Assembly: GCA_964600615.1 (NCBI GenBank)
Contig: CAZRJK010000003.1
Coordinates: 11,142 to 75,141, forward strand
Length of the DNA: 64,000 nucleotides
Reading direction: 5' to 3'
Origin: an uncultured Muribaculaceae bacterium
Lineage (GTDB): Bacteria > Bacillota_I > Bacilli_A > RF39 > UBA660
This document shows positions 1-64,000 of the stretch, piece after piece. The translations under genes were made by a program, and so were the position numbers. How positions within the stretch are numbered: position 1 is the first letter of the stretch; every line of letters starts with the position of its first letter. The notes beneath the pieces were generated by a model. It did no database searches and had not been told where the DNA came from. It worked only from the letters and a program-made list of their open reading frames with translations.

Positions 1-1317
1 GAAGGAAAATCTGGGAGAAAGGCCGAAAAAAGACCAGCATTTATGGAGATGATAGCAAAAGCAAAGACTAAACCTAATCCTTTTGATGTTATTTTGGTTC
101 ATAAATTTGATAGATTTTCTAGAAGTCGTGAAGATAGTATAGTTTATAAATCTTTATTAAAAAAGGAATGTGGTATTTCTGTAATTTCTATTTCTGAGCC
201 TTTAGATCCTGATGATAAAATGAGTATAATAATTGAATCTTGGTTTGAAGCAATGGCAGAATACTACTCTATTAATTTGTCTGAAGAAGTTACTAAAGGA
301 ATGAAAGAAAAACATTCTCACGGTGAATTGCAAACGAATCCAAGCTATGGATATAATGCCGAAAATAATGTTCTAGTAATAAACGAAAAAGAAGCTAAAA
401 TTGTTAGATATATTTTTGAAGAATATGGAATAAATCATACACCGATGATTGAAATAGCTAGAAAATTATACAAAATGGGTATAAAGACTAAAAGAGGAAA
501 TAGTTTTGAAAATAGAACAATTTGCTATATTTTAAATAATCCTGTATATATAGGCAAATTAAAATATACTCCTGGAGGTAGAAAAGCTCATTTTTTTGAT
601 GATCCTAATACTATTCTAGTTGATGGCAAGCACTCACCTATTATACCAATTGAACTTTGGAATAAAGTTCAAAAAGAACTAACTAAAACTTTCAAATTTA
701 GACATCCTAATCAAAGAAATGATATAAATGTATCGAATTGGTTAAAAGGTATTATAAGATGTAAAGAATGTGGTTCTACAATGGTATTAAGCAATAAAAC
801 AAGATTAAGATGTAATGGTTACAACAAAGGTAGATGTTCAAATGCTGCAACTATTAATATTAAAGAAGCAAAAGAATTAATTATTAATCAACTGAGAAAT
901 GATTTTTCTAATGGGAAAATAGAACATATTGTGATTAATAAAAAACTTAATAAAAAAGTATCTGAACATGAAATATTACAAACAACTCTTGAAAAATTTA
1001 AAGAAAAAGAAAAAAGAATTAAAGATGCGTACTTAAACGGTATTGATTCTATAGAAGAATATAAGTTAAATAAAAATATGATAGAAAAAGAAAAGCAAGA
1101 AATTAAAAAGAAACTACATTCTGCCAATAAACCAGATAATAAAAAAACAATAACTAAAGTTATTGAAAATGGTAAAAAAATTTATGAATTATTAATTGAT
1201 GAAAATATTTCAGAAGATAAGAAAAATTTTTATGCTCATATGCTTTTTGATAAGATAGAATTTAATGATAAAACTGAAGAATTAGAACTCTATTATAACG
1301 ATGTTAAAAACCTTTAA
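1..1317 (+). CDS. Large serine recombinase (5' end outside window)
   Basis: Frame 1 is open from base 1 (EGKSGRKAEKRPAF...). Resolvase-type domain remnants are present (VHKFDRFSRS, EAMAEYYS). A recombinase domain, a zinc ribbon (CKECGS...RCNGYNKGRC) and a K/E-rich coiled-coil tail follow. The catalytic Ser would lie upstream of the window. Confidence 0.9.
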   Translation, partial: EGKSGRKAEKRPAFMEMIAKAKTKPNPFDVILVHKFDRFSRSREDSIVYKSLLKKECGISVISISEPLDPDDKMSIIIESWFEAMAEYYSINLSEEVTKGMKEKHSHGELQTNPSYGYNAENNVLVINEKEAKIVRYIFEEYGINHTPMIEIARKLYKMGIKTKRGNSFENRTICYILNNPVYIGKLKYTPGGRKAHFFDDPNTILVDGKHSPIIPIELWNKVQKELTKTFKFRHPNQRNDINVSNWLKGIIRCKECGSTMVLSNKTRLRCNGYNKGRCSNAATINIKEAKELIINQLRNDFSNGKIEHIVINKKLNKKVSEHEILQTTLEKFKEKEKRIKDAYLNGIDSIEEYKLNKNMIEKEKQEIKKKLHSANKPDNKKTITKVIENGKKIYELLIDENISEDKKNFYAHMLFDKIEFNDKTEELELYYNDVKNL

Positions 1318-1340
1318 AATAAGTATTGTCCCTCTTGTAA
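1..1340 (+). mobile_element. Right-hand edge of an integrated element carrying a large serine recombinase, inserted within cotJC; left end lies outside the window
   Basis: The recombinase gene ends at 1317. The truncated cotJC frame opens at 1341, right after an in-frame TAA at 1338-1340. The junction must therefore lie in about 1318-1345. Confidence 0.55.
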
Positions 1341-1817
1341 TATGGTGGTCCTAACGGTGAATTAGCTGCTGCTTTAAGATATTTAAATCAAAGATTTACT
1401 ATGCCTGATGATAAAGGAAGAGCTTTACTTACAGATATTGGTACTGAAGAACTAAATCATGTGGAAATGATTTGTACTATGTTATATCAACTTACTAGTG
1501 GGGCTTCTATTAAAGATATTGAAGAAGCTGGTCTTGCTAAGTATTATACTGAACACGGTTTAGATTTGTTTCCTGAGAATACTGAAGGTGTTCCTTTTAG
1601 CTCTTCTTATTTTGCTGCGGTTGGTGATCCTTTAGCTAATATATCCGAGGATATGGCTGCTGAGCAAAAAGCTAGAGCTGTATATGAGAATTTGATTAAT
1701 TTGTCTAATGATCCTGATGTTATTGAACCATTACTTTTTTTGCGACAAAGAGAGATAATACATTTTGCTAGATTTAGAGAATTATATAATGAATATAAGG
1801 ATAAGGGATATAAATAA
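1341..1817 (+). CDS. cotJC: 3' portion of a split Mn-catalase-family spore coat gene cotJC (lacks about the first 28 codons)
   Basis: Reads YGGPNGELAAALRYLNQRFTMPD...TDIGTEELNHVEMI...EQKARAVYE...REIIHFARF. By eye this aligns with B. subtilis CotJC from about residue 29 to the end. There is no start codon or RBS at the point where homology begins. Confidence 0.85.
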   Translation, partial: YGGPNGELAAALRYLNQRFTMPDDKGRALLTDIGTEELNHVEMICTMLYQLTSGASIKDIEEAGLAKYYTEHGLDLFPENTEGVPFSSSYFAAVGDPLANISEDMAAEQKARAVYENLINLSNDPDVIEPLLFLRQREIIHFARFRELYNEYKDKGYK

Positions 1818-1840
1818 AAAAAGGAATACTCCTTTTTTTA
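1816..1840. terminator. Bidirectional stem-loop between convergent cotJC fragment and cdaR
   Basis: AAAAGGA-ATAC-TCCTTTT hairpin flanked by an A-run and a T-run. It overlaps both stop codons. Confidence 0.55.
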
Positions 1841-3217
1841 TTTTTTAGTTATTCTAACTTTAATTTTTGTTGTTTTTGCTGTGTATGTTGCTTTATTATC
1901 TGTTCCTTCTACTTTGACGGCTACTTCGTAATCTCCCTCAGTATAATTATTTAAATCTACTTTGGCAGTTATCATTGATGATTCTATGCCGTCTAGAACA
2001 CTTTTTGTTCCTTTAACTACTACAGTTGTTTTACTTGAATTTTCTCCTATTGCTACAGCTTTATAATTTGGACTTAGATTAATTGTTTCAATATATACAT
2101 CTTTTATTTCTTTAGTAGTTTCTGTTCCTAATTTGATTGTTACTTTGGTATTCGTTCTTGACATTTCTTTTACTCCGGCAGGTTTAGAAATAATTACATC
2201 ATAGGTTTTATTTTCATTTAATCCTGATATATCTACTTCTACTGGTATATATTCTAATTCATCTAATACATCTTGATCACCATAGGCTACTATTTTATTA
2301 TTATCTAGAGTGATACTATCAATTGCTTTACCAAATTGTAGACTTCCATTAGGTATTACTTTTAATAAAACTTCTTTTTTAGGTGATTCTATTGTTACTT
2401 TTGCTGATAGTTTTGAAGGTTCTATTTCGACATCATTTACTACTTTTCCATCACTATCATAGGCTACTAGTTTTATGTCATCCATTTCTTTTATTCCTAT
2501 TTCTGGATTAATTATTTTGCTTACATCTACTAGAGCTTTTACTGTTGCAACTGAGGCTAATTTATGTTCTGATCCTTTTATTACTACTTCTTTTTCACTT
2601 ATTATAATATCACCTATAGATAATTTTTTATCTAGTTTGTTTTTGTTCATTACATCTATTGTTGCGGTCCTTGTTTCACTTATTTTAGGGTATATTGTTA
2701 CATTTACTGTAGATGGATCTAGTTTATATTCAACAGAGTTTATTGAGCAATCATAATCTAATTTTATTGTATGACTACCTTCTTTTAAGTTTGATAAGTC
2801 TGCTGTAACACTACCTTTTGATAATTGTTTTGCTAAATATAAGTCAACTTTTCTACCTATTAAGGTTACATCTACGGTTTCTGGTAATCCTTCTACTACG
2901 TAAGCATTATTATTGTAGGTAACTTGTACTTTTTGATCATATAAAACCTCGGCACTGTTGTTTACTATTACCGTTGATTCACTGTCAACATATAGAAATA
3001 GACTTATTGCTAAAATTAATGATATGAAAATTAATGTGTTTTTTCTTGTCAACCACTTTTCTAACTTGTCTGTTCTATTGCCAAGCTTATCGCTTATAAA
3101 AATAAATAATTTTGTTATTGGTAAAATAATTAGCTTATCAATAATTTTATATATGCCATGTATTATTGCTGCGATAGTTAAGAATATGTTTTTAATTATT
3201 TTCATTATTCTCACCAT
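1838..3217 (-). CDS. cdaR: CdaR (YbbR-domain regulator of diadenylate cyclase)
   Basis: N-terminal TM helix followed by repeated beta-rich YbbR-like modules. It overlaps the end of cdaA, matching the conserved cdaA-cdaR order. Confidence 0.8.
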   Translation of the reverse strand: MVRIMKIIKNIFLTIAAIIHGIYKIIDKLIILPITKLFIFISDKLGNRTDKLEKWLTRKNTLIFISLILAISLFLYVDSESTVIVNNSAEVLYDQKVQVTYNNNAYVVEGLPETVDVTLIGRKVDLYLAKQLSKGSVTADLSNLKEGSHTIKLDYDCSINSVEYKLDPSTVNVTIYPKISETRTATIDVMNKNKLDKKLSIGDIIISEKEVVIKGSEHKLASVATVKALVDVSKIINPEIGIKEMDDIKLVAYDSDGKVVNDVEIEPSKLSAKVTIESPKKEVLLKVIPNGSLQFGKAIDSITLDNNKIVAYGDQDVLDELEYIPVEVDISGLNENKTYDVIISKPAGVKEMSRTNTKVTIKLGTETTKEIKDVYIETINLSPNYKAVAIGENSSKTTVVVKGTKSVLDGIESSMITAKVDLNNYTEGDYEVAVKVEGTDNKATYTAKTTKIKVRITKK

Positions 3218-4034
3218 CCTTTATTTCTTCAGGTTCATCTTCAAATTCATCATCTAATAAAAATTCAGTTTTAGGCTTTAATTCTTCTACTAACATTATT
3301 CTTGCATCATCTATTGATAGGCCATGATTTAATACTCCACCGATTGCCATTGATATTTTTCCGGTTTCTTCACTTACGACTATAGCTATAGCATCTGATT
3401 CTTCACTTATTCCTAGAGCTGCTCTATGTCTTGTTCCTAATCTTTTGTTAATTTTAGCATTTAGGCTTATTGGAAATACAGCTCCTGCACTTGTAATTCT
3501 ATTACCTTGAATTATTACACCTCCATCGTGTAATGGGTTTCTTGGAAAGAATAGTGATATAAGTAGTTCAGAAGATATATCAGCATATATTCCTTTACTT
3601 CTTACAATATAGTCATTTAAACTTACATCTCTTTCTATTACAATTAATGCTCCTATTCTAGACTTTCTTAGGTAATCTATAGCATTCATTATTTCATAAA
3701 TCATTTTTTCTCTTTCATCCATTGTTAGAACTCTATGCTTGGTTAATATTTGTTTTCTTCCTAAATGCTCTAATAGATTTCTAATTTCTGGTTGAAAGAT
3801 TATAATTAATGCAAGTGGTCCCCACATTATTACGTATTCAAGTAATAATCCTACTGTTGTTAAGTGTAACCAATCACTTAATATTTTTATTACTAGAATT
3901 ATTATTACGCCTTTGAATATTAGGACCATTTTAATATTATTTTTTAGACTTCTTAAAATATAATAGATTATTATCCATACTAACGAGATATCTATTATTT
4001 TTTGAATTACGGTAATTAAACTACTAACAGTCAT
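3192..4034 (-). CDS. cdaA: Diadenylate cyclase CdaA (c-di-AMP synthase)
   Basis: Three N-terminal TM helices plus DAC-domain motifs (PLHDGGVII, LGTRHRAALG, VVSEETGKIS). Confidence 0.92.
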   Translation of the reverse strand: MTVSSLITVIQKIIDISLVWIIIYYILRSLKNNIKMVLIFKGVIIILVIKILSDWLHLTTVGLLLEYVIMWGPLALIIIFQPEIRNLLEHLGRKQILTKHRVLTMDEREKMIYEIMNAIDYLRKSRIGALIVIERDVSLNDYIVRSKGIYADISSELLISLFFPRNPLHDGGVIIQGNRITSAGAVFPISLNAKINKRLGTRHRAALGISEESDAIAIVVSEETGKISMAIGGVLNHGLSIDDARIMLVEELKPKTEFLLDDEFEDEPEEIKDGENNENN

Positions 4035-4156
4035 GTTCTACCTTCTTTCTCTATTCTTTTTAATTATATCATATTATTTTTAAAATAAGAAGAGTTTTTT
4101 TCTTTCTTTGATTACAAGTTTATTTTTTGTAAATAAAAAGAAAAGAATTTTCTTTT

Positions 4157-4363
4157 CTATGGTACTGGGTCATAGCCTTTTTTTCCTAGTGGATTACACT
4201 TTAGTATTCTTTTTATCGCTAAATACCATCCTTTAAAGAAACCGTATTTAGTTAACGCTTCTATTGCATAATTGGAACATGTTGGATAAAACCTGCAATA
4301 GTTATGGGTTTTAAGTGGCAGGTTTTGATATAATTTAATTAATTTAATGCTTAAGTATTTCAT
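4157..4363 (-). CDS. yidD: Membrane protein insertion efficiency factor YidD
   Basis: 68 aa with the [11 protein letters not shown] hallmark motif. Confidence 0.9.
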
Positions 4364-5574
4364 TCTATTATCTCTTCGGTAAATTTGCCATCTTTAAATA
4401 TTTTTATTTCTTCATTATTTTTAGTGTAACCAGTTATTTCTAAATCGTCAGTACCTATCATAAAATCTACATGCTGTTTAGATATATTTATTCCGTGTTT
4501 AAATAGTTCGTCATCTGACATTTCAAAGCCGTTTCTAATACATTCAGCAAATCCTCTTCCAAGTGCTAAATGACAAGAAGCGTTTTCATCTATTAATGTT
4601 GTGTTGAAATTAATATTTAGTTTTTCTATTGGACTATTTTTTTCTACTAGAGCTGCTTCTCCTAAAAAGCACGAGTAATTGTCGGTTTCAATTATTTCTT
4701 TTAATAATTCTTTACCTATTTTAGCATCGTAATCTATTACTTTTCCTTTACTAAATTTTATCCAAAAATCTTTGATTAAACCTCCATTATAAATTAACGG
4801 TTTAGAGGCATATACTATTCCTTCAGTTTTATTATATACTGGGCTAGTGAATACTTCATAGCTTGGCATATTTACTATGCAAAGATTATCTTTGGCACTA
4901 CTATACAAATAATTATCAGGTAAATATATTTCTAGATCTGTTCCTAAATTATTTTTATAATGTAATTTTTCTAAATTTAGATTATTTAGTCTATTTATTA
5001 TTTTAAAATTTTTATTTAATAGTTTAGTCCATTCCTCTTTAGGATTTTCTTTATCTATCATACATATTTTATATATATATTCTTTTAATTTTTCATAAGC
5101 GTTTTCTTCTTTAAATAAATCTTTGGACCATATTCTTCCAGGATATGCTGCGATACACCAAGGTATTTCACATCTTTCTTCCATTTTTCTAAATAATGGC
5201 ATTGTTTCTTTTTTTCTTTTGGCTGCTAAGCTTATTTTTTGAGGATCTATATCATCCATTACTCCAGGATATTCTGTTTCAAATATCAAGAAATTAGCTT
5301 TTTTCTTGGCATATTCATCCCAAATACTTTTATCAAAATAAGAGCTATTACTTATTTCTTCTTCAGGTATATTTTTTAATATTTCATGTGTTTTATAGAT
5401 ATCTTCTTCATCTAAATAAATATCTTCTACTCCTACTGATTTAGCATAATTAACTAATTTATCAATAAAGTTTTTTATTTCTTTATGATAATTTATAAAT
5501 AATATTTTGTTGTTTTCTATATCAGTACATGTACTTACTAATAATTTTATATATTTTTCATCCATATATATCAC
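4360..5574 (-). CDS. M29-family aminopeptidase (AmpS/PepS type)
   Basis: Strong by-eye similarity to B. subtilis AmpS ([39 protein letters not shown]). Alternative start MDEKY at 5565. Confidence 0.88.
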
Positions 5575-5612
5575 CTTTATTAATATATCATAAATTTATT
5601 AGTAAATAAATA

Positions 5613-6092
5613 TTATGTGTTAATTTTTGTTAGTGTTTTATCTTTATTATCTTTATATAGAGTTAACATTTCTAATGAGATACTTTGTATTTCTTCTACT
5701 TTATCTGATTTTTTTATTTTTTTATCATATTCTTTTATTTTATCATTTAATTCTTTGTTTTTAGAAAAATACTTGCTTATGATTATTTCTTTACCATAAG
5801 ATTTTTTTATTTTTTCTATATTGTCATAGTCTTCTGTAATACCTATTATTGCTTTATATAATCCATCATAATCTTCATAGTAAATATAATTATTTATTAG
5901 AGTATTCTTAACCATATTATCATATGTAGAATATGCTCCTACTTGAAGAAGATATATTTTCTCTCCTTGTAATTCTTTTGATAAATCTTTATCATAAATA
6001 CTATAGATTAATTTACCACAAATACTACCACATATTACAGATAAAAAAATAGGTATAAATATTTTCTTTATAAATGTTTTCATTTTAATCAC
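5613..6092 (-). CDS. Membrane-anchored SPOR-like domain protein
   Basis: N-terminal TM helix, then YLLQVGAYSTYDN...YKAIIGI, which resembles a SPOR peptidoglycan-binding domain. Confidence 0.45.
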   Translation of the reverse strand: MIKMKTFIKKIFIPIFLSVICGSICGKLIYSIYDKDLSKELQGEKIYLLQVGAYSTYDNMVKNTLINNYIYYEDYDGLYKAIIGITEDYDNIEKIKKSYGKEIIISKYFSKNKELNDKIKEYDKKIKKSDKVEEIQSISLEMLTLYKDNKDKTLTKINT

Positions 6093-6147
6093 CTTAAAGA
6101 GTATATACCTATTTATTTAATAAATTTGTCGATTTTTAATTTGTTCC

Positions 6148-7347
6148 CTATCTCCAATGTGCATATAGAGTGTGACTTTCTGTTTTGGATACAGTAGTAT
6201 TGTTATCTATTCTATTTTCACCATTTAACTCTGTATACCATCCGTCAAATTCATAATCGTTTCCTTTATTTGGAATTGGTAAGCCACCTACTATTTCACC
6301 ATATTTTTGCCCATATGATAATGTTTGTTTATTTCTTTCTTTTGTAATAGATACTTGCATTTTATAATTATTAAATGTTGTTTGATATTTGTATTCTTCG
6401 TTTTCTTTGGTGCTTGTTCTCGAAAACCCAAAATTTAGACCGTTAGTATCCGTTAAGGTATATGTTAATTCAGCTCTAGCTATTTTGTTTTGTTCCGTTG
6501 GCAATTGAACGGTCATATAGTGTGTACCTTTTACTCTTGTGGGATAATTTGCACCATCCTTTTGAAGATCTAATACAAATTCATTGGAAGGTGAATTTGA
6601 CGTAATGCTACCTGCTATATATTTTAATGTTATAATATATTTTTCATTTTCAGCAAATGTTATCGGGTTTAATTTTGCAAAACTTAAGTTATGATTTGTA
6701 TGTTCTCCGTTTAATGTTATTATTTGAGTTTCTTCATCATATGTTTTTTCTACTCCATATTCATGTTCTGTTTGTGGTGCTGCAAATAGATTATCATCAA
6801 AAGAAATAGTATAGATTTGGTCTGATTTTAGTAATAACTTTATATCGTATTTTTTATTTGAATATACTGAACTCATTGGAATAGAGATAGTTATTGTTTC
6901 TCCTTCGGCAGTAATATTTGGTTCTCCAATATCTACTGAATTAGCGATAGTTTTGTAGAAATATGATTTGTTTTTTTTCACAAAACTCCCATTTTCATAT
7001 CTTCCATATGTTATGGTTGTTTTATCTCTTTTTTTAATTTCAATTCTTTTGGTTATAGGATTATTGTTATCTGGTTCTTTTACTAGTATATTTCTAGCAA
7101 TTATTCCTGTGCTATCATTTTTTTCTAATTCTTCTACTTTTACTATTTTGCTATTTTCTAAATCGTTTATGATGTTTTTGGTTATAGCTATTCTGTCGTT
7201 TAATAGAGCTGTATCATTATATAAATCTTCGTTGGTGTCTTTAAATTTTACAATTAAGCTTAATAGGAAAAAAGCTATGGTAAATGTTATTGCGGATGCT
7301 AAGATTATTTCTATTAACATATATCCTTTATTATTTAATTTTTTCAT
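6148..7347 (-). CDS. Prepilin-type N-terminal cleavage/methylation protein with C-terminal Listeria-Bacteroides (Flg_new) repeat
   Basis: N-terminus MKKLNNKG/YMLIEIIL has Gly at -1, Glu at +5 and a hydrophobic helix. C-terminus YEFDGWYTELNG...HTLYAHW is the Flg_new repeat signature. Confidence 0.75.
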   Translation of the reverse strand: MKKLNNKGYMLIEIILASAITFTIAFFLLSLIVKFKDTNEDLYNDTALLNDRIAITKNIINDLENSKIVKVEELEKNDSTGIIARNILVKEPDNNNPITKRIEIKKRDKTTITYGRYENGSFVKKNKSYFYKTIANSVDIGEPNITAEGETITISIPMSSVYSNKKYDIKLLLKSDQIYTISFDDNLFAAPQTEHEYGVEKTYDEETQIITLNGEHTNHNLSFAKLNPITFAENEKYIITLKYIAGSITSNSPSNEFVLDLQKDGANYPTRVKGTHYMTVQLPTEQNKIARAELTYTLTDTNGLNFGFSRTSTKENEEYKYQTTFNNYKMQVSITKERNKQTLSYGQKYGEIVGGLPIPNKGNDYEFDGWYTELNGENRIDNNTTVSKTESHTLYAHWR

Positions 7348-7350
7348 ATT

Positions 7351-7947
7351 TTACCTCAATTCTAAACTTGAATAGTCATAGTTATTATATTTTTCTGTTT
7401 CTATTCCAGTTTCACTATCTTTTATTATTTCTTTATTTTGAGGATTATATTCTATAATAAATAAATAACTGTCTTTTGTATAATTGTCATAGGCATAATA
7501 CTTGCTTATGTATTTTAAATAATCTTTAAAAGTTTTGTTTGTTACATCTAGTGTTTCTACTATTGGTTTTTCTGTAACTTGATTATTATCATTTACTGGT
7601 ACTTTTATTTGTTTTACGATTAATAAATTATTAATATTATATGTTCCTTTTAATTTGTTACAATAATCAACTAATAAGTTGCAATTTCCGTTTTGAATTA
7701 TATATTTATAATTCTGTTCTTCCATCTTAAGTATATTATTGATATTGTTTTCTCCCTCTCCTGTATACATATATTCTATTACGTTTTCTATTGCATACAT
7801 TCCGTCTATATTTTTATAATTTGTCACATTGTTGTATCTAGCGTATATTTTATTAAAGGTAAAATATAGGCTTATCATTATAGCTAATAATAAGGTTGCT
7901 GTTACTACTACCTCTGCTAACATAAAACCTTTGTTATTTTTCTTCAT
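7351..7947 (-). CDS. Prepilin-type N-terminal cleavage/methylation protein (pseudopilin-like)
   Basis: MKKNNKG/FMLAEVVV class III signal with Glu at +5. It lies 3 nt upstream of the other pilin-like gene. Confidence 0.75.
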   Translation of the reverse strand: MKKNNKGFMLAEVVVTATLLLAIMISLYFTFNKIYARYNNVTNYKNIDGMYAIENVIEYMYTGEGENNINNILKMEEQNYKYIIQNGNCNLLVDYCNKLKGTYNINNLLIVKQIKVPVNDNNQVTEKPIVETLDVTNKTFKDYLKYISKYYAYDNYTKDSYLFIIEYNPQNKEIIKDSETGIETEKYNNYDYSSLELR

Positions 7948-8041
7948 TTTTTATCACCTTTATTATTGATATTATTTTAAATATATTATATAATAAATGT
8001 AGAATGTTGTAAAGTAGAAAAGAATAGGAACGGGATTTATT

Positions 8042-9340
8042 ATGAATAATACTGAAGAAAAAACTACTGTTGTAAATAATAATGTTAATAACGTGACTAA
8101 TACCAATAATGTTGGTAGTTTTAATGATCTTGCAACAAAAAAAGTAATTAATTTTGATACTACTCCTATTGTAGATGTAGTTAACTATATTTTATTAGAA
8201 GCTGCTCGTAAAGGAGCTTCTGATATTCATTTTGATCCTGCTGATAATTGTATGAAGGTAAGGTTTAGAATAGATGGTAAATTAGATACTTTTACTGTTG
8301 TTCCTAATACAGCTAAATTAAATTTAGTTGCTAGATTGAAAATTATGTCTGGTATGAATATCACAGAGACTAGATTACCTCAAGATGGCGCTATTAGGAC
8401 TACTATTGAGGGTATTGGATTAGATATGCGTGTCTCTTCTCTTCCTACAAAAATCGGTGAGAAAATCGTTATAAGAATTATGGATTATTCTATGAGTTTA
8501 CAAGGATTAGAGTCTCTTAGATTTAATGATATAAATTATAAAAAAGTATTAAAGATGATTAGTCAGCCTAATGGTATAATTTTAGTTACGGGTGCTACTG
8601 GTAGTGGTAAATCTACTACTGTTTACTCTATTTTGCAAAGATTAAATACTCCTGATGCGAATGTTATTTCTGTTGAGGATCCTGTTGAAATGGAAATTGA
8701 TGGGATTAATCAGATTCAGGTTAATAGTGAAATTGGTCTTGATTTTGCTACTGTTTTGAGAAGTATTTTGAGACAAGACCCTAATATAATTATGATTGGT
8801 GAGATAAGGGATAGTGAGACTGCTCAGATTGCTGTTAGAGCTTCTATTACTGGTCACTTAGTATTATCTACAATACATACTAATAATTCTTTATCTACTA
8901 TTGAAAGACTTCTAGATATGGATGTTGAAAGATATTTGTTATCTAGTGCGTTAGAAGGAATTATTTCTCAAAAACTTGCTAGAAAATTATGTGATAAATG
9001 TAAGAAGATTAGAAATGTTAATGAATATGAAAAGAATTTATTTAGAACTGTTTTAGGCTTGGAAGTTAATCAAACTTATGAAGCAGTTGGTTGTCCTGAG
9101 TGTAGTTATGGTTTTAAAGGTAGAATTGCTTTACAAGAGGTATTAGTAATTAATCAGGAAATTAGAGATGCTATTAGTAATAATGTTAATCGTGAAGATT
9201 TAAGAAAATTGGTTTATACTAAAGATGTTATTACTTTAATTCAAGATGGTTTTTATAAAGTATTAGCTGGTTTTACTACTATTACTGAAGTATTAAAGCT
9301 TATAGAATTGGATGATGAAATTGATGATATGAAAAAATAA
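8042..9340 (+). CDS. GspE/PilB/ComGA-family secretion ATPase
   Basis: Walker A GATGSGKST, Walker B IIMIGEIRD, His box TGHLVLSTIHTN and tetracysteine CDKC...CPEC. The N-terminus is Asn-rich and low-complexity. Confidence 0.9.
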   Translation: MNNTEEKTTVVNNNVNNVTNTNNVGSFNDLATKKVINFDTTPIVDVVNYILLEAARKGASDIHFDPADNCMKVRFRIDGKLDTFTVVPNTAKLNLVARLKIMSGMNITETRLPQDGAIRTTIEGIGLDMRVSSLPTKIGEKIVIRIMDYSMSLQGLESLRFNDINYKKVLKMISQPNGIILVTGATGSGKSTTVYSILQRLNTPDANVISVEDPVEMEIDGINQIQVNSEIGLDFATVLRSILRQDPNIIMIGEIRDSETAQIAVRASITGHLVLSTIHTNNSLSTIERLLDMDVERYLLSSALEGIISQKLARKLCDKCKKIRNVNEYEKNLFRTVLGLEVNQTYEAVGCPECSYGFKGRIALQEVLVINQEIRDAISNNVNREDLRKLVYTKDVITLIQDGFYKVLAGFTTITEVLKLIELDDEIDDMKK

Positions 9341-9362
9341 TACTTTTAGTATTATTTTTTTT
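9332..9362. terminator. Bidirectional intrinsic terminator between ATPase gene and spoVAE
   Basis: AATAATAC-TTTTA-GTATTATT hairpin with an A-run before it and a T-run after it. Confidence 0.6.
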
Positions 9363-9711
9363 AATGTTTTGGTTTAAAAATTATTGCTGAGATAAATCCT
9401 GATACTAAAGCAATAGAGATACCTGCTGAAGTTAGATTAAAGATTCCAAATGCTAATCCTAATGGTCCTAAATCATTTGCTGTATCCATAGCTCCATGTA
9501 TTAACAAATGCCCAAATGAAGTTATTGGTATTATTGCTCCTGCACCACAATATAGCACTATTTTATCGTATATACCAAATAGATCTAAAGCAGCTCCTAT
9601 TACTACAAACATACTAGTTATGTGTCCTGGTGTTAATTTGGTATTATCCAATATTAGTTGTGATATTAGGCATACAAAACCACAAAATAGGAAGGAATAT
9701 AGATATATCAT
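9361..9711 (-). CDS. spoVAE: Stage V sporulation protein AE (SpoVAEb-type)
   Basis: 116-aa polytopic membrane protein at the end of the spoVAC-AD-AE triplet. It overlaps the stop of spoVAD. Confidence 0.85.
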   Translation of the reverse strand: MIYLYSFLFCGFVCLISQLILDNTKLTPGHITSMFVVIGAALDLFGIYDKIVLYCGAGAIIPITSFGHLLIHGAMDTANDLGPLGLAFGIFNLTSAGISIALVSGFISAIIFKPKH

Positions 9712-10706
9712 TACTCTACTACCTCCAAACTAATAGCATGTGCTATTGCGGGTATTGCTTCTTTTTGAAAGTACATTGTTTGTGAAAATATTGCTCCCGT
9801 TGGAACTATTAATACTTTTTTTAGTTCTTTTTTTAACATTTTTTTATAAATATAACTAAATAGTGTTAAAGCACTACATGCTGGTCCTGATCCTCCTGCT
9901 AAAACTGGTTGCTTTTCTATATCATAAATAATGGTCCCACAATCGTTATAATTTTTGGATATATCTATGTTATTTACTTTTTTTAAATAATTAACTAATA
10001 TTTCTTTGCCATATTTCCCTAAATCTCCTGTTACTATTAGGTCATAATATTCTGATTTTCTTTTTAAATCTTGTAAATGTCTATAGATTGTGTCCGCAGC
10101 TGCTGGGGCCATTATTGCTCCCATGTTATTTACATCTTTTATTCCTTTATCAATTATTTTACCTATTGTTGATGAGGTTATTTTTATCTTTGTTTTTTTA
10201 TTTGTAAGTAATGCTACTGCTCCTCCTGTTACTGTGAATGTTGCTGTATCTTTTTTTGGTGCTCCATATTCTGTGGGATTTCTAAACTGCTTTTCAGCAC
10301 TCATATTATGACTTACTGTTGAACATAAACAATTATTGATTGTTTTATTTTCTATATAATTAGCTCCTATTATAATTGCTTCTGCGATTGTAGCACAAGC
10401 ATTAAATACTCCTAAGAATGGTATTTTTGTTTCTCTTATGGCATAATTGGATGCTGATATTTGATTCTGTAAATCTCCTGATATAATTAAATCAATATTA
10501 TTTTCGTTTATATTTTCTTTTTTTAATAATAAATTTATTGTGTCTTTTAGTACTTTTGCTTCTGCTTTTTCCCAACTATTTGTTTCAAAATATAAATCTT
10601 TAATATAACTTTGATCAAAATATTCTTTTAAAGGTCCATTAGCTTCATATGGTCCTACTATGGTGGCTGTATTTTTTAAATATACATTTTTATATTTTAT
10701 TGTCAT
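9711..10706 (-). CDS. spoVAD: Stage V sporulation protein AD
   Basis: About 330-aa thiolase/ketoacyl-synthase-like protein, typical of SpoVAD, flanked by spoVAC and spoVAE. Confidence 0.88.
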   Translation of the reverse strand: MTIKYKNVYLKNTATIVGPYEANGPLKEYFDQSYIKDLYFETNSWEKAEAKVLKDTINLLLKKENINENNIDLIISGDLQNQISASNYAIRETKIPFLGVFNACATIAEAIIIGANYIENKTINNCLCSTVSHNMSAEKQFRNPTEYGAPKKDTATFTVTGGAVALLTNKKTKIKITSSTIGKIIDKGIKDVNNMGAIMAPAAADTIYRHLQDLKRKSEYYDLIVTGDLGKYGKEILVNYLKKVNNIDISKNYNDCGTIIYDIEKQPVLAGGSGPACSALTLFSYIYKKMLKKELKKVLIVPTGAIFSQTMYFQKEAIPAIAHAISLEVVE

Positions 10707-10707
10707 T

Positions 10708-11145
10708 TTATCCTCCTAATAGTAGTCTTATTAAACCAAATATGTATACTGCTACTGTTCCATATAATATTACTGAACCTGCTAATTTGAAGATATTTGA
10801 TCCTATTCCTAATATTAAACCTTCTTGTTTATACTCCAAGGCTGCACTTGTTATAGCATGGGAAAATCCTGTTATAGGAATTAGTAAAGCACTTTTTAAT
10901 TTTGTTACTAACACATCAAATATTCCTATACCTGTTAGGAATGAAGCTATTACTATTAAAGTTATTATTACTAGTACTCCTGATTCTTTTCTTGGAAGAT
11001 TAAATATTATTTGGTACCATTCTAATAATAATTCCCCTATTAAACCCATTAGTCCTCCCCCGATAAATGCTACTATACTATTTGTTGCTATTTGTGGTTT
11101 GGGAAGATATTCTTTTATAAATTCTTGATATTCTGTATTATTCAT
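10708..11145 (-). CDS. spoVAC: Stage V sporulation protein AC
   Basis: 145-aa four-TM protein at the head of the spoVAC-AD-AE triplet. Confidence 0.85.
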   Translation of the reverse strand: MNNTEYQEFIKEYLPKPQIATNSIVAFIGGGLMGLIGELLLEWYQIIFNLPRKESGVLVIITLIVIASFLTGIGIFDVLVTKLKSALLIPITGFSHAITSAALEYKQEGLILGIGSNIFKLAGSVILYGTVAVYIFGLIRLLLGG

Positions 11146-11207
11146 ATTATCACCATTTATATTATTGATAGTAATTTAAAATATATACAAAAAAAGATGA
11201 ATTTTAT

Positions 11208-11477
11208 TCATCTTTCTTTATCTTTTAAATTTATACTATCTATTCCTATAAATAAATCTGCCATTTTTACGTTTAACGCTTTTGCTATTTGTACTAATGT
11301 ATAAATTGAGAAATACTTTTTTACATTTGGTGCTTCAATCCTTCTTATGAATTCATGAGAGTATTCTGTTATATCTGCAAGTTCTGCTTGTGTCAAGTTT
11401 GCTTTTTTTCTTGCTCGTTTTATATTAGCTGCTATAATATCATATATATCGGTGCTTTTTCTTTTGGCATTTCTCAT
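11208..11477 (-). CDS. XRE-family helix-turn-helix transcriptional regulator
   Basis: IKRARKKANLTQAELADITEYSHEFIRRIE is a classic Cro/C1-type HTH. Confidence 0.8.
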   Translation of the reverse strand: MRNAKRKSTDIYDIIAANIKRARKKANLTQAELADITEYSHEFIRRIEAPNVKKYFSIYTLVQIAKALNVKMADLFIGIDSINLKDKER

Positions 11478-11567
11478 TTATATCACCGAATTGATTGTCT
11501 CATAATTTTTTGTTTTTTTATGTAACCGTTTCGGTTACATTTTTATCAAGCCTATTATTATAAGGTG

Positions 11568-12230
11568 TTAACAAAGCTTATTTTTTAATTTTTTTAATAT
11601 TTTTGACTCATTTCTAGATATTTGAACCTGGTTTGTATTAAGATATTTTGCTGTTTCTTGTTGCGTTAATTCATTAAAATATCTTAGTTTTATTAATTCT
11701 AGTTCTCTGTTATTTAATTCTTTTAATCCTTCTTTTAATGTTATGTTTTCAATATTAATATTGTTTTCTCCTATAATATTATCTATTTTTTTAATCGAAT
11801 TATCATCTTCGTTTACTGTGCTATCAAGACTTTGAATTGTTTCTTTGAATCTCAGGACATCGTTTATAATTGTTTCATCTATTTCTAGGAATAATGATAA
11901 TTCGTAATTAGTAGGTTCTTTCATGAGTCGTTGAGTTAAGATATTTTTAGCTTCTAATATTTTTTTATATAATGAATTATATTTTCTTGACGTTTTTATT
12001 AATTTGGAATTATTTACATAGTTTAATACTTCACTTAAGATCCATTTATAGGCATAAGTGCTAAATTTTGTATTACAATCTTTATTATAATTCTTTTTAG
12101 CTTTTATTATTCCTATAACGCTTACCTGATACAAGTCATCAAATTCATAATATTTAGTATATCTGCTTATTATTTTACATATCAATCCTTTATTTTCTTC
12201 AATTAATTGTTTTAGTGTTGTATCATTCAT
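11568..12230 (-). CDS. sigF: Sporulation sigma factor, SigF-like (group 3 sigma-70)
   Basis: Region 2 reads DLYQVSVIGIIKAKKNY...FSTYAYKWILSEV. Region 4 HTH reads TQQETAKYLNTNQVQISRNESKILKKL. The gene lies between a STAS gene and the spoVA genes, as in the Bacillus spoIIA-spoVA neighbourhood. Confidence 0.7.
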   Translation of the reverse strand: MNDTTLKQLIEENKGLICKIISRYTKYYEFDDLYQVSVIGIIKAKKNYNKDCNTKFSTYAYKWILSEVLNYVNNSKLIKTSRKYNSLYKKILEAKNILTQRLMKEPTNYELSLFLEIDETIINDVLRFKETIQSLDSTVNEDDNSIKKIDNIIGENNINIENITLKEGLKELNNRELELIKLRYFNELTQQETAKYLNTNQVQISRNESKILKKLKNKLC

Positions 12231-12243
12231 ATTATCCTTTCTT

Positions 12244-12555
12244 TTATATTAAAGAAAAGGCCTCTATCTCACAATTTATATTAGGTATGTTGTTAAATAA
12301 TTTTTCTCTATTTGTATTATTATCGCATATTAATAATTTCTTCCTTTCCTTTAATATTTTTTTGTTATAATTTACTATATTTTTTATACTTTTTACGTCA
12401 AAATATTTGATACTACCTATATTTAATACTACATATTTAATGCCTATTTCTTCTATTAGATTATTTAGTTCTTCTAGATATTTTTCGCTATCTATAATTC
12501 CATTTAATCTAATAAATAATACTCCTTTTCGAAATTCGATATTAGTTTTTAACAT
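12244..12555 (-). CDS. STAS-domain anti-sigma-factor antagonist (SpoIIAA-like, atypical)
   Basis: 103 aa. By eye it aligns with SpoIIAA (VVLNIGSIKYFDVKSIKNIV against IVLNLEDLSFMDSSGLGVIL). The phosphorylatable Ser position is Val. Confidence 0.65.
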   Translation of the reverse strand: MLKTNIEFRKGVLFIRLNGIIDSEKYLEELNNLIEEIGIKYVVLNIGSIKYFDVKSIKNIVNYNKKILKERKKLLICDNNTNREKLFNNIPNINCEIEAFSLI

Positions 12556-12691
12556 ATTATCACCCTTTGCGAATTTATTGTAACATCTTTATTTTTCTTT
12601 TAGTACTGTTTCGACAAAACTAGATATATTATTTAATCGACATATATTACCCTCTAATTATATTATTCTACTTTTTTTTATTTTTCCCTTC

Positions 12692-12725
12692 AAAAAAATA
12701 AAGAATTAGTTTTTTCTAATTCTTT
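12692..12725 (-). terminator. Intrinsic terminator after the DUF3592-like gene
   Basis: 10-bp stem AAAGAATTAG/CTAATTCTTT followed by a U-run on the minus strand. Confidence 0.65.
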
Positions 12726-13182
12726 ACTTAATAGCCATATCTATATAATTTGATGCTCCTTTATATATTCTTATCATTGAGCGAATACATATAATTGAAA
12801 TAATAAGAGCTATTAGTCCTATTATGATGTTTGAATTTGAATCACTTTGTCCACCAATATCAAATTGTTGGGGATTTTTAGGATTATAAGCTATTTCTTC
12901 GGTAGTTCCAATTATATGTTCATCCTTACTACTTGCGGGAAATCCTTCTCCTTGTATTGTTCCATTGTCGGTATCAAATTCATATATATGTATATAATTT
13001 CCATCTACATATTTTACATCTACGATTTTCGCATATGTATAAATATAATTTTTGTTTTGGATATGATATTCTGATATTCCTACTACTAATAGTATAAATA
13101 AGCTAATTATTAGTAGAATTGTGCTTAGTATAAATTTAGGAATTAAACCTAAAACGATTGTTCCTTTTAATATATGTCTCAT
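12724..13182 (-). CDS. Membrane protein, DUF3592-like (TM, beta-rich core, TM)
   Basis: Two TM helices flank a small beta-rich domain. The assignment rests on topology only. Confidence 0.35.
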   Translation of the reverse strand: MRHILKGTIVLGLIPKFILSTILLIISLFILLVVGISEYHIQNKNYIYTYAKIVDVKYVDGNYIHIYEFDTDNGTIQGEGFPASSKDEHIIGTTEEIAYNPKNPQQFDIGGQSDSNSNIIIGLIALIISIICIRSMIRIYKGASNYIDMAIK

Positions 13183-13218
13183 CTATTTATCACCTATTTT
13201 ATTATATCATATTTTATT

Positions 13219-13248
13219 TTAAAAAAAAAATCCTTGTTTCCAAGGATT
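13219..13248 (-). terminator. Intrinsic terminator after tRNA-Ser
   Basis: AATCCTTG-GAAA-CAAGGATT hairpin followed by about 10 U on the minus strand. Confidence 0.75.
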
Positions 13249-13258
13249 AATTTTTTTA

Positions 13259-13349
13259 TGGCGGAGACAGAGAGATTTGAACTCTCGCACCAGTTTCCCA
13301 GTCTACACCCTTAGCAGGGGCGCCTCTTCAGCCTCTTGAGTATGTCTCC
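13259..13349 (-). tRNA. tRNA-Ser (anticodon GCU), CCA encoded
   Basis: Minus strand reads GGAGACA...TGTCTCC-G-CCA for the acceptor stem. The anticodon loop is CTGCTAA. There is a long variable arm (ACTGG-GAAA-CTGGT) and a T-arm GAGAG-TTCAAAT-CTCTC. Confidence 0.95.
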
Positions 13350-13369
13350 ATAAAAAGCTTACATGTACA

Positions 13370-13398
13370 ATTTTACTATGAATATGCTTCTTTGTCAA
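13370..13398 (-). promoter_or_regulatory. Sigma-A-type promoter for tRNA-Ser
   Basis: Minus strand reads TTGACA, a 17-nt spacer, then TAAAAT. The -10 element ends about 20 nt upstream of the tRNA 5' end. Confidence 0.65.
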
Positions 13399-13434
13399 TA
13401 TTTTACTGGTATTAAAAATAATGAATAATCTAAA

Positions 13435-14130
13435 TTATTCATTATTACATGTATTTATATCTAATTTTTCTTGAGGTTTTCTTTCTAATATTTTTTTGTT
13501 TCCACCATATAATTCTACTTCTATTTTTCCTGATAGCCTTTTGTTTAATAGATCTATTTGTGATTCGTTATTTTTACAATCTAGGATATTTTCTTCTTGA
13601 CATGAATCTGACATCCACATATAGAATTCAAATTTATCATATAAAGTTTTATCTTCATTATATGGTATTAAATCTTGTTGAATGTTAGTTAATACTAGTC
13701 TTTTGTCTACAATTGTATCAAATTTATAATCTAAACTTCCTTGTGATATTTCTATTCCATTTTTATATAATTTCCATTTTAAATATGGGCTTAACAAATT
13801 ACAATCTATATTTAAGTCTACTAACGCTATATCATAAATTATTTCTTTGGTATTGTTTTCTTCTGATCCACCTACATTAAAGGGTATGTACATAACATTA
13901 GCTGATTCTTTAGTTACATTTTTATCTAGAATTGGTTTAAGGTTTAAATTTTCACTGTTGAACTCTGTTTCTCCATAAACTTCTTCATCTAATTTTATTA
14001 TGCTTGCTTTTAGTTCTTTTGTGTTAGGTGTTTCTCTTAGTGAATACGTAATATAAACTATTGATAAAACTAATAATGCAACTAGTGCCACTGTTAATAA
14101 TAATTTTTGGGTAGTTCTTTCTTCTTCCAT
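13435..14130 (-). CDS. Exported hypothetical protein with SipW-type signal motif
   Basis: N-terminal TM helix followed by ITYSLRET. This is nearly the same motif as KTYSLFET in the 56394..57047 protein. The rest is beta-rich with no recognised domain. Confidence 0.5.
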   Translation of the reverse strand: MEEERTTQKLLLTVALVALLVLSIVYITYSLRETPNTKELKASIIKLDEEVYGETEFNSENLNLKPILDKNVTKESANVMYIPFNVGGSEENNTKEIIYDIALVDLNIDCNLLSPYLKWKLYKNGIEISQGSLDYKFDTIVDKRLVLTNIQQDLIPYNEDKTLYDKFEFYMWMSDSCQEENILDCKNNESQIDLLNKRLSGKIEVELYGGNKKILERKPQEKLDINTCNNE

Positions 14131-14164
14131 TTTTGCCTCCTACTATTTATCTTTATTATACTAG

Positions 14165-14201
14165 AAAAAATATAAAAAAACAAGATTTTTTAATCTTGTT
14201 T
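14165..14201 (-). terminator. Intrinsic terminator after the KH-domain gene
   Basis: 10-bp stem AAACAAGATT/AATCTTGTTT followed by a U-rich tract on the minus strand. Confidence 0.65.
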
Positions 14202-14448
14202 AGTATGAGTCAACATTAATTCTTACTTTTTTATTGTTGTTTAAACTTGCTGATGCTTGAACTATTGTTCTTATGGAATTTATTGTTCTACCATTTTTTC
14301 CAATTACTTTACCTAAATCATCTTCAGATACTACTACTTCTATTTGAATTGTATCATCTTCTTCAGATTCAAATTCTTTTACAGATACTGATTCACTTTC
14401 TTTTACAATTTTTTTTATAATTGTTTCGGTTAATGCTATTAAATCCAT
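14200..14448 (-). CDS. KH-domain RNA-binding protein (YlqC family)
   Basis: 82 aa with the VIGKNGRTINSIRTIV KH motif. It lies immediately downstream of rpsP, as is conserved in Firmicutes. Confidence 0.88.
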   Translation of the reverse strand: MDLIALTETIIKKIVKESESVSVKEFESEEDDTIQIEVVVSEDDLGKVIGKNGRTINSIRTIVQASASLNNNKKVRINVDSY

Positions 14449-14450
14449 AA

Positions 14451-14720
14451 TTATTTTCTGTGACTATTATGAAATTTTTCCATGATGCCAGCTTTACTTA
14501 ATATATTTTTCACAGTATCGGTAGGTAGTGCTCCTTTTGATAACCAGTTTAAAGTTTCTTCTTCCTTGATATTAACTGTAGCTGGATTTGTTAAAGGATT
14601 ATAAGTTCCTAATGCTTCAATAAATCTTCCGTCTCTTGGACTTCTTGAATCTGCTACAATAATTCTATAGTATGGTTTTTTCTTTGCTCCCATTCTTTTT
14701 AATCTAATTTTTACTGCCAT
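14451..14720 (-). CDS. rpsP: 30S ribosomal protein S16
   Basis: [35 protein letters not shown]. The start at 14720 is preceded by GGAGGAGATAAA. The longer ORF to 14756 is unlikely to be real. Confidence 0.95.
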
Positions 14721-14790
14721 TTTATCTCCTCCTTTTTCTTGATGTAATGATATCATGTTTTTATTATGCTGTCAACCTTTTTTTGTTACA

Positions 14791-15729
14791 TTATTCTATT
14801 ATTGCTGTTCCAGACTTACCGTTTATAGCTGCTGATGCTTTTTCAAGGGATCCAATTATTGCTTTTTTTCCTTGATTATCTTTAACAAATTCTATGCAAG
14901 CTTCTATTTTTGGGAGCATACTTCCTTTGGCGAATTGTTCTTCTTGCATATATTTTTCTGCTTCTTTTATTGTTAAACTATCTAATTCTTGTTGATTTGG
15001 TTTGTTATAATTTATGCATACTTTGTCTACAGCAGTTAGAATTAGTAATGTATCTGCATCAATTAATTTTGCTAATAATGCTGCGCTTCTATCTTTGTCT
15101 ATTACTGCTTCTACTCCTTCTAATAATTCTATTTTATCGGTTTTTATTACTGGTATACCTCCGCCGCCTACTGCTATAACTATATTATCATTTTCTACTA
15201 GTTGTTTAATTATTCTTTTTTCTATAATATCGATTGGCTTGGGAGATGGTACTACTCTTCTATATCCTCTTCCTGAATCTTCAACAAATTGATAATTTTT
15301 TTCTTTTATTATTTTATCTGCTTCTTCTTTGGTATAGAATCTGCCAATTGGTTTTGTTGGATTGTTAAAGGCATTATCTTTTGGATCTACAAGTACTTGT
15401 GTAATAAGAGTTGCGCAATCTTTTTTGATATGCTGTCTTTCTAATTCATCTTGAATACATTGTTGCAATTGATAACCAATATATCCTTGACTCATGCTTC
15501 CACATTCAGGAAATGGCATTGTTGGTGTTTTTGCTTCTCCGTTTGACGAATAATCCATTGCTAAAAATATTTGTCCTACTTGTGGCCCATTACCATGCGT
15601 TAATACTATCTGGTTTCCAGTTTTAACTAGATCTACAATTATTTTGGCAACGCTATCTAATAATTTTATTTGCTCCTCTGGACTATTTCCAAGAGCGTTT
15701 CCTCCTAGAGCTATTACTATTTTGCTCAT
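14791..15729 (-). CDS. arcC: Carbamate kinase
   Basis: MSKIVIALGGNALG...THGNGPQVG...GGGGIPV are carbamate kinase signatures. It is the last gene of the arc cluster. Confidence 0.92.
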   Translation of the reverse strand: MSKIVIALGGNALGNSPEEQIKLLDSVAKIIVDLVKTGNQIVLTHGNGPQVGQIFLAMDYSSNGEAKTPTMPFPECGSMSQGYIGYQLQQCIQDELERQHIKKDCATLITQVLVDPKDNAFNNPTKPIGRFYTKEEADKIIKEKNYQFVEDSGRGYRRVVPSPKPIDIIEKRIIKQLVENDNIVIAVGGGGIPVIKTDKIELLEGVEAVIDKDRSAALLAKLIDADTLLILTAVDKVCINYNKPNQQELDSLTIKEAEKYMQEEQFAKGSMLPKIEACIEFVKDNQGKKAIIGSLEKASAAINGKSGTAIIE

Positions 15730-15812
15730 AAATTCACCTTACCTTCTATTATTATTTTATCATTTATATCTTTTTATTACAATGATTTGACGTTTTATTT
15801 ACATGAATAAAT

Positions 15813-15840
15813 AAAAAGCACTAGGTAACTAGTGCTTTTT
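15813..15840 (-). terminator. Intrinsic terminator after arcD
   Basis: AGCACTAG-GTAA-CTAGTGCT hairpin with flanking A and T runs. Confidence 0.6.
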
Positions 15841-15843
15841 ATT

Positions 15844-17295
15844 TTATAGTATAACCATAGCAATGGTTAATATAACAATGTTTACTATAGCAATTGTTAT
15901 GACTACTTTGCCTACCCATTTTAACCATGTTGTATAGTTAACTTTTGCTAGGGCAAGACCTCCCATTATGGCACCACAAGTTGGTGTGAAAAGATTTACT
16001 AGTCCGTTTGCTGCTACCATTTCCATAATTGTTGCTTCTACGCTTAATCCTACTTTTTGAGCAAGTGGTCCCATTATTGGTGTAGATAATGTTGCTAATC
16101 CTGAAGATGATGGTACTAATACAGATAATCCAACATGTAATAGATAGTTCATTGGTGCAAATATATATGCTGGTACGTTTTGTAACATTTTAGCGGCATT
16201 TATTATTATATAATTATCTAAGTATGTTACTTTCATTAAAATACTAGTTCCTCTGGCAATAGCTATTATTAATATAACTCCTACCATGTCATCTGCACCA
16301 TCAATAAATATATCTACAAATTCATGTTCTTTTAATCCATTCATTGCTCCAATAATGATTGTCATTATTAAGAACCATAATGTTGCTTCATTAAAATACC
16401 ATAATCCTAGTGGTGAACCTGTTAACCATCCTGTTGTTTTACTAAAGAAATCTATTCCAAAATCTTCCCATGGAATAAATCCTATTATCATTACTACAAA
16501 TGTTAATGCAAATAGCCATAAAGTAATTTTTTGTTTTCCAGATAATGTCGCTTCGATTTTTTTGGTTGATTTTGTTCCATAAGTTTCTTCCATATCTTTT
16601 TGTTCTTGCAATGATAGGAAGGTTGATCCTTTTTTAGCTATTACTTTCTTTGCATAATTTGTAACAAATAATATAGAAATTAGTAATGTCGTTAGCCATA
16701 GTACTACTCCTAAACCAATTATTATTCCTTGGTTTACTGGTGTCCCATCAGGTAGAGCACTTATTGCTACACCTACGGCGAATGGATTTATTGTTGAACC
16801 TAAAACTCCACTTCCTGCTCCTAATAATACGATTGCTGATGATACTATGGTATCCATACCACTTGCTACCATTACAGCTGCAAGTAATGCATAGAATCCT
16901 ACTGTTTCTTCTAACATTCCATATGTTGTTCCGCCTATTGAAAATAATAGCATTAATATTGGAATTAACACTAATTCTCGTCCGTGTAATTTTTTTATTA
17001 ATACTTGAATTCCGGTTTCTATTGCTTGAGTATGGTTGATTATTTTTAGGAATCCTCCTAGTACTAATATAAATAGTCCAATATCTATGGCATCTGCAAA
17101 GCCTAAGATAGGGGCTAATAGGGTTTGTGATAGTGTTGCTCCAATTACTCCACTACCATTTACTATGATGTTTCCTTCAAATGCTGCTTTTGGTAAAACG
17201 TGTGATATTAGTGCAAGTATAAATGTTAAAATTAAAATTATTGTAAATGCTGTTAAAGTTGTTGGTCTTTTCTTTCCTCTTTTTGAATTTCCCAT
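15844..17295 (-). CDS. arcD: YfcC/DcuC-family permease, probable arginine:ornithine antiporter
   Basis: About 12-TM protein between arcB and arcC. The family call is by overall resemblance and operon position. Confidence 0.7.
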   Translation of the reverse strand: MGNSKRGKKRPTTLTAFTIILILTFILALISHVLPKAAFEGNIIVNGSGVIGATLSQTLLAPILGFADAIDIGLFILVLGGFLKIINHTQAIETGIQVLIKKLHGRELVLIPILMLLFSIGGTTYGMLEETVGFYALLAAVMVASGMDTIVSSAIVLLGAGSGVLGSTINPFAVGVAISALPDGTPVNQGIIIGLGVVLWLTTLLISILFVTNYAKKVIAKKGSTFLSLQEQKDMEETYGTKSTKKIEATLSGKQKITLWLFALTFVVMIIGFIPWEDFGIDFFSKTTGWLTGSPLGLWYFNEATLWFLIMTIIIGAMNGLKEHEFVDIFIDGADDMVGVILIIAIARGTSILMKVTYLDNYIIINAAKMLQNVPAYIFAPMNYLLHVGLSVLVPSSSGLATLSTPIMGPLAQKVGLSVEATIMEMVAANGLVNLFTPTCGAIMGGLALAKVNYTTWLKWVGKVVITIAIVNIVILTIAMVIL

Positions 17296-17318
17296 TTTTT
17301 CACTCCTTTATTCTATTT

Positions 17319-18311
17319 TTATTTTTTTAATGTTTCTAACATTACAGCCTTAATTGTATGAAGTCTATTTTCTGCTTCTTCAAATACTCTTGATTGGCTT
17401 GATTCAAAGACTTCGTCAGTTACTTCCATTTCTTTTATACCAAATTTTTCATATATTTCGCGTCCTATTTTGGTATCAATGTTATGAAACGAAGGTAAGC
17501 AGTGCAAGAATATAGCATGAGGATTGGCATTTTCCATTACTTTTTTATTAACTTGATATTTTGATAGTAATTTTATTCTGCCTTCCCATTTTTCCATTGG
17601 TTCCCCCATTGAAACCCAAACATCGGTATAAATAGCATCAGCATCCTTAGTTCCTTCTTTAACGTTTTCTGTTAGGGTTATTGAAGCTCCGGTTTTTTCA
17701 GCTATTTTCATACATTCTTTTACTAATTTATCTTCAGGAAATAATTCTTTTGGTGCACAACAAGTAAAATTAATTCCTAATTTTGCACTTACTACCATTA
17801 AGGAATTGCCTACATTATTTCTAGCATCTCCCATAAAAACTAACTTTATTCCTTCTAATTTTCCAAATTCTTCTTTGATTGTCATGACATCAGCTAACAT
17901 TTGGGTTGGATGAAATTCATCGGTTAATCCGTTCCATACTGGTACGTCAGAATATTTAGCTAGGTTTTCAACGATGTCTTGTCCAAATCCTCTATATTCT
18001 ATTCCATCATACATTCTTGCTAATACTCTTGCTGTATCAGCTATTGTTTCCTTTTTTCCTAATTGGGAGCCTGTCGGTCCAATATATGTTGCTTGCATTC
18101 CTAAATCTACAGCACCTGATTCAAAGGCACATCTTGTTCTTGTTGAATCTTTTTCAAATAGTAGTGCTACTTGTTTTCCTTTTAAATATTTATGTGATAT
18201 ATGATTATGTTTTTGTTTTTTTAAGGTTGCAGCAACTTTTAGAAGATGTTTTATTTCTTTAGGACTATAATCTAATAATTTTAGAAAGTCTCGCCCTCTT
18301 AAATCTACCAT
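17319..18311 (-). CDS. arcB: Ornithine carbamoyltransferase (catabolic)
   Basis: [17 protein letters not shown] and HCLPSFH motifs. The probable start MVDLRGRDF at 18311 overlaps the arcA stop (ATGGTAG). Confidence 0.92.
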
Positions 18312-19552
18312 TTTACATCTTCTCTTTCTAGTGGCATACTCATACACCTTGGTCCACCACGACCTCTTGATAATTCAGCACCATGAATTTTTATTACTTT
18401 TATACCGTTTTGCTTTAATACTTTGTTTGTTTCTTCATTTCGGTCATATACTATTACTACTCCTGGAGCAATACATAATGTATTTGATCCGTCATTCCAT
18501 TGTTCTCTTTCAGCTGCTACTTTGTCCCCTCCTGCGCATGGAATTAATTTTACTTTGTGACCTAAATATTTTTCTAGTATTTTATCTAGTGGTGCATTTA
18601 TTTCAACTACATTTAAATCTTCAAATGTTGTAGGGTCAAATCCTTCAGTAATTTCGAATACTTGTAATGTATCCATTATTCCTGGGTGGTAAGTAAAAGT
18701 ATATTTATCTATTTGTGTGAATACTGTATCTAAGTGCATAAAGGCACGACTTGATGGGATATTAAAGGCTAAAATTGTTTCAATTTTACAAGATTTTTCT
18801 TTAAAGAAATTTTTAGCTAATTGATCTATTGCTTCTGGTTGAGTTCTTTGTGATATTCCTATAGCAATTATTTTGTCATTGATATTTAACAAATCTCCAC
18901 CTTCTGTATGATATTCATAGCTTCTATTATATAATTTTGGCGTTTTCTTATAGTCTTTATGGTAATTAAAAATATATTCACCATAAATGCATTCTCTATT
19001 TCTGGTGACAGAATACATTCTATTTATATCTACTCCATCTCCTACTGTTGCAAAATTGTCCCTAGTAAAGTATAAGTTAGGCATAGGGTCTGCTATAAAT
19101 TTATCTGGTGTATTTATTAAATCTACGAGAGTTTTTTCAATATCTCTTTGTTGTTTTGGAATGTCGCCAACTTGAATTCCTTCCATTGTTTTTAATACTA
19201 GTTTTTTAGGATCTTTTATTTTGTTTAAATAATTATATACTAGTCTTTCATATTTTATGGTGTTTATCCCAGCTTCTTTAATAAATTGTCTAATAAATTT
19301 TTCTCTTACTTCAGAGTTTTCAGCAATTACTTCAGTCATTAAATCTTCTAGATATACTACTTTTACACCATTATCTCTTAATGTCTTGGCAAAGGCGTCG
19401 TGTTCTTTTTGAGCATCTGGTAGGAATGGTATATCATCAAATAATAATCTTCCTAGAGTATCTGGCGTTAAATTTAATAATTCTTTTCCTGGTCTATGTA
19501 GTAATACTTTTTTTAGTTTCCCGATTTCACTTGTTACATGAATATTCCCCAT
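18305..19552 (-). CDS. arcA: Arginine deiminase
   Basis: [22 protein letters not shown]...FTRD...[12 protein letters not shown], with the C-terminal catalytic Cys motif. Confidence 0.93.
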
Positions 19553-19640
19553 TTCATCCTCCTTCTATTGTATTGATAATATGTTCTTATTATCTTATTT
19601 TAGTATAACAATTTTTTTATAAAAAGTAAAGGATTTATAA

Positions 19641-19666
19641 AAAATAAAAAGCACTTTTAAGTGCTT
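19641..19666 (-). terminator. Intrinsic terminator after the downstream aguA copy
   Basis: AAGCACT-TTTA-AGTGCTT hairpin overlapping the stop codon, followed by a U-rich tract on the minus strand. Confidence 0.55.
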
Positions 19667-20765
19667 ATTTGTGTTTTGGTACTTGTTGAGTAATACAGTG
19701 AATATTCCCTCCACCAAGTAATATTTCTCTGGCATAAATTGCTTCTATTTTTCTATCTGGGTATAATTCTTGTAATGTTTCAATTGCTTTTTCATCCATT
19801 GGATCATTAAATACTGGTAGGGCTATGAAACCGTTACCTGTTAGATAGTTTACATATGAAGCAGCCATGCGGTCTCCTTCGTTTCTTGGAATTGTTCCTT
19901 CGACATAATCTATACCACCGCTTTCTTCTTTTGTTATAAATTGTGGTGATGGGCAATATAATTTATGTATTTTTAATTTTCTGCCTCTAGCATCTTTTAC
20001 TTTGCTTAGGTATTCATAATCTTCTCTGCTTATTTTGTATTGAGGATCATTTTTATGGTCTGACCACGCTAATACTACTTCTCCTGGTTTTACGAAGTTA
20101 CAGATATTATCGACATGTCCGTTAGTATCAATATCATTATACAATCCTTTTGGTATCCATAATACTTTTTCTACATTAAGATATTCTTTTAGGATTTTTT
20201 CAATTTGTTTCTTTGTTAGTTGTGGGTTTCTTCCAGGCGAAAGAAGTGTTTCTTCTGTAACCATACATGTTCCTTCACCATCTACATGAAATGATCCACC
20301 TTCGCAAACAAAGTCTCTTATTTGATAGTAGTCTACACTTTCAATTTCGCTCATTTTTTGTCCTATGCATTCATCAAAGTCCCATGGGAAATATATTCCA
20401 TCATAGAATCCTCCATAGGCGTTAAATCCCCAATCAATTCCACGCATTATGCCTTTTTTATTTACTATAAATGTTGCTCCAGTATCTCTTACCCATGAAT
20501 CATTATTGGATAATTCTAATACTCTAACGTTATCTGGCAACATATTTCTAGCGTTAGCATATTGATCACGATTTACTAACATAGTCATTTTTTCATATTT
20601 TGCAATTGTACTTGCGACTTTAACAAATACTTCTTGAGCTGGTTTAGCTCCATTTCTCCAGTTATCTGTTCTTTGTGGCCATAGCATGTATACTCCTTCT
20701 TGTTCTTCAAATTCTCCAGGCATTCTGAAACCATCATGCTTTGGAGTTGTTTTTAATCTTTTCAT
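19665..20765 (-). CDS. aguA: Agmatine deiminase (copy 2 in transcription order)
   Basis: TPKHDGFRMPGEFEEQ...NNDSWVRDTG...GGGNIHCITQQ. By eye it is close to E. faecalis AguA. Confidence 0.9.
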   Translation of the reverse strand: MKRLKTTPKHDGFRMPGEFEEQEGVYMLWPQRTDNWRNGAKPAQEVFVKVASTIAKYEKMTMLVNRDQYANARNMLPDNVRVLELSNNDSWVRDTGATFIVNKKGIMRGIDWGFNAYGGFYDGIYFPWDFDECIGQKMSEIESVDYYQIRDFVCEGGSFHVDGEGTCMVTEETLLSPGRNPQLTKKQIEKILKEYLNVEKVLWIPKGLYNDIDTNGHVDNICNFVKPGEVVLAWSDHKNDPQYKISREDYEYLSKVKDARGRKLKIHKLYCPSPQFITKEESGGIDYVEGTIPRNEGDRMAASYVNYLTGNGFIALPVFNDPMDEKAIETLQELYPDRKIEAIYAREILLGGGNIHCITQQVPKHK

Positions 20766-20782
20766 AATTCCCTTCTTTCTTC

Positions 20783-21877
20783 TTATTTTGGCTGTTGTTG
20801 AGTAATGCAGTGAATATTTCCTCCACCATATATTACTTCTTTTGAAAATACACCAACTATATCTTTATCTGGAAAGATACTCTTTAATTGTTTAATAGCT
20901 AATCTATCATTTTCATCACCAAATTGAGGGACAACTACTGCATCATTAGTGATTAAAAAGTTCATGTAAGATGCTACACATGGTTCTCCTTCTTCTCTTG
21001 GTTTACTTCCATCTACGCAATCAATTTTAAAATCTTTGCCTATTTTTACATCTTCTTTCGGCATACATAACTTATGAACTTTTAGTTTTCTTCCTTTGGC
21101 ATCTGTCTCGTTTATTAATTTATTATAAGCATCTTGGCATGCTTTATAATAAGGATTCTTTTCATCATCCGTCCAGATACAAATAACTTCTCCTGGTCTG
21201 GCAAAGCAGGCAACATCATCTACGTGTCCATTTGTTTCGTTTGGATCTATTCCATCTTTAATCCAAATTATTTTTTCTAGATTTAAGTATTCTTTTAGTT
21301 TTTGTTCTATTTGATTTTTATCTAGATGGGGGTTTCTTCCTTTAGATAGTAGGCACATTTCAGTAGTAAGTAATGTTCCTTCACCATCTACAGATATTGA
21401 TCCACCTTCTAGAACGAAGTTTTTTACTTTGTAACAGTATTGTTCTTCTATTTCACATACTTTTTCTGGAATTGCATCATCTTTATCCCAAGGAAAATAT
21501 AATCCATCATATAAGCCGCCCCAGGCGTTGAAATCCCAATCGACGCATCTTACTTCGCCAGTTTTATCCTTTTTGACGAATGTTGGTCCACAATCGCGCA
21601 TCCATGCATCGTTATTAGACATTTCTACTACTCTAATATCTTCAGGTAGCATACGTCTACAATTAGCAAATTGTTCATGAGAGACACACATTGTTACTGG
21701 AGTATATTTTGATATTACTGTAGCAATATTTTTATATGCTTCTTGGGCTGGTTTTGCTCCGTTACGCCAATTATCTGGTCTTTCAGGCCAAATCATCCAT
21801 ATTCTTTTATGTGGTTCAAATTCTCCTGGCATTCTAAAACCATCTTTTTTAGGTGTACTATTAACTATTCTTTTCAT
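20783..21877 (-). CDS. aguA: Agmatine deiminase (copy 1 in transcription order)
   Basis: TPKKDGFRMPGEFEPH...NNDAWMRDCGPTF...GGGNIHCITQQ. Confidence 0.9.
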   Translation of the reverse strand: MKRIVNSTPKKDGFRMPGEFEPHKRIWMIWPERPDNWRNGAKPAQEAYKNIATVISKYTPVTMCVSHEQFANCRRMLPEDIRVVEMSNNDAWMRDCGPTFVKKDKTGEVRCVDWDFNAWGGLYDGLYFPWDKDDAIPEKVCEIEEQYCYKVKNFVLEGGSISVDGEGTLLTTEMCLLSKGRNPHLDKNQIEQKLKEYLNLEKIIWIKDGIDPNETNGHVDDVACFARPGEVICIWTDDEKNPYYKACQDAYNKLINETDAKGRKLKVHKLCMPKEDVKIGKDFKIDCVDGSKPREEGEPCVASYMNFLITNDAVVVPQFGDENDRLAIKQLKSIFPDKDIVGVFSKEVIYGGGNIHCITQQQPK

Positions 21878-21929
21878 AAAATCACCTTATTTAAATTTAT
21901 AGGAACCCTTGAAGGATTCCTATAAATAA

Positions 21930-23336
21930 TTATTTTTCTTTTATTCTTGCTACTAATATTTCTTCACAAATAAATGATAATACTACACCTACAATTAGAG
22001 GTATATTATCTTGAAGATATTCTTTAGAAAAGTCTCCGAAGATTGTAAATACTATACCAGCAATTAATATTACAAATGGTACCCATGCCATTACTTTTAT
22101 CATTGCATCACTACCAGGTACTTTGTATGGTCTTTCTTTATTTGGTTCAGTTTTTCTTAGTTTTAAGAAAGCTAAGAACATTGGAATATATCCAACTAAT
22201 AATGTTATCCAGCTTAAGCAGAAGAATAAGCTAAATGTTGCTCCAATATCTGGATTTATTGCATTTGCTACAATTCCAATTATTACTATTATTGAAGCTA
22301 CAACGCCATTTATAATTGCGGCTTTATAAGGTACTCCTTCTTCGTTTACTGGAGTAAACATTTTTGGCATACTTCCATCTTCAGCAGCATATTTTGCTAC
22401 TTCATTAACCCCGAATGACCATGATGCTATATTTGCTATAAATGTATAGATAAACATAAATCCAGCTACTACAACGATAAATTTGATTGAAGCTGCACTT
22501 AATCCTACAGCGGTAAATAATGCTGTTAATACTTCTACAACGTTTTCAGGATCCATTTCTCCAACTACTTCTGGTGATAATGCAATATTAAATCCAGTTG
22601 CTGGTAAGATATAGAATATTGCCATTAATAATCCTCCAAAGATTAAGGCTTTAGGGATATCTTTTTTAGGGTCATCCATATCGTCTGTCCATGTTCCTAC
22701 TACTTCAAATCCCATAAAGTTAAATAATATAATTGAAATAAATGGTAGACCAGTATCTATATTTAATGATAAATCTGGTAATAAATCTTTAAAGCTTGTT
22801 ATTGGATTAGCACTTTCTCCAGTTTTAATAACTGTATAAATTCCTAATAATCCAATTCCTAATAATAGTATTATTTTTAATGCTGTTCCTAAATTAACTA
22901 CATATTTGCTTTCACCAATTCTTTTTGTTGATAAGAACGTTACTATCCATACATAAAGTAATTGTAATATTAATAATGTTACAACACTTAATTCAAGATC
23001 GAACATTCCTGCTACTATATCTGTAACTGCTACAGCTAGTGAAGCTATCCATAATGGGAAGTTTACCCAGTAGTTCCAAGCTACACGTCCAGCCCATTTA
23101 GGACCAAATGCTCTTTTTACCCAATCATACATTCCCCCTTCACTTGGATATGTTGTTCCAAGTTCTGCTGATATCATACCATATGGTACACAGAATGCAA
23201 TTAGTAAGAATATCCACCAGAAATATTGGCTATTTCCTATGGCAGCTGTTGGCATTACTGATTCACATACTAGAGTTAAACATACTGTGCCTAATATGGC
23301 ATCAACTAATTTAAATTTTTTCTTTCCTTTTTCCAT
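21930..23336 (-). CDS. aguD: APC-family amino acid permease, probable agmatine:putrescine antiporter
   Basis: About 12 TM segments. It lies between ptcA and aguA, as in characterised AgDI clusters. Confidence 0.75.
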   Translation of the reverse strand: MEKGKKKFKLVDAILGTVCLTLVCESVMPTAAIGNSQYFWWIFLLIAFCVPYGMISAELGTTYPSEGGMYDWVKRAFGPKWAGRVAWNYWVNFPLWIASLAVAVTDIVAGMFDLELSVVTLLILQLLYVWIVTFLSTKRIGESKYVVNLGTALKIILLLGIGLLGIYTVIKTGESANPITSFKDLLPDLSLNIDTGLPFISIILFNFMGFEVVGTWTDDMDDPKKDIPKALIFGGLLMAIFYILPATGFNIALSPEVVGEMDPENVVEVLTALFTAVGLSAASIKFIVVVAGFMFIYTFIANIASWSFGVNEVAKYAAEDGSMPKMFTPVNEEGVPYKAAIINGVVASIIVIIGIVANAINPDIGATFSLFFCLSWITLLVGYIPMFLAFLKLRKTEPNKERPYKVPGSDAMIKVMAWVPFVILIAGIVFTIFGDFSKEYLQDNIPLIVGVVLSFICEEILVARIKEK

Positions 23337-23348
23337 AATTTACTCCTA

Positions 23349-24335
23349 TTAAATTCCTAAATTCTTTTTGCAAATTTCTTCAGTTTCTTCTTTTTTACCC
23401 ATGAAGTATACAAGTAATCCTCTCATTGCTGTTAATCTATTTTCTGCTTCATCAAAACAAATTGATACTTTTGGATCATCCATAACCTCATCAGTTACTT
23501 CTTCTCCTCTAGTTGCTGGTAGGCAGTGCATAAATTTGACATTTGGTGAGCATTTTTTTAACATTTCATGATTTACTTGATATTTTGGATAAAATATTTT
23601 CATTCTTTCTTCTTTTGGAAGTTCTGATTCATATAATCCATACCATACATCTGTATAGATAAAATCAGCATCTTTTAGTGCTTCTTCTTCATTATCAGTA
23701 ATTAAATAACTTCCACCACTTACTTTGCAGTTTTCTTCTAATGCTTCTACGTAATCTCCTTTTAGTTGGAATCCTTCTGGTCCAAAGTGTACATAATGTC
23801 CACCCATTTTTGTAATCATCATGCCCAAAGATGCGCATACTTGAGTACAATCTCCAACAAAAACCACTTTGCAATCTTCAATTTTTTTACCTTCTGGCAT
23901 ATGCTCAAAGATTGTTATGATATCACCCATTTCTTGTGTTGGATGATTGTAATCACTCATACCATTTAAAACTGGTACTGTTGAATATTTTGCAAGTTCT
24001 TCTACTGTCTTGTGTTGTTGTACACGAGCCATTATGATATCTGTTAATCTTGAAAGTACTATTGATGTATCTTTCATACTTTCGTGTTTACCAAGTTGTA
24101 TTTGGCCTGGTGCTAGATATTGAGCATGTCCGCCTAGTTGTGTCATGGCTGTTTCAAATGAAACACGAGTTCTAGTAGATGATTGCTCAAATATCATTCC
24201 TAATGTTTTATGGTATAAAACATTAAGAGGATAACCCGCTTTAATATTCTTTTTGATTAGAATACTCAAATTTAGAATATCTAACAATTCTTCTTTCGTA
24301 AAATCTTGAGTTGTAATGTAATCTTTAACTCTCAT
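23349..24335 (-). CDS. ptcA: Putrescine carbamoyltransferase
   Basis: Very close by eye to E. faecalis PTCase ([65 protein letters not shown]). The start MRVKDY at 24335 is preceded by GGAGGAGAG. Confidence 0.92.
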
Positions 24336-24428
24336 CTCTCCTCCTTCTATTATTACTTTTAGTATAGCACAAATGATATTCCATTTCAATTAAAATTATA
24401 AAAAAAATAAAAGAATTATATCTTTTAT

Positions 24429-24617
24429 TTATCTCAATCTAAAATTAGAAATTTCTGCTTCTTTTTCTTGTTTATTTGCTATCATATTTACGTTTTCTGT
24501 AACTGCGGCTGCCACTATATGAACTAATTTATTTTGTGTTTCTCCATCTAAAAGCTTAAATATTGTTGGGCTATTTGCTACATTAATTAAGTCTTGAATA
24601 GTTAATTTTGTTTCCAT
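24429..24617 (-). CDS. Hypothetical small protein (62 aa)
   Basis: Strong RBS (AAGGAGGATAATA-ATG). No recognisable motif. Confidence 0.5.
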   Translation of the reverse strand: METKLTIQDLINVANSPTIFKLLDGETQNKLVHIVAAAVTENVNMIANKQEKEAEISNFRLR

Positions 24618-24690
24618 TATTATCCTCCTTATTTAATTAAATTATAACATATTTTTTCCGTTATATGTATTTTTTTAATTATTTGTTAAT

Positions 24691-25350
24691 TTATTTGTAT
24701 TTAATTCCTCTATTTACTTTTATATATTTTTTAGATTTGGTAATATTTAATAATTTTTCTTCATCAAACCATTTACATGAGAATGTATCTATAGTTGTTT
24801 TCTCTTTTTCCCTATGGATAGAAATATGGGATTCTGCTATTGGTTGCAACAAATCATATTCATATTCATTTTTTTTGTTTTCTATTACTTCTCTTATTGG
24901 TGTCATTTCTATTTCTGTTAAAATGTTATCGATTAATTTTTTAGATTCATTAAATGTTAAGGTATTGGCATCTCTAATTATTATATGCTTTCCAAATTTT
25001 CCTTCGATATCGTTTTTTTGACATAAATCATAATCTTTAGTTGGATAAATATCTAAGGCCATATTTTTAATATTATTATGATTTTTTTCTGCTCCAAAAT
25101 AATCTAAAAAATATGTGTTTTTATAGCAAAAAGTATGACAAGTAAAATGAGAATTATCTCCTAATATTATCCCACTTACGCCACCATCTTCTTTTATTTT
25201 ACCTTTAAAGTATGGGATTATTACAACTTTTCCTTTGTTATTAAAGATTATTTTGTTGATATTATCGATAAAAATATGCATTCTTTCCACATTTGATAAT
25301 AATTCACTATTTATATTGTATCCATCTAAAAAGAAATGTTTGCTATTCAT
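24691..25350 (-). CDS. Tandem-duplicated S-adenosylmethionine-decarboxylase-fold (pyruvoyl enzyme) protein
   Basis: There are two SpeD/SpeH-like halves. The N-half has GVSGIILGDNSHFTCHTF. The C-half has the canonical LLQPIAESHISIH self-processing motif. Each half opens with a (S/G)KH...(L/I) segment like single-domain AdoMetDC. Confidence 0.7.
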   Translation of the reverse strand: MNSKHFFLDGYNINSELLSNVERMHIFIDNINKIIFNNKGKVVIIPYFKGKIKEDGGVSGIILGDNSHFTCHTFCYKNTYFLDYFGAEKNHNNIKNMALDIYPTKDYDLCQKNDIEGKFGKHIIIRDANTLTFNESKKLIDNILTEIEMTPIREVIENKKNEYEYDLLQPIAESHISIHREKEKTTIDTFSCKWFDEEKLLNITKSKKYIKVNRGIKYK

Positions 25351-25360
25351 ATTTACTACC

Positions 25361-27448
25361 TTACTTTCTATATTGGCTATACTCTTCTATTCTTTTTATA
25401 TATGAGTCTAGCTCAAAATCTATATCTGATAAATCTTTTAATATTTTTAAGGTTACTTTGTTATATTCTTTTAAATCTTCTATTTTTTTATTTGTTAATT
25501 CTAATTTATGCTTATTTATTATATCTAGTAATTCTTTTTTTATTTCTTCATGTATTTCTTTATCTAGGCCTTTTAATTTATTAATTATTTCTGATACATA
25601 TATAGTTACTATATCATGTCTTTCTTCTTTGTTATCTAAATTAACTTTACCTTCTTTAATTATATCTAGGCTATTATCTAATTGTTCTATTAGATTACCA
25701 TCTTTTATATATTCTCCTTCATATTTATCTAAGTAAGCATATTTATTTATTTCATCTAATAAAGATTGAATATCTTCTCTTATTTCTTTTTCCATATCTT
25801 CTATTGTTATACTTCTTAATTTTTTTTCATCATGTAATATGTCATTTAGTAAATATATATAATTTTTCTTTTTAGTAATAAATTTATTTTTTAATTCTTC
25901 TTTATATTTGCTTTCGGATAATTTATTTATTACGTATTCAATATTATTAAATAAATTCTTTATATCATTATTATCTATAAATTCTGTTACTTCTCTTGCA
26001 GAAAGTACTTTATCTAGTAATTCTTTAAATGGTTTCCTTTTTTCGGCTGTATTTGCTACTTCATCATAGATAGTATTTAATTCTTTTCTTAATTCTAATT
26101 CATAATCTATTTGATTATTTAATGGGATTTTATCTTTTAGGATGTTTTCAAATTCATTACTAGCGAGTTCTAGTGTTTTATCAATAATATTTTTTAATCT
26201 ATCTAAATAACTTTCTCTTTTATCATCAGGTAAGAATTTACAATAATAGACTATATTTTTAATCATATTTTCTAGATTACTATCTTCTTTTTCTAATTTT
26301 TTAATATCCATATTTAAATATTCTTTATACTTCGATATATCAGATATTTTTTGAATTAAACTTTGTTCTCTTGCTAAGCTTAATTTTATTAATTCTAGAT
26401 CAGATAATAATTGGGGTTTTAGAGTAGTTATATCTTTTTTCCCAAATTTTAATTCCGTTTCTTCTTTTAACTTAGGTTTTAATAATTCTAGATTTTGTTT
26501 GTAGTCATCTAATAGTTTATTTATTCTAGTAATTATTATTTTTCTATTAGTTTCATCTAGATTTTCACATATTTTAGTTATTTCATCTACTTTTTCTTTT
26601 ATTTCTTTATCTTCTGTATTGTCTTGGGGTTTAGTTTTTTCTTCTTCATAAATGATATATTCTTGATTATCTTTATCTATTATTTTTGATATTTTATTCT
26701 TTTCTTCTTCAGATAATTCTTTTCCTTTAAGGATTAATGCTGTAGTTCTGTTAGTCAAATGATTTCCTAAAACGTCAAGTACTGAATGTGTACTAATCGT
26801 TCTATTAATTAACATATGATTCTTTTTGAAAAAACTATATAAATCTGTGAAATCTTTATATGTAACAATTACTTTTTCTAAATAAGTGCAGGTAGAAAAA
26901 TCGCATCTTATTTTGGCAGTTGATGGTATTGTTAGTGATTTTAGGCTTATGCAACTTGCAAAGGCATTTTCATTAATAAAGTCTACTTCTTCTGGTATTG
27001 TTACTGTTTGTAGATTAATACATCTGAAAAATAATCCTTCGCTTATTACTTTTAGATTTTTGGGTAAATCAATATGTTCAAGGTTTTCACATCCAGAAAA
27101 GCAACTTATACCTATTTCTTTTACTATATTAGGTATTTCTATTTTCTTTAATTCTTGGCAATCATAAAAAGCATAGTCTCTAATTTCCAATAGACCTTTA
27201 GGAAGGCTAATTTCTTTTAATGATCCACTTTTCGCAAAGGCATAGGGGGCAATTAATTTTAGATTTGGTGATAAGGCTATATGTCTTAGTGATGAATATG
27301 CGAAGCAATCTTCCCCAATTGCTTCTATTTTGGGTGACATGCGATAAAATACTCCCCTAAATATTGAACTTTTTCTAATTGTTTTTAATGTTACGTGTTC
27401 ATCTTCTATTATGTAGTCTTTATCTTCTATCTTAAAAATTAATCCCAT
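25361..27448 (-). CDS. Leaderless BspA-type LRR plus long coiled-coil protein, paralogue A
   Basis: About 190 aa of roughly 23-residue repeats (IxIPxxVxxIGxxxFxxCxxLxxI), then about 500 aa of K/E/D/N-rich helical sequence. No signal peptide or TM. The stop lies 10 nt upstream of the AdoMetDC-like start. Confidence 0.8.
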   Translation of the reverse strand: MGLIFKIEDKDYIIEDEHVTLKTIRKSSIFRGVFYRMSPKIEAIGEDCFAYSSLRHIALSPNLKLIAPYAFAKSGSLKEISLPKGLLEIRDYAFYDCQELKKIEIPNIVKEIGISCFSGCENLEHIDLPKNLKVISEGLFFRCINLQTVTIPEEVDFINENAFASCISLKSLTIPSTAKIRCDFSTCTYLEKVIVTYKDFTDLYSFFKKNHMLINRTISTHSVLDVLGNHLTNRTTALILKGKELSEEEKNKISKIIDKDNQEYIIYEEEKTKPQDNTEDKEIKEKVDEITKICENLDETNRKIIITRINKLLDDYKQNLELLKPKLKEETELKFGKKDITTLKPQLLSDLELIKLSLAREQSLIQKISDISKYKEYLNMDIKKLEKEDSNLENMIKNIVYYCKFLPDDKRESYLDRLKNIIDKTLELASNEFENILKDKIPLNNQIDYELELRKELNTIYDEVANTAEKRKPFKELLDKVLSAREVTEFIDNNDIKNLFNNIEYVINKLSESKYKEELKNKFITKKKNYIYLLNDILHDEKKLRSITIEDMEKEIREDIQSLLDEINKYAYLDKYEGEYIKDGNLIEQLDNSLDIIKEGKVNLDNKEERHDIVTIYVSEIINKLKGLDKEIHEEIKKELLDIINKHKLELTNKKIEDLKEYNKVTLKILKDLSDIDFELDSYIKRIEEYSQYRK

Positions 27449-27600
27449 GCTATACCTTCTTTCTTTTTTGCATTATTGTTTTTGTTTTTTTATTTGCTAT
27501 AACTATTATATTCTTCTAATTCTTTAGTGTATAAGTTAATTTTCAACTTTAGTCCTGCTATTTCTTTTAATATTTCTAAAGTTATTTTATTGTATTCTTT
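27324..27600. repeat. 277-nt direct repeat, copy 1 (5' end of paralogue A, intergenic, 3' end of paralogue B)
   Basis: By eye identical base-for-base to 29456..29732 (offset 2132 nt). Confidence 0.85.
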
Positions 27601-29580
27601 TAGACTTTCTATCTTTTTGTCACTTAATCTATTTAGATTATTGTTTATTATTTGTGTTAATTCTTTTTTTATAGTTCTTTTTATTTCATCATCAAATAAT
27701 TCTTGATTGTTTATCTTTATTATTATTTCTGCTACATATGATGTTATAGCTTGATTTTTATAATCTTTTTCATTTATTACTTCTTTATTATTTATTAGTT
27801 CTATACTTTCTCTTAATTGAGTTATTATGTTACTATTGGTAAATAGTTCTCCTTCATATTGATCTAATCTAGCATAATTGTTTATTAATTCTAATAAAGG
27901 ATGTAAATATTTTCTTATTTCTTGTTCTATATCTTCATATGTTATACTTCTTAATTTATTTTTATCTTTCATTATTTTATCAAGTAATTTTATATATTTT
28001 TCTTTTGTTTTACTATATATATTTTTTAAATCTTCTTTATATTTACTATTTGATAGTTTATCTATTATATAATTAATATTACCTATTAGACTGGCTAAAT
28101 CATCATTTTCTTTATATTCTGTTTCATCGGTAGATATTAGTTTATCATATAATAGTTTAAATGGTTTTAGTTTTTCTCCCTCATTAACTACCTTATCATA
28201 TATTTCAGTTATTTTTGTTCTTAATTCTAATTCATAATCTATATTATCATTTAATTTTATTTTATTATCAAGGACATTTTCAAATTCGTTGCTAGCTTGT
28301 TCTAATGTTTTATCTATTATTGTCTTTAGTCTATCTAGGTAATTATTCTTTTTATCATCTGTTAAAAATTGTGAATAATATACTATATTTTTAATTAGAT
28401 TATCTAGGGTATATTCATCTTTTCCTAATTCTGTTATATCTATCTTTAAATATTCTTTATACTTTGATATATCAGATATTTTTTTAATTAGATTTTGTTC
28501 TCTTGAAAGTTTTAATTTTATTGAATCTAAGTTTGCTAAAAGATTGGGTTTTAGTGTTGTTATATTCTTTTTATATGTTCCAAATGGAGTTTCTTCTCCA
28601 AATTTTGGTTTTAATGCTTTTTGATCTTCTTCATATTCTTTAATTAATTTATTTACTTTATCTAATATTATTTCTTTATTAGCATTATCTAATTTATCAC
28701 ATATTTTAATTATTTCGTCTACTTTTTCTTTTATTTCTTTATCTTCTGTATTGTCTTGGGGTTTAGTTTTTTCTTCTTCATAAATGATATATTCTTGATT
28801 ATCTGTATTTAATAATTCTGTTATTTTATTCTTTTCTTCTTTTGATAATTCTGATCCTTTTAGAAATAAGTGTGTTGTTATTTTTGGTAAGGGAATTCTT
28901 TGGGCGGTGAATACTGTTCGTTTACCAATAGTTTCGTTAATTAGGTCTATGTTCATTTTGAAAAAATTATATAGATCTTTGAAATCTTTGTATGTCACAG
29001 TTATTCCCTCTAAAAAAATGCAGGTAGTAAAATCACAATTTATTTTGGCGGTTGATGGAATTGTTAGCGATCTTATCCTGAAACAATTTGTGAAGGCTTT
29101 CTTATCAATTAATTTTACTTTTTCTGGTAGTGTTACTATTTTTAAATCTTCACAGCCAAAGAATAAACATCTACTTATTTCTTTCATGTCTTGGGGTAAT
29201 TTAATTTGTTCAAGGGCTTTACAATAGGCAAAACATTCGGAACCTATTTCTTTTACGGAATTTGGTATTTCTATTTTTTTTAATTTATGACAATTATCAA
29301 AAGCATAATCTCTAATTTCTGATAAACCTTGAGGAAGTCGAATTTCTTCTAATGATTCACTTCTCATAAAGGCACCAGGGGCAATTATTTTTAGATTTGG
29401 TGATAAGGCTATATGTCTTAGAGATGAATATGCAAAACAATTTTCTCCGATTGCCTCTATTTTGGGTGACATGCGATAAAATACTCCCCTAAATATTGAA
29501 CTTTTTCTAATTGTTTTTAATGTTACGTGTTCATCTTCTATTATGTAGTCTTTATCTTCTATCTTAAAAATTAATCCCAT
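27490..29580 (-). CDS. Leaderless BspA-type LRR plus long coiled-coil protein, paralogue B
   Basis: Same architecture as A and C. Its first 46 aa match A. Its central roughly 330 aa are nearly identical to C. Confidence 0.8.
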   Translation of the reverse strand: MGLIFKIEDKDYIIEDEHVTLKTIRKSSIFRGVFYRMSPKIEAIGENCFAYSSLRHIALSPNLKIIAPGAFMRSESLEEIRLPQGLSEIRDYAFDNCHKLKKIEIPNSVKEIGSECFAYCKALEQIKLPQDMKEISRCLFFGCEDLKIVTLPEKVKLIDKKAFTNCFRIRSLTIPSTAKINCDFTTCIFLEGITVTYKDFKDLYNFFKMNIDLINETIGKRTVFTAQRIPLPKITTHLFLKGSELSKEEKNKITELLNTDNQEYIIYEEEKTKPQDNTEDKEIKEKVDEIIKICDKLDNANKEIILDKVNKLIKEYEEDQKALKPKFGEETPFGTYKKNITTLKPNLLANLDSIKLKLSREQNLIKKISDISKYKEYLKIDITELGKDEYTLDNLIKNIVYYSQFLTDDKKNNYLDRLKTIIDKTLEQASNEFENVLDNKIKLNDNIDYELELRTKITEIYDKVVNEGEKLKPFKLLYDKLISTDETEYKENDDLASLIGNINYIIDKLSNSKYKEDLKNIYSKTKEKYIKLLDKIMKDKNKLRSITYEDIEQEIRKYLHPLLELINNYARLDQYEGELFTNSNIITQLRESIELINNKEVINEKDYKNQAITSYVAEIIIKINNQELFDDEIKRTIKKELTQIINNNLNRLSDKKIESLKEYNKITLEILKEIAGLKLKINLYTKELEEYNSYSK
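27814..28745. repeat. About 0.9-kb near-identical block shared by paralogues B and C (copy in B)
   Basis: Matches 30150..31081 at a constant offset of 2336 nt. The antisense ORFs 27878..28072 and 30214..30408 are identical as a result. Confidence 0.85.
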
Positions 29581-29732
29581 GCTATACCTTCTTTCTTTTT
29601 TGCATTATTGTTTTTGTTTTTTTATTTGCTATAACTATTATATTCTTCTAATTCTTTAGTGTATAAGTTAATTTTCAACTTTAGTCCTGCTATTTCTTTT
29701 AATATTTCTAAAGTTATTTTATTGTATTCTTT
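29456..29732. repeat. 277-nt direct repeat, copy 2 (5' end of paralogue B, intergenic, 3' end of remnant ORF)
   Basis: Identical by eye to 27324..27600. Confidence 0.85.
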
Positions 29733-29750
29733 TTTAAAGAATAGGCCCAT
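29622..29750 (-). pseudogene. Internally deleted remnant of an LRR/coiled-coil paralogue (42-aa ORF)
   Basis: Minus strand encodes MGLFFKKEYNKITLEILKEIAGLKLKINLYTKELEEYNSYSK. This is a family N-terminus (MGLxFK) joined directly to the last 35 residues of paralogue B. Confidence 0.7.
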
Positions 29751-29807
29751 TTTGATCACTCTTTTCTTTTATTTTCTATGTTTTTAATTTTTTGACATAT
29801 AAGTTTA

Positions 29808-31928
29808 TTATTTTGTATATTTAGAGCTATTTTTATAATAGTTAAATTCTTTAGTTTGGTTGATAAATATGTTTATTTCAAATTTTATTTCTTCTAATTG
29901 TTTTAATATTTCTAAGGTTATTTTGTTGTATTCTTTTAAGCTTTCTATTTTTTTGTCACTTAATTCATTTAATTTTTCATTTATTATTAATAATAATTTT
30001 TCTCTTATAATTTTTCGCGTTTCATTGTTAAATAATTCTTCATTATTGCACTTAATTATTATTTCTGCTACATCTGATGTTATAGCTTTATTTTTATAAT
30101 CTTTTTCTTCTGCTGATTTTTCATTATTTATTATTTTAAGACTATCCATTAATTGAGTTATTATGTTACTATTTGTAAATAGTTCTCCTTCATATTGATC
30201 TAATCTAGCATAATTGTTTATTAATTCTAATAAAGGATGTAAATATTTTCTTATTTCTTGTTCTATATCTTCATATGTTATACTTCTTAATTTATTTTTA
30301 TCTTTCATTATTTTATCAAGTAATTTTATATATTTTTCTTTTGTTTTACTATATATATTTTTTAAATCTTCTTTATATTTACTATTTGATAGTTTATCTA
30401 TTATATAATTAATATTACCTATTAGACTGGCTAAATCATCATTTTCTTTATATTCTGTTTCATCGGTAGATATTAGTTTATCATATAATAGTTTAAATGG
30501 TTTTAGTTTTTCTCCCTCATTAACTACCTTATCATATATTTCAGTTATTTTTGTTCTTAATTCTAATTCATAATCTATATTATCATTTAATTTTATTTTA
30601 TTATCAAGGACATTTTCAAATTCGTTGCTAGCTTGTTCTAATGTTTTATCTATTATTGTCTTTAGTCTATCTAGGTAATTATTCTTTTTATCATCTGTTA
30701 AAAATTGTGAATAATATACTATATTTTTAATTAGATTATCTAGGGTATATTCATCTTTTCCTAATTCTGTTATATCTATCTTTAAATATTCTTTATACTT
30801 TGATATATCAGATATTTTTTTAATTAGATTTTGTTCTCTTGAAAGTTTTAATTTTATTGAATCTAAGTTTGCTAAAAGATTTGGTTTTAGTGTTGCTATA
30901 TTCTTTTTATATGTTCCAAATGGAGTTTCTTCTCCAAATTTTGGTTCTAAACTTGCTAAATCTTTTTCATACTCTTTTATTAATTTATTTACTTTATCTA
31001 ATATTATTTCTTTATTCGCATTATCCAATTTATCACATATTTTAATTATTTCATCTACTTTTTCTTTTATTTCTTTGTCTTTTGTGTTATCTTGAGTTTT
31101 AGTTTTTTCTTCATCGTATGATATATATGGATAATTATCTTCCCCTATAATCTCTTTAATTTGTTCTTTTTCTTCTTTGGTTAGTTTGTTTCCTTTTAAA
31201 ATTAACTGTCTTTTAATTAGTTTGTTATCTAACGTAGTTATTGAATCTTCAACCCATTGTGTTCCCATTAATTGGTCTAAAAAGTATCCTTCATTTTTTT
31301 GAAAAAAATTATATAAATCTTTAAAGTTTTTATATGTTACAATTATTGTTTTTAGTTTTTCACACTTTTTAAAGCCACATATTCTTTCAGTTGTTGATGG
31401 TAGTGTCAATGTTTCTAAACTTTTGCAATTATCAAAGGCATGGTCTTTAATTGCTTCTAGCTCTTCGGGCATTTTAATTGTCTTTAGATTTTCGCATGAC
31501 GTAAATAAATATTCATTAATTTCTTTTAAATGCTTTGGTAGTTTAACATATTCTAAATTTTCACATTTACTAAAACAACCTTCACCTATCTCTATTACTG
31601 AATCAGGTATTTCAATTCTTTTAATTTTGGAACATTCATAAAATACATAAGCGCCTATTTCTCTAGTTTTATTTGGGATTCTTATTTCTTCGATATCACT
31701 ATTTTGGAATGCTTCTCCCTCAATAAATAATAAATTTTGTGGAAGAGTTATCCTCTTTATGTAAGAATTTTTAAAACAATTATGGGCTATTACTTGTATT
31801 TTTGGTGAAACATTATAATATATCCCCTTAAAACTAGTTTTTATTGAATTAAAATCCCATGCTAAAGCTCTTAATACTATCTTTTTGTTATCTATATAGT
31901 AATCTAAATATTCTGTTTTTAATCCCAC
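29808..31928 (-). CDS. Leaderless BspA-type LRR plus long coiled-coil protein, paralogue C (GTG start)
   Basis: Same architecture with a divergent LRR N-terminus. The start codon is GTG where A and B have ATG in the same context. The start lies 1 nt after the ygjV-like stop. Confidence 0.78.
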   Translation of the reverse strand: MGLKTEYLDYYIDNKKIVLRALAWDFNSIKTSFKGIYYNVSPKIQVIAHNCFKNSYIKRITLPQNLLFIEGEAFQNSDIEEIRIPNKTREIGAYVFYECSKIKRIEIPDSVIEIGEGCFSKCENLEYVKLPKHLKEINEYLFTSCENLKTIKMPEELEAIKDHAFDNCKSLETLTLPSTTERICGFKKCEKLKTIIVTYKNFKDLYNFFQKNEGYFLDQLMGTQWVEDSITTLDNKLIKRQLILKGNKLTKEEKEQIKEIIGEDNYPYISYDEEKTKTQDNTKDKEIKEKVDEIIKICDKLDNANKEIILDKVNKLIKEYEKDLASLEPKFGEETPFGTYKKNIATLKPNLLANLDSIKLKLSREQNLIKKISDISKYKEYLKIDITELGKDEYTLDNLIKNIVYYSQFLTDDKKNNYLDRLKTIIDKTLEQASNEFENVLDNKIKLNDNIDYELELRTKITEIYDKVVNEGEKLKPFKLLYDKLISTDETEYKENDDLASLIGNINYIIDKLSNSKYKEDLKNIYSKTKEKYIKLLDKIMKDKNKLRSITYEDIEQEIRKYLHPLLELINNYARLDQYEGELFTNSNIITQLMDSLKIINNEKSAEEKDYKNKAITSDVAEIIIKCNNEELFNNETRKIIREKLLLIINEKLNELSDKKIESLKEYNKITLEILKQLEEIKFEINIFINQTKEFNYYKNSSKYTK
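30150..31081. repeat. About 0.9-kb near-identical block shared by paralogues B and C (copy in C)
   Basis: Matches 27814..28745. Confidence 0.85.
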
Positions 31929-31929
31929 G

Positions 31930-32433
31930 CTATACCTTCTTTCTTTTTTGTAATATTGGTATTAATAATACTATGTTTGATATTGCTATTATTCCATCTA
32001 TTAATAATCCTGCCCAAGATAGGACATAAATATTATATATTACCCAAATTGTATATGAGATGCAGGCTCCTAATGTTACATATTTTTTTTCTAATGTTAG
32101 AGTGTAACCATCTATTAGGCTTGCTGCTATTGGTAAATAGTCATACCAAGTTCTTACGGAAAAGAAACTGATTAATAGATATATTATAGCACTTATAATA
32201 AAGATATATTTATCTTTATCTGTTTTATAATATAGAAAATCTCTAGTTCCTTCTAATAAATATATAAATGCTCCGCTGTATGCTCCTAATAATAAATAGT
32301 GAATGAAATCTAATGAATTTGATATTATATGAAATGATAATACTTTGTTAGTATCTTTTCTAAAGTAACTTAATATTAAGAATATTCCAGCTATTAGTCC
32401 TATTAATTGTATTATTATGAAGTTAATATTCAT
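31930..32433 (-). CDS. YgjV-like inner membrane protein
   Basis: 167 aa with about five TM segments. The resemblance to the YgjV family is by pattern only. Confidence 0.45.
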   Translation of the reverse strand: MNINFIIIQLIGLIAGIFLILSYFRKDTNKVLSFHIISNSLDFIHYLLLGAYSGAFIYLLEGTRDFLYYKTDKDKYIFIISAIIYLLISFFSVRTWYDYLPIAASLIDGYTLTLEKKYVTLGACISYTIWVIYNIYVLSWAGLLIDGIIAISNIVLLIPILQKRKKV

Positions 32434-32448
32434 ATTAGATTCTTCTTT

Positions 32449-33444
32449 CTATTTTATATCTGCCCATAATTTATCGTATAATGATATATGTTCACCTATA
32501 TTTTTTACATAATATCCATTTTTAAAGATACTTGCTGGTTCTATTATACTTTCCTGTATTATATTATTGGGACTTATATATGGGTATTCTTTTACTATTT
32601 CTTTGCTTACTTCATTTCTTAATAAGTAATTTATAAATAAATATGCATTATTTATATTTTTTGCTCCATCTACTATACAATAATTATCTGTACTTATTGC
32701 ATGTCCTTCTAATGGATCAATTATTTCAATATTATGATTTTCATTTTTAGCTATTTCAGCTTCAGCGTTCCACATTATTCCTATATCTGCTTCTTCCGTA
32801 ATGAAGAAAGTTTTAGGGCTATCACTGTCATATGCTTTAATATTATTTTTTAGTTCTAGTAGCCATTCTTTAGCTTTAGTTAAGGAATTAGTACTTGTTT
32901 CATTCATTCCTAAATTATTAGCAAGTAATGACATACCTATTACTATTCTTTGGTCATCTATCATGACAATATTATTTTTATAATTAGTATTTAATAGGTC
33001 GTTATATCCTCTAATATCGTCTTTTATTTTATCTTTATTTACTGCTATTACAACAATTGTACTTAAGAAAGGATATGAATATTCATTATTATAGTCATAT
33101 GGTTGATTTAAAAACATTTTATTTAAATTTATTACATTAGGTAATCTATCTTTTTCTAATTTTTGGATTAGTCCTCTTTCTTTCATTAATTCTACCATAT
33201 AATCACTGGGAAATATTACATCATATGTTCCTTTTTTAGATGAAGTTATTTTGGCTAATAATTCTTCGTTTGAAGAATAAGTTCCATAATTTACTTTAAT
33301 GTTATATTCTTTTTCAAAATTATCTATTACTTCATCTGGTATATATGAAGACCAATTTAAAACGTTAACTACCTTTTTGTTAGTTGTATTATTACATCCT
33401 GTAAATAATATTAATATTACAAGTAATAATATTGTTTTTTTCAT
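32449..33444 (-). CDS. potD: Spermidine/putrescine ABC transporter substrate-binding lipoprotein
   Basis: Lipobox LFTGC and PotD-like sequence (NWSSYIPDEVI..FEKEY.IKVNY). It is the last gene of potABCD. Confidence 0.88.
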   Translation of the reverse strand: MKKTILLLVILILFTGCNNTTNKKVVNVLNWSSYIPDEVIDNFEKEYNIKVNYGTYSSNEELLAKITSSKKGTYDVIFPSDYMVELMKERGLIQKLEKDRLPNVINLNKMFLNQPYDYNNEYSYPFLSTIVVIAVNKDKIKDDIRGYNDLLNTNYKNNIVMIDDQRIVIGMSLLANNLGMNETSTNSLTKAKEWLLELKNNIKAYDSDSPKTFFITEEADIGIMWNAEAEIAKNENHNIEIIDPLEGHAISTDNYCIVDGAKNINNAYLFINYLLRNEVSKEIVKEYPYISPNNIIQESIIEPASIFKNGYYVKNIGEHISLYDKLWADIK

Positions 33445-34229
33445 GACCTATCACCTTCTATAATGCTTTTAGATTGGTATAAGGCTGATATAGTTAATAA
33501 TACTATTGTTACTATTAACATTACGGTTGATAACGCATTTACATCAGGAGTTATTCCAGTTTTTATCATAGAATATATTTTTAATGGTAAGGTATTGCTT
33601 CCTGGTCCTGCGGTAAAATAGCTTATTACTACATCGTCTAATGATAAGGTAAATGATAGTGTTGCTCCACTTATTACACCTGGCATTATTGCAGGTAATG
33701 TTACTTTAAAGAATGTATTTAAGGGGTTAGCTCCTAAATCTTGTGCTGCTTCTTCATATGTAGTTATTAAGGGAGATAAATTAGATCTTACACTTACTAT
33801 TACAAAAGGTATAGAGAATGCTATATGGGATAGTATTAGTGTAGGCATTCCTAATTCTAATTTCATTAGGGTATAGATTGATAATAAAGAAATACCTAAT
33901 ACTATTTCTGGTATTACTATTGGTATATATATTAATTTATTTATTAATCCTTTAAATGGAAAGTTATATTTATATAGTCCTACTGCTCCTAGAGTACCTA
34001 TAATGGTTGATACTACTGTACTAGTTATGGCTATTATCATGGTATTTCCAAATGCTTCTAATAGGTCAGTATTAGTTAGCATTGTTTTATACCATTCTAG
34101 GGTAAATCCTTCAAAAATTATATTCATTTTTGAGGTATTAAATGAATATGCTATTAAAATTACTATTGGTAGAAATAGGAAGATAAATACTAATGCTACA
34201 AATAAGTTTTTTAAAGTTTTATTTTTCAT
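33441..34229 (-). CDS. potC: Spermidine/putrescine ABC transporter permease
   Basis: Six-TM permease with an EAA-like loop (EEAAQDLGANPLNTFFKVTLP). Confidence 0.88.
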   Translation of the reverse strand: MKNKTLKNLFVALVFIFLFLPIVILIAYSFNTSKMNIIFEGFTLEWYKTMLTNTDLLEAFGNTMIIAITSTVVSTIIGTLGAVGLYKYNFPFKGLINKLIYIPIVIPEIVLGISLLSIYTLMKLELGMPTLILSHIAFSIPFVIVSVRSNLSPLITTYEEAAQDLGANPLNTFFKVTLPAIMPGVISGATLSFTLSLDDVVISYFTAGPGSNTLPLKIYSMIKTGITPDVNALSTVMLIVTIVLLTISALYQSKSIIEGDRS

Positions 34230-35086
34230 TACATACCTCCTAAATCATCTAATTTACCACCTGTTTTTTGATATAGTCTTACTAATAAGAAGGTTATTAT
34301 GATTAAGAATATAGATATAGCTGAACCTAGTGGCCAATTTCTTGCAGTTAAGAATTGATTCTTTATTAAGTTACCGATTATCATTACTTTACCTCCACCT
34401 AGGATATCAGAGATAAAGAAATATCCTATAGCAGGCATAAACACCATTAGAGAACCATTAAATACTCCAGATATAGTTTCTGGAATAATTATATTCTTAA
34501 ATATTTGGAATGGTTTTGCTCCTAGGTCTCTAGCAGCTTCTATTATATTGTTATCTATTTTAAAGACAGCACTACAAACTGGTAAAATCATAAATGGTAA
34601 TAATGTATAAGTCATACCTATTATTATTCCAAAGTTATTATACATTAGTTCTAATGGTTTAGTAATTATATTAGCACCTAATAAAGTATTATTAATTACA
34701 CCATTTTTTCTTAATAATACTATCCATCCATAGGTTCTAATAAGTGAATTAGTTAAGAATGGTATCATTACTAATTTAGTCATTAGGTTTCTTACTTTTT
34801 CACTTTTTTCTCTTAATATTAAGGCAAATGGATATGATATACAAATACATATAAATGTTGTTAATATTCCTATTAGGCTAGATTTTAATAAGATTTTTAT
34901 ATAAGTTATATTAATAATTGTTAAATAATTGTTTAAACTGAAATTATATATTACTCCTCCATAGGAATCACTTTTACAAAAACTTAAAAATAATATATAT
35001 AATAATGGTAATAAAATTAGTATAATACTGTAAATTACTACTGGTGATAAGAATAAATATTTAAATATATTATTATTCTTTTTCAT
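34229..35086 (-). CDS. potB: Spermidine/putrescine ABC transporter permease
   Basis: Six-TM permease with an EAA loop (IEAARDLGAKPFQIFKNIIIP). Confidence 0.88.
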   Translation of the reverse strand: MKKNNNIFKYLFLSPVVIYSIILILLPLLYILFLSFCKSDSYGGVIYNFSLNNYLTIINITYIKILLKSSLIGILTTFICICISYPFALILREKSEKVRNLMTKLVMIPFLTNSLIRTYGWIVLLRKNGVINNTLLGANIITKPLELMYNNFGIIIGMTYTLLPFMILPVCSAVFKIDNNIIEAARDLGAKPFQIFKNIIIPETISGVFNGSLMVFMPAIGYFFISDILGGGKVMIIGNLIKNQFLTARNWPLGSAISIFLIIITFLLVRLYQKTGGKLDDLGGM

Positions 35087-36158
35087 TTGTTGTGCCTCTT
35101 ATTGGTACGACATACTCTTCATCAAGTTTTAAATATATTGTTTCTTCCTCGTTAATATCAATATTACCATTAATATTTACTTTTAAATTTAAATCTCCTT
35201 CGGTATCGATAAATAGTTTTGTTACTGATCCATCATAAACAACATCTTTTACTATTCCTTTTATACTAGCTTTTAATTCGTTTTTAGATAATTTAATATT
35301 TTCTGGTCTTATTAATAAATTTATTTTGTCTTCTCTTTTATCAAAATCTTCTTTAGGAAATGTAAATGTTATTTTATCTTCGTTAGTTATTACTTTTATT
35401 TTATCTTTAGTTACTTCTTTTATTGTACTAGGTATAATATTTGATTCACCTATAAAATCTGCAGCAAAGACTGTTTTAGGATGACGATAGATGTTTTGGG
35501 GAGTATCATTTTGTTCAATTTTACCTTTTTCTATTATTACTATTCTATCACTCATAGTTAGTGCTTCGTCTTGATCATGAGTTACATAGATAAATGTTAT
35601 TCCTGATTGTTTTTGTATTTTTTTTAATTCTATTTGCATTTTTCTTTTTAATTTTAAATCTAGGGAGCATAATGATTCATCTAGTAATAATACTTTGGGA
35701 TTCATTACTATTCCTCTTGCGATAGCTACTCTTTGTTGTTGGCCTCCTGATAATTGGGAAGGTAATCTATCTTCAAATCCTTCTAATTTTACTAGTTTTA
35801 TTACTTTCTTTACCCTTTTATTTATTTCTGTTTGGGATAGTTTTTTCATTCTTAATCCAAAACTTATATTATCCCAAGTTGTCATGTGTGGAAATAAAGC
35901 AAAATTTTGAAAAATAGTATTTACTTCTCTTTTAGTAGGATCTACTTCTGTTACATCAATATCATCTATGTATACTTTACCTTCTGTTACGTGTTCTAGC
36001 CCTGATATCATTCTTAAAATAGTAGTTTTACCACATCCTGAAGAACCTAATAAGGTTAAGAATTCTCCTTCATATACATCTAGTGATAAATTCTTTATTA
36101 CGTAGTTGTCATTAAACTTTTTAGATACGTTATCTAATCTAACTAATACTTTATCCAT
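35073..36158 (-). CDS. potA: Spermidine/putrescine ABC transporter ATPase
   Basis: Walker A GSSGCGKTT, signature LSGGQQQRV and Walker B LLLDESL, with a C-terminal regulatory domain. The ORF extends to 36176; MDKVLV at 36158 is the likelier start. Confidence 0.9.
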   Translation of the reverse strand: MDKVLVRLDNVSKKFNDNYVIKNLSLDVYEGEFLTLLGSSGCGKTTILRMISGLEHVTEGKVYIDDIDVTEVDPTKREVNTIFQNFALFPHMTTWDNISFGLRMKKLSQTEINKRVKKVIKLVKLEGFEDRLPSQLSGGQQQRVAIARGIVMNPKVLLLDESLCSLDLKLKRKMQIELKKIQKQSGITFIYVTHDQDEALTMSDRIVIIEKGKIEQNDTPQNIYRHPKTVFAADFIGESNIIPSTIKEVTKDKIKVITNEDKITFTFPKEDFDKREDKINLLIRPENIKLSKNELKASIKGIVKDVVYDGSVTKLFIDTEGDLNLKVNINGNIDINEEETIYLKLDEEYVVPIRGTTNEKE

Positions 36159-36195
36159 AATCATCCATCCTATCATATATAATTATAACAAATTA

Positions 36196-36230
36196 AAGAA
36201 AAAAAGACAACTAATGATTAGTTATCTTTT
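36196..36230 (-). terminator. Intrinsic terminator after glyQS
   Basis: Long imperfect stem (AAAGACAACTAAT/ATTAGTTATCTTT) followed by a run of 7 U on the minus strand. Confidence 0.6.
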
Positions 36231-37602
36231 AGAATTTTATTCTATCATTTATATATTTTTCTACTTTACTAATTGGTAAGGTTATTTGTTCCATTGTATC
36301 TCTATCTCTGATAGTAACTGTTTTATTGTTTAGTGTTTCATCATCGATAGTTATACAGAATGGTGTACCTATAGCATCTTGTCTTCTATATCTTTTACCT
36401 ATTGATCCTGATTCATCATATGTTACCATAAAACTTTTACTTAGTTTTTGATATAGTTTTTTTGCTTTATCTGTATGATATTTTTTTACTAATGGTAAGA
36501 TACAGCATTTATATGGAGCTAGATATGGATGAAAATGCATTACTTCTCTGGTGTCATTTTCTAATTGTTCTACTTCATAAGAATTACATAATACTGTTAA
36601 TACTGTTCTTTCTACTCCTACTGATGGTTCTATTACATATGGGATATATTTTTCATTTGTTTCTGGATCTATATAAGTCATATTGGTATTTGATACATTT
36701 TGATGTTGGGTTAAGTCATAATCCGTTCTTGAGGCTATTCCCCATAATTCTCCCCAACCAAATGGGAATTTATATTCTATATCGGTAGTAGCATTACTAT
36801 AAAAACTTAATTCTTCTTTGGAATGATCTCTTAATCTTAATTTATCTTTATCTATACCTAATGATAATAAATAATTATAACAAAAATCTTTATAGTATTT
36901 ATGCCATTTTAATTCTGTTCCTGGTTTACAGAAAAATTCTAATTCCATTTGTTCAAATTCTCTTACTCTAAAGATAAAATTACCTGGTGTTATTTCATTC
37001 CTAAAGCTCTTTCCTACTTGTCCAATACCAAATGGTACTTTTAATCTCATACTTCTTTGAACGTTTAAGAAATCTACAAATATTCCTTGAGCTGTTTCTG
37101 GCCTTAAATATACTGTATCTTTTGCGTCTTCTGTTACTCCTTGGAATGTTTTAAACATTAGGTTAAAGTTTCTTATATCTGTAAAATTACTTTTACCACA
37201 TTTTGGACATGGTATTTTATTATCTTTGATATATTTGATCATATCTTCTTGTTTTAGAGAATCTCCTAATTCACTGTTAGTAAAATCATTTATTAATTTA
37301 TCTGCTCTATGTCTTGTTTTGCATTCTTTACAATCTATTAGAGGGTCTGTAAATGTTTTTAAGTGCCCTGATGCTTTCCATGATTTAGGATTCATTAATA
37401 TAGCGCTATCCATTCCTACGTTATTAGGATCTTCTTGAATAAATTTCTTTAACCAAGCTTTCTTTATATTATCTTTTAATAAAGCTCCTACTGGGCCATA
37501 ATCCCAAGTATTAGCTAGTCCTCCGTATATTTCACTTCCTTGGAATATAAATCCATATTGTTTGCAATAATTTACTAATTCTTGCATTGTTAATTCTTTC
37601 AT
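36229..37602 (-). CDS. glyQS: Glycine--tRNA ligase (class II, single-chain)
   Basis: 457 aa with GlyQS-type motifs ([33 protein letters not shown]) and a C-terminal anticodon-binding domain. Confidence 0.93.
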
Positions 37603-37790
37603 TTTATCCTCCTTTGATATAAAAAGAGAGATTCTCTAGTTATAAGGACGAAGTGTTCTCCGCGGTTCCACCTTATTTATTCATAAGAATCTCTCTTTGT
37701 ATATAGCTCCATAGACGCCACTCTATATCTTCGCTTTTCAATATCGATATATTTATTTTAATATTTTATTCTTATTTAGTCAAGTATAAC
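37603..37790 (-). promoter_or_regulatory. T-box leader (tRNA-Gly-sensing riboswitch) of glyQS
   Basis: Minus strand carries AAATAAGGTGGAACCGCGG (37660..37678), the T-box consensus. A 13-bp perfect inverted repeat (37686..37698 with 37623..37635) plus a U-run forms the terminator. A GGC candidate specifier lies in AGAGTGGCG at about 37716..37724. Confidence 0.75.
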
Positions 37791-37794
37791 ATTA

Positions 37795-38568
37795 TTAATC
37801 GAATCTTTCAAGGTTATAATCTTCTATAATTCTTTTATATAGGTCTATCTTAGGTTCTTCTCCCTCTGGTACCGGTGTATAACCATCCATAAATGATCTA
37901 TAACTTTCAATATCATTATTATTCTTACATTCAGGGTGATATATATATATTAAATTAGCATAATCTTCTATACATTCTTCTATAGAAGAATATTGTCTCA
38001 TTGCTTCTTGCGTATAATATATTTTATTATTTTTGTCTTTTTGAGTAACCTTACACAAACGCTTTGCTCTTGTCTTAGCCCATTCAGATGTTTGGATATC
38101 AAAATCAATATTCATTTGATAGTTTACTCCCAAAATATTGTTACACGTATTAGTTAATGTAGTTCCATCATCATTATAACTCTTAGGAGTCCGCATCCAA
38201 CCTGATTCATTAATAATTTGGGCAATAATAAGTGAGTTTTTTATTCCATATTTTTCATGTTGTGCATTTCTAACTATATTAGCTATTTTCCAAATAAACT
38301 CTTCACAAGCCTTGGAATCACCTTCATACGCTCTATCACCTAATTCATTAAATTCCTTTGCCTGCGTAGAAGAACTTAGACCTAAACTGACTTCTTCCCT
38401 ATTATTGGGTCTATTATTTCTTACAGCATAATCATATTCTGCTTGATACTTTTCATACAAATCAACTGACTCAACATCTTTATTTCCTAATGCTCTAGTA
38501 TTATAAGGACCACCACTATCATTATCCCAATTAAAACTATTTTCTACTCCTTTTATTTGTGAACCCAT
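37795..38568 (-). CDS. Glucosaminidase (FlgJ/LytD-type) domain protein without export signal
   Basis: The LIIAQIINESGWM...NNILGVNY motif is typical of the mannosyl-glycoprotein endo-beta-N-acetylglucosaminidase family. Paralogous to the C-terminal half of 44136..45341. No signal peptide. Confidence 0.65.
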   Translation of the reverse strand: MGSQIKGVENSFNWDNDSGGPYNTRALGNKDVESVDLYEKYQAEYDYAVRNNRPNNREEVSLGLSSSTQAKEFNELGDRAYEGDSKACEEFIWKIANIVRNAQHEKYGIKNSLIIAQIINESGWMRTPKSYNDDGTTLTNTCNNILGVNYQMNIDFDIQTSEWAKTRAKRLCKVTQKDKNNKIYYTQEAMRQYSSIEECIEDYANLIYIYHPECKNNNDIESYRSFMDGYTPVPEGEEPKIDLYKRIIEDYNLERFD

Positions 38569-38606
38569 TCCACATCATCCTCCTAGTTTTATTAAATTAG
38601 CATTCT

Positions 38607-39233
38607 TTAAATAGTCGTTTTTGTTATGGCTTTTAGTTCATATTTTTCAAAATCCAACTTAAATATATTAGGATCTTTAATATCACTATTTAATATTTGC
38701 TTATTATTAAATATAGCATTGCCATCATAATTAATAATACACCATTTTTTTAATAAATACAATATACAAACACTATGTGTGACAATAACTATATTTTTGT
38801 TATTATGTTTATTTAATACTTCACTAATAAAACTATACATTCTATTTCTAACTTCCTCTTGAGACTCACCATTCATTAATTTATAATTACTATCTAAAAA
38901 TGATTGTTCATAATAATAATTAGGTAACTCGCTTAATTTATTTATTCCTATCTTTCTTAAATCTAATCTATTATCCAATCTAACCTTTCTTTTAAACTTA
39001 ATTGACAAATAATTAGCTGTTTCTATAGCAGTATTATATGTACTAGAATAAATATAATTAATATTATCTAAACATTTACTTATTTTAATTGCACTATCTA
39101 TTCCTTCCTTATTAAGAGATAAATTTCTTATTCTATATTCAATATTATCATTATTCTTATCATTAATTAGCCGCTTATTGGCTATATTATTAGACACTAA
39201 ATAAATTGTTATTTTATTCACTTTGTAACTCAA
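38607..39233 (-). CDS. Histidine-phosphatase-like protein with degenerate catalytic motif
   Basis: Overall pattern and the VIVTHSVCI segment resemble the phosphoglycerate-mutase-like family. The N-terminal RHG motif reads LVSNN. Confidence 0.35.
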
Positions 39234-41166
39234 ATATTATATCTCTTAATTCCATAGCTCTTTCAAAGTCTAATTCTTTAGCTGCTTTATTCATTTCACT
39301 TGTTAATTCATCAATAGTTCTTTCTTTTTCTTTCTTAGTCATTTTCTTGTTAGTTTCTAACATTTTTTCTTCATCAATATTACTAATTACATCTCGTATT
39401 TCTTTAATTATGGTTTTTGGTATAATATTATGTTCTTCATTATATTTTTCTTGAATTGTTCTTCTTCTTTTAGTTTCTGTTATAGCTTCTTCCATACTAT
39501 CAGAAATAGAATCTGCATACATTATAACTTTACCGCTTGCATTTCTGGCACATCTACCTATTGTTTGGATTAGGCTTCTAGTACTTCTTAGAAATCCTTG
39601 TTTATCGGCATCCATAATAGCGATTAAGCTTACTTCTGGTATATCTATCCCTTCTCTTAAGAGATTTATTCCTACTACTACATCATGTTTTCCTGTACGT
39701 AGATCATGAATTATTTGCATTCTTTGTAATGTTTTAACTTCATTATGAAGATATGATACTTTAATATCGGTATTTTTTAGATAATTGGTTAGTTCTTCGG
39801 CCATTCTTATGGTTAAGGTTGTTATTAAGACTCTTTCATTATTTTCTATTCTTTTATATATTTCTTCTATTAAATCATCTATTTGATTTTTACTTGATCT
39901 TACTTCTATTAGTGGGTCTAATAATCCAGTAGGTCTTATTATTTGTTCTACTACTTTATTATTAACTAATTCTAATTCATAATCTCCTGGTGTTGCTGAT
40001 ACATAGATTGCTTGATTAATTTTGTTTGTAAATTCATCCCATTTTAATGGTCGATTGTCTAGGGCACTTGGTAATCTAAATCCATAGTCTACTAAGTTTT
40101 GTTTTCTTGCTCTATCTCCATTATACATACCTCTTACTTGAGGTAAGGTTACGTGAGATTCATCTACTACTAATAGGAAGTCATCAGGAAAGAAATCGAT
40201 TAAACAGGTTGGGGTTTCTCCTTCTTCTCTTAGGGCTATATGTCTAGAATAGTTTTCTATTCCTCTGCAGAAACCTGTTTCTTCTAACATTTCCATATCA
40301 TAGTTACATCTTTCTCTTATTCTTTGTTCTTCAATTAATTTATTATTATCATGGAAATATTTACATCTACTATCTAGTTCTTCTTTGATTCTTTTGATGC
40401 TTATTTTTAGTTTTTCATCATCAGTTACAAAATGTGATGCAGGAAATAGAGATATTGTTTTTTTATTTTTTAAGATATGTCCTGTTACAGCATCAAATTC
40501 GCTTATTCTATCTATTTCATCACCAAAAAATTCTATTAATATTCCATTATTATGTACATCTGCTGGTATTATTTCTATAGAGTCTCCTTTACTTCTAAAG
40601 GTTCCTCTTTTTAAATCCATTTCGTTTCTTTCGTATAGCATATCGATTAATTTTTTTAAGACTTCATTTCTTTCTATAGTATCTCCTACATTTAGGGTTA
40701 ACATTTTATTTTTATAGTCTTCTACTTCTCCTATGCCATAGATACAGGAAACAGATGCTACTACTATTACATCTCTTCTTGTTATTAATGCTGAGGTGGC
40801 ACTATGTCTTAATTCATCTATTTCATCATTTATGGAAGAGTCTTTTTCAATGTAAGTATCTGTTGATGGAACGTATGCTTCTGGTTGATAATAGTCATAA
40901 TATGATACAAAATATTCTACTCTATTATCTGGGAATAATTCTTTAAATTCAGAATATAATTGTCCAGCTAGGGTTTTGTTATGGGCTAGTACTAAAGTTG
41001 GTTTATTTACTTCTTTAATAACGTTAGCAATGGTAAATGTTTTACCTGTACCGGTAGCTCCTAATAATACTTGATGTTTTTGTCCTTTATTTAATCCTTC
41101 TACTAATTCTTCTATTGCTTTGGGTTGATCTCCTGATGGAGAATAGTTACTTACTAAATTAAACAT
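39214..41166 (-). CDS. uvrB: Excinuclease ABC subunit B
   Basis: [21 protein letters not shown], Walker [13 protein letters not shown] box and the C-terminal UVR motif (FERAMELRD). The start at 41166 follows AAGGTGAT. Confidence 0.95.
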
Positions 41167-41205
41167 ATTATCACCTTTTTTATAGAATATCATTATTTGT
41201 AAATT

Positions 41206-41229
41206 AAAACAAGATATTTATCTTGTTTT
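41206..41229 (-). terminator. Stem-loop after the deacetylase gene
   Basis: AAAACAAGAT-ATTT-ATCTTGTTTT hairpin. The U tract is only partial. Confidence 0.45.
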
Positions 41230-42766
41230 AATTATTTACTCCATGTGTTACCATTACGGTATCATAGGTTATTTTACTAAAAGTAAAACCATTTTCTTTT
41301 CCAAATCTTATTATATTTCTTAATGCTTCTGTAGTGGTCCATTTTATATCATGCATTAATACTACATTTTCTCTTGATAGTGATATATTATTTACTACAT
41401 TAGCATATACTCCATTGGTACTTGCTCCAGCTGCATCTCCTGAATCTACATTCCAGTCAAAATAGTGATAGCCTCTTTTCTTTACTTCACTAGTTAGAGT
41501 TGTCATTATGCCTGGGCTAAATCTACTTACAGTATTTGAACTACCTCCAGGGAAACGTATTATCATACTTTTTTGACCGGTTAATCTTTCTACTCTATTA
41601 CTTACTTTATTTAAATCATTAAAATAATTGTCTACTGAAGAATATACATAACTATAGGAATGTGAATCTGTGTGTAAGGCTACGGTGTGTCCTTCATTAA
41701 ATTCTCTTTGAATTAGATAATCTGGTCCTGCGCCTGTTACAAAGAAAGTAGCTTGAATTCCTTCTTCTTTTAGTATGTTTAATATAGTATCTGTTGTACC
41801 AGGATTTGGTCCATCATCAAATGTTAGATAAACTATTCCTCTACCATTTCCTCCTCCTGATGGTCTTATTATGTTCCATTTCTTCACTGTTATAGTCCTT
41901 GTAACTACTTCTTCATTATTATGACTATCTTTTACTTTATAGTTAATGGTGTATGTTCCTTCGGTATTATTATCTACATTACCAGATACTTCTACTTTAC
42001 TTGTTAGATCTCCATCACAATTATCTGTAGCAGTATATCCTGGTTCACTGTAAGAATTTCCTATGTATACTGTCATATGGGCACTACTTTTTAATTCAAT
42101 TTGTGGTTTAGTTGTATCTTCATATTTAATAGTTCTAGTAATTGTATTGGTATTACCAGAATTATCTTTTATTTTATATGTTGCTTTATCTTTATCTATT
42201 TTTACTTTTACTTTTTTAGTTAAATCTCCGTCATATTCATCGATAGCTGTATATCCTGGTTCCTTGTATTCTTGATTTGGGCATACTGTTTCAGTTGTAT
42301 TTCCGTTTAGTTTTATTTCTGGTTTAACATCATCAATTACTTCTATTTTTCTTGTCTTTGTTATTGATATTAATCCTATTTTTAAGGTATATATTGCTTC
42401 GTATTGTCCTATTTTATTTTTATTTATATTATCTTTTATTGTTACTTGTTTGGAATAATCTTTAAAGAGATTCTTAGCTTTATAATCTTTTAAGTTGTAC
42501 TTAGTGTTATATCTTATTTGTAAATTTTTATTTTTAAAGCTTATATTTGGTATAGTTATCATAGATATAATTAGACTTATTGCAAGAATAAATATTATAA
42601 TTATTATGTATGTAGTAGTATCTATTTTTTTTCTTTCTTTTGATACTTCTACTTTTAAATATTTTTTTAATTTATTAGGATGTATTTTTTGTCCTTTTAT
42701 TCTTTTGATATTCTTTTTTATTTTTTTACTATTTATTTTACTCCTCATACAACCACTTCTATTCAT
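41228..42766 (-). CDS. Membrane-anchored polysaccharide deacetylase (NodB domain) with two Ig-like repeats
   Basis: Basic N-terminus plus a TM helix. There are two repeats of the EYKEPGYTA.D..DGDLT type. The NodB motifs are VYLTFDDGP and HTDSH. Confidence 0.85.
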   Translation of the reverse strand: MNRSGCMRSKINSKKIKKNIKRIKGQKIHPNKLKKYLKVEVSKERKKIDTTTYIIIIIFILAISLIISMITIPNISFKNKNLQIRYNTKYNLKDYKAKNLFKDYSKQVTIKDNINKNKIGQYEAIYTLKIGLISITKTRKIEVIDDVKPEIKLNGNTTETVCPNQEYKEPGYTAIDEYDGDLTKKVKVKIDKDKATYKIKDNSGNTNTITRTIKYEDTTKPQIELKSSAHMTVYIGNSYSEPGYTATDNCDGDLTSKVEVSGNVDNNTEGTYTINYKVKDSHNNEEVVTRTITVKKWNIIRPSGGGNGRGIVYLTFDDGPNPGTTDTILNILKEEGIQATFFVTGAGPDYLIQREFNEGHTVALHTDSHSYSYVYSSVDNYFNDLNKVSNRVERLTGQKSMIIRFPGGSSNTVSRFSPGIMTTLTSEVKKRGYHYFDWNVDSGDAAGASTNGVYANVVNNISLSRENVVLMHDIKWTTTEALRNIIRFGKENGFTFSKITYDTVMVTHGVNN

Positions 42767-42768
42767 AT

Positions 42769-44028
42769 TTAGTATTGTTTTATATTTTTACATTTATTCA
42801 TTTTATATTTCCAATATTCTTCGTGAAGGTTATAAGTTAATTCATTTACTTTATTAAAATAGTTTTCATATTCTTTATCTCCACGATTAGATAGTGCAAC
42901 AACAATATAAGGATTATCCGCAAAAACTATACTTACATCATGTAGTGATGAACCTGCCCATCCACTTTTGCTTGCTATTTTATAATTGTTTTTCCCTTTA
43001 ATAAATTTGGGATAAGAATTTAAAAAATTGGTCATTAAAGCGTTCCCGTATTCATCATTGCTGGCATAAAATTTATATAATTCTTCCATGTATATGGTAG
43101 CAGCATGAGCATTAGTTCCTCCCCAATTGTTTGGCGCGGTAAATATGCTGTTGTGCCTTTTTCTTGCCAAAATCTTAACATATTTTCTCTACCATAGGCA
43201 TCCATCAACATGTTGTGCGCGGCATTGTCACTGGTTACAGTAGAATACTCTAATAGTGTTCTTATTGTATAATTGGTGTTTACTGGTTTGCTTTTTAATA
43301 CTCCGCTTCCGTTATTATAGTAGTTTGCTGTATATGTTAGTGCATCATCTAAATTTATTTTTCCAAGGCTAGCCATTTCATAAACATATATATCTGTTGG
43401 TGCTTTTATGGAACTTGCAGCAAAGATGTTTTGATTTGCGTTATAGCTTACAGTAAATCCTGTATATATGTCTTTATATGTATAGGCAAAATTATCTAAT
43501 GAGCTGTTATAATAATTATTTATATTATTAATTATATTTTTTATATTATCTGGTAATTTATCTATTTCTATTTTGGAGTTAATACATTTTATAAGTTCGG
43601 TTGCTGCAACTTTTTTTAGAACTGCGCTATCTATTTCTTTGCCTTCTGTTACTATGATGCTTTCTTCATTTTTTTTATTTATTATAGTAAATGTTTCTTC
43701 ATACTCATCTATTTTTTTACTGTATGTAAAGGTTTTAAATACCGCTATAGCTACGGTAATAAAGGTTAGTACTAGAAGTAATGTTAATACTTTACTGCTT
43801 TTAATCTTTTTTTATTATTAAGTACTGAATCTTTTAGATATATTTCATTTGTTTGATTTTTGCTGTTTTGAACTTCATTATTTGGAGTTGATGTTACGTT
43901 GTAATCTGGTTGTGTTTTTTCGGTATTTGGAGTAATAAATAATGGAATTTCTTCTGAATTTGTTTTTCTTTGTTTTTTTCATTAAATATATTATATATGT
44001 CATCTTTTTCCATATTATCATTATCCAT
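42769..44028 (-). pseudogene. Frameshifted class-A beta-lactamase-like serine hydrolase with N-terminal TM anchor
   Basis: Pieces sit in three frames. They are MDNDNMEKDD... (start 44028, RBS AAGGTGA), a TM helix with the SxxK site (AASSIKAP), then the SDN-like region and KSG motif. The frame breaks fall at homopolymers near 43966-43990, 43806-43813 and 43153-43160. Confidence 0.7.
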
Positions 44029-44135
44029 TTTTTTCACCTTTATCCTATTATCCTATTATATAGTGTAGCATATTTTTACTATATATACAATAAAAAAATA
44101 GCTATTAAACTAGATTCTATAAATGTTATACTTTT

Positions 44136-45341
44136 TTATTGATCAAATCGTTCAAGGTTGTGATCACTAATGATTTTTTTATATTTATCAGCAGTATCTG
44201 GTTCCCCATCTGCTGGTGGGGTATATCCGTGTAAAAAGCTTCTATAACACTCTATATTATTGTTGTTTTTGCATTCTGGATGATACACAAAAATAAGACT
44301 TGCATAATCCTCAATACATTCTTCAATACTATTATATTTTCGCATATCTTCTTTTGTTCTATATACTTCTCCTGTACTTTTGTTTTTTTGTGTAACGTTA
44401 GAATTAGCACATTTTTGAGGGTTTTTGGACCAAGCTGATGATTGAGTTGAAAATGGTTTCCCCATATCATAATTTACACCTAAAATATTATTGCAAGAAT
44501 TTACTAATGTAGTTCCATCGTCGTTTGTTATAGGTGGTGGTTTCATCCAACCGCTTTCATTTATTATTTGCGCAATTATTAATGAGTTTTTCATTCCATA
44601 TTTAGCATGTTGGGCGTTTTGGACTATTTTAGCAACTTTTTCAATCCATTCATTTCTTGCTTCTTGATTTCCTTTGTTGGCCCTATCTCCTAATTCATTA
44701 AAACTTGCAGCTTGAGTTCCACCACCATTATAGGATGCGGTATTGGTATTGGTAGTAGCTGTGGTAGTTGAGGTGGTATTAGTGTCCTCTTTTGGTTTGT
44801 CTTTTGATGTTGCATTTTTCTTGCCGCTTTTTTCTGCAGCTTTTGCTTCTTCTGCTTTTTTTTGAATCTCTTTCTTTAAATCGTCTATTTCCTTTTGGTA
44901 TTCTTCTCTTTTGGCGTTGTCTGATACTTGGTTTATAGCTGTTTCTGCTGCTTGAATAGATTCTATTGTTATTTCGTTTTTTGCTGCTGCTAATTTTTCT
45001 TCGGCATTTGATATTTCTAGATTTTTTATATTTGTTGCCGTTGCTTCTTTCCAACAAGTTGCATATTTTACTTCTGCTTCTACTAGCACATCAAATACTA
45101 TATTTATCAATGTTGGTACTAAGAATAATAGAATACCGCTTATTATTCTTTTGAATACTGTGGATAAATTCTTTTTATCTCCATCTTCTTTTCCAGATAC
45201 TATACTTTTGAATATATCAATTGTGGACATAATTATTAATCCAATAGGTATTACTATGAAGACAAAATTAATTAAATATTTTATAAATAATATTACTTTT
45301 AATGTTCCTGGTTCTTTACAAATTTCTAATATATTTATCAT
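44136..45341 (-). CDS. Two-TM membrane protein with coiled-coil linker and C-terminal glucosaminidase domain
   Basis: Two N-terminal TM helices, an A/E/K-rich coiled coil, a T/N-rich linker, then LIIAQIINESGWM...NNILGVNY. The catalytic half is a paralogue of 37795..38568. Confidence 0.7.
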   Translation of the reverse strand: MINILEICKEPGTLKVILFIKYLINFVFIVIPIGLIIMSTIDIFKSIVSGKEDGDKKNLSTVFKRIISGILLFLVPTLINIVFDVLVEAEVKYATCWKEATATNIKNLEISNAEEKLAAAKNEITIESIQAAETAINQVSDNAKREEYQKEIDDLKKEIQKKAEEAKAAEKSGKKNATSKDKPKEDTNTTSTTTATTNTNTASYNGGGTQAASFNELGDRANKGNQEARNEWIEKVAKIVQNAQHAKYGMKNSLIIAQIINESGWMKPPPITNDDGTTLVNSCNNILGVNYDMGKPFSTQSSAWSKNPQKCANSNVTQKNKSTGEVYRTKEDMRKYNSIEECIEDYASLIFVYHPECKNNNNIECYRSFLHGYTPPADGEPDTADKYKKIISDHNLERFDQ

Positions 45342-45383
45342 AAAATCACCTACAATTTATTTATTATATTGTATCATGTTTTT

Positions 45384-45412
45384 AAAAAAAATAACATAGT
45401 TTATATGTTATT
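45384..45412 (-). terminator. Intrinsic terminator after the AAA+ gene
   Basis: 9-bp AT-rich stem AATAACATA/TATGTTATT followed by 6 U on the minus strand. Confidence 0.5.
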
Positions 45413-45414
45413 TT

Positions 45415-47004
45415 TTAATCTAATTTTAAATTTTCTGTGCTAATATCTTCTTTAGTTATTGTTTTTAATATATCTTTTCTTTTTTTATCTTTTGTATTTG
45501 TAGCATGTTTTATTACTGTTTTTTCAAAGATATTTCTTATGAATCTAGCATTACCAAAATTTTTGACGTTTCTGTTTTTTTCTATTATTTCTTTTAGATA
45601 TTCAATTGCATCTTCTTTGACAATAAATCCTGATTTTTTAGTCATTCCTAAAAATATTTTTATTAATTCTTCTGTTGTATAGTCATCAAATTCTAATGTA
45701 TAACCTATTCTTGATACTATTCCAGAATTAGAGTTTAAGAAGTCTTGCATTTCTTTTGTATAACCTGCAAAAATTACGACTAATTTATCTCGGTAATTTT
45801 CCATAGCTTGGATTAGAGTTGCTATTGCTTCAGCGTTATAAGAATTATCATTTTTTACAGCTAGACTGTAAGCTTCATCTATGAATAATACGCCGTTTAA
45901 ACTTTTTTCTATTACACTCATTGTTTTAGGTGCTGTTTGGCCTACATATTCTGCTACTAAATCTTTACTTGATACTTCTATTAATTTATCTTCTTTAATA
46001 AATTTTAGATTATATAATATTTTAGCTATGATTCTAGCTATAGTTGTTTTACCTGTTCCAGGATTTCCTAGAAAAACCATATGCAGATTAATATCATTTA
46101 TTTTTAAATTATCTTTAGCTTTTTCTTTTAAATTTATAACATCGACTAAATCATATAATACTTTCTTTACTTTTGTTAAACCTACTAATTCGTTTAATTC
46201 TTTAAATATTTCATCTATTGATTTTTGAACTTCTACTTTTGGTATTTCTTTGTTGAATGATATTTCTTTAATTAACTTTTTAGTATACTCTGTGTAATCT
46301 ACTTCTTCGTTATATGTTTCATTAATATAATCTAATAGAGCTATTTTTTTATCATCATCAAGGGCGACATTCTCTAGTATTTGATTATAGATATCTTGAT
46401 TATCTGGTGATATTCCTTCTATTATGAAGGTAATATATTTATTTTTTATATATTCTTTGCCTAAGAAAAAATTAAATATATCATTTTCCGTTCCAGAAAC
46501 TATAGATACTCTGTGACTTTCACTTTTTAAATATTCTTCTATTTCAAAATATATTTTTTCTTTTTCGTTATTATCTAAAATATTTAATCCTTTTAGGTCT
46601 GTTATATTTATTGATTTGTTTTTGTCAAATGTGGTTTCTTTATTTATTTTATATAAAGATGTATTAATTAATTCTTTATTATCTATATAATTAAAATAAT
46701 TACTTGTATTTATTATAATATCTTTTATGGAGTTTCTTGTTTCTGTATTATTTACTTCTAGTATGATATTAAATGGAATATAATTTTTTTCAATATTCTC
46801 TTGATATTTACGCATGTATTCTACCATTTTTTTAAAATTTTCTTTAGAATCATCTTTTATGTATAAATTATTTATTTGATTAAATATTTCACTCATATAT
46901 TCATTTTTATCTTTTTCGGGTTCTTCTTTAGCTTCTTGTTTTTGATTGGTTTCGATATTAAAGAAGTCGTTATATATATCTTTAAAATAATCTTTATTAT
47001 TCAT
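45415..47004 (-). CDS. SpoVK/CbxX-type AAA+ ATPase with about 270-aa unknown N-terminal region
   Basis: LHMVFLGNPGTGKTTIARIIAKIL (Walker A), VLFIDEAYSL (Walker B) and the spacing typical of the SpoVK/CbxX/EccA AAA+ clade. Confidence 0.8.
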   Translation of the reverse strand: MNNKDYFKDIYNDFFNIETNQKQEAKEEPEKDKNEYMSEIFNQINNLYIKDDSKENFKKMVEYMRKYQENIEKNYIPFNIILEVNNTETRNSIKDIIINTSNYFNYIDNKELINTSLYKINKETTFDKNKSINITDLKGLNILDNNEKEKIYFEIEEYLKSESHRVSIVSGTENDIFNFFLGKEYIKNKYITFIIEGISPDNQDIYNQILENVALDDDKKIALLDYINETYNEEVDYTEYTKKLIKEISFNKEIPKVEVQKSIDEIFKELNELVGLTKVKKVLYDLVDVINLKEKAKDNLKINDINLHMVFLGNPGTGKTTIARIIAKILYNLKFIKEDKLIEVSSKDLVAEYVGQTAPKTMSVIEKSLNGVLFIDEAYSLAVKNDNSYNAEAIATLIQAMENYRDKLVVIFAGYTKEMQDFLNSNSGIVSRIGYTLEFDDYTTEELIKIFLGMTKKSGFIVKEDAIEYLKEIIEKNRNVKNFGNARFIRNIFEKTVIKHATNTKDKKRKDILKTITKEDISTENLKLD

Positions 47005-47026
47005 AATTCACCTCTAGTATTATTAG

Positions 47027-47049
47027 AAAAAAGTTCAGTTAAACTGAAC
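47027..47049 (-). terminator. Intrinsic terminator after telA-like gene
   Basis: GTTCAG-TTTAA-CTGAAC hairpin followed by 6 U on the minus strand. Confidence 0.6.
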
Positions 47050-47052
47050 ATT

Positions 47053-48198
47053 TTATTTTTTTACTTGAATTTCTAACATTTTATCTTTTAATTCTTTTTC
47101 TATGTCTTCTAGAACTTTTTCTGCTTCTTGTCTCTTAATTCTACCATTTTCATGAATTTCTATTACTTTATCTAATGTTTCAATTAAATCTTTGTTAGTT
47201 TTCTGTAATGTTTCAATATTAACAATAGCTTTTTCGCTTTCTTCTGCTATCTCAATTGATCCTTGTTTTAGAGTTTCACTATTTTTTACTAGCATTTCAT
47301 TAGTTAATTTAGAAACTGCTTGTTGTCCTTTTAAGGCTTGCTTTGCATTATTAATTCCAAGAGCTAACACCATTTGATTTTTCCATAAAGGAATAGTGTT
47401 TGTGATTGAGCTTTGAATTTTTTCTACTAATTCAGCTTCGTTATTCTGTAATAGTCTTATTTGTGGTGCCATTTGAATTGAGATTATTCTTGTTGTTTTT
47501 AAGTCATAGATTTTCTTTTCAAATCTATTAATCATATTTTCCATATCTTGTACTTTTTGAATGTCTAATTGTTCTCCACTTTTTTCAGCTATTTCTTTCA
47601 ATTCTTTTAGCGTTACATTTCTTAATTCATCTAATTTCTTTTCACCAGCGATTATATATAGTGAAATTTCTTTAAAATATTCTAAATTTTTTTCATACAT
47701 TGTATCAAAGATGTTTATATCTTTTAACATTTGTAGTTTATCTCTTTCTAGTCCTTTTTCTATAGTGTCAATATTTTTTTCTATTTTACTGTATTTTGCT
47801 ATTATTTTATCTAATTCTTTTTTTGCGTTACTAAATAATTTTTCTAGTAATCCTTTTTTCTCACTTGCAGAAATATCTCTATCAAATGATTTGATTTGAC
47901 TTACTAAATCTGCTAATAAATCTCCTGTTTCTCCGATATTTTTTGTTTTAACATCTTCTAAAATACTATCTGAGAATTCACTTATTTTTGCTTGGGCAGC
48001 AGCTCCAAATTGTAGTATTTGAGTTGTGTCTTCTACGTCTAATTTTTCATTAAACTCATCTATTGCTTCTTTTTCTTCTTTTGATAACAAATCATAGTTT
48101 AATGATTTTTCTATTGTTGATTCTGTTACTTCTTTTGTTTCTGCTAATTTGTCTAATTCCTTTTCATCCATCTTTTTTTCTACTTTTAATTCCATCAT
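47053..48198 (-). CDS. TelA/YaaN-family toxic anion resistance protein
   Basis: About 380-aa all-helical protein with a TelA-like N-terminal region (ILQFGAAAQAKISEFSDSIL). It lies next to an XpaC-like gene, as in B. subtilis xpaC-yaaN. Confidence 0.75.
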   Translation of the reverse strand: MMELKVEKKMDEKELDKLAETKEVTESTIEKSLNYDLLSKEEKEAIDEFNEKLDVEDTTQILQFGAAAQAKISEFSDSILEDVKTKNIGETGDLLADLVSQIKSFDRDISASEKKGLLEKLFSNAKKELDKIIAKYSKIEKNIDTIEKGLERDKLQMLKDINIFDTMYEKNLEYFKEISLYIIAGEKKLDELRNVTLKELKEIAEKSGEQLDIQKVQDMENMINRFEKKIYDLKTTRIISIQMAPQIRLLQNNEAELVEKIQSSITNTIPLWKNQMVLALGINNAKQALKGQQAVSKLTNEMLVKNSETLKQGSIEIAEESEKAIVNIETLQKTNKDLIETLDKVIEIHENGRIKRQEAEKVLEDIEKELKDKMLEIQVKK

Positions 48199-48215
48199 AA
48201 TAATTATCTCCTTCT

Positions 48216-49412
48216 TTAATTTTTTAAATAATCACTTAATTTATTATAAGTATCCATTTTTAAACTAGTTACAGTACTGCTTATAGTTTGAGGTACTCCT
48301 ATTCCTATACTTGTTACATCATATGTACCTCCAGTTACACCAGTTCTAAATCCATATTTTTCCCATGCTATTTGACTTATTTCTTTATCTTCTAGTGCCT
48401 TGTATAGTTTACTTCCTTTATCGGTAAATACAGCAAAGCAATGGGAATTCCAAATAGTTGGTGTTGGATACAATACTCTAATTTCATCTTTTACTTGTTC
48501 AAAGGCTTCAGGACTAGAGTTTGCAAAATCTATCATACTTTTTTCATAATCTACTATCATTGGTTCTCCGCCCATACCAGTTTTTAAATATCTTTCAAAT
48601 AAATCAGCTGGTGTATTATTCATATAACCTGATTTGATATAGAATTGTTTTAATTTTGGTAAATTCTCATTGATATTTTCTTCTGTAACTTGTCCATTAG
48701 ATAATATTGATAGCAATAATCCATAGTAAGTTGCACCTGGTGAAGATGATACTGGGTCTGTTGAAGCTATATTAATTGTTCCATATAGGTTGGTTAGTCC
48801 TATATCTGTCCATTTTTTACCTTCAAGGATATAGTTGATTAATTTGTTCATATCACTTATGTAGTAAACTCCGTCATTTTCGGTAACGATGTTTTCTTTC
48901 ATTAATACTTCTACTACGCCTTTCCAACTATATATTACTATTGGTGTATTTAGTGTTAAGCCTCCATCTAATACTGTGTATCTATCGGCTTCTTTTAATT
49001 CTTTATTTGGTTGTAATTTATAGTAATCATAGAATCTTTGATCTGATGTGAATAAGGCATCATATTTTGATACTCCATTACTGTTTATACTTAATTCCTC
49101 ACCAGCGCTTATTTTTTCTATTATTCCTTGATTTCCTAATCCTACTTGTTCTCTTATTAGTGGCCATAATACTGTCTTACCATTACTCCATGTATCATAT
49201 ATTACATTTAATTTATATTTGCTTTTCAATATTTTATTTACTTTTTTATCGGCTAAGAAATCTTCTTTACCACCACCTGTTGCTACATATATTGTTGTCA
49301 AATTAGTGGTAAATATATTAGTCTCTCCATTATTAAAATTTTTAATTATAATAATGGCTGCTATTAATATTATAAATATTATTATTCCTATTAATGACTT
49401 TTTATTTTTCAT
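48216..49412 (-). CDS. Membrane-anchored periplasmic-binding-protein-like (substrate-binding) protein
   Basis: N-terminal TM anchor plus about 370 aa of alpha/beta sequence. It resembles the N-terminal half of the adjacent vWA protein. The family call is tentative. Confidence 0.45.
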   Translation of the reverse strand: MKNKKSLIGIIIFIILIAAIIIIKNFNNGETNIFTTNLTTIYVATGGGKEDFLADKKVNKILKSKYKLNVIYDTWSNGKTVLWPLIREQVGLGNQGIIEKISAGEELSINSNGVSKYDALFTSDQRFYDYYKLQPNKELKEADRYTVLDGGLTLNTPIVIYSWKGVVEVLMKENIVTENDGVYYISDMNKLINYILEGKKWTDIGLTNLYGTINIASTDPVSSSPGATYYGLLLSILSNGQVTEENINENLPKLKQFYIKSGYMNNTPADLFERYLKTGMGGEPMIVDYEKSMIDFANSSPEAFEQVKDEIRVLYPTPTIWNSHCFAVFTDKGSKLYKALEDKEISQIAWEKYGFRTGVTGGTYDVTSIGIGVPQTISSTVTSLKMDTYNKLSDYLKN

Positions 49413-50034
49413 CTACATCTTCACCTTTCATTATAAGTTTATCTTTTACTATTCCATCCGCTTTTAACATTAATTCATATACTTTCATTTCGGCGTCAGC
49501 ATCAACAATATCTTTTCGATATAGTGATGATAGAATACTTTCGAATGCATCTTTAGTTTCTCCAATCATTGCATCGGCTTTTTCCATAAATTTTTTACTT
49601 TCTGAAGAAACCATTTTTTTATTTTCTATTTCATCATATCTGTTTACTATTTTTATTAATACTGGTAAATAATACTCAAAGAAATTATTTAATTTTTTTT
49701 CTTTGCTTGGATCATTTTCTACTACTTCTAGTATTTTAGCTACGGTATTATTTATTTCTTTTAAATTATCTTTAGTTTCTTTTTTTTCTACTTTTGATAT
49801 TAGATTAAATATTTCTTTGTTTTGTTTTTTTGCTGTTAAAATCTTTTTATACAAACTTATATTTGTTTCTTTTAATGATTCTTTGGTATTTACTTCAGAT
49901 AATACTAATTTAGTTGCTCCAAAGGCTGCACAGCCTATTACTAATGAAGGAGCTAGAGCTATAGATAGTCCTAAGTAAGGAATAGCAAAGAAAGCACTTC
50001 CTATTACGGCTGAAGCGATATCTTTATTCTTCAT
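49402..50034 (-). CDS. xpaC: XpaC-like (5-bromo-4-chloroindolyl phosphate hydrolysis family) membrane protein
   Basis: Two N-terminal TM helices and a helical C-terminal domain, about 210 aa. It is adjacent to telA-like and overlaps both neighbours. Confidence 0.55.
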   Translation of the reverse strand: MKNKDIASAVIGSAFFAIPYLGLSIALAPSLVIGCAAFGATKLVLSEVNTKESLKETNISLYKKILTAKKQNKEIFNLISKVEKKETKDNLKEINNTVAKILEVVENDPSKEKKLNNFFEYYLPVLIKIVNRYDEIENKKMVSSESKKFMEKADAMIGETKDAFESILSSLYRKDIVDADAEMKVYELMLKADGIVKDKLIMKGEDVDEK

Positions 50035-51638
50035 TAGTTGTAACTCCTTACTTCTGAAAATGCACTTTTTAACCCGTTTTTACCATTAAATACTTTACCA
50101 TTTGATAAATCTGCTAAACCTTCTAGTTGACTTTCTGACGATTCACCAAAAGTAATACTATATATTGGTATATTTAGTTTGTTATCATTATAGTATTTTT
50201 TTAACGTATTATAATTTCCTGTGTTGGAATAGCCATCAGTCATTAAGATAACTGTTTTAGTATAATCGTTTTCATTATCGTCTTTCAATATTCTTAATGC
50301 TTCTTTACTTGAATCATAAATGTTTGTTGCACCATTTGCTTCTAGAGAGTTTATATATAGTATTATTTCATTAGTTTGATTTCCAAGTTTAGTGTCATAT
50401 ACTTTGAATTTTTCATTAAAACTTATAATTGTTATTTTATCTTTATCAGAGAATTGTAATCTATCTTTACTAGCTTCTTCGGTATCTAGTATATATGTCA
50501 TAGCGTCTTTTAGTTCACTTAATCCACCACCATTCATACTTCCTGATACATCCAAACAGAATACTACATGTGTTGGTTTGCGAAGGGCTTCTATAAATAA
50601 ATCAAACGCTTTATTTATTACATTTTTACTTGGATATTTCATATCTTTTAGATATTTGCTAGTATCAATTCCCCATTCTTTATTGAAGGTTTTCTCATCA
50701 GTATTTTCTTTTGTTCCTCCATACCAAGCTCGATATCCTAATTTTTCCATTTTTGTTTGCATTTTTTCACTTGTTAAATAAGATTGAATTTTTAAGAATT
50801 TTTCTTTATTTTTAGTATCTTTTGTATCATTATTTACATAGGCAAAAGGCATATCGTTTATAGCAACACCATCTTTTGGATATATTAGATATAGGGGTTC
50901 TTTTTTATTTTTTAATAATTCTTTATTTAAGTTTATTAGAGAGCTTTCATAGTTTATCATGGCATTATAATCACCTTTTAAAAACATTGTTTTAAGGTAA
51001 TCTTCATCTCCTGATACTCTTTCTACTCCTTTGAATAAGCTTTTTAAATCATTAATTAGTTTTTCATCGTTTAGCATATTTTCTGTTAATACTTCAGGAC
51101 TTCCGGCTAGACTATTTAAAAAACTTAAATAACTAGTTGCTCCAGTATTGGTTTTTGTTACAGAAGCCATTATATATTTTAACTTGTTTTCTTTTATTAC
51201 ATTTACTATATCTTGGTTATAGACATCTTTACCTACAAGTCCTAACTCTTCGGCTTTACTTTTGGATATACCTAGTACTACAGGGTTTATTACTATTGAC
51301 TTACTATCAGTAGTTAAATAAGAATTATCTAACATGTATAACCAGATTGAATTTGATATCCATACAGCATCATAATCTTTACTGTTATTATTAAGAATAT
51401 CAACTATTTCTAAATCGCCGTAGTGCTCTATTTCTATGTTTATATGATTTTTCTTTCCATATGAGATTATTTCATCGTCTACCATACTTGTCGATGTTGA
51501 TGATATTATTCTAAAAGTATTATCATATAATACTTCATCTATTTCTATATCATCATTACATTTTTGAATAAAACTTAATAATAAAATACCAACTATAATA
51601 TATAAAAATATATTGCTTTTATCTTTACTTTTTGACAT
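50034..51638 (-). CDS. Membrane-anchored substrate-binding-like domain fused to a von Willebrand factor A domain
   Basis: N-terminal TM anchor and a binding-protein-like region. The vWA domain has an intact MIDAS (VVFCLDVSGSM ... ILMTDGYSNTG). Confidence 0.75.
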   Translation of the reverse strand: MSKSKDKSNIFLYIIVGILLLSFIQKCNDDIEIDEVLYDNTFRIISSTSTSMVDDEIISYGKKNHINIEIEHYGDLEIVDILNNNSKDYDAVWISNSIWLYMLDNSYLTTDSKSIVINPVVLGISKSKAEELGLVGKDVYNQDIVNVIKENKLKYIMASVTKTNTGATSYLSFLNSLAGSPEVLTENMLNDEKLINDLKSLFKGVERVSGDEDYLKTMFLKGDYNAMINYESSLINLNKELLKNKKEPLYLIYPKDGVAINDMPFAYVNNDTKDTKNKEKFLKIQSYLTSEKMQTKMEKLGYRAWYGGTKENTDEKTFNKEWGIDTSKYLKDMKYPSKNVINKAFDLFIEALRKPTHVVFCLDVSGSMNGGGLSELKDAMTYILDTEEASKDRLQFSDKDKITIISFNEKFKVYDTKLGNQTNEIILYINSLEANGATNIYDSSKEALRILKDDNENDYTKTVILMTDGYSNTGNYNTLKKYYNDNKLNIPIYSITFGESSESQLEGLADLSNGKVFNGKNGLKSAFSEVRSYN

Positions 51639-51773
51639 TTGTTCACCTCTTTATTTATATTTAATATATCATAAAATAGAGTTTATTACAAGATAATAAG
51701 AGTAGATTTATTGGGTTTAAGTTATGTCTATATTTTAGGGTTTTAAATATAATAAATAGAAAGGAGTGAAACT

Positions 51774-51920
51774 ATGTATTATGGATATCCTGGATATGGT
51801 TACGAGGGATTTGGTGGTAGTGGTTTATGGATAATTATAATTGTTTTAATTATTTTCTTTGTTTTATTCTGGGGTAATAATGGTTGTGGTAATAATAATT
51901 GTCATGGTAATTGTAGATAA
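51774..51920 (+). CDS. YjcZ-like tiny sporulation membrane protein (48 aa), absent from the ORF track
   Basis: MYYGYPGYGYEGFGGSGLWIIIIVLIIFFVLFWGNNGCGNNNCHGNCR. The RBS is AAAGGAGTGAAACT-ATG, and a hairpin with a T-run follows at 51921..51955. Confidence 0.6.
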   Translation: MYYGYPGYGYEGFGGSGLWIIIIVLIIFFVLFWGNNGCGNNNCHGNCR

Positions 51921-51941
51921 AAAGATGATAAAATAATTTTA

Positions 51942-52247
51942 TCATCTTTTTTTACCACTATTTTGGGCGTGTAATTTATCAAATTCTTCTCTTGTTTTTT
52001 CGTATTTTGCTTCTAATTCATTGAAAGTTTTGCCTATTTCTCTAAATGCTTCTTCTCGTTGAGCTGTATCCATTTCTGGATTAGAATTTATTTCTTGAAT
52101 TTTATCTATTGTTTCTTCTAATTTATTTAAAATATCAAATAAAATCATTTGTTCCTCATGCGTGTAATTACTATATCTATTTATGTACTCTATTTCTTGT
52201 AATCTTGTTTCATAACTTGCTAATCCTACTTTTTTTCCTTTAATCAT
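51942..52247 (-). CDS. Hypothetical helical protein (101 aa)
   Basis: Good ORF with RBS GGAGGTTAG. No recognised motif. Confidence 0.45.
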   Translation of the reverse strand: MIKGKKVGLASYETRLQEIEYINRYSNYTHEEQMILFDILNKLEETIDKIQEINSNPEMDTAQREEAFREIGKTFNELEAKYEKTREEFDKLHAQNSGKKR

Positions 52248-52295
52248 AACTAACCTCCATATAGTTTTATTTTAACATAATTAAAATTTTTATAC

Positions 52296-52323
52296 AAGAA
52301 AAAATGATTCATAAGAATCATTT
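52296..52323 (-). terminator. Intrinsic terminator after aldehyde dehydrogenase gene
   Basis: AAATGATTC-ATAA-GAATCATTT hairpin overlapping the stop, with a U-rich tail. Confidence 0.55.
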
Positions 52324-53758
52324 ATTTAGTTATATTTTTTAAGATTACTGTTTTAGTCCTTGACATTTCTTTTAGTGTACTCATTATTCCTTCATTTCCT
52401 ATTCCAGAATATTTCCATCCTCCGAATGGTTGTTCAAATGATCTAAAGAAACTAGCTCCATTTATAACAAAACCACCACATTCCATTTGCTCACTTACTT
52501 TTATAGCTTTATTTATGTCTTTAGTTATTATGGACCCTGATAGACCAAATTTAGATTGATTTGCTATTTCTACTGCTTCTTCTATAGTATCAAATCCTAT
52601 TATTGATATAACAGGTCCAAATATTTCCATGTCTTTGGCTACATCCATATCTTTAGTAATATTATCTAGAATTGTTGGCTCGTAGAAAGCGCCATTTCTT
52701 CTACCGCCACGTACTAGTTTAGCTCCTTGTTCGATTGTTTTATTTACTTGTTTTTCTACTTCTATTGCAGCTTCTTCACTGATTAGACAACCAATATCAG
52801 TTGTTTCTTCGTTTGGATATCCCACTTTTAAAGTATTTATTTTTTCACACATTTTTTCAATATATTGTTCTTTTATACTATTTTGAACTAAAAATCTTTT
52901 ACTTGCACAACAAACTTGTCCAGTGTTATACAATCTTCCCCAAACTGTTTCTTCAATTGCTAAATCTAAGTCTCCATCTTCACAAATTATAAAAGCATCA
53001 TTTCCTCCTAATTCTAATGAAGAATGGGCACAATGTTCAGCACAGTTTTTAGCAGCGTCTATTCCTGCTTCTGTTGAACCTGTTAAGGTTACTATTGATA
53101 CTTTTTCATTTGAAGTTAAAGCTTTACCTACAACGCCTCCACTTCCATGAACTACTGATACTATTCCTGCTGGTACTCCTGCTTCTACTAATAATTCAAT
53201 ATATCTTGTTAGTGTTAAAGGATTAACACTTGCTGGTTTTAAGATGGCAGCATTCCCCATTAATAATGCTGGTGGTATTTTATTTATAAATATATCACTT
53301 GGAAAATTAAATGGTATGATTGCTACACATACTCCTAAAGGTTGTTGAATCGTATATTGAATAGTGTTTTCTTGGCCTTTTTCTGTACCTCTTGGAATTA
53401 AATTACCATATTCGTGTTTTACTTTTCCAACATAAGCAGGAACTCCTATAGAAATATTTCCTATTTCTGCTCTTGCTTCTTTAATTGGCTTTCCTGTTTC
53501 GTCTGATAATAATTTTGCTAATTCTTCTTTATGTTCTTCTACTAAGGCTACAAATTTCATCATGATATCGCATTTTTCATGAATTGGAATAGCTGCCCAT
53601 TCTTTTTGATGGTTATATGCGTAATCTACTGCTTCATCAACTTCTTCTTTAGATAAACTTGGTACTGTATCTATTAATTCTCCATTGGCTGGATTCTTTA
53701 CTTCGATTACACTTCCATCTTTAGCATCTTTCCATTCTGTTCCGATTAAACTTTTCAT
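52322..53758 (-). CDS. NAD(P)-dependent aldehyde dehydrogenase family protein
   Basis: ALDH signatures are present: catalytic Glu in LELGGND, catalytic Cys in GQVCCASKR, and a GSTE.G cofactor motif. Substrate is not assignable. Confidence 0.88.
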   Translation of the reverse strand: MKSLIGTEWKDAKDGSVIEVKNPANGELIDTVPSLSKEEVDEAVDYAYNHQKEWAAIPIHEKCDIMMKFVALVEEHKEELAKLLSDETGKPIKEARAEIGNISIGVPAYVGKVKHEYGNLIPRGTEKGQENTIQYTIQQPLGVCVAIIPFNFPSDIFINKIPPALLMGNAAILKPASVNPLTLTRYIELLVEAGVPAGIVSVVHGSGGVVGKALTSNEKVSIVTLTGSTEAGIDAAKNCAEHCAHSSLELGGNDAFIICEDGDLDLAIEETVWGRLYNTGQVCCASKRFLVQNSIKEQYIEKMCEKINTLKVGYPNEETTDIGCLISEEAAIEVEKQVNKTIEQGAKLVRGGRRNGAFYEPTILDNITKDMDVAKDMEIFGPVISIIGFDTIEEAVEIANQSKFGLSGSIITKDINKAIKVSEQMECGGFVINGASFFRSFEQPFGGWKYSGIGNEGIMSTLKEMSRTKTVILKNITK

Positions 53759-53811
53759 TTTTCATCTCCTTTTAATACCTATGGTATTCTATAATTAGTA
53801 TATATTTTTTC

Positions 53812-53844
53812 AAAAAAAAAGTAAAGTTAAATTATTAACTTTAC
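53812..53844 (-). terminator. Strong intrinsic terminator after the large TasA-like gene
   Basis: 10-bp stem GTAAAGTTAA/TTAACTTTAC followed by 9 U on the minus strand. Confidence 0.75.
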
Positions 53845-53847
53845 ATT

Positions 53848-55149
53848 TTAATCTTCTGCATCATTTAAACTAAATTGAAGTTTTAAAGTTATAGCCCCAC
53901 CAGATGCATTGTTTTCACAGTCTACATCTTGTCCTTCAACCCAGAAGTATACTTTCATTTTAGTAATTTGATTAGCACCTAAGGTAAATATTTGTTTAAA
54001 CTTTCCTTCATTTGCTGTATTTTCTTGTGCTGCTGCCCAACCTTCAATAGTTTGGAATAATGTTACACCAGTTGGTGGTACGGCTGCAAATTGTGTAGAA
54101 TGCGCTGCAGCTGTTGCACTTCCTAGTGGAATATTATCTGATTCTACTACTTTAGCAATTACACCAGAGTATGATAGTGCACTATTCCCTGTACCAGCAG
54201 TAATATTACTTGATGATACTCCATATACGTTAACTGCATTATTTACTCCACTTGCTGTGTGTTTATCATAGTTTGGTTCCCATAATACTACGTTTCCTGA
54301 TAGAGTTGTAGTTTTTAAAGCTTGAGCTGTTGCAGCTGCTGTTGCTGAGTCGCTTGCTGTTGCTCCTTCTTTTATGAATGCTACACGAGCAGCGTTTTTA
54401 ATTCCTGAATCTGATCCATTTGCTATTATATCAGATGCAGTTGTTAAATATATTTGTTTTTGAGTTCCAGTAGTCTCTGCTGATGTTTCAGCATCAACTT
54501 TAAAGAATAAATCGAAACATACAAAATATCCTGATGATGTTGTATGTGTTACATTACTAATATCACTTGTTGTTAAGATATATTGTCCAGTGCTTTCATT
54601 TGATTTTACAACTCCATGCCACATTGATAAGTATCCATCATCGTTTCTTTTATCAAGAAGTGGTGTTGTAGCGTCTGATGGATCTTCATGTGTTGAAGTA
54701 TCCTTTGTTAAACTTGCTAGTGCTGATGATACTGGTTGTAATGCTGATGATGTCGCTGGTATTTGGTTAGTTGCTGTTGCGTATGTTGAATTAGCTGCAT
54801 TTAATTCAGCTGTTGTAACTAATGACTTCCAGTTAGCACCATCTACTGATATTTGAATACCTCCACTAGTAGCTACATTTACATCGATATCTCCAACTGT
54901 TACTGTTCTGTTAGAAGTAAACCATGCATATGTGGTTGTTGCTAATAGGAATCCAGTTGCTATTAATAATAATAGTAATAATAGGACTCTTCTTCTACTT
55001 TTTTGTGGTTTTTCTTCTTTTGCAGGAGCAACAGGTTCAAGATTTTCTTTTCTTTCTACTTGTTCATTTTGCTGACCATTTAATTGACTAGTTATGTTTT
55101 CAATTACTGGTCCATTTGTTTGTTCTCCATTTAATTCTCTTTCGTCCAT
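53848..55149 (-). CDS. Large secreted Ala/Thr/Ser-rich protein with SipW-dependent-type signal motif (TasA-position gene)
   Basis: About 60-aa acidic/polar N-terminal extension, then RRRVLLLLLLLIATGFLLATTTYAWFTS, comparable to TasA/CalY G-T-x-A-x-F-(S/T/N)-D. A beta-rich mature region follows. The gene lies immediately downstream of a SipW-type peptidase. Confidence 0.65.
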   Translation of the reverse strand: MDERELNGEQTNGPVIENITSQLNGQQNEQVERKENLEPVAPAKEEKPQKSRRRVLLLLLLLIATGFLLATTTYAWFTSNRTVTVGDIDVNVATSGGIQISVDGANWKSLVTTAELNAANSTYATATNQIPATSSALQPVSSALASLTKDTSTHEDPSDATTPLLDKRNDDGYLSMWHGVVKSNESTGQYILTTSDISNVTHTTSSGYFVCFDLFFKVDAETSAETTGTQKQIYLTTASDIIANGSDSGIKNAARVAFIKEGATASDSATAAATAQALKTTTLSGNVVLWEPNYDKHTASGVNNAVNVYGVSSSNITAGTGNSALSYSGVIAKVVESDNIPLGSATAAAHSTQFAAVPPTGVTLFQTIEGWAAAQENTANEGKFKQIFTLGANQITKMKVYFWVEGQDVDCENNASGGAITLKLQFSLNDAED

Positions 55150-55204
55150 AACTTCTCTCCTTATTTCTATTTTTCAACTTACCCTCTCTTACTCTATATA
55201 AATA

Positions 55205-55233
55205 ATAATATCATATTATTTTCTATAATGCAA
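55205..55233 (-). promoter_or_regulatory. Candidate sigma-A promoter in front of the large TasA-like gene
   Basis: Minus strand reads TTGCAT, a 17-nt spacer, then TATTAT, about 55 nt upstream of the start codon. Chance matches are common in AT-rich DNA. Confidence 0.4.
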
Positions 55234-55249
55234 TATTTTTTTTAATTTT

Positions 55250-56431
55250 TTAATTATCAACTATTTGGTTTGAATCAATTACAATTCTTATGCTCTCTAT
55301 TGTATTTTGATAGATAGCGTTAGCACTTGCGGTGCTGTAATAAATTAGTAATGTATAGTTGTTTATTGCAGGTGTATTATAATATAGTTCTTCCTTATTA
55401 AAAGTCATTGTTTTAAAGTATGTTCCATCGTCATCTTGAGCTACTACTGTGTTGTTATTGGTAACAAGATTTGTTGATGAGTTGGAAGTATAATCTTCAT
55501 TTTTGTATAATTTATATGTTAAAGGTAAGTTGGTTGTGGTTATAATCTTTAGTATGTATTCTAAATCAACTTCACTTGTTTCATTTGAGTCATAATTACT
55601 TATGGAAAATGTATATACATAAGGTGTATCACTTGGTGCTAAAGTTGTTAGTTTTACATTATTGGTCATATATGTTGGCTTTAATAAATAATAAGCTACA
55701 TTTGTACTTGTAGTTCCAACAGCTGTAGTCATATATCTTGATAATGTTATTGGAATAGTGCTTGTTATTATTAAAAATATTAGTAATAAACAATCCATTT
55801 TTATCATGCCTTTTAATCTTTTTTGGTCAATATTTTTTATTATATTCTTTCTTATATATGTATTGGGTTCCAACCCTTTTATTGGTTTTTTTACTCTATT
55901 TCTTATTCTTTTTGTTCTATAGGAAATTGTTATACTTATTATTAGTAGAGTTATAATTAGTAAACATAATACTTTTGGTGATAATAGTATTTTTCTTATT
56001 AAACCAATATTCGGTATTATAAATACTAATTTACCTATGATATTTTTTTTATTTACTATTTGATCGGGTATATTGTTTGCGTCTCCTTTAGTAGTATATT
56101 TATCTTCTTTTATGTTAGTAATTCTATGAGTTATGTAATTATCTTCTATTTCATAGGTAATAATATCATTCTTTTTGAATTTAGTGTCATCCGTTTTTTC
56201 TTTTATTATTACTAAATCTTCTTTTTTTATTTTAGGTGACATGCTGTCGCTATCTACTATAAAATAAGCATAACCAAAGATAGAAGTGTATCCTTTCTTT
56301 GAGGTTTTAGTATTTATAACGCTATAGATTATAAATGCTATTGTTATAATTATTAAGACTAATAAAATACGAGAAATTATTATACTTAATTTATCAAGGT
56401 TCAGGTGTCGGTTCTGGTTCTGGTTCTTCAA
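55250..56431 (-). CDS. sipW: SipW-type (S26B) signal peptidase I fused to a C-terminal signal-peptide-bearing beta-rich domain
   Basis: The N-half has VDSDSMSPKI (Ser), YITHRI (His) and TKGDANN (Asp) between two TM helices. The C-half has a basic linker, a third TM helix with ITLSRYMTT, and about 165 aa of beta-rich sequence. Confidence 0.75.
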   Translation of the reverse strand: MKNQNQNRHLNLDKLSIIISRILLVLIIITIAFIIYSVINTKTSKKGYTSIFGYAYFIVDSDSMSPKIKKEDLVIIKEKTDDTKFKKNDIITYEIEDNYITHRITNIKEDKYTTKGDANNIPDQIVNKKNIIGKLVFIIPNIGLIRKILLSPKVLCLLIITLLIISITISYRTKRIRNRVKKPIKGLEPNTYIRKNIIKNIDQKRLKGMIKMDCLLLIFLIITSTIPITLSRYMTTAVGTTSTNVAYYLLKPTYMTNNVKLTTLAPSDTPYVYTFSISNYDSNETSEVDLEYILKIITTTNLPLTYKLYKNEDYTSNSSTNLVTNNNTVVAQDDDGTYFKTMTFNKEELYYNTPAINNYTLLIYYSTASANAIYQNTIESIRIVIDSNQIVDN

Positions 56432-57047
56432 TTGGTTCTACATACGCTTCTATCGTTTCTCCTATATATTGTTTTAATTCTACTGTAATAGGTATATTTA
56501 TATCTTCATTGGCTCTTGCTCCTAAGGCATAGTCGGCATCATCGTTGCTAGCACTATTATTCCATATAAATTGTATTTCTACATCATATTCTTTATCATT
56601 TTGGATATCGTTTAAATAAGCTATTCCTGTATAACTATTTACATCTGTTCTAGTTATTGTGTCTCCACTATTTTCACTTATTTGATATATTTGAAATTCA
56701 CTGTTATTTAATGAACTTAAATCAATTGATATTGTATACATAAAAGATACTTCTGTATCAGTTGGATCTATATATATATGAATTGTCCCAATGCTTCCTG
56801 GAGCACCTTTTCCTGGTGTTACGTGGTTTTGATTTGTCCAATTAATGCTTCCTAGATTAAAGGTTCTATTGGCAGTTGTTAAACTGGTTATAGCGGTATT
56901 ATTTACTTCAATATGCCAGTTTGCTAATCTAGAAGCTGCTGCTGCTTGGGCTCTTGTTTCAAATAATGAATAAGTTTTTATAGCTGTTACTGTTAATAGA
57001 CATACAGAAAATAAGCATATTATTATTAATATTACTTTTTTCTTCAT
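56394..57047 (-). CDS. Small secreted protein with SipW-dependent-type signal motif (TapA-position gene)
   Basis: Signal MKKKVILIIICLFSVCLLTVTAIKTYSLFET, a beta-rich body with a TPGKGAPGSIGTI segment, and a Pro/Glu-rich tail EPIEEPEPEPTPEP. Confidence 0.6.
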   Translation of the reverse strand: MKKKVILIIICLFSVCLLTVTAIKTYSLFETRAQAAAASRLANWHIEVNNTAITSLTTANRTFNLGSINWTNQNHVTPGKGAPGSIGTIHIYIDPTDTEVSFMYTISIDLSSLNNSEFQIYQISENSGDTITRTDVNSYTGIAYLNDIQNDKEYDVEIQFIWNNSASNDDADYALGARANEDINIPITVELKQYIGETIEAYVEPIEEPEPEPTPEP

Positions 57048-57051
57048 TTAA

Positions 57052-57582
57052 TTAATTTTTTAATTGTTTTTTTACTTCTAGTGCTATTGCATAAATTTCA
57101 TATAAGAATATGAATAATATTGGTAATACTACTGCTGATAAGAATACCCATCTAGATTCTAATAGAGCTAATACTCCGCCTAGTGCACTATACACTTTTG
57201 TATCCTTTGTTGCTCCTATTACATATTCACTTGAAAAATCTGCGTTTCCTTCCATTGTAAAAGTAGTTTCTGTATCTGTTACTTTTCTTTTATTTATAAC
57301 TTTTCCTAAATTGATATTTACTGTTTTATGTTCTGTGTCTGTTTCATAAAAGAAAATCATGTCCCCGATGTTTATCTCATCATTAGATTTTTTTTCTACA
57401 ACCAATAAATCTCCCTTTTTGTAATCCCCTAAATTTTGGTCTGTTATTGGAATATACGTTTTATTTCCTAGTACTGTAGTATTATAATCGTTATAGTTTA
57501 GCAGGAATACGGTTACTGTTATAACAATCGCTAGATATATTACTACAAGTATACCTCCAATAAATTTTAAAAATCCTTTCAT
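57052..57582 (-). CDS. Catalytically degenerate SipW-like (S26B-fold) membrane protein
   Basis: Same two-TM topology and spacing as SipW. SGSMEP is replaced by ITDQNLGD, THR by NLGK and KGDNN by EGNAD. The start MKGFLKF at 57582 follows GAAGGTGGTAAG; the ORF extends to 57612. Confidence 0.6.
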   Translation of the reverse strand: MKGFLKFIGGILVVIYLAIVITVTVFLLNYNDYNTTVLGNKTYIPITDQNLGDYKKGDLLVVEKKSNDEINIGDMIFFYETDTEHKTVNINLGKVINKRKVTDTETTFTMEGNADFSSEYVIGATKDTKVYSALGGVLALLESRWVFLSAVVLPILFIFLYEIYAIALEVKKQLKN

Positions 57583-57634
57583 CTTACCACCTTCTATTTT
57601 AAAGTATATCACATTATACTTTTTAGTGCAATTA

Positions 57635-59173
57635 TTATTTATTAATTATTTCATTTGAATTACATAAGAATTCTATATCTTCATATTTTAATGTGCTTTT
57701 ATCAATTATATTTTTTAGTATTATTTTTTCTAGAGTTTCTATTGTTGTATCCAGGCTATTTTCTATAGTATCACTGGTAATATTTATACCTAATAATTTA
57801 TATTTATCACTTATTATTCTAGCTATATCTCTTTCTTCATTTATACTTATATAATTTATTATATTGATATCAAAACTATGAACATATAATTTTATTTCTT
57901 CTATTTTTTTATCTATTTCTTCTTCAGTTATTCCTTCAAATGTTTTCTTAATGATAGATTTTAGATAAATATAATAGGAACTTGCTATTAATAGTAAATC
58001 ATATAATGTATTGGAATCATTTAAACCAAATATTACTTCATTGAATTTATCTATTTCTAATTCTTCATATAATTTTTTGATATTAATTATTTCGTTTTCA
58101 TTATCTAATAGTAGTTTGTCTAATTTATCTTGATTTTTAAAGAATTTGCTATTTTCTTTGGAATAATATTTTTTAGTTAGTCCTATTATTTTGTTATTAG
58201 CTTTAGTTATTTCTTTTAATTTATTTTTAAATACATCTTTATATTTAGTTTTTTCCTTATATATATTTGTTACATCTTCTATTATATAAGAGTATTCTTT
58301 ATAATATTTATATTCTTTTAGAGTTGTTAATAAATTATCTATTATTTCAATACTTTCTTCATTGCTACCTATTTGGTTATAGTAACCTTCTACTTTAGAA
58401 TTTTCATAATCTGCTATATTATAAGTTTTATCTAAAAAGTTATTTACGATATTGTTTAAATTGGTTAATTTATTTAGATAATCATTTTTTATAGCAGTTT
58501 TATAATTATCTTTTATATTTATTTCTTTTAAATTTAATTCTTTTAGTAGTTTTTCTTTTTTGATATTGTAATATTTATCAAAGGTTTTTTTATTTTGATA
58601 ATATAAATAACTTATATTAAAGGCTATTTCAATTATTAAATCGGGACATTTCCAATATACTTCTTCAAAACATTTTTTTAGAGTATCAATATTTAAATTA
58701 TCTTGCTTTATTTCTTCTAAGAATAGAGTCATATATTTATTTACATATGTCGAATATTTAAAATTATCTTTAGTTAGATTTATACCTGCTTCTTTAAATA
58801 TTAGAATACATTGTTTTATATCTTCATTTACTTTAGAAAAATCATCTTGATAGAACCTAGTTATTTCATCTATTATTCTATCTAGATTGCTCTTTTCATA
58901 GGTTGTATTATAATTATTTGATAAATCTAGATATTCTTTATATTTTTCTATTCTAGGATCTGTTTCTGTTTCTTTTACTTCTTTACTTACTGTTATAAGG
59001 TGCTGATATCTATCATTAATTTCTTTATTTATTTTTATTTTTAAGCTTTCAGCATCATCTAGTAATCCATCTATGTAATTAGAATATTTTTCTTTATTTT
59101 TTACATTGTTTTTCGGCATATTTGCCATAGCTTCTTTAATAGAATTTATTTTTGTTTCTAATTCATTATTCAT
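57635..59173 (-). CDS. Cytoplasmic K/E/N/Y-rich all-helical (coiled-coil) protein
   Basis: 512 aa with no TM or signal and no recognised domain. It is the second gene of the sipW-containing transcription unit. Confidence 0.55.
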   Translation of the reverse strand: MNNELETKINSIKEAMANMPKNNVKNKEKYSNYIDGLLDDAESLKIKINKEINDRYQHLITVSKEVKETETDPRIEKYKEYLDLSNNYNTTYEKSNLDRIIDEITRFYQDDFSKVNEDIKQCILIFKEAGINLTKDNFKYSTYVNKYMTLFLEEIKQDNLNIDTLKKCFEEVYWKCPDLIIEIAFNISYLYYQNKKTFDKYYNIKKEKLLKELNLKEINIKDNYKTAIKNDYLNKLTNLNNIVNNFLDKTYNIADYENSKVEGYYNQIGSNEESIEIIDNLLTTLKEYKYYKEYSYIIEDVTNIYKEKTKYKDVFKNKLKEITKANNKIIGLTKKYYSKENSKFFKNQDKLDKLLLDNENEIINIKKLYEELEIDKFNEVIFGLNDSNTLYDLLLIASSYYIYLKSIIKKTFEGITEEEIDKKIEEIKLYVHSFDINIINYISINEERDIARIISDKYKLLGINITSDTIENSLDTTIETLEKIILKNIIDKSTLKYEDIEFLCNSNEIINK

Positions 59174-59288
59174 CTTCTTGTTTCACCGTTTCTTTCTCTT
59201 TTTCTAGGAAGCCTATAAAATCATTTATTTGCTTGTTTAATTCTAATAATTCGTTATATGATAGATTACTAGGTTCAATGTTATTCAT
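59166..59288 (-). CDS. 40-aa helical micro-ORF, absent from the ORF track
   Basis: MNNIEPSNLSYNELLELNKQINDFIGFLEKEKETVKQEDE. The RBS is AGAGGTGATA-ATG. Its stop overlaps the start of the downstream gene (ATGAATAA). Confidence 0.5.
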   Translation of the reverse strand: MNNIEPSNLSYNELLELNKQINDFIGFLEKEKETVKQEDE

Positions 59289-59348
59289 ATTATCACCTCT
59301 ATATTATTATATCTAATTTCTTTTTTAAAGTCTACTAATTATTAAGAA

Positions 59349-59372
59349 AAGAAGTAGTTTTTTCTACTTCTT
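59349..59372 (-). terminator. Stem-loop after the giant repeat protein gene
   Basis: AAGAAGTAG-TTTTTT-CTACTTCTT hairpin overlapping the stop, with a U-rich tail on the minus strand. Confidence 0.5.
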
Positions 59373-62300
59373 ATTCTACTATTATATCTCTGTATGCACT
59401 ACCTATATATGTATCATAATCATATAAGCGGAATTCTAATCTATAGGTTCCTGTTGTTAGATTATCTTTTGTTGTTAGATTGAAGAGATTTTCAGAATTC
59501 GGATATCTTGCAACATAATATTCGTTGGTGTTTCCGGTTGAATCTAATTCTGTTGTAAAGATATTGTTATAATCAAATGATGTATAGTTATAAGTGAATG
59601 CAGCAGCATATGTTCTTCTTTGAACGAATAATCTTATTGATGGTGAAGTTAATCCGGATGCATATTTAACATTAAAGGCTAGTGTATTATTTCCATCTTG
59701 TGATTTTCCAGTTTCAGCATCTACTAAGACATCGTTATCTGCTAAATCTATAGATAAACCATATATTTCGTTTACTATTCTAAAGTTTAGTGTCGTTTGT
59801 CTTGAAGATACTAAACCATAATATATTCCATCGGAAGAACCAAATGTATCTATTCTTAGTTTGTAATTACCGGTTGCTATGTTAGCATTTTGAGCATTTA
59901 TTTTTATTCTTGATGATACATTAGCTACTCTTTCTGCTATATTAAATCTAGTTGTTCCATCTACTCTAGGATAATAAGTTACACCATTATATTCATAGTT
60001 TAATCCTAATAAACTAACGCCATTGACTATATTATCATTTGCATCTAAGATAGTTATTTTTATACCTAATTTTAAATCATAGAAATTTGTATCAATTATT
60101 CTGGTATTATCTACTTGTTGCTGAGCAAAATCTGTTATTACTGTTAGGGTTGTATCTTTTCCTATATATAAGTTTGTGTTACTTAGACTAGCATTTAGAT
60201 TAATTATACCATCTTTATTATTATATAGGTTATATCTCATTCTCACTTGTTCAACGTCTAGTACAGGTATTGCTTGACTATTTGGTTTTCTTAATTCAAA
60301 TAATAGTTGTTCTTCTATGACATCGGTATTTAAATTTGTATCTTTTAGATCAACTATAAAGATAAATTCTTCTTCAGCTACATGATTAGTTGAATCATAA
60401 TATCTTAAGTTTGCTGCATTATCATCATATATATTACCCGAGCTCGAGCTATCCATTTTTATAAATTTAGATAATCTGTAACTTATTTCGTGTTGTTGTG
60501 CTAATTCTTGGACACTTGCGTTATAATCTGCTTGATTTATTACATAATAATAGTAATCAGGATTACCAGTTGTGGCTAGGTCTATCATTGTTATTTTAGT
60601 ATTTACTGGTAAGGCATAGCTAGATACTAGTGTTCTATAAGAACCTGTTGGATATATTGTTGTATTACTTGCTGAATATAATGAATAGTAGGCACTAAAT
60701 GTACTTCTATTTGTTATGTTTACAGCGTTATTAGCAAACATTTCATATTTAGGTCCTGGAGATATTGTGGCTTCATAGTTATCTCCTTCATATAATATCG
60801 TTTTTAAGTTTGCAACAATATTTATTCTTTTTACTCTATTACTTATTTCATTTATTGGTGTTGCTATCATTAATGATATTGTTACATATCCTAAATCTTG
60901 AGTTATATCTAAGTTTTTAGAGTGATGCAAATAGAATATAAAGCTTGGTATAGCGTTTGAGTTTTCTGCTTTATATATAGTAGTACCAACAATATCTCTT
61001 TGGCCTGTTGTTAGAAATTGAGTATTACCTTGCGTAATCCAACCTACGGTACCTGTTTCCATTTGTAAACCAAAGTTGGTATTGGCAGCAGTAGTTGATT
61101 GCGCGTGTCTTGGTATTTGATGATAATCTAATAAGTTTATATTACTATTTAGACCATCAAAATTTACACCAATTATGTCTATTTCAGTATTTGGTTCGTA
61201 ATAATCTAGTAATTGTAATTCATAGGTTCCTAAGGTTGCATACTTAGATGCTGTTAAATCAAATTCAATGTTTTCTACTTGTTCTCCAACTACCCATCGA
61301 TAGTAAGTTGCGTTGTCTGGAGTTGGGATAATAATATCTGTTTTTATTGTTTCTCCATCATCATTAACATAGTTAGTAAAGTATCCATCAACATTATAAT
61401 TATGACTTGTTTTGTGTTTTCCTACGACATAGCTACCACTTGAGAAATAGTATAGTTCGGATGTTGGTACGCTATCTCCAGCTTCATATTGTGGAGAATA
61501 CATTGCTGTTGCTACTATGCCATTTCTGTCTAAAGTAAACATTCCGAAGAAGGCCATTCCATTAACGTTACCAAATGTTCCTAATGATTCATCATCAGAA
61601 ATATTTAGATTCTTTCCTTCTATCATGTATACTCTGTTATCAACGTTAGTTGTTACTGCTCCGGTTGTTTCATTTAATGAAAATGTTTCTTTTACTTCAC
61701 TATTATTTTGATCTTTTAGACTGGAAATGTTTTCTAATAGGTTTGCACCTTTTTCTAAATAGATAGTTGAGCCGTTTTTTAGTTTTAAATGTCCAATTCT
61801 ACTGAAAGTAAATAATTCAGTTTTAAATTTATTAGTTCTATCGGTTGCTCCTGATAATTTTATAGCACTGTTATCTAAGGTTACAATATCACTTCTTTGA
61901 ATAGATACATTACTTTTATAGTTAGATGCCGTTCCGTAATTTTTAATGTATATATAGCTGTATCCACCAGAAGATGAAGCATTACCACTTCCAAATATTG
62001 AACCATTTATTAAGAATGTATTATGTCCGGTAGCATCAATATTTATATTAATTCCTTCAGTTACACTTATGAAGCTATAGTCGTAGTCTTCACTACCGGC
62101 AGCGTTGGCTTCTCCACCACCGAAGACTGTTCCATTTATGGTTATGTTTCCTTTTGTTAAGTTATAACTACTATCTACCGCTTGATCGCCAATATTTACG
62201 GTTGTTACTCCATATAATACTGATGTGTTAGCTCCTCCATAAACGTTTCCACCAATGGTTGCTCCTACTATGTTTACTTCACTATTGGAATTATTTGGAT

Positions 62301-64000
62301 TTGTACAAATGGCGATTACGTTACCACCGATATCTTCTATATCTTGCGCACATCCAGTGGCAGCGGCATTTCCACCACCGAAGACGTGATTTGATATGCT
62401 GGTTGTTCCTTCAATATTTAATAAGGTGTCTCCCAACACGATTGCTGTTGATCCATTACCTCCGGCATATACGCTTGTTAGAATTGTGCCATTTTTTATT
62501 TTTACGGATGTATCTTCAAGAACCATTCCGTTGTTACCACCACCGAAGACATTTCCTTCTACGGTTGCTCCATCAATTATTACGTTAGTGCTTGCTTCTG
62601 CTGCAGCGGCATTTCCACCACCAAAGACGCTTCCTTCTACTGTTGCAGAATTCTTTATCGTTACGTTGGTATCGTCATTAGCACTTGCTAAGTTTCCACC
62701 ACCGTAGACATTTTGTTCTACGGTTGCATTGTTTACTTCAACATTAGTAATTCCTTCTACTTCTCCAGCGTTACCTCCACCATAGACATTTCCTTCTATA
62801 GTTGCAGAGTTATTTATTGTTACATAAGTATCGTCATTAGCGGCTGCAGAATTACCGCCACCATAAACATTTTGTTTTACGGTTGCATTATTTATTTCTA
62901 CTGTTGTAATACCATCTACTTCTCCGGCATTACCTCCACCATAGACATTTTGTTCTACGGTTGCAGAATTTTTTATGGTTACGTTGGTCGCATCGCCCGT
63001 ATCAGCTTGGTTACCTCCACCATAGACACTTTGTTTTACTGTTGAACCATTTATTTCTACGGTGGTTTCATCATCGACCTCACCAACATTTCCACCACCA
63101 AAAACATTTCCTTTTATTAATGAATTATTTGTTATTGTTACGTCTGTGGTTCCTGATACATCAGCTTGGTTACCTCCACCATAGACGTTGGAATCAATGG
63201 TTGCAGAATTGGTAGTTACGACTGTATTTCCTAATACGGCTCCATTGTTTCCACCGCCAAAGACATTACCAATTACTCTTGAATTGTTTGTTATACTTAC
63301 GTTGGTGTCGGTAGTTACTTGAGCGTTATCTCCACCACCGTAAACCATTTGATTGATGGTAGCTCCATTTATTGCTACGTTTGTGGCATTGGTTCCAGCT
63401 CGTTCTCCTCCACCATAAACGTTATTTATTGTTCCTCTTGATAATGTTACATGGGATGTTGTCGTAGTACCACCTTGATTGTTTCCACCAAAGACATTTG
63501 ATACTGTTAGATTTGAGGCTGATGTTACGGTTGAAACATTGCTTGTTGTAACATTACCACTGGTATTTGATCCGCCAAAAACATTTGTTATGCTACCTGC
63601 TCCTAAATTTACATTAGTTGTTGTTACTCCGGCTTTGTTACCTCCACCATAAACGTTTGTTACTGTTCCTGAATTATAATTAATTGTGGAAGTAGTTGTT
63701 GCAGCTTGATTTCCACCACCATATACATTTGTAGCGTTTCCTGCTACTGTTACTAGGGTTGTGGTTGAGGTTCCACCTAAGTTATTTCCCCCATAAACAT
63801 CAGTTGCACTTCCGTTTAATCTAACGTTTGTTTCGGTTACTGTTCCGCTAGTATTTGATCCTCCATATACATAAGATGCTGTACTGTTTATGGTTACATT
63901 AGTTTTAGTGGTTACATCTGTTTTTTCTCCTCCACCATAAGCATTAGTTATTGTTCCACCGTTTACAGTTACGTTAGTGGTGGCTGTTGTTCCTCCTTGG
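59371..64000 (-). CDS. Giant VYGGGN-repeat (parallel beta-helix-like) protein, 5' end outside window
   Basis: The frame stays open upstream of the listed Met at 63348 (...VYGGGERAGTNATNVAINGATINQ-M-VYGGGDNAQV). There are more than 20 rungs of 26-27 aa, then about 850 aa of non-repetitive beta-rich sequence. No LPXTG or TM at the C-terminus. Confidence 0.8.
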   Translation of the reverse strand, partial: QGGTTATTNVTVNGGTITNAYGGGEKTDVTTKTNVTINSTASYVYGGSNTSGTVTETNVRLNGSATDVYGGNNLGGTSTTTLVTVAGNATNVYGGGNQAATTTSTINYNSGTVTNVYGGGNKAGVTTTNVNLGAGSITNVFGGSNTSGNVTTSNVSTVTSASNLTVSNVFGGNNQGGTTTTSHVTLSRGTINNVYGGGERAGTNATNVAINGATINQMVYGGGDNAQVTTDTNVSITNNSRVIGNVFGGGNNGAVLGNTVVTTNSATIDSNVYGGGNQADVSGTTDVTITNNSLIKGNVFGGGNVGEVDDETTVEINGSTVKQSVYGGGNQADTGDATNVTIKNSATVEQNVYGGGNAGEVDGITTVEINNATVKQNVYGGGNSAAANDDTYVTINNSATIEGNVYGGGNAGEVEGITNVEVNNATVEQNVYGGGNLASANDDTNVTIKNSATVEGSVFGGGNAAAAEASTNVIIDGATVEGNVFGGGNNGMVLEDTSVKIKNGTILTSVYAGGNGSTAIVLGDTLLNIEGTTSISNHVFGGGNAAATGCAQDIEDIGGNVIAICTNPNNSNSEVNIVGATIGGNVYGGANTSVLYGVTTVNIGDQAVDSSYNLTKGNITINGTVFGGGEANAAGSEDYDYSFISVTEGININIDATGHNTFLINGSIFGSGNASSSGGYSYIYIKNYGTASNYKSNVSIQRSDIVTLDNSAIKLSGATDRTNKFKTELFTFSRIGHLKLKNGSTIYLEKGANLLENISSLKDQNNSEVKETFSLNETTGAVTTNVDNRVYMIEGKNLNISDDESLGTFGNVNGMAFFGMFTLDRNGIVATAMYSPQYEAGDSVPTSELYYFSSGSYVVGKHKTSHNYNVDGYFTNYVNDDGETIKTDIIIPTPDNATYYRWVVGEQVENIEFDLTASKYATLGTYELQLLDYYEPNTEIDIIGVNFDGLNSNINLLDYHQIPRHAQSTTAANTNFGLQMETGTVGWITQGNTQFLTTGQRDIVGTTIYKAENSNAIPSFIFYLHHSKNLDITQDLGYVTISLMIATPINEISNRVKRINIVANLKTILYEGDNYEATISPGPKYEMFANNAVNITNRSTFSAYYSLYSASNTTIYPTGSYRTLVSSYALPVNTKITMIDLATTGNPDYYYYVINQADYNASVQELAQQHEISYRLSKFIKMDSSSSGNIYDDNAANLRYYDSTNHVAEEEFIFIVDLKDTNLNTDVIEEQLLFELRKPNSQAIPVLDVEQVRMRYNLYNNKDGIINLNASLSNTNLYIGKDTTLTVITDFAQQQVDNTRIIDTNFYDLKLGIKITILDANDNIVNGVSLLGLNYEYNGVTYYPRVDGTTRFNIAERVANVSSRIKINAQNANIATGNYKLRIDTFGSSDGIYYGLVSSRQTTLNFRIVNEIYGLSIDLADNDVLVDAETGKSQDGNNTLAFNVKYASGLTSPSIRLFVQRRTYAAAFTYNYTSFDYNNIFTTELDSTGNTNEYYVARYPNSENLFNLTTKDNLTTGTYRLEFRLYDYDTYIGSAYRDIIVE
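62000..64000 (-). repeat. Tandem coding repeats (about 78-81 nt unit, about 159-nt two-unit super-repeat) within the giant gene
   Basis: CCACCACC(A/G)TA(A/G)AC recurs on the plus strand every 78-81 nt. Alternating repeat types (AGEV.GIT..E.NNATV.QN and ..A.NDDT.VTI.NSATVEG) form a two-rung period. Confidence 0.85.

What the first reader, a model, noticed from the sequence alone, without database searches (positions are those of the whole stretch)
1..1817. Large serine recombinase ends 20 nt from a 5'-truncated cotJC: possible skin-like intervening element in a sporulation gene
Seen in sequence:
- The cotJC-homologous frame opens at 1341, directly after an in-frame TAA. It matches CotJC only from about residue 29 onward.
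- No start codon, RBS, cotJA or cotJB precede it.
- A co-directional large serine recombinase gene stops at 1317.

Established: mother-cell sporulation genes such as sigK (skin/SpoIVCA) and spsM (SPbeta/SprA), and others including spoVFB, spoVR and gerE, are split by elements. These excise during sporulation using a large serine recombinase encoded at the element edge.

Inference: this is attR of such an element, and cotJC is reconstituted by developmental excision. A dead-end insertion is the alternative.
Basis: partly seen in the sequence, partly recalled or inferred. Interest (0 to 1): 0.65.

Follow-up and report, generated by a model that had tools for sequence, protein, structure and literature searches.

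The report
Temperate phage integrated in cotJC
The window starts inside the right end of a temperate phage that a large serine recombinase has inserted precisely into the spore-coat catalase gene cotJC of an uncultured gut bacterium; removing the phage would restore the gene exactly, but whether that happens during sporulation is untested.

Summary
Window 1-1317 is the 3' part of a large serine recombinase (LSR) gene. Window 1341-1817 is cotJC from codon 29 to the stop.

Other metagenome assemblies and contigs of the same species supply the other three att forms:
- an empty site with intact cotJB-cotJC (attB);
- the circular or free phage junction (attP, with inverted-repeat arms);
- the left junction (attL), at the same depth as attR.

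All four share the 11-bp core AATATGGTGGT (window 1339-1349). Joining attL and attR restores the 186-codon gene exactly.

By its genes and its about 32-kb relatives, the element is a temperate tailed phage, not a skin-like remnant. It varies between samples: three samples show only the empty site.

In 80 species-representative genomes, 66 LSR relatives (37-85% identity) abut a cotJC fragment at the same Q-Y-G-G codons, in either orientation. Five of the elements are 2-4 kb remnants that keep an intact LSR and restorable halves.

Excision during sporulation is not shown; I put it at about 0.5. One sample has attP without attB, which points to ordinary phage replication.

One preprint, citing Abe et al. 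2013, already names cotJC as an integration target. This is therefore a new member of a known kind.

The parts
1..1317 (+). Large serine recombinase (phage integrase) gene, codons 49-486 plus the stop (TAA 1315-1317). The first 48 codons lie upstream of the window.
   Evidence: It matches Pfam Resolvase, Recombinase and Zn_ribbon_recom. It is 100% identical to residues 49-486 of the full 486-aa ORF on L008. There are thousands of homologues.
1318..1338 (+). Phage-derived half (P arm) of attR. The inverted-repeat arm GTCCCTCTTGTAATA spans 1328-1342.
   Evidence: It is identical to the left half of attP on L011, where the arm pairs with TATTACAAAAGGGAC on the other side of the core. Related attP sites on L012 and L020 have the same architecture.
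1339..1349 (+). Common core AATATGGTGGT, shared by attB, attP, attL and attR. The inferred crossover dinucleotide is GG at 1347-1348.
   Evidence: I compared attR, attB (L003), attP (L011) and attL. The GG lies at the symmetry centre of the attP arms. It is also contained in the direct-repeat cores of all five mini-elements.
1350..1375 (+). Host-derived half (B' arm) of attR, inside cotJC codons 32-40. The extent is approximate.
   Evidence: It is identical to the intact gene on L003 and L004. The extent is inferred from the usual 40-50 bp size of serine-integrase att sites.
1341..1817 (+). 3' part of cotJC (manganese-catalase-type spore coat protein): codons 29-186 plus the stop. It has no start codon or RBS of its own; the first ATG is at 1401.
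   Evidence: It matches Pfam Mn_catalase profile positions 29-193. It is 100% identical to residues 29-186 of the intact CotJC that follows cotJB on L003. It is related to solved manganese catalases.
1838..4034 (-). Host flank: ybbR-like gene (1838-3205) and the diadenylate cyclase gene cdaA (3192-4034). They anchor the comparison with empty-site contigs.
   Evidence: They match Pfam YbbR, and DAC plus CdaA_N. An identical YbbR protein lies next to intact cotJC on L003 and L004, and next to split cotJC on L001, L002 and L007.

Best explanation
Window 1-1349 is the right end (integrase gene plus attR) of a temperate tailed phage. Its close relatives are about 32 kb. The host is an uncultured, low-GC (27%), spore-forming gut bacterium of the class Bacilli.

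Shown:
- The phage's large serine recombinase joined a quasi-palindromic attP (GTCCCTCTTGTAATA-TGGTGGTGCT-TATTACAAAAGGGAC) to an attB formed by cotJC codons 29-31 (Tyr-Gly-Gly).
- The event was conservative. Both gene halves persist: attL carries cotJB plus 31 cotJC codons, and attR carries codons 29-186.
- The reverse reaction recreates the intact 186-codon gene to the base.
- The phage is mobile in the population. Empty sites, lysogens and free or circular attP DNA all occur.

Inferred:
- While integrated, cotJC is off. The 5' piece would end after 14 phage-derived codons. The 3' piece has no promoter, RBS or start codon.
- The crossover is at the GG dinucleotide, window 1347-1348.
- As with SPbeta in spsM, the integrase together with an unidentified phage directionality factor excises the prophage on induction. 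It probably also does so in the sporulating mother cell, which would reconstitute cotJC there while the forespore keeps the prophage. I put the mother-cell step at about 0.5.
For: Anatomy of the junction.

Empty site: an identical ybbR flank next to intact cotJB-cotJC on L003 and L004. It is also seen in runs X1, X5, X6 and X9.

attP: present on L011, whose integrase is 96% identical, and as a branch in run X2.

attL: run X2 has a 53-bp contig at depth 19.2 that reads AATGGCTAAATATATTATTTCTCAATATGGTGGT followed by GCTTATTACAAAAGGGACT. In the same run cotJB is at depth 17.8 and attR at 15.1.

Phage nature: CI-like S24 repressor, Cro-like HTH protein, replication initiator and DnaB helicase on L011. 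Close relatives L012, L013 and L020 add tail, holin and amidase genes on contigs of about 32 kb that carry attP.

Specificity of the recombinase clade: 26 + 40 of 80 species-representative loci abut a cotJC fragment at the same codons. At least four more are attP forms with a cotJC-like core.

Hints of a host-beneficial excision function:
- Five remnants of 2-4 kb keep an intact LSR, flanking direct-repeat cores and restorable frames.
- 18 of the 26 3' fragments that follow an LSR extend as one uninterrupted match to at least residue 173.
- A sigmaK-type motif (AC-N16/17-CATAnnnTA) precedes cotJB in four related species. The background rate is 0.008 per 160 nt.
- Every element of this kind tested experimentally in a mother-cell gene (skin, SPbeta, vfbin, vrin, gin, yin) excises during sporulation or in a growth-phase-dependent way (PMC4191935, PMC5595907, PMC10747680).
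Against: - No data from sporulating cells exist for this organism.
- Run X2 has attP at depth 7.5 and no attB contig. Run X1 has attB at 7.9 and no attP. Mother-cell excision without replication would give attB and attP in equal amounts. These patterns fit phage replication and coexisting non-lysogens. Logan contigs drop rare variants, so low-level attB cannot be excluded.
- No sigmaE- or sigmaK-type motif was found upstream of the integrase, and no directionality factor was identified.
- Serine integrases commonly target conserved coding sequence with no developmental link.
- From my own knowledge of the B. subtilis literature, cotJ mutants still make spores, so simple inactivation could be tolerated.
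- The left part of this particular prophage was not seen. Only 13 kb of a 96%-identical variant and complete relatives at 80-85% were available.
Confidence: 0.55

Rival explanations
1. Plain lysogeny in a tolerated site. The phage uses the conserved Q-Y-G-G codons of cotJC only because they are a reliable, widely conserved landing pad. Lysogens make spores without CotJC. Excision happens only on prophage induction (SOS cleavage of the S24 repressor) and leads to lysis, not to gene reconstitution in the mother cell.
For: - The element has the gene set of an inducible phage, with a LexA/CI-like S24 repressor.
- Run X2 has attP without attB, and run X1 has attB without attP.
- The prophage is absent from many samples of the species.
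- No sporulation-type promoter motif precedes the integrase.
- Serine integrases often target coding genes (my own knowledge).
Against: - Remnants of 2-4 kb with no phage structural genes still keep a full-length integrase and undamaged cotJC halves in five species. That is hard to explain without selection for excision.
- Most split cotJC fragments across 66 species carry no stops or frameshifts.
- All experimentally tested analogues excise during sporulation (PMC4191935, PMC5595907).
Confidence: 0.4
2. Dead-end insertion. The element is defective or its partner junction has been lost, so cotJC is a permanent pseudogene in this strain.
For: - The window and its source contig stop inside the integrase, so the rest of this copy was not seen.
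- In a few other species the 3' fragment ends at about residue 62-68, and no second recombinase was found in the locus (L056, L061, L063, L089).
Against: - attL is present at the same depth as attR and cotJB in run X2.
- attP DNA is present in the same runs.
- The integrase ORF is intact and has its catalytic residues.
- The 3' cotJC part is 100% identical to the intact allele.
Confidence: 0.04
3. Assembly chimera that joins a phage contig to a host contig at a short shared repeat.
For: Phage and host share the 11-bp core, and assemblies tend to break here. Several contigs end at or near the junction.
Against: - The 11-bp core is shorter than the assemblers' k-mers.
- The same junction appears in at least four independent assemblies and in three runs with consistent depths.
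- 66 other species show the same architecture.
Confidence: 0.01

Closest known systems
SPbeta prophage in spsM of Bacillus subtilis (integrase SprA, directionality factor SprB)
   Same: An active temperate phage with a large serine integrase at its edge splits a mother-cell sporulation gene. Both halves are kept, and precise excision restores the frame (PMC4191935, PMC5499854).
   Different: The target gene is different, and the integrase is not closely related: no deposited phage reaches more than 42% identity. The phage is much smaller, about 32 kb. No SprB-like factor or sporulation promoter was identified. Sporulation-specific excision is not shown here.
skin element in sigK (SpoIVCA) of B. 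subtilis and Clostridioides difficile
   Same: A serine-recombinase element sits inside a mother-cell gene. The 2-4 kb cotJC remnants in other species (L095, L085, L046, L036, L067) resemble skin in being degraded elements that keep the recombinase.
   Different: The element at this window is a full phage that varies between strains, not a fixed defective remnant. sigK is a master regulator, whereas cotJC is a structural or enzymatic coat gene.
cotJC named as a phage or transposon integration target (Abe et al. 2013, as cited in bioRxiv 10.1101/2021.11.22.469490)
   Same: [quoted passage not shown]
   Different: I could not read the 2013 paper. I therefore do not know which organisms or sites it lists, or whether any excision was tested. 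The organism here is an uncultured gut member of the Bacilli. I found no account of the dedicated recombinase clade in the papers I could search.
gin element in gerE (Bacillus cereus) and yin element in yabG (Clostridium botulinum)
   Same: These are small or non-phage intervening elements with serine recombinases. They excise during sporulation or in a growth-phase-dependent way (PMC5595907, PMC10747680).
   Different: They are in different genes and have different recombinases. They are comparable to the mini-elements found in other species, not to the phage at this window.
A118 / phi10403S prophage in comK of Listeria (active lysogeny)
   Same: A serine-integrase phage lies in a coding gene, and reversible excision acts as a switch (my own knowledge; not tested here).
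   Different: There is no link to sporulation, and the excision trigger is different.

Membership tests
Large serine recombinase (phage serine integrase) | N-terminal resolvase-type catalytic domain with the serine nucleophile | tested here: met
   Pfam Resolvase matches residues 2-109 of the window fragment. The full-length identical protein on L008 has RVSTDEQ, with S11 invariant across 16 relatives. The window itself lacks the first 48 codons.
Large serine recombinase (phage serine integrase) | C-terminal recombinase domain plus zinc-ribbon domain | tested here: met
   PF07508 (E 5.6e-21) and PF13408 (E 1.7e-10) both match. The Lys/Glu-rich stretch after the zinc ribbon is consistent with a coiled coil; I judged that by eye only.
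Large serine recombinase (phage serine integrase) | Short att sites with imperfect inverted-repeat arms around a central dinucleotide, and a conservative crossover with no target duplication beyond the shared core | tested here: met
   attP arms are GTCCCTCTTGTAATA and TATTACAAAAGGGAC. The 11-bp core is common to attB, attP, attL and attR. The position of the crossover dinucleotide is inferred from symmetry, not measured.
Sporulation gene-intervening element (skin / SPbeta type) | Inserted inside the coding sequence of a mother-cell-expressed sporulation gene | tested here: inconclusive
   Insertion inside cotJC, which lies directly after cotJB (PF12652), is shown. Mother-cell expression rests on B. 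subtilis knowledge and on a sigmaK-type promoter motif upstream of cotJB. There are no expression data.
Sporulation gene-intervening element (skin / SPbeta type) | Serine recombinase encoded at the edge of the element | tested here: met
   The integrase stop codon lies 21 nt from the core.
Sporulation gene-intervening element (skin / SPbeta type) | Both gene halves are retained, and precise excision restores the open reading frame | tested here: met
   An attL contig is present in run X2. The empty site is identical to the in-silico join.
Sporulation gene-intervening element (skin / SPbeta type) | Excision occurs during sporulation, in the mother cell only | not testable with these tools
   The organism is uncultured, and no RNA run or raw-read run holds the locus. 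The attB/attP depths in metagenomes do not show it.
Sporulation gene-intervening element (skin / SPbeta type) | A directionality factor or the recombinase is under sporulation-specific control | tested here: inconclusive
   No AC-N16/17-CATAnnnTA or sigmaE-like motif was found within 200 nt upstream of the integrase in 18 relatives. No directionality factor was identified.
CotJC / manganese catalase family | Mn_catalase fold, about 190 aa, encoded directly downstream of cotJB | tested here: met
   PF05067 matches with E 1.1e-43. The intact 186-aa protein follows, and overlaps, cotJB on L003. It is related to solved manganese catalases. It scores below the NCBIfam manganese catalase equivalog cut-off, as expected for the shorter CotJC type.
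Functional temperate phage | Lysogeny, replication, structural and lysis modules, plus a circular or free attP form | tested here: inconclusive
   attP, repressor, Cro-like, replication initiator and DnaB genes are seen for the 96%-identical variant. Tail, holin and amidase genes are seen only in relatives at 80-85% identity. The structural half of this exact phage was not recovered.

The most novel reading that the evidence does not exclude
cotJC may be a second sigK-like hub of programmed DNA rearrangement in gut spore-formers.

- A dedicated clade of serine recombinases (37-96% identity) recognises the Q-Y-G-G codons in either orientation.
- Its elements range from complete phages to 2-kb remnants.
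- Some species carry a second, unrelated serine-recombinase element in the D-I-G-T-E-E codons of the same gene. Two excisions would then be needed to rebuild one coat gene during sporulation.
Probability: 0.35. Interest if true: 0.7.

Novelty: new member of a known kind. Interest (0 to 1): 0.5.

Why it matters
If excision turns out to be developmental, this adds a coat-enzyme gene to the short list of sporulation genes controlled by phage excision. It would do so in uncultured gut commensals, which depend on spores for transmission.

The family-level result is useful whatever the outcome:
- The recombinase clade has a defined, highly conserved 11-bp core target.
- Natural attB, attP, attL and attR examples exist for it in dozens of species.
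- It integrates in both orientations.

That makes it a ready data set for studying how serine integrases evolve target and polarity, and for finding directionality factors.

The result also warns annotators. A truncated cotJC next to a recombinase in gut Firmicutes genomes is usually a split gene, not a pseudogene.

Tried and rejected
- An exact 70-nt attR pattern found nothing in genome contigs. The species representative evidently lacks this junction.
- The look-up with the longest YbbR ORF failed because the called start is 4 codons downstream. The shorter ORF worked.
I used L010 instead, a relative identical over the 44 nt that matter.
attL therefore had to come from reads.
- Metatranscriptomes do not hold the locus.
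- Abe et al. 2013 is not held in the library.
- A scan for sigmaE/sigmaK-type promoters upstream of the integrase gave nothing convincing.
- I did not try to identify a directionality factor. The small ORFs next to the integrase differ between variants (an 83-aa zinc-ribbon membrane protein on L008; 157-159-aa proteins on L011 and L012) and have no informative family.
- I rejected a reading of the 138-aa ORF (1401-1817) as a functional short catalase. It would lack the conserved GEL motif that aligns with the same motif in solved manganese catalases; I recall this motif holds the first metal-binding glutamate. It also has no RBS.
Full report
**1. What is in the window**

Window 1-1317 (+) is one open frame that ends with TAA at 1315-1317. 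It matches Pfam Resolvase, Recombinase and Zn_ribbon_recom, the three domains of a large serine recombinase (LSR). The window start cuts the gene. The complete 486-aa protein, identical over residues 49-486, is on metagenome contig L008 and has the catalytic serine in RVSTDEQ.

After 23 nt, a second frame opens at 1341, directly after an in-frame TAA. It runs to 1817 and matches Pfam Mn_catalase from profile position 29. The first ATG is at 1401, and no RBS, cotJA or cotJB precedes the frame. The host genes ybbR and cdaA follow on the other strand.

**2. The four att forms**

Contigs that encode exactly the window's YbbR protein fall into two classes.
- L001/L006, L002, L007 and L008 carry the split gene.
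- L003 and L004 carry an uninterrupted 186-codon cotJC directly after, and overlapping, a cotJB gene (PF12652). Residues 29-186 are 100% identical to the window.

The four sequences are:
- attB (empty site): ...AAATATATTATTTCTC AATATGGTGGT CCTAACGG...
- attR (window): ...GTATTGTCCCTCTTGT AATATGGTGGT CCTAACGG...
- attP: ...TTGTCCCTCTTGT AATATGGTGGT GCTTATTACAAAAGGGAC...
- attL: AATGGCTAAATATATTATTTCTC AATATGGTGGT GCTTATTACAAAAGGGACT

The attP sequence comes from contig L011 of the same study, whose integrase is 96% identical. Its arms, GTCCCTCTTGTAATA and TATTACAAAAGGGAC, are inverted repeats.

The attL sequence comes from Logan contigs of run X2 laid on the conserved 5' cotJC stretch of a relative (L010). 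It is a 53-bp contig at depth 19.2. In the same run cotJB is at 17.8 and attR at 15.1.

The 11-bp core AATATGGTGGT (window 1339-1349) is common to all four forms. The symmetry centre of attP falls on the GG at 1347-1348, which I take to be the crossover dinucleotide; this is inferred. Joining attL and attR gives the attB sequence exactly.

**3. What the element is**

Upstream of the integrase lie:
- a LexA/CI-like S24 repressor;
- a divergent Cro-like HTH gene;
- a replication initiator and a DnaB helicase;
- many small ORFs.

Relatives with 80-85% identical integrases sit on contigs of about 32 kb. On these, the integrase and attP are followed by lysis genes (holin, amidase) and tail genes, the layout expected of a circularly assembled temperate tailed phage. 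No deposited phage has an integrase more than 42% identical. The element is thus a phage, comparable to SPbeta in spsM and unlike the decayed skin element. The structural half of this exact phage was not recovered.

**4. Population state**

The host is an uncultured gut bacterium. A close relative's protein is annotated 'MAG: Bacilli bacterium', and the window is 27% G+C.

| Run | attB | attR | attL | attP |
|---|---|---|---|---|
| X1 | 7.9 | 3.7 | no contig | no branch |
| X2 | no contig | 15.1 | 19.2 | 7.5 |
| X3 | not seen | yes | not seen | yes |
| X5, X6, X9 | only form | none | none | none |

Values are contig depths. The prophage therefore varies between samples and is mobile.

These depths do not show developmental excision, which would give attB equal to attP. 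They fit phage replication in X2 and coexisting non-lysogens in X1. One caveat applies: Logan contigs drop rare variants.

**5. The recombinase clade is dedicated to cotJC**

I searched one genome per GTDB species with an alignment of the integrase and its relatives. That returned 80 loci at 37-96% identity. Their arrangement is as follows.
- In 26 loci, as in the window, the integrase is followed on the same strand by a 3' cotJC fragment that starts at residue 18-30.
- In 40 loci it is followed on the opposite strand by cotJC residues 1 to about 31 and cotJB. That is the same site with the phage in the other orientation.
- Of the other 14, at least four are attP forms whose core looks like cotJC (L024, L032, L052, L081).
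- Three more are linked to cotJC in other arrangements (L038, L042, L085), and three are contig ends.

Five loci hold both halves within a few kb, so the element is only about 2.1-4.2 kb (L095, L085, L046, L036, L067). Each has an intact 468-480-aa integrase. Each has a flanking direct-repeat core: GGGGGAGCG, GGAGGT, TGGTGGTGCTAA, TATGGCGG and GGAGGACC. Each has a frame that reads Q-(Y/F)-G-G-(P/A)-x-G-E-L when the halves are joined. Their cargo is not phage structural genes. It includes a repressor plus an uncharacterised 339-aa protein, a pair of small adjacent ORFs that look like a toxin-antitoxin pair by eye, and a 487-aa multi-pass membrane protein that looks like a permease.

A full-length recombinase and undamaged gene halves have survived the loss of the phage. 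That is the classic argument made for skin, and it is the best indirect support for a host-serving excision function in this family.

**6. Is cotJC a mother-cell gene here?**

In the species where cotJB is the first gene of the operon (L003, L010, L014-L018, L031), a motif AC-N16/17-CATAnnnTA lies just upstream. This is the Bacillus sigmaK-type consensus as I recall it. Chance expectation is 0.008 per 160 nt. This is suggestive only. The same scan found nothing upstream of the integrase, although that region holds a conserved terminator and inverted repeat.

**7. Mechanism and likelihoods**

Shown:
- LSR-mediated conservative integration at cotJC codons 29-31;
- retention of both halves;
- precise reversibility;
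- mobility in nature.

Inferred:
- cotJC is silent while split. The 5' piece ends after 14 phage codons. The 3' piece has no expression signals, and a product started at ATG 1401 would lack the conserved GEL motif, which aligns with the same motif in solved manganese catalases.
- Excision needs a phage directionality factor, as for other serine integrases (PMC5499854, PMC12286644).
- Excision in the mother cell is, in my estimate, about even odds. The alternative is a merely tolerated insertion that excises only on induction.

**8. Comparison with what is known**

The kind is well established:
- skin in sigK;
- SPbeta in spsM;
- vfbin in spoVFB;
- vrin in spoVR;
- gin in gerE;
- yin in yabG (PMC4191935, PMC5595907, PMC5025042, PMC10747680).

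A preprint on SPbeta relatives, citing Abe et al. [quoted passage not shown] I could not read the 2013 paper. I found no paper that describes cotJC excision or this recombinase clade. The window's case is therefore a new member of a known kind. The breadth of the clade, the two orientations and the remnants may be new, but I cannot establish that from the papers I could search.

**9. Verdict**

The feature is real and its anatomy is now resolved at base level. Interest is moderate at 0.5: it is solid and testable, but the category is known and the developmental step is unproven.

Noticed in passing
L014-L019 (about 11446-11560), compared with window 1315-1349: Related phages (integrase 62% identical, found on contigs up to 1.19 Mb) sit at the same cotJC codons in the opposite orientation, so the integrase end abuts cotJB plus the 5' cotJC fragment. 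Across 80 species the split is 40 of this type to 26 of the window's type. This implies that the central dinucleotide of attP has flipped relative to its arms during evolution.
   Followed up: partly
L038 11600-11760 and 16703-18480; also L083, L056, L061, L063, L085, L089: cotJC has a second break at the D-I-G-T-E-E codons (about residues 60-68). In L038 a different 587-aa serine recombinase with about 6.7 kb of cargo lies there, and the core GGGACCGAGGA is repeated on both sides. In L083 a 38%-identical relative of that recombinase lies next to the break. Some genomes therefore carry a doubly split cotJC.
   Followed up: partly
L036 11800-14990; L042 11458-11751: There may be a third break point near cotJC residue 125-136. 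In L036 about 3.2 kb separates matches to residues 26-136 and 133-175. In L042 the C-terminal side of a cotJC fragment abuts the integrase.
   Followed up: no
L095 9286-11403; L085 9202-12120; L046 7255-11451; L036 7492-11468; L067 7462-11414: Mini intervening elements of 2.1-4.2 kb in cotJC keep only an intact serine recombinase plus a little cargo. The cargo includes a repressor with an uncharacterised 339-aa protein, two small adjacent ORFs that look like a toxin-antitoxin pair, and a 487-aa membrane protein. The cotJC frames can be restored by joining the halves.
   Followed up: partly
L008 920-1084, and the equivalent stretch in L011, L012, L014, L020, L025, L026, L030, L032, L033, L035, L046: The region upstream of the integrase start is conserved among phages whose integrases are only 60-96% identical. 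It holds a terminator-like hairpin, then GAAAAAC...TTAGTCAGCAAACTAAAA, then an inverted repeat (for example TATAGGTTTTTCTATA) followed by CATA. It is possibly an operator or promoter that controls integrase expression.
   Followed up: no
L003 4225-4300 (minus strand); L010 about 2660-2700; L014 about 12000-12050: A sigmaK-type promoter motif (AC-N16/17-CATAnnnTA) lies just upstream of cotJB in four related species that lack cotJA. In most of the Clostridia loci, a coding sequence with the conserved GT(I/V)FPELD motif lies directly upstream of cotJB. I take it to be cotJA, but did not test this.
   Followed up: partly
L023, L028, L029, L087: Contigs that carry these Firmicutes phage integrases, and in L028 and L029 cotJ fragments as well, are binned into MAGs labelled Muribaculaceae, Paludibacteraceae or Alphaproteobacteria. 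This is probably mis-binning of phage or prophage contigs.
   Followed up: no
L007 6908-8207, compared with window 8042-9340: The type II/IV secretion ATPase gene is intact in the window (432 aa). In another strain's contig it is broken into three ORFs of 51, 103 and 261 aa.
   Followed up: no
Literature: PMC11222575: In Clostridioides difficile R20291, prophage phi027 lies directly next to CDR20291_1465, a CotJC-like manganese catalase gene. Whether that is another catalase-gene attachment site was not examined.
   Followed up: no

Follow-up and report, generated by a model that had tools for sequence, protein, structure and literature searches.

A tandem array of leucine-rich repeat paralogues with a common helical tail and mosaic sequence identity, located between two polyamine gene clusters

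If the proteins described here are displayed on a surface, they would be comparable to the BspA-type leucine-rich repeat (LRR) surface proteins and the variable surface proteins of mycoplasmas. BspA-like families are expanded in host-associated Mollicutes, where they are viewed as host-interaction proteins (PMC4206474). We analyzed a tandem array of LRR paralogues within a window of 64,000 nucleotides of a contig from an uncultured bacterium, and all positions below refer to that stretch. We consider it likely that the array arose in situ and comprises four copies, three of them intact and one internally deleted, of a gene encoding a swappable head on a rod, that conversion has acted on it piecemeal, and that its adjacency to polyamine genes is positional. 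The array would have grown by tandem duplication, with its first boundary within the 3′ end of a ygjV-family gene, and conversion between copies would then have homogenized it over tracts of 278, 707 and 87 nt, while one copy may have been lost through an internal deletion at a microhomology. Judging from the architecture of the proteins, the LRR head would bind a ligand and the rod could provide a common spacing, assembly or docking function.

Layout of the array and a relic fourth copy

An earlier note had proposed three paralogues of about 700 amino acids, each combining LRRs with a helical region, and the open reading frames begin and end exactly where it had placed them. The genes and domains are as follows.

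24691–25350, minus strand: AdoMetDC-like gene (219 aa; Pfam AdoMet_dc, E 3e-16), 10 nt downstream of A
25361–27448, minus strand: paralogue A, 695 aa, an ORF call with a Pfam LRR_5 head
25364–26662, minus strand: C-terminal all-alpha module of A (aa 263–695), from profile search, AF2 tail model and hhalign
26861–27415, minus strand: LRR solenoid of A (aa 12–196), about eight 23-residue repeats of the BspA/TpLRR type, from Pfam, AF2 and Foldseek
27490–29580, minus strand: paralogue B, 696 aa, with the 5′ end of A and the centre of C
29622–29750, minus strand: relic of a fourth paralogue, a 42-codon ORF (MGLFFKKEYNKITLEILKEIAGLKLKINLYTKELEEYNSYSK) inside the C–B spacer
29808–31928, minus strand: paralogue C, 706 aa, GTG start, composed of LRR_5 head, alpha/beta cap and helical tail of four units
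31930–32433, minus strand: ygjV-family membrane protein gene (Pfam Imp-YgjV), the upstream neighbour of C

The GTG start of C is backed by a conserved MGL N-terminus and by a GAAGG Shine-Dalgarno motif, both shared with A and B. Only 1 nt separates ygjV from C, 41 nt separate B from A, and 10 nt separate A from the next gene. Spacers had been put at 10 to about 55 nt throughout, but the one between C and B measures 227 nt and harbours the relic copy. The relic ORF joins the N-terminus of the paralogues (MGLFFK) to the last 35 codons of the tail, which are identical to the C-terminus of B; a TTTAA(A)AGA microhomology marks the junction. It is matched by the tail HMM at positions 400–435 (E 2e-12), and an identical 42-aa ORF was called in two independent assemblies (L002 and L003). 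By its sequence, the relic is an internally deleted fourth copy. The final ~30 nt of ygjV are homologous to the spacers 5′ of A and B (repeat family D6, 89%), which suggests that the original duplication boundary was located there.

The LRR head, the helical tail and their family

Pfam LRR_5 (PF13306) matches all three proteins at approximately aa 40–200 with E values of 1e-49 to 1e-53 (4e-53 for C), and neither Pfam nor NCBIfam gave any other significant match in A, B or C. In the AF2 model, which has a pLDDT of 79.9 over the full length, LRR strands recur every 23 residues with a pLDDT of about 90. Foldseek matches to the head are restricted to BspA-type LRR structures (4fs7, 4gt6, 4fd0, 4cp6 (PcpA) and 6mlx (TpLRR)). 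A small alpha/beta cap is modeled between the LRRs and the tail, at aa 197–270. In other proteins, LRR_5 heads are fused to TIR_2 (P0053, P0071 and P0102) or to a caspase-like peptidase (P0091).

The remainder of each protein had been described as a K/E-rich helix of about 500 aa. Its helical character is borne out, but the tail is shorter, at about 435 aa, and is preceded by the cap. Nor does it form a continuous coiled coil: AF2 and hhalign both show four homologous three-helix units of about 100–115 aa, each with one short, one medium and one long helix. In the tail model, which has 15 helices and a pLDDT of 83.8, this short/medium/long pattern recurs four-fold, and hhalign comparisons of the tail quarters with one another scored 24–36, against 7–13 for column-shuffled and 12–14 for reversed controls. 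Based on the predicted structure (pTM 0.58) and on profile self-similarity, the simplest reading of the tail is a rod built of helical bundles in tandem.

The helical region matches no well-known family in the databases searched. It has no Pfam model and no sequence match in the PDB, where the best match by fold had an E value of 0.09 and a TM-score below 0.2, with no significant match to spectrin-like folds. No relative was found among the viral folds of BFVD, no known relative in PADLOC or PHROGs, and no homologue in the phage and plasmid records and viral contigs searched. No column of the tail alignment holds C, H, S or D at more than 65%, and no Walker A motif is present; as far as the alignment indicates, the tail has no conserved catalytic-type residues and no nucleotide-binding motif.

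A tail HMM matches C at E 1e-204. A profile search retrieved 155 cluster representatives at E<1e-3 and 108 at E<1e-10. On this sequence evidence, at least 155 sequence clusters share the tail and make up a previously undescribed and uncharacterized family. Heads of ~150–950 aa precede the tail, which ends at the C-terminus in most full-length members; LRR_5 heads occur in 32 of the 60 members checked, and the remainder have no Pfam domain. The family is lineage-restricted and comes from uncultured, low-GC, spore-forming gut Bacilli; for the organism studied here, sporulation and a cell wall are inferred from SpoVAD, a sigma factor and glucosaminidases. Members of the family are probably non-enzymatic and consist, according to the models, of a binding head on a rod.

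Cellular location and possible roles

The proteins had been called leaderless and unanchored, and this description holds: the N-termini of A, B and C are charged, and their maximum hydropathy over 19 residues (Kyte-Doolittle) stays below 1.0. Neither a lipobox nor an LPXTG motif is present in A, B, C or the family alignment, and a crude hydropathy screen of 150 listed family representatives found no signal-like N-terminus and no clear TM segment. With no Sec, lipoprotein or sortase signal, the proteins would either act in the cytoplasm or belong to a structure that is put together without export. These sequence features suggest a role as a cytoplasmic binder or scaffold, which we put forward only tentatively. 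In a spore-former, an export-free structure could be the spore surface, which the mother cell deposits.

Surface or spore display of leaderless proteins is possible but, on the same features, rather doubtful. The array would then encode a variable adhesin or antigen family, with the LRR head carried on a helical stalk outside the cell or spore and conversion yielding antigenic or binding variants. All Foldseek neighbours of the head are annotated as cell-surface LRR proteins, and the best NCBIfam match, far under the cutoff, is the adhesin HupY/LrrG. Adhesins commonly carry a head on a rod of helical bundles in tandem, the layout predicted for A, B and C. The host-interaction role ascribed to the expanded Mollicutes families and the frequency of conversion-prone tandem arrays among variable surface families point the same way. 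Spore-surface proteins require no signal peptide, and the organism sporulates. However, A, B and C lack a signal peptide, lipobox, TM segment, sortase motif and known wall-binding domain, and because the organism is walled, display on the vegetative cell would require classical export. Furthermore, dN/dS in the LRRs is 0.3–0.5 and variation falls at all repeat positions, which is not the signature of immune-driven diversification, and most of the converted sequence belongs to the conserved tail and to the 5′ end rather than to the binding head.

An anti-phage role is speculative, and we consider it unlikely that each gene is a single-gene conflict sensor whose cytoplasmic LRR head detects an invader protein and whose tail serves as effector or oligomerization module, in a gap resembling a defence island. 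Such a sensor would suit leaderless proteins with modular, swappable heads on a constant tail module, as well as a hot-spot at which presence, absence and copy number differ among close relatives, and the fusions of LRR_5 heads to TIR_2 and caspase-like domains would fit it too. C gave a weak and non-significant PADLOC match to the candidate PDC-M34B (E 8e-5, 20 bits), confined to the cap region, but A and B gave no PADLOC match. Moreover, no effector motif was found, whether NTPase, nuclease, TIR, protease or other, and no catalytic-type residue is conserved in the tail, which is highly charged and offers no hydrophobic hairpin for membrane attack. The array lies among housekeeping rather than defence genes, without mobile-element genes on either side, and no homologues were found in phages or plasmids.

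The genomic setting also raises the idea that the array belongs to the polyamine system, as a co-transcribed regulator, scaffold or sensor of polyamine transport or catabolism, which we regard as improbable. The array occupies a variable gap in a conserved block that runs from potABCD to the genes for putrescine carbamoyltransferase (PTC) and agmatine deiminase. It points in the same direction as its neighbours and is tightly packed against ygjV and the AdoMetDC-like gene. As the earlier note had supposed, there is no terminator-like site on the minus strand from ~37.8 kb to 19.65 kb; promoter-like matches in the region occur no more often than they do after shuffling the sequence. Given the lack of terminators and the 1-nt gap to ygjV, co-transcription with the neighbours is possible. 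The potD–PTC gap also holds family members in three lineages (the window, L008 and L021), often beside copies of a GNAT acetyltransferase gene and ygjV: in L008, four genes of the tail family lie between potD and ygjV, and in L021 three precede ygjV and one follows it.

A functional place in a polyamine operon is nevertheless not supported, given array-free pot–agu loci and single-copy members in unrelated contexts. L016, one of two loci from the closest relatives, reads potD–90aa–GNAT–ygjV–PTC, with no array, and ten more distant related loci lead from potD to PTC directly or via ygjV alone; in all of these, PTC–permease–aguA comes after potABCD and no family genes are present. In other genomes, single-copy members adjoin parAB/rpmH, yccF, ychF/pepF or a pseudouridine synthase gene (rluD-like), with no polyamine genes nearby. 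The link to polyamines is therefore probably positional rather than functional. In addition, arrays differ in their position within the gap and in their head types, and the A, B and C proteins show no likeness to a small-molecule-binding or regulatory domain. By gene order, the array is an accessory insertion in a hot-spot between two polyamine gene clusters, and its recurrence in the gap of three lineages could reflect more than a hot-spot. The AdoMetDC-like gene is missing at the corresponding place in the loci of the closest relatives, and no homologue of it was found in loci L007–L019 or L021.

Identity tracts between the paralogues

The patchy identity described in the earlier note is present in the form of exact tracts amid flanking segments that are 45–75% identical, in summary about 60–70%.

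27324–27601: conversion tract 1, copy 1, running from the 3′ end of B through the 41-nt spacer into A (first 125 nt)
29456–29733: conversion tract 1, copy 2, running from the 3′ end of the relic through the spacer into B (first 125 nt)
27839–28545: conversion tract 2, copy in B (707 nt exact), coding for roughly tail units 1–3
30175–30881: conversion tract 2, copy in C, 707 nt exact against B
26586–26672 in A and 28718–28804 in B: conversion tract 3 (87 nt exact), in the cap–tail linker

The identical 5′ end and upstream region of A and B correspond to tract 1, which is exact over 278 nt at an offset of 2132 and takes in the final 105 nt of the gene before. The nearly identical centre of B and C, of about 0.9 kb at an offset of 2336, matches at 892 of 921 positions over 27760–28680 and includes the 707-nt exact run; against a background of ~65% identity, the chance probability of such a run is negligible. 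Over tract 3, C is ~88% identical. For B against C, dS is ~1.7 in the LRR part and 0.05 in codons 301–600, while the comparison of A with B gives 0 upstream and over the first 40 codons, and 0.47 in the LRR part. Synonymous divergence that varies more than 30-fold between segments points to gene conversion. The tree topology also changes, from ((A,B),C) for the head to ((B,C),A) for the tail, and together with the dS contrast and the internally deleted fourth copy this upholds the proposal that the array copies recombine, by gene conversion or by unequal exchange. The further proposal, that variable LRR heads are shuffled onto a conserved stalk, stands for the conserved tail but not for diversifying heads: dN/dS is 0.2–0.6 throughout, and the LRRs show no sign of diversifying selection. 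Such values indicate purifying selection and therefore that A, B and C are functional copies.

All sequences are short-read metagenome assemblies. When an exact repeat exceeds the assembler's k-mer, a single stored node serves twice and minor differences between the copies can be lost, so the 707-nt and 278-nt tracts may be less exact than they look. The copy number of the array could likewise be underestimated. Contigs from other samples (L003 and L004) end inside the B/C tract, the L001 scaffold joins the 5′ part of C to the 3′ part of B across 100 N, and short contigs carry fragments with a C head and a B tail (P0004). Differences between samples fall nearly all within this tract and are mirrored in both copies, as expected of one graph node used twice, and this clustering and mirroring may be partly artefactual. 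That the tracts are wholly an artefact, produced by repeat collapse or bubble-popping among uniformly diverged paralogues, is nonetheless very improbable, because collapse merges only near-identical sequences and cannot turn ~65% identity into 100% over 707 nt, the tract edges are sharp with well-resolved divergent flanks, the independent assembly L002 covers the entire array with the same structure, and the L001 sequence agrees on either side of its gap. L003 retains five copy-specific differences inside the tract, indicating that near-identity of at least ~98% is real.

A second natural haplotype occurs in another sample (L003, P0238); there the 5′ ends of A and B are distinct, with five substitutions and an 11-nt indel between them. 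Over the distal half of the tail, A is the nearest of the three paralogues to P0121, the copy that follows ygjV in the relative L021, with identities over columns 551–650 of 78% and 59% for A and 66% and 41% for B.

The array and its polyamine-gene surroundings

Three paralogous ORFs set among polyamine genes had been described in the earlier note, and gene-by-gene annotation of the flanks agrees on both points. The paralogues (A, B and C) are all present on the minus strand, which carries nearly all genes of this AT-rich window (about 23–33% G+C). The array and its flanks comprise the following features:

33441–36176 and 32449–33444: potA, potB, potC and potD, upstream of the array on the coding strand
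31930–32433, minus strand: gene for a ygjV-family membrane protein, upstream of C on the coding strand
29808–31928, minus strand: C, ORF of 706 aa with a GTG start
27490–29580, minus strand: B, ORF of 696 aa
25361–27448, minus strand: A, ORF of 695 aa
24691–25350, minus strand: AdoMetDC-like gene, downstream of A, with a 219-aa product
23349–24389, minus strand: putrescine carbamoyltransferase (PTC; NCBIfam TIGR04384, 549 bits)
Further downstream: a run of an amino-acid/polyamine-type permease and two agmatine deiminases
Further downstream: a set of arginine deiminase (ADI), ornithine carbamoyltransferase (OTC), DcuC and carbamate kinase

No terminator-like sites were found on the minus strand from about 37.8 to 19.65 kb, and only 1 nt separates ygjV from C, which makes co-transcription of the array with its flanking genes in the window plausible from the sequence. 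The AdoMetDC-like gene starts 10 nt past A. Spacers had been put at no more than about 55 nt, but that between C and B measures 227 nt.

Within the flanks, the AdoMetDC-like protein matches Pfam AdoMet_dc over aa 5–91 only, and its NCBIfam SpeD score is below cutoff. The PTC start is ambiguous: the longest ORF, from a TTG, encodes 346 aa, and 328 aa are called in other assemblies, where gene callers also place a 62-aa ORF between PTC and the AdoMetDC-like gene. The adjacent agmatine deiminase genes (19665–20765 and 20783–21877, minus strand; each approximately 572 bits to TIGR03380) adjoin PTC, the permease and the full ADI, OTC, DcuC and carbamate kinase set, and their duplication is common to the window and to loci L016 and L021 of relatives.

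LRR head and helical tail

Each paralogue matches the BspA-type Pfam model LRR_5 (PF13306) over approximately aa 40–200, with E values of 9e-51, 9e-49 and 4e-53 for A, B and C, respectively, all comfortably past the model's cutoff. Beyond LRR_5, Pfam and NCBIfam gave no significant match in any of the three; an NCBIfam match of C to the HopBF1 kinase was dismissed as noise (22 bits against a cutoff of 200). In the AlphaFold2 model of A (pLDDT 79.9), an LRR solenoid (aa 12–196) is followed by a small alpha/beta cap (aa 197–270) and by about 12 helices of 12–40 residues each, with loops between them. The LRR strands recur every 23 residues, and Foldseek with the whole model of A matched only BspA-type LRR structures (E 7e-7 to 1e-4), namely the gut-bacterial structures 4fs7 and 4gt6 together with 4fd0, 4cp6 (PcpA) and 6mlx (TpLRR). 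Pfam, strand period and Foldseek agree on a 23-residue TpLRR/BspA-type solenoid as the head. Variable sites of the LRR repeat were not confined to one face but fell on every non-consensus position, which makes this comparison uninformative as to a hypervariable face.

BspA-type LRR proteins are abundant in gut and other host-associated microbes and are usually taken to be surface adhesins. The heads share their 23-residue solenoid with Tannerella forsythia BspA, Treponema pallidum TpLRR (6mlx) and pneumococcal PcpA (4cp6). In contrast to known BspA-like members, which are secreted or surface-anchored, A, B and C lack a signal peptide, a TM segment and an anchor, as had been noticed earlier from the sequence, and they have no lipobox either. 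This verdict comes from rule-based hydropathy and motif checks: the N-termini are charged (MGLIFKIEDKDY...) and not hydrophobic, the highest 19-residue hydropathy anywhere in the three proteins is below 1.0, and no lipobox, LPXTG or Walker A motif was found, nor any anchor domain in Pfam or NCBIfam. The export features of the BspA-like surface class (signal or lipobox plus TM segment, T9SS CTD, LPXTG or choline-binding repeats) are absent here. Internalins are defined by a signal peptide, LRRs of 22 residues, an Ig-like domain between repeats and an anchor of the LPXTG or GW type; the array proteins share only generic LRR similarity with them. BspA-like families are often expanded in host-associated organisms (PMC4206474).

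The array proteins further differ from BspA-like proteins by a C-terminal helical module of approximately 435 aa, the tail, which has no Pfam or structural match. A tail-only AlphaFold2 model (54 sequences; pLDDT 83.8, pTM 0.58) contains 15 helices with loops, the longest of approximately 35–40 residues, in place of the long coiled-coil helix suggested in the earlier note. Continuous coiled-coil stalks (M-protein, SMC-like) are distinguished by uninterrupted heptad helices of more than 100 residues, a feature that the tail lacks. Its helices follow the order short, medium, long, four times over, and hhalign between the tail quarters (95-sequence alignment) gave scores of 24–36 with probabilities of 53–93%, compared with 7–13 for column-shuffled and 12–14 for reversed controls. 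The scores and the helix pattern indicate four homologous units of approximately 100–115 aa each, and the predicted tail is most simply read as a rod of tandem three-helix bundles.

Pfam has no model for the tail, and the relaxed Pfam matches to Mob1, Tea_C and UPF0184 were dismissed as noise. A sequence-profile search of the PDB gave a best E of 0.42. Foldseek with the tail model found nothing significant in the PDB (best E 0.09, TM<0.2; top matches vinculin, alpha-catenin and the spectrin-like rod of PRC1) and nothing in BFVD, while PADLOC and PHROGs returned only LRR-driven or 20-bit matches, none significant for the tail. Across these sequence, fold, viral-fold, defence and phage libraries, the helical part did not match a well-known family; such a match was what the earlier note had named as a possible explanation of the function. 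Spectrin-type repeats, vinculin/alpha-catenin bundles and staphylococcal Ebh-type repeats form rods of tandem three-helix bundles, with homologous units of about 100 aa in the spectrin-like case. The four tail units, each predicted as three helices, invite comparison with them, but none matches the tail significantly in sequence or fold and its unit composition is family-specific; the resemblance to spectrin-like rods lies in repeat logic only.

Conservation in the tail alignment is confined to hydrophobic core positions and a few Tyr, Pro, Arg and Glu residues, with Y54, P63, L89 and R294 (profile numbering) being family-specific. No column is dominated by Cys, His, Ser or Asp, which suggests, as the best reading, a non-enzymatic role in structure or docking. 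The logic of a leaderless protein with an LRR recognition head and an all-helical C-terminal domain is shared with IpaH/SspH effectors. Their NEL E3 ligase, however, has an invariant catalytic Cys (CxD), whereas the tails contain no CxD and their top Cys column reaches 32%; NEL structures are absent among the Foldseek matches of the tail. The LRR subtype also differs, and the host here is a Gram-positive gut commensal, with no type III secretion genes seen in the window.

Word-index searches brought up very few full-length relatives. When 1.84 billion representatives were searched exhaustively with a profile of the tail alone, 155 proteins passed E<1e-3, 108 of them with E<1e-10. In full-length members, the tail lies C-terminal to heads of approximately 150–950 aa and reaches the C-terminus in most. 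The head is of LRR_5 type in 32 of 60 and has no Pfam match in the remainder. A crude hydropathy screen of the 150 family representatives listed showed no signal-like N-terminus in any of them, and no clear TM segment. A group of 44-aa proteins clustered with A (P0272–P0276) was considered as relics and rejected, the sequences being unrelated. A mobile-element origin was also rejected: no tail homologues occur in IMG/VR contigs, INPHARED phages or PLSDB plasmids.

The array proteins are best filed among BspA-like LRR proteins, set apart by an undescribed C-terminal helical-repeat module. Literature searches on BspA in Mollicutes, on LRRs with spore coat or exosporium and on LRR_5/PF13306 turned up nothing about the LRR-plus-tail architecture. 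What is new is the uncharacterised module, which existing domain and solved-structure libraries leave uncovered, together with the fact that export signals are consistently missing; in evolutionary terms, the pattern is a textbook one. The result is a coherent BspA-type subfamily of at least 155 clusters without any export signal. If the module were defined, many proteins now called hypothetical in metagenomes of the ruminant gut and other guts would be better annotated, and there would be a concrete target for asking how Gram-positive spore-formers use leaderless LRR proteins.

Mosaic identity, a relic and gene conversion

We compared A, B and C by codon-aware and sliding-window analysis. At an offset of 2336 nt, 27839–28545 equals 30175–30881 exactly (707 nt), and B and C are identical at 892 of 921 positions over 27760–28680, in line with the near-identical B/C centre reported earlier. 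At an offset of 2132 nt, 27324–27601 equals 29456–29733 exactly (278 nt). This second block contains the A/B identity that had been ascribed to the 5' end and upstream region, but it also runs into the preceding tail, spanning 105 nt of it, a 41-nt spacer and the first 125 nt of A and B. A third exact A/B tract covers 87 nt (26586–26672). Outside the tracts, identity drops to 45–75% within tens of bases, and synonymous divergence differs sharply between segments.

Synonymous divergence (dS, Nei–Gojobori) between paralogues, by segment
B/C, LRR part: about 1.7
B/C, codons 301–600: 0.05
A/B, LRR part: 0.47
A/B, first 40 codons: 0

The tree topology also changes along the genes, from ((A,B),C) in the head to ((B,C),A) in the tail. 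The sharp tracts, the dS contrast and the topology flip together point to gene conversion between tandem paralogues, and the mosaic first described from the sequence alone holds up. On data from short-read assemblies, the array appears to be a set of paralogues homogenised piecemeal by gene conversion. In bacteria, gene conversion is familiar from tandem or dispersed families such as the tuf genes, the opa and pil loci and mycoplasma variable-protein loci. The array resembles these in its tandem copies, sharp tracts, heterogeneous dS and topology flips. We saw no silent cassettes, invertible promoters or phase-variable repeats at the array that would indicate programmed switching.

The dN/dS ratio is 0.2–0.6 in every segment, indicating that the copies are under purifying selection, and the segment-wise values give no sign of diversifying selection in the LRRs. 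Of the proposal that variable LRR heads are shuffled onto a conserved stalk, the conserved tail stands, but the LRRs show no such selection. Another contrast with the known conversion families is that most of the tracts are found in the tail and at the 5' end, and not in the presumed binding surface.

The 227-nt spacer between C and B contains a 42-codon ORF (29622–29750; MGLFFKKEYNKITLEILKEIAGLKLKINLYTKELEEYNSYSK), which gene callers also predict in independent assemblies and which the tail HMM matches at E 2e-12. It begins as a paralogue N-terminus and, past a junction at the microhomology TTTAA(A)AGA, continues into the same C-terminal sequence as B. This relic is a fourth paralogue copy, lost by one internal deletion. 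With their GAAGG ribosome-binding site, the 41-nt spacers before A and B share 89% identity with the final 30 nt or so of ygjV, which precede C. This likeness indicates that the array grew in place and that the first duplication unit began inside the 3' end of ygjV. The locus offers a clean, small case of paralogue birth, death and gene conversion in a hot-spot between conserved operons, although it does not speak to any open question of long standing.

Other metagenome assemblies of the same species (L001–L004) are 99.7–100% identical over 9–17 kb, and nearly all differences between samples fall within the B/C tract, mirrored in both copies (4 of 5 in L002, 9 of 10 in L004). In L003, most differences are also of this kind, yet five are copy-specific. 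Mirrored differences are predicted by ongoing concerted evolution, but they are also expected if an exact repeat longer than k forms one de Bruijn node that is used twice, or if bubbles are popped; we therefore downgraded them as proof of concerted evolution. The contigs of L003 and L004 end inside the B/C tract, the L001 scaffold joins the 5' part of C to the 3' part of B over 100 N (9456–9555 of L001), and the database protein P0004 is a C-head/B-tail fragment, all of which fit either assembly collapse or genuine recombination. Sequences only 65% identical cannot be made near-identical by collapse, and the B/C tract itself is therefore real, whereas its exactness, the apparent parallel substitutions and the copy number are less secure. 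The locus illustrates that metagenome assembly from short reads can imitate concerted evolution or overstate it, and it carries a practical warning that copy number and chimeras here are not readable from such assemblies.

The 5' tract is more informative. The window and the independent assemblies L001 and L002 agree in that A and B have identical 5' ends. In L003 and in P0238, a fragment from another sample, B begins MGLFFKL..., an N-terminus resembling that of the relic, and differs from A by five substitutions and an 11-nt indel in the spacer. Such a difference between samples is better evidence of a strain-specific event than the B/C tract. Cross-strain comparison, which the earlier note had envisaged, thus yields a haplotype difference in the 5' tract, while B/C-tract differences and chimeras are ambiguous in short-read assemblies.

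A variable accessory spot and possible functions

Syntenic loci were retrieved with PotD, using one genome per species, and a metagenome scan yielded L021 only. The relatives are uncultured MAGs labelled Bacilli, Erysipelotrichaceae or "Tenericutes", mostly from ruminant guts. Their gene orders are as follows:

L016 (goat jejunum MAG): potABCD, 90-aa ORF, GNAT, ygjV, PTC, permease, aguA1, aguA2, ADI, OTC, DcuC; protein identity to the window 64–97% across the block and 84–97% in the pot-agu genes
L021 (metagenome contig, as close as L016; PotD 86%, PTC 94%): potD, three family genes (one degenerate), GNAT, ygjV, P0121, GNAT, ygjV, GNAT, PTC
L008: four tail-family genes between potD and ygjV, with a GNAT gene interspersed
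Ten more distant loci: potD then PTC, directly or via ygjV

L016 contains neither an LRR/tail gene nor an AdoMetDC-like gene. An AdoMetDC-like counterpart is likewise missing from L021 and from every other pot-agu locus compared; the gene may have come in with the array or on its own. Of the 13 related genome loci, 12 (11 of these with the pot-agu arrangement) have no family member, the exception being L008. Outside the window, members in pot-agu context occur in L008 and in the metagenome locus L021. The L008 copies have non-LRR heads and are 41–48% identical to each other and approximately 31% to A, B and C, while P0121 of L021 is 50% identical to A. All five single-copy members examined lie in non-polyamine contexts: between parAB and rpmH-rnpA, beside yccF, between ychF and pepF in another spore-former, after a pseudouridine synthase gene, and among unannotated genes.

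Across genomes, the family does not show conserved co-occurrence with pot or agu genes, and these absences and unrelated contexts argue that it is not tied to polyamine genes. The gap between potD and PTC is, in these comparisons, a variable accessory spot that has repeatedly hosted arrays of the tail family. In relatives, one to three GNAT genes and one or two ygjV copies occupy the gap (GNAT at 8831–9472 in L016, at about 13110–13870 in L008 and around ygjV in L021), and in the window it contains ygjV but lacks GNAT. Overall, it is a small, variable island in which the same kinds of gene recur.

The analysis demonstrates a tandem array of a modular family at an accessory locus, with piecemeal conversion and one internal deletion. 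Functionally, the head would bind a ligand and the four-unit module would provide a constant rod, docking or assembly function, in proteins that would not be exported by classical routes. We tentatively favour a cytoplasmic binder or scaffold, while regarding this as somewhat short of an even chance. Leaderless display, for example on the spore surface, is a somewhat unlikely second reading; the window encodes SpoVAD, a sporulation-type sigma factor, glucosaminidases and a polysaccharide deacetylase, which indicate that the source organism is a walled spore-former. A single-gene defence sensor is improbable. LRR_5 heads akin to those of the array are fused to TIR_2 or caspase-like peptidase domains in the metagenomic proteins P0053, P0071, P0102 and P0091, so BspA-type LRRs also serve in probable intracellular conflict proteins, but A, B and C carry no effector motif. 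They also lack the Walker A of STAND/NLR-like systems, and PADLOC found nothing for A or B, its sole match among the three being the cap region of C to the candidate PDC-M34B (20 bits). A true polyamine role is very improbable, given that the family is not tied to polyamine genes.

A broader and unlikely proposal is that spore-forming gut Bacilli possess a new class of leaderless "head-on-rod" proteins, defined by the conserved four-unit module. Through this module, interchangeable heads, whether LRR or not, could be docked onto a cell structure with no need of classical export, for example onto the spore surface, laid down from the mother cell. Alternatively, the module could form oligomers once a ligand is bound and act as an intracellular sensor of a new type. 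If the head-on-rod proposal were true, the arrays between potD and PTC would represent a recombination-driven repertoire of binding specificities.

Elsewhere in the window, four minus-strand genes (59371–63348, 57635–59173, 53848–55149 and 48216–49412, encoding 1325, 512, 433 and 398 aa, respectively) have no Pfam match at E<1e-5. A minus-strand cluster at 45415–51638 encodes an AAA ATPase, TelA (toxic anion resistance family), the 398-aa protein, which has no annotation, and a protein in which a VWA domain is joined to a solute-binding-like region. Two putative surface-type proteins (6148–7347 and 41228–42766, minus strand), one with a Listeria–Bacteroides repeat and the other with Ig-like domains and a polysaccharide deacetylase, indicate that the source organism does encode conventional wall-associated proteins. 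At the window edge, a large serine recombinase with Resolvase, Recombinase and zinc-ribbon domains (43–1317, plus strand) lies on the strand opposite most genes and may be the sign of a mobile element or of an excision element of the sporulation type.

Follow-up and report, generated by a model that had tools for sequence, protein, structure and literature searches.

General features of the locus

The minus strand of the window (the whole 64,000-nucleotide stretch analysed) carries a gene cluster in the order G, F (40 aa), E (512 aa), D, C (217 aa), Pep-Bc (393 aa) and A. All of the open reading frames reported in a preliminary description of this DNA are present, with the order, sizes and motifs given there. 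The unit outlined in that description is sound as regards the genes listed but incomplete in extent, since it continues past the window end, where a 346-aa paralog of A (A′) and a shorter related gene are found. Nor does the giant beta-helix protein, G, merely lie upstream of the unit; 66 of the 89 loci contain a giant homolog, and G belongs to the cluster. Membrane topologies of the cluster proteins were derived from hydropathy.

Positions 59371-64000 encode the C-terminal 1542 residues of G, the frame remaining open to the window end. The full length of this secreted protein, 2735 aa, was read from an identical contig (L008), the N-terminus lying beyond the window. A signal anchor is followed by TTTYS|RVTN and by 37 copies of the repeat [VIF][YF]GG[GSAN], which are spaced 24-27 residues apart in a beta-helix-like manner. 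A Pfam search of G gave no match, and its end (...AYRDIIVE) carries no C-terminal anchor. G, whose place in the core of the cluster was missed in the preliminary description, shares the signal motif of the other exported proteins and is putatively a distal adhesin.

Relatives of A were located at 393 places among species-representative genomes, all of them metagenome-assembled genomes (MAGs) that bear the label Bacilli, Erysipelotrichaceae, Tenericutes or Mollicutes. The 80 best of these loci again combine A with the micro-ORF F, a cytoplasmic protein of about 510 aa, an S26B peptidase and a giant protein, and A, F, E, Pep and G accompany one another in two gene orders and in many MAGs. Because the whole gene set is conserved together, at 25-77% amino acid identity, on dozens of unrelated contigs, the cluster is more than a chance assemblage. 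The reservation that the seven-gene neighbourhood might not be co-conserved elsewhere does not hold, the survey having found strong co-conservation in other genomes. The hosts are uncultured, genome-reduced gut Bacilli.

It is very improbable that the cluster specifies a spore-associated coat or appendage and not a structure of the vegetative cell. Neither inside nor flanking it are there any sporulation genes or regulators, and it occurs in MAGs labelled Tenericutes, Mollicutes or Mycoplasma, which are classically non-sporulating. On the other side, the original description of TasA was under the name CotN, a spore-coat-associated protein. PDB entry 5OF1 calls it "Spore coat-associated protein N", and sporulating species have been predicted among related uncultured orders (PMC10868615). 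The window also holds a polysaccharide deacetylase with sporulation-family similarity, but this match is far below the cut-off.

Gene A possesses its own ribosome-binding site and its own intrinsic terminator (53812-53844, minus strand), a perfect 10-bp AU-rich hairpin followed by U9. The RNA folds at -12.3 kcal/mol (z=-3.6), none of 200 shuffles folding as well, which bears out the strong terminator described previously; a terminator scan that required at least three GC pairs missed it by that rule. A candidate sigma-70-type promoter for A, TTGCAT-17-TGaTATTAT (55205-55233, minus strand), can be read as proposed, but it does not rise above the AT-rich background. We attach little weight to it because such sites are no commoner in the window than in shuffled DNA (56 observed versus 64.6). 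Also on the minus strand are a terminator-like hairpin at the G stop codon (59349-59372) and, after it and before F, a promoter-like site (59306-59334; TAGACT-17-TATAAT), both of them consensus matches only.

The signal peptidase and its degenerate paralog

The 393-aa Pep-Bc protein (55250-56431, minus strand) begins with TTG. Its N-terminal half, Pep (55862-56431), is an S26B domain with two transmembrane (TM) segments (TM1, residues 17-35; TM2, 148-166). The protein scores well above the cut-off of TIGR02228, the archaeal/ER-type signal peptidase I model (86.1 vs 51.85 bits), and also matches Peptidase_S24 (E=3e-7; 30.5 bits vs a cut-off of 23.3). The catalytic Ser, His and Asp motifs SDSMSP, THRI and KGDAN (SxSM, THR and KGDxN) are kept across 31 + 12 family members; the SipW reference sequence served in this alignment as a guide only. 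By its motifs Pep is predicted to be an active archaeal/ER-type (S26B, SipW-like) signal peptidase I, in agreement with the earlier assignment. It was rejected as an ortholog of SipW, the score with the equivalog model NF046067 being 90.4 bits where the cut-off is 190; the two are of the same family but are different proteins. Public gene calls of 330 aa drop TM1 and the catalytic SDSMSP motif, from which we conclude that the long 393-aa form is right. The fusion of the peptidase to another signal-bearing domain, Bc, is likewise real, because most relatives encode the counterpart of this C-terminal half on its own, in a gene of about 190 aa. The peptidase of the second gene order carries a cytoplasmic domain of its own, of about 230 aa.

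Protein D (57052-57582, minus strand) is 176 aa long if it starts at ATG 57582, or 186 aa (57052-57612) if at GTG 57612. The former is likelier; it is preceded by the ribosome-binding site GAAGGTGG and is also the start chosen by gene callers. The D and peptidase families align with an hhalign probability of 97.7% (E=2.3e-12), BLASTP of the 393-aa protein against D gives 22% identity (E=0.002), and D has the two-TM topology of a signal peptidase. In the family alignment the position of the catalytic Ser is taken by S, A, K, N or E or by a gap, and that of the His by I, V or L. The alignments thus identify D as a true paralog of the peptidase and a predicted pseudo-enzyme in which neither Ser nor His is conserved, as the notion of a catalytically dead SipW-like protein had it. 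D directly follows E in 32 distinct loci.

In eukaryotic and archaeal-type signal peptidase complexes an S26B catalytic subunit similarly stands beside a conserved non-catalytic membrane partner of the same topology, although D differs in that it is itself a paralog, in degenerate form, of the catalytic subunit. The co-conservation of the two genes suggests that Pep is probably paired with D.

Signal-anchored exported proteins

A, A′, C, Bc and G each have one N-terminal hydrophobic segment followed by the motif T-x-(A/S), which aligns with GGGTWA|AFND, the known cleavage site of TasA; the mature TasA N-terminus is A28 in fiber structure 8AUR. The proposal that a dedicated S26B peptidase is accompanied by several neighbours with a SipW-like signal is upheld, with five such proteins.

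A (53848-55149, minus strand) is the putative major subunit, a 433-aa protein with a TTYAWFTS signal. A variable cytoplasmic tail of about 52 aa leads into KSRRR, a TM segment (residues 55-73) and then TTTYA|WFTSN. The ectodomain is Ala/Thr/Ser-rich and beta-rich, and terminates in YFWVEGQDVDCENNASGG..LQFSLN. More than 1000 homologs exist, every one annotated "hypothetical", and no Pfam domain was found in A or in A-family homologs. With TIGR04088, the model of the SipW-dependent signal, A scores 14.3 bits (cut-off, 19); 24 of 30 A-family members match it at E<=1 (best E=0.0016), the scores inspected all being below cut-off. The N-termini of A and C align with each other (hhalign E=4e-4). An N-region of some 52 aa is unusually long for a cleaved signal, and this counts against the fiber model proposed below.

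This tail is of interest in relation to a regulated sheddase, in which A and G would stay tethered, their cytoplasmic tails contacting E and F, until Pep and D release them on a signal. Such an arrangement would make use of the long tail of A, of the obligatory cytoplasmic partners F and E and of the cytoplasmic domain of the second-order peptidase, but we regard it as improbable. Conservation within A is lowest in the N-tails (0.18-0.35), which range in the family from almost nothing to about 100 aa, and this argues against a specific binding interface; moreover, the T-x-(A/S) site is invariant and the catalytic residues of Pep are complete.

Conservation in A peaks at residues 76-105, right after the predicted cut, and at residues 391-420, the last strands. 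The AlphaFold2 (AF2) monomer is beta-rich (pLDDT 74.7), the N-terminal strand region being of low confidence (residues 69-79 and 89-96), which, with the conservation peaks, hints indirectly at donor-strand exchange. A Foldseek search of this model against the PDB returned nothing at E<=0.001, and TasA was absent from the top 50.

C (56394-57047, minus strand; 217 aa) bears the signal KTYSLFET, in the context IKTYS|LFET, and Bc (55250-55846, minus strand) has a TM segment at residues 212-230 followed by ITLS|RYMTT. The C and Bc families align over 162 columns (hhalign 95.4%, E=1.7e-8), from which the two appear to be paralogs, a relation missed in the preliminary description. The AF2 model of C (pLDDT 82.6) points to a small, signal-anchored beta-sandwich, putatively a minor subunit, adaptor or nucleator. 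Foldseek places the TasA fiber (8aur_A) at rank 44 among generic beta-sandwiches (E=0.072, probability 0.51) and matches CanA at E=0.04; TasA and CanA do no better than cohesins, carbohydrate-binding modules (CBMs) and sortase pilins. The TapA model TIGR04087 does not match C of the window, and matches 5 of 38 C-family members (best E=0.0049). C has 3078 representatives at E<=1e-3, and some C-type modules are fused ahead of giant proteins or of adhesin domains of the LRR, Laminin_G or Ephrin-like type. These fusions to adhesin cargo fit what is expected of a module that docks cargo into a fiber.

These structural results bear on whether the cluster might simply export a non-filamentous coat through its dedicated peptidase. 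A would then be monomeric or S-layer-like and form no donor-strand polymer, C and Bc would be small proteins serving as coat or adaptor, G would be a giant adhesin standing on its own, and the peptidase would only mature them. That no known fiber subunit is a structural neighbour of the A model, that C is as near to cohesins and CBMs as to pilins, and that an Ala/Thr/Ser-rich protein with its own expression signals also suits a coat all speak for this possibility. We nevertheless consider it unlikely, because the conservation peaks of A at its new N-terminus and last strands, and the presence of several paralogous small subunits with the same N-terminal motif, are typical of strand-exchange fibers. 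The varied adhesin cargo fused to C-type modules also stands against a coat, as does the fact that loci of analogous make-up form fibers (PMC11821415; bioRxiv 10.64898/2026.01.04.697558).

Cytoplasmic gene products

E (57635-59173, minus strand) is a soluble protein of 512 aa that lacks any hydrophobic or TM segment, consistent with its earlier prediction as cytoplasmic. It is an orphan family; searches of Pfam, the PDB and NCBIfam, with the single sequence and with a profile, gave no match. In 73 of the 89 loci, among them examples of both gene orders, E has A or the peptidase as a neighbour; E is a core component of the cluster. F (59166-59288, minus strand), of 40 aa, contains a helix motif, ELLELNKQINDFIGFLEKE, and an acidic tail. 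Its ribosome-binding site is AGAGGTGA, and it shares 8 nt with the start of E. In 51 distinct loci of both arrangements the equivalent position holds a small ORF, 34-69 aa long, that bears this motif. A cytoplasmic F/E pair is unexpected for a chaperone-free self-assembling fiber and counts against that reading.

Relationship to TasA and to other systems

The cluster resembles the tapA-sipW-tasA operon of B. subtilis in that an S26B peptidase is encoded among its own substrates and in the order of small accessory, peptidase and large subunit (C, Pep and A), a parallel already drawn in the preliminary description and which holds. As in TasA, the substrates have an anchor followed by T-aromatic-(A/S), collinear with GGGTWA|A, and the C-terminal motifs YQNTIESIRIVIDSNQ in Bc and ENNASGGAITLKLQFSLN in A are akin to YQGNSIKLQFSFEATQ in TasA.

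Membership of the secreted proteins in the TasA/camelysin family, in contrast, finds no confirmation. Pfam returned nothing, including Peptidase_M73, for A, C, Bc or their families; PDB sequence searches with the three proteins gave no match; and NCBIfam was likewise empty for them, its TasA model matching one of 38 C-family members (E=0.051). Against a seven-sequence TasA-family profile, hhalign gave probabilities of 3.2% for Bc, 0.9% for C, 0.6% for A and 0.7% for C and Bc merged; the alignments are collinear but not significant, with a probability of at most about 3%. On these searches the homology of A, C and Bc to TasA is without statistical support, and neither in sequence nor in fold do the cluster subunits match TasA or TapA significantly. 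Mature A would be about 360 aa, compared with about 234 aa for TasA. Beyond what the B. subtilis operon has, the cluster includes paralogs of A (two or three), a pair of small paralogs, a pseudo-peptidase, the cytoplasmic proteins F and E and the 2735-aa beta-helix protein. The pseudo-peptidase, F and E had been singled out before as lacking an equivalent in Bacillus, and each of them is conserved.

The BsaA locus of Clostridium perfringens is connected with a two-component system and with type IV pilus-associated secretion; to our knowledge it has no pseudo-peptidase, giant beta-helix protein or F/E pair. This sipW-bsaA locus is, like the present one, a low-GC Firmicute locus, and its SipW-type peptidase is linked to a polymer-forming matrix protein (PMC7395162, PMC11580942), the comparison being by description only.

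Archaeal and bacterial loci of the TasA superfamily follow the same logic, a major subunit being encoded together with minor ones, a tip protein, a dedicated SPase I and a protein accessory to the SPase (PMC11821415; bioRxiv 10.64898/2026.01.04.697558). The haloarchaeal tafi (TafA-G), AbpA and AbpX clusters share with ours the multi-gene layout of subunits, predicted tip or adhesin, SPase I and non-catalytic SPase-associated membrane protein. In TafD, as in Pep-Bc, a peptidase carries a second extracellular domain, and AbpX has a long signal sequence (54 aa), comparable to the N-region of A. Those loci have as accessory DUF5305, which the AbpX preprint likens to a signal peptidase complex subunit (bioRxiv 10.64898/2026.01.04.697558), or else their peptidase has ten TM helices, whereas here the accessory is a peptidase paralog. 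A search of the locus proteins for PF17231 (DUF5305) gave no match; stray weak matches occur in five A-family members (best E=0.0056). The tafi subunits use the Tat pathway, as opposed to the Sec export proposed below, a cytoplasmic F/E pair is not described for the tafi/Abp loci, and our cluster resides in genome-reduced gut Bacilli.

The marks of a sortase-dependent Gram-positive pilus were not found: neither A (...LQFSLNDAED) nor G has a C-terminal LPXTG sorting signal, and there is no sortase among the locus genes. The cluster genes searched contain no ATPase, usher or LPXTG motif either.

A model for assembly

We surmise that the cluster probably, though far from certainly, encodes a sortase-independent surface fiber or adhesin system with its own signal peptidase, of the general kind of TasA and the archaeal tafi/Abp loci. 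A, A′, C, Bc and G would be exported through Sec as N-in signal anchors, and Pep, probably paired with D, would cut these precursors after T-x-(A/S), where SipW cuts TasA. Bc being fused behind Pep and a cytoplasmic linker, the enzyme may release its own C-terminal domain. Cleavage would expose the highly conserved N-terminal beta-strand of A, WFTSNRTVTVGDIDVNV, which the following A subunit could accept among its conserved C-terminal strands, building a fiber by donor-strand complementation. C and Bc may act as nucleator, adaptor or terminator modules, and the beta-helix giant G might form the adhesive end piece. For F and E, which are translationally coupled, cytoplasmic and obligatory partners, the most likely roles would be to hold or target the long-tailed precursors, or to control output. 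The logic of the system is most likely that of Bacillus TasA, but carried out by unannotated proteins and with additional parts.

Gene organization and expression signals

All the ORFs listed in the preliminary description were found on the minus strand between 53.8 and 64.0 kb; the GC content is ~27%. In the direction of reading they are F, a micro-protein of 40 amino acids (59166-59288); E, a soluble protein of 512 aa (57635-59173), the two genes overlapping by 8 nt; D, a SipW-like pseudo-peptidase (57052-57612); C, a small signal-anchored protein of 217 aa (56394-57047); a 393-aa protein (55250-56431) composed of an N-terminal SipW-like S26B signal peptidase (Pep) and a C-terminal signal-anchored domain (Bc); and A, the putative major subunit, of 433 aa (53848-55149). 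D can be read as 186 aa from a GTG or as 176 aa from the ATG at 57582, 3′ of GAAGGTGG; the ATG appears the more likely start, and the choice sets the E-D gap at 22-52 nt. Four nucleotides separate D from C, whose 3′ end and the start of the 393-aa ORF overlap.

A is preceded by a ribosome-binding site of its own. For the promoter proposed for this gene a consensus-like candidate is readable (TTGCAT-17-TGaTATTAT); as a class, however, promoter-like sites were no commoner in a promoter scan than in shuffled sequence, so promoters are given only as readable candidates. RNA folding bore out the strong terminator described after A, a 10-bp hairpin followed by U9 (-12.3 kcal/mol, z=-3.6).

The members of the gene unit stand as listed, but the unit is larger than first described, as it includes the giant secreted protein G and paralogs outside the window. 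The reading frame of G is open to the window end, and its full length, known from the identical metagenome contig L008, is 2735 aa. It contains 37 [VIF][YF]GG[GSAN] repeats, spaced 24-27 residues apart, which appear beta-helix-like. Past the right end of the window (L008 1-1521), upstream of G, a gene of ~235-237 aa sharing only the C-terminal motif of A is followed by a full-length 346-aa paralog of A (TTTYAWFTT..., YMWLEGQDVDCENS) and then by the giant gene. This pair stands before A or G in many loci.

The gene block adjoining the cluster (45415-51638, minus strand) keeps its place beside it in the identical contigs L001-L003. Besides an AAA ATPase and TelA, it encodes an unknown of 398 aa, a PF10112-like protein of 210 aa and a protein of 534 aa with solute-binding and VWA parts. 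On the plus strand (51774-51920) lies an ORF of 48 aa that opens with a Gly/Tyr-rich head, continues with a TM segment and ends in a Cys-rich tail (MYYGYPGYGYEGFGGSG...CGNNNCHGNCR). It is a gene call in both L001 and L003, and NCBIfam gave no match for it.

Conservation and gene orders

A has more than 1000 homolog clusters, none with a Pfam domain; where a source name is given, as in a few of them, it is "hypothetical protein." Species-representative genomes contain its relatives at 393 confirmed places, in gut MAGs of humans, ruminants and rodents that bear the labels Bacilli, Erysipelotrichaceae, Tenericutes, Mollicutes, Acholeplasmataceae or "Mycoplasma sp. CAG:877"; a few labels such as Muribaculaceae are probably binning errors. 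The closest relative (77%) comes from goat jejunum. A phage origin was considered and rejected, there being two weak matches among 2.9 million viral contigs.

The window proteins were mapped by BLASTP and HMM onto 89 loci, which revealed two gene orders: G-F-E-D-C-Pep-Bc-A, as in the window, and (A-short)-A-F-E-Pep+-G, in which a peptidase with a ~230-aa, probably cytoplasmic domain replaces the separate D, C and Bc genes. Co-conservation of the gene set had been put forward as a test, and the core of A, F, E, peptidase and G recurs in both orders, while the flanking genes vary between genomes.

Many relatives possess a second module 3′ of A (L006 11087-17297; also L025, L029, L030, L034 and L056), which is not present in the window. 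It comprises a D-like protein of 160 aa, unknowns of 307 and 326 aa, a DUF2357 protein, a 509-aa protein with weak P-loop/nSTAND-like matches and a second peptidase homolog of ~190 aa.

Signal peptidase and its paralog

The first ~190 residues of the 393-aa protein score above the cut-off of TIGR02228, the archaeal/ER-type signal peptidase I model (86.1 against 51.85 bits), and below that of the equivalog model for Bacillus SipW (90 against 190 bits). The motifs SxSM, THR and KGDxN are kept across the peptidase family (alignment of 31 + 12 members), and by these features Pep is predicted to be the active SipW-type peptidase first proposed. Public gene calls of 330 aa begin within the catalytic motif and are therefore too short.

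D shares a two-TM topology with Pep by hydropathy, and its homology to the peptidase family is shown by BLASTP (E=0.002) and by profile-profile comparison (97.7%, E=2e-12); in the alignment of the D family, the Ser column is variable and the His column hydrophobic. Since the catalytic columns are not kept, D is a conserved pseudo-peptidase, in agreement with its description as catalytically dead.

Peptidases of the alternative gene order (type II; L021 12863-14026, L024 6267-7529, L035 3908-5134 and L041 12947-14146) carry after TM2 a charged C-terminal domain of ~230 aa. This domain, probably cytoplasmic, exhibits no similarity to E, D, C, Bc or A.

Cytoplasmic proteins

F is a real gene; in 51 distinct loci, the start of E is overlapped by an ORF of 34-69 aa that has the motif ELLELYKxIxEFIxYLE and an acidic tail. 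E lacks a hydrophobic segment, and no relatives outside its own family were detectable in Pfam, NCBIfam and PDB searches with the single sequence or the family alignment; a family-profile search of the 8000 candidates at which a word pre-filter saturated returned only E-family proteins. The presence of the predicted cytoplasmic pair F and E, together with the cytoplasmic domain of the type-II peptidases, suggests that more takes place on this side of the membrane than signal removal.

Exported proteins and predicted maturation

A, C, Bc and G each begin with a single hydrophobic segment followed by T-[YF]-[AS], and the predicted cut sites are TTTYA|WFTSN (A), IKTYS|LFET (C), ITLS|RYMTT (Bc) and TTTYS|RVTN (G). 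The site is collinear with GGGTWA|AFND of TasA, whose mature N-terminus, A28, was confirmed with the fibre structure 8AUR. TIGR04088, the SipW-signal model, gave consistent sub-threshold matches in 24/30 members of the A family. We consider peptidase-dependent maturation of these proteins likely.

C and Bc are paralogs (hhalign 95.4%, E=1.7e-8). Most relatives encode Bc as a separate gene; the fusion to Pep, noted in the preliminary description, recurs in L010, L040 and L085. The hydropathy topology of the 393-aa protein, with TM2 running out-to-in, a basic linker and TM3 running in-to-out, means that the peptidase domain could reach the Bc cleavage site, and it is plausible that the protein releases its own Bc part.

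Elsewhere in the window (25361-31928, minus strand), three tandem paralogs of ~700 aa have N-terminal parts resembling LRR adhesins (HupY/LrrG) without a signal peptide, the third with a weak HopBF1-kinase-like C-terminus (E=8e-5). They were rejected as extra substrates of the peptidase, having neither signal nor motif.

Comparison with TasA

The cluster is TasA-like in its logic, and homology to TasA is not demonstrable. Membership of the TasA family, for which profile searches had been recommended, was not borne out. Single proteins and family alignments (A, C, Bc, E and G) were searched against Pfam, NCBIfam and PDB sequences, and nothing beyond the peptidase was returned; none of A, C, Bc and G has a Pfam or PDB sequence match. 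Hhalign was not significant against TasA alone or against a profile of B. subtilis TasA and six Bacillus plasmid genes annotated as "TasA family" (0.5-3% probability). The best alignments to TasA, though not significant, are collinear at the signal and T-x-A site, in the "NLKPGD..F.F.N.G" region (against Bc) and in the last strand, where TasA YQGNSIKLQFSFEATQ is matched with Bc YQNTIESIRIVIDSNQ and A ENNASGGAITLKLQFSLN.

The AF2 monomer model of A is beta-rich (pLDDT 74.7). Foldseek found no PDB neighbour for it at E<=0.001; TasA fell outside the top 50, and a Sulfolobus thread subunit ranked 9 (probability 0.08). C is modelled as a beta-sandwich (pLDDT 82.6), also with no Foldseek match in the PDB at E<=0.001. 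The weak likenesses it shows are to cohesins and CBMs, to pilins of the chaperone-usher and sortase types, to CanA (E=0.04) and to the TasA fibre (E=0.07).

Proposed fibre formation

A fibre is nevertheless the best reading of the cluster. Conservation of A peaks in residues 76-105, just past the predicted cut (0.85-0.87), and in the last strands (391-420, 0.73-0.90), the cytoplasmic tail being the least conserved part, and the strand after the cut is of low confidence in the monomer model. In a C-profile search of all representatives, the C-type module was found, among the best 150 of 3078 matches, fused before adhesive cargo (P0279, P0355, P0373 and P0374: BspA-type LRR, Ephrin-receptor-like repeats, Laminin_G_3 and a protein of 3424 aa with an FGE-sulfatase-like domain at its end), and by sequence it behaves like a docking module for such cargo. 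No ATPase, usher or sortase occurs in the locus, and the ends of A and G lack a sorting signal or C-terminal anchor. The published tafi and AbpX loci are of like make-up, with major and minor subunits, a tip protein, and a dedicated SPase I accompanied by a non-catalytic partner (PMC11821415; bioRxiv 10.64898/2026.01.04.697558); TafD, like Pep-Bc, is a peptidase with a second extracellular domain. Polymerisation by donor-strand exchange is plausible, and we give it an even chance.

Residues 403-417 of A form an invariant loop, WVEGQDVDCENNASGG, rich in Asp, Glu and Asn and holding the only invariant Cys; residues 413-417 are modelled at low confidence. The loop could bind metal or form a contact between subunits, as calcium sites do in the CanA and AbpX fibres (bioRxiv 10.64898/2026.01.04.697558).

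A TasA-like operon may be thought of as passive, its products being cleaved and then self-assembling. A more speculative proposal, which we regard as rather unlikely, is that the cluster encodes an active assembly machine serving as the principal adhesin system of gut Bacilli that have reduced genomes and few or no sortase substrates. The catalytic and pseudo-catalytic signal peptidases would team in the membrane with cytoplasmic F and E, joined in loci of the second gene order by the peptidase's own cytoplasmic domain; together they would pick, hold and release the precursors in sequence, and the giant adhesin G would end up mounted on a fibre of A subunits.

Significance

The cluster shares its principle with tapA-sipW-tasA of B. 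subtilis and with the archaeal tafi/Abp loci; its protein families are unrecognisable by sequence. With respect to these systems there are three conserved additions, namely the pseudo-peptidase, F/E and the giant beta-helix protein; a peptidase-substrate fusion occurs as well, in this genome and a few relatives. Searches of the available literature revealed no paper tying SipW-type peptidases to these lineages or describing the cluster.

To our knowledge, little is known of cell attachment in these gut Bacilli. Sortases are reported absent or lost in the related uncultured orders RFN20 and ML615J-28 (PMC10868615). Hundreds of species-level genomes carry the cluster, which has at least 10 genes; they belong to uncultured Bacilli of the human, ruminant and rodent gut. 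All proteins of the cluster save the peptidase are unannotated, among them the 2735-aa beta-helix protein and a surface protein that looks abundant and has more than 1000 homolog clusters. For annotators, at least seven "hypothetical" proteins become defined families. If fibres are made, the principle of TasA and the archaeal tafi/Abp systems, a dedicated SPase I with strand-exchange subunits, would reach a large bacterial branch that is unrecognisable by sequence; the cluster would be a natural case in which a dead paralog partners a signal peptidase, with cytoplasmic components added that the current chaperone-free model does not predict.
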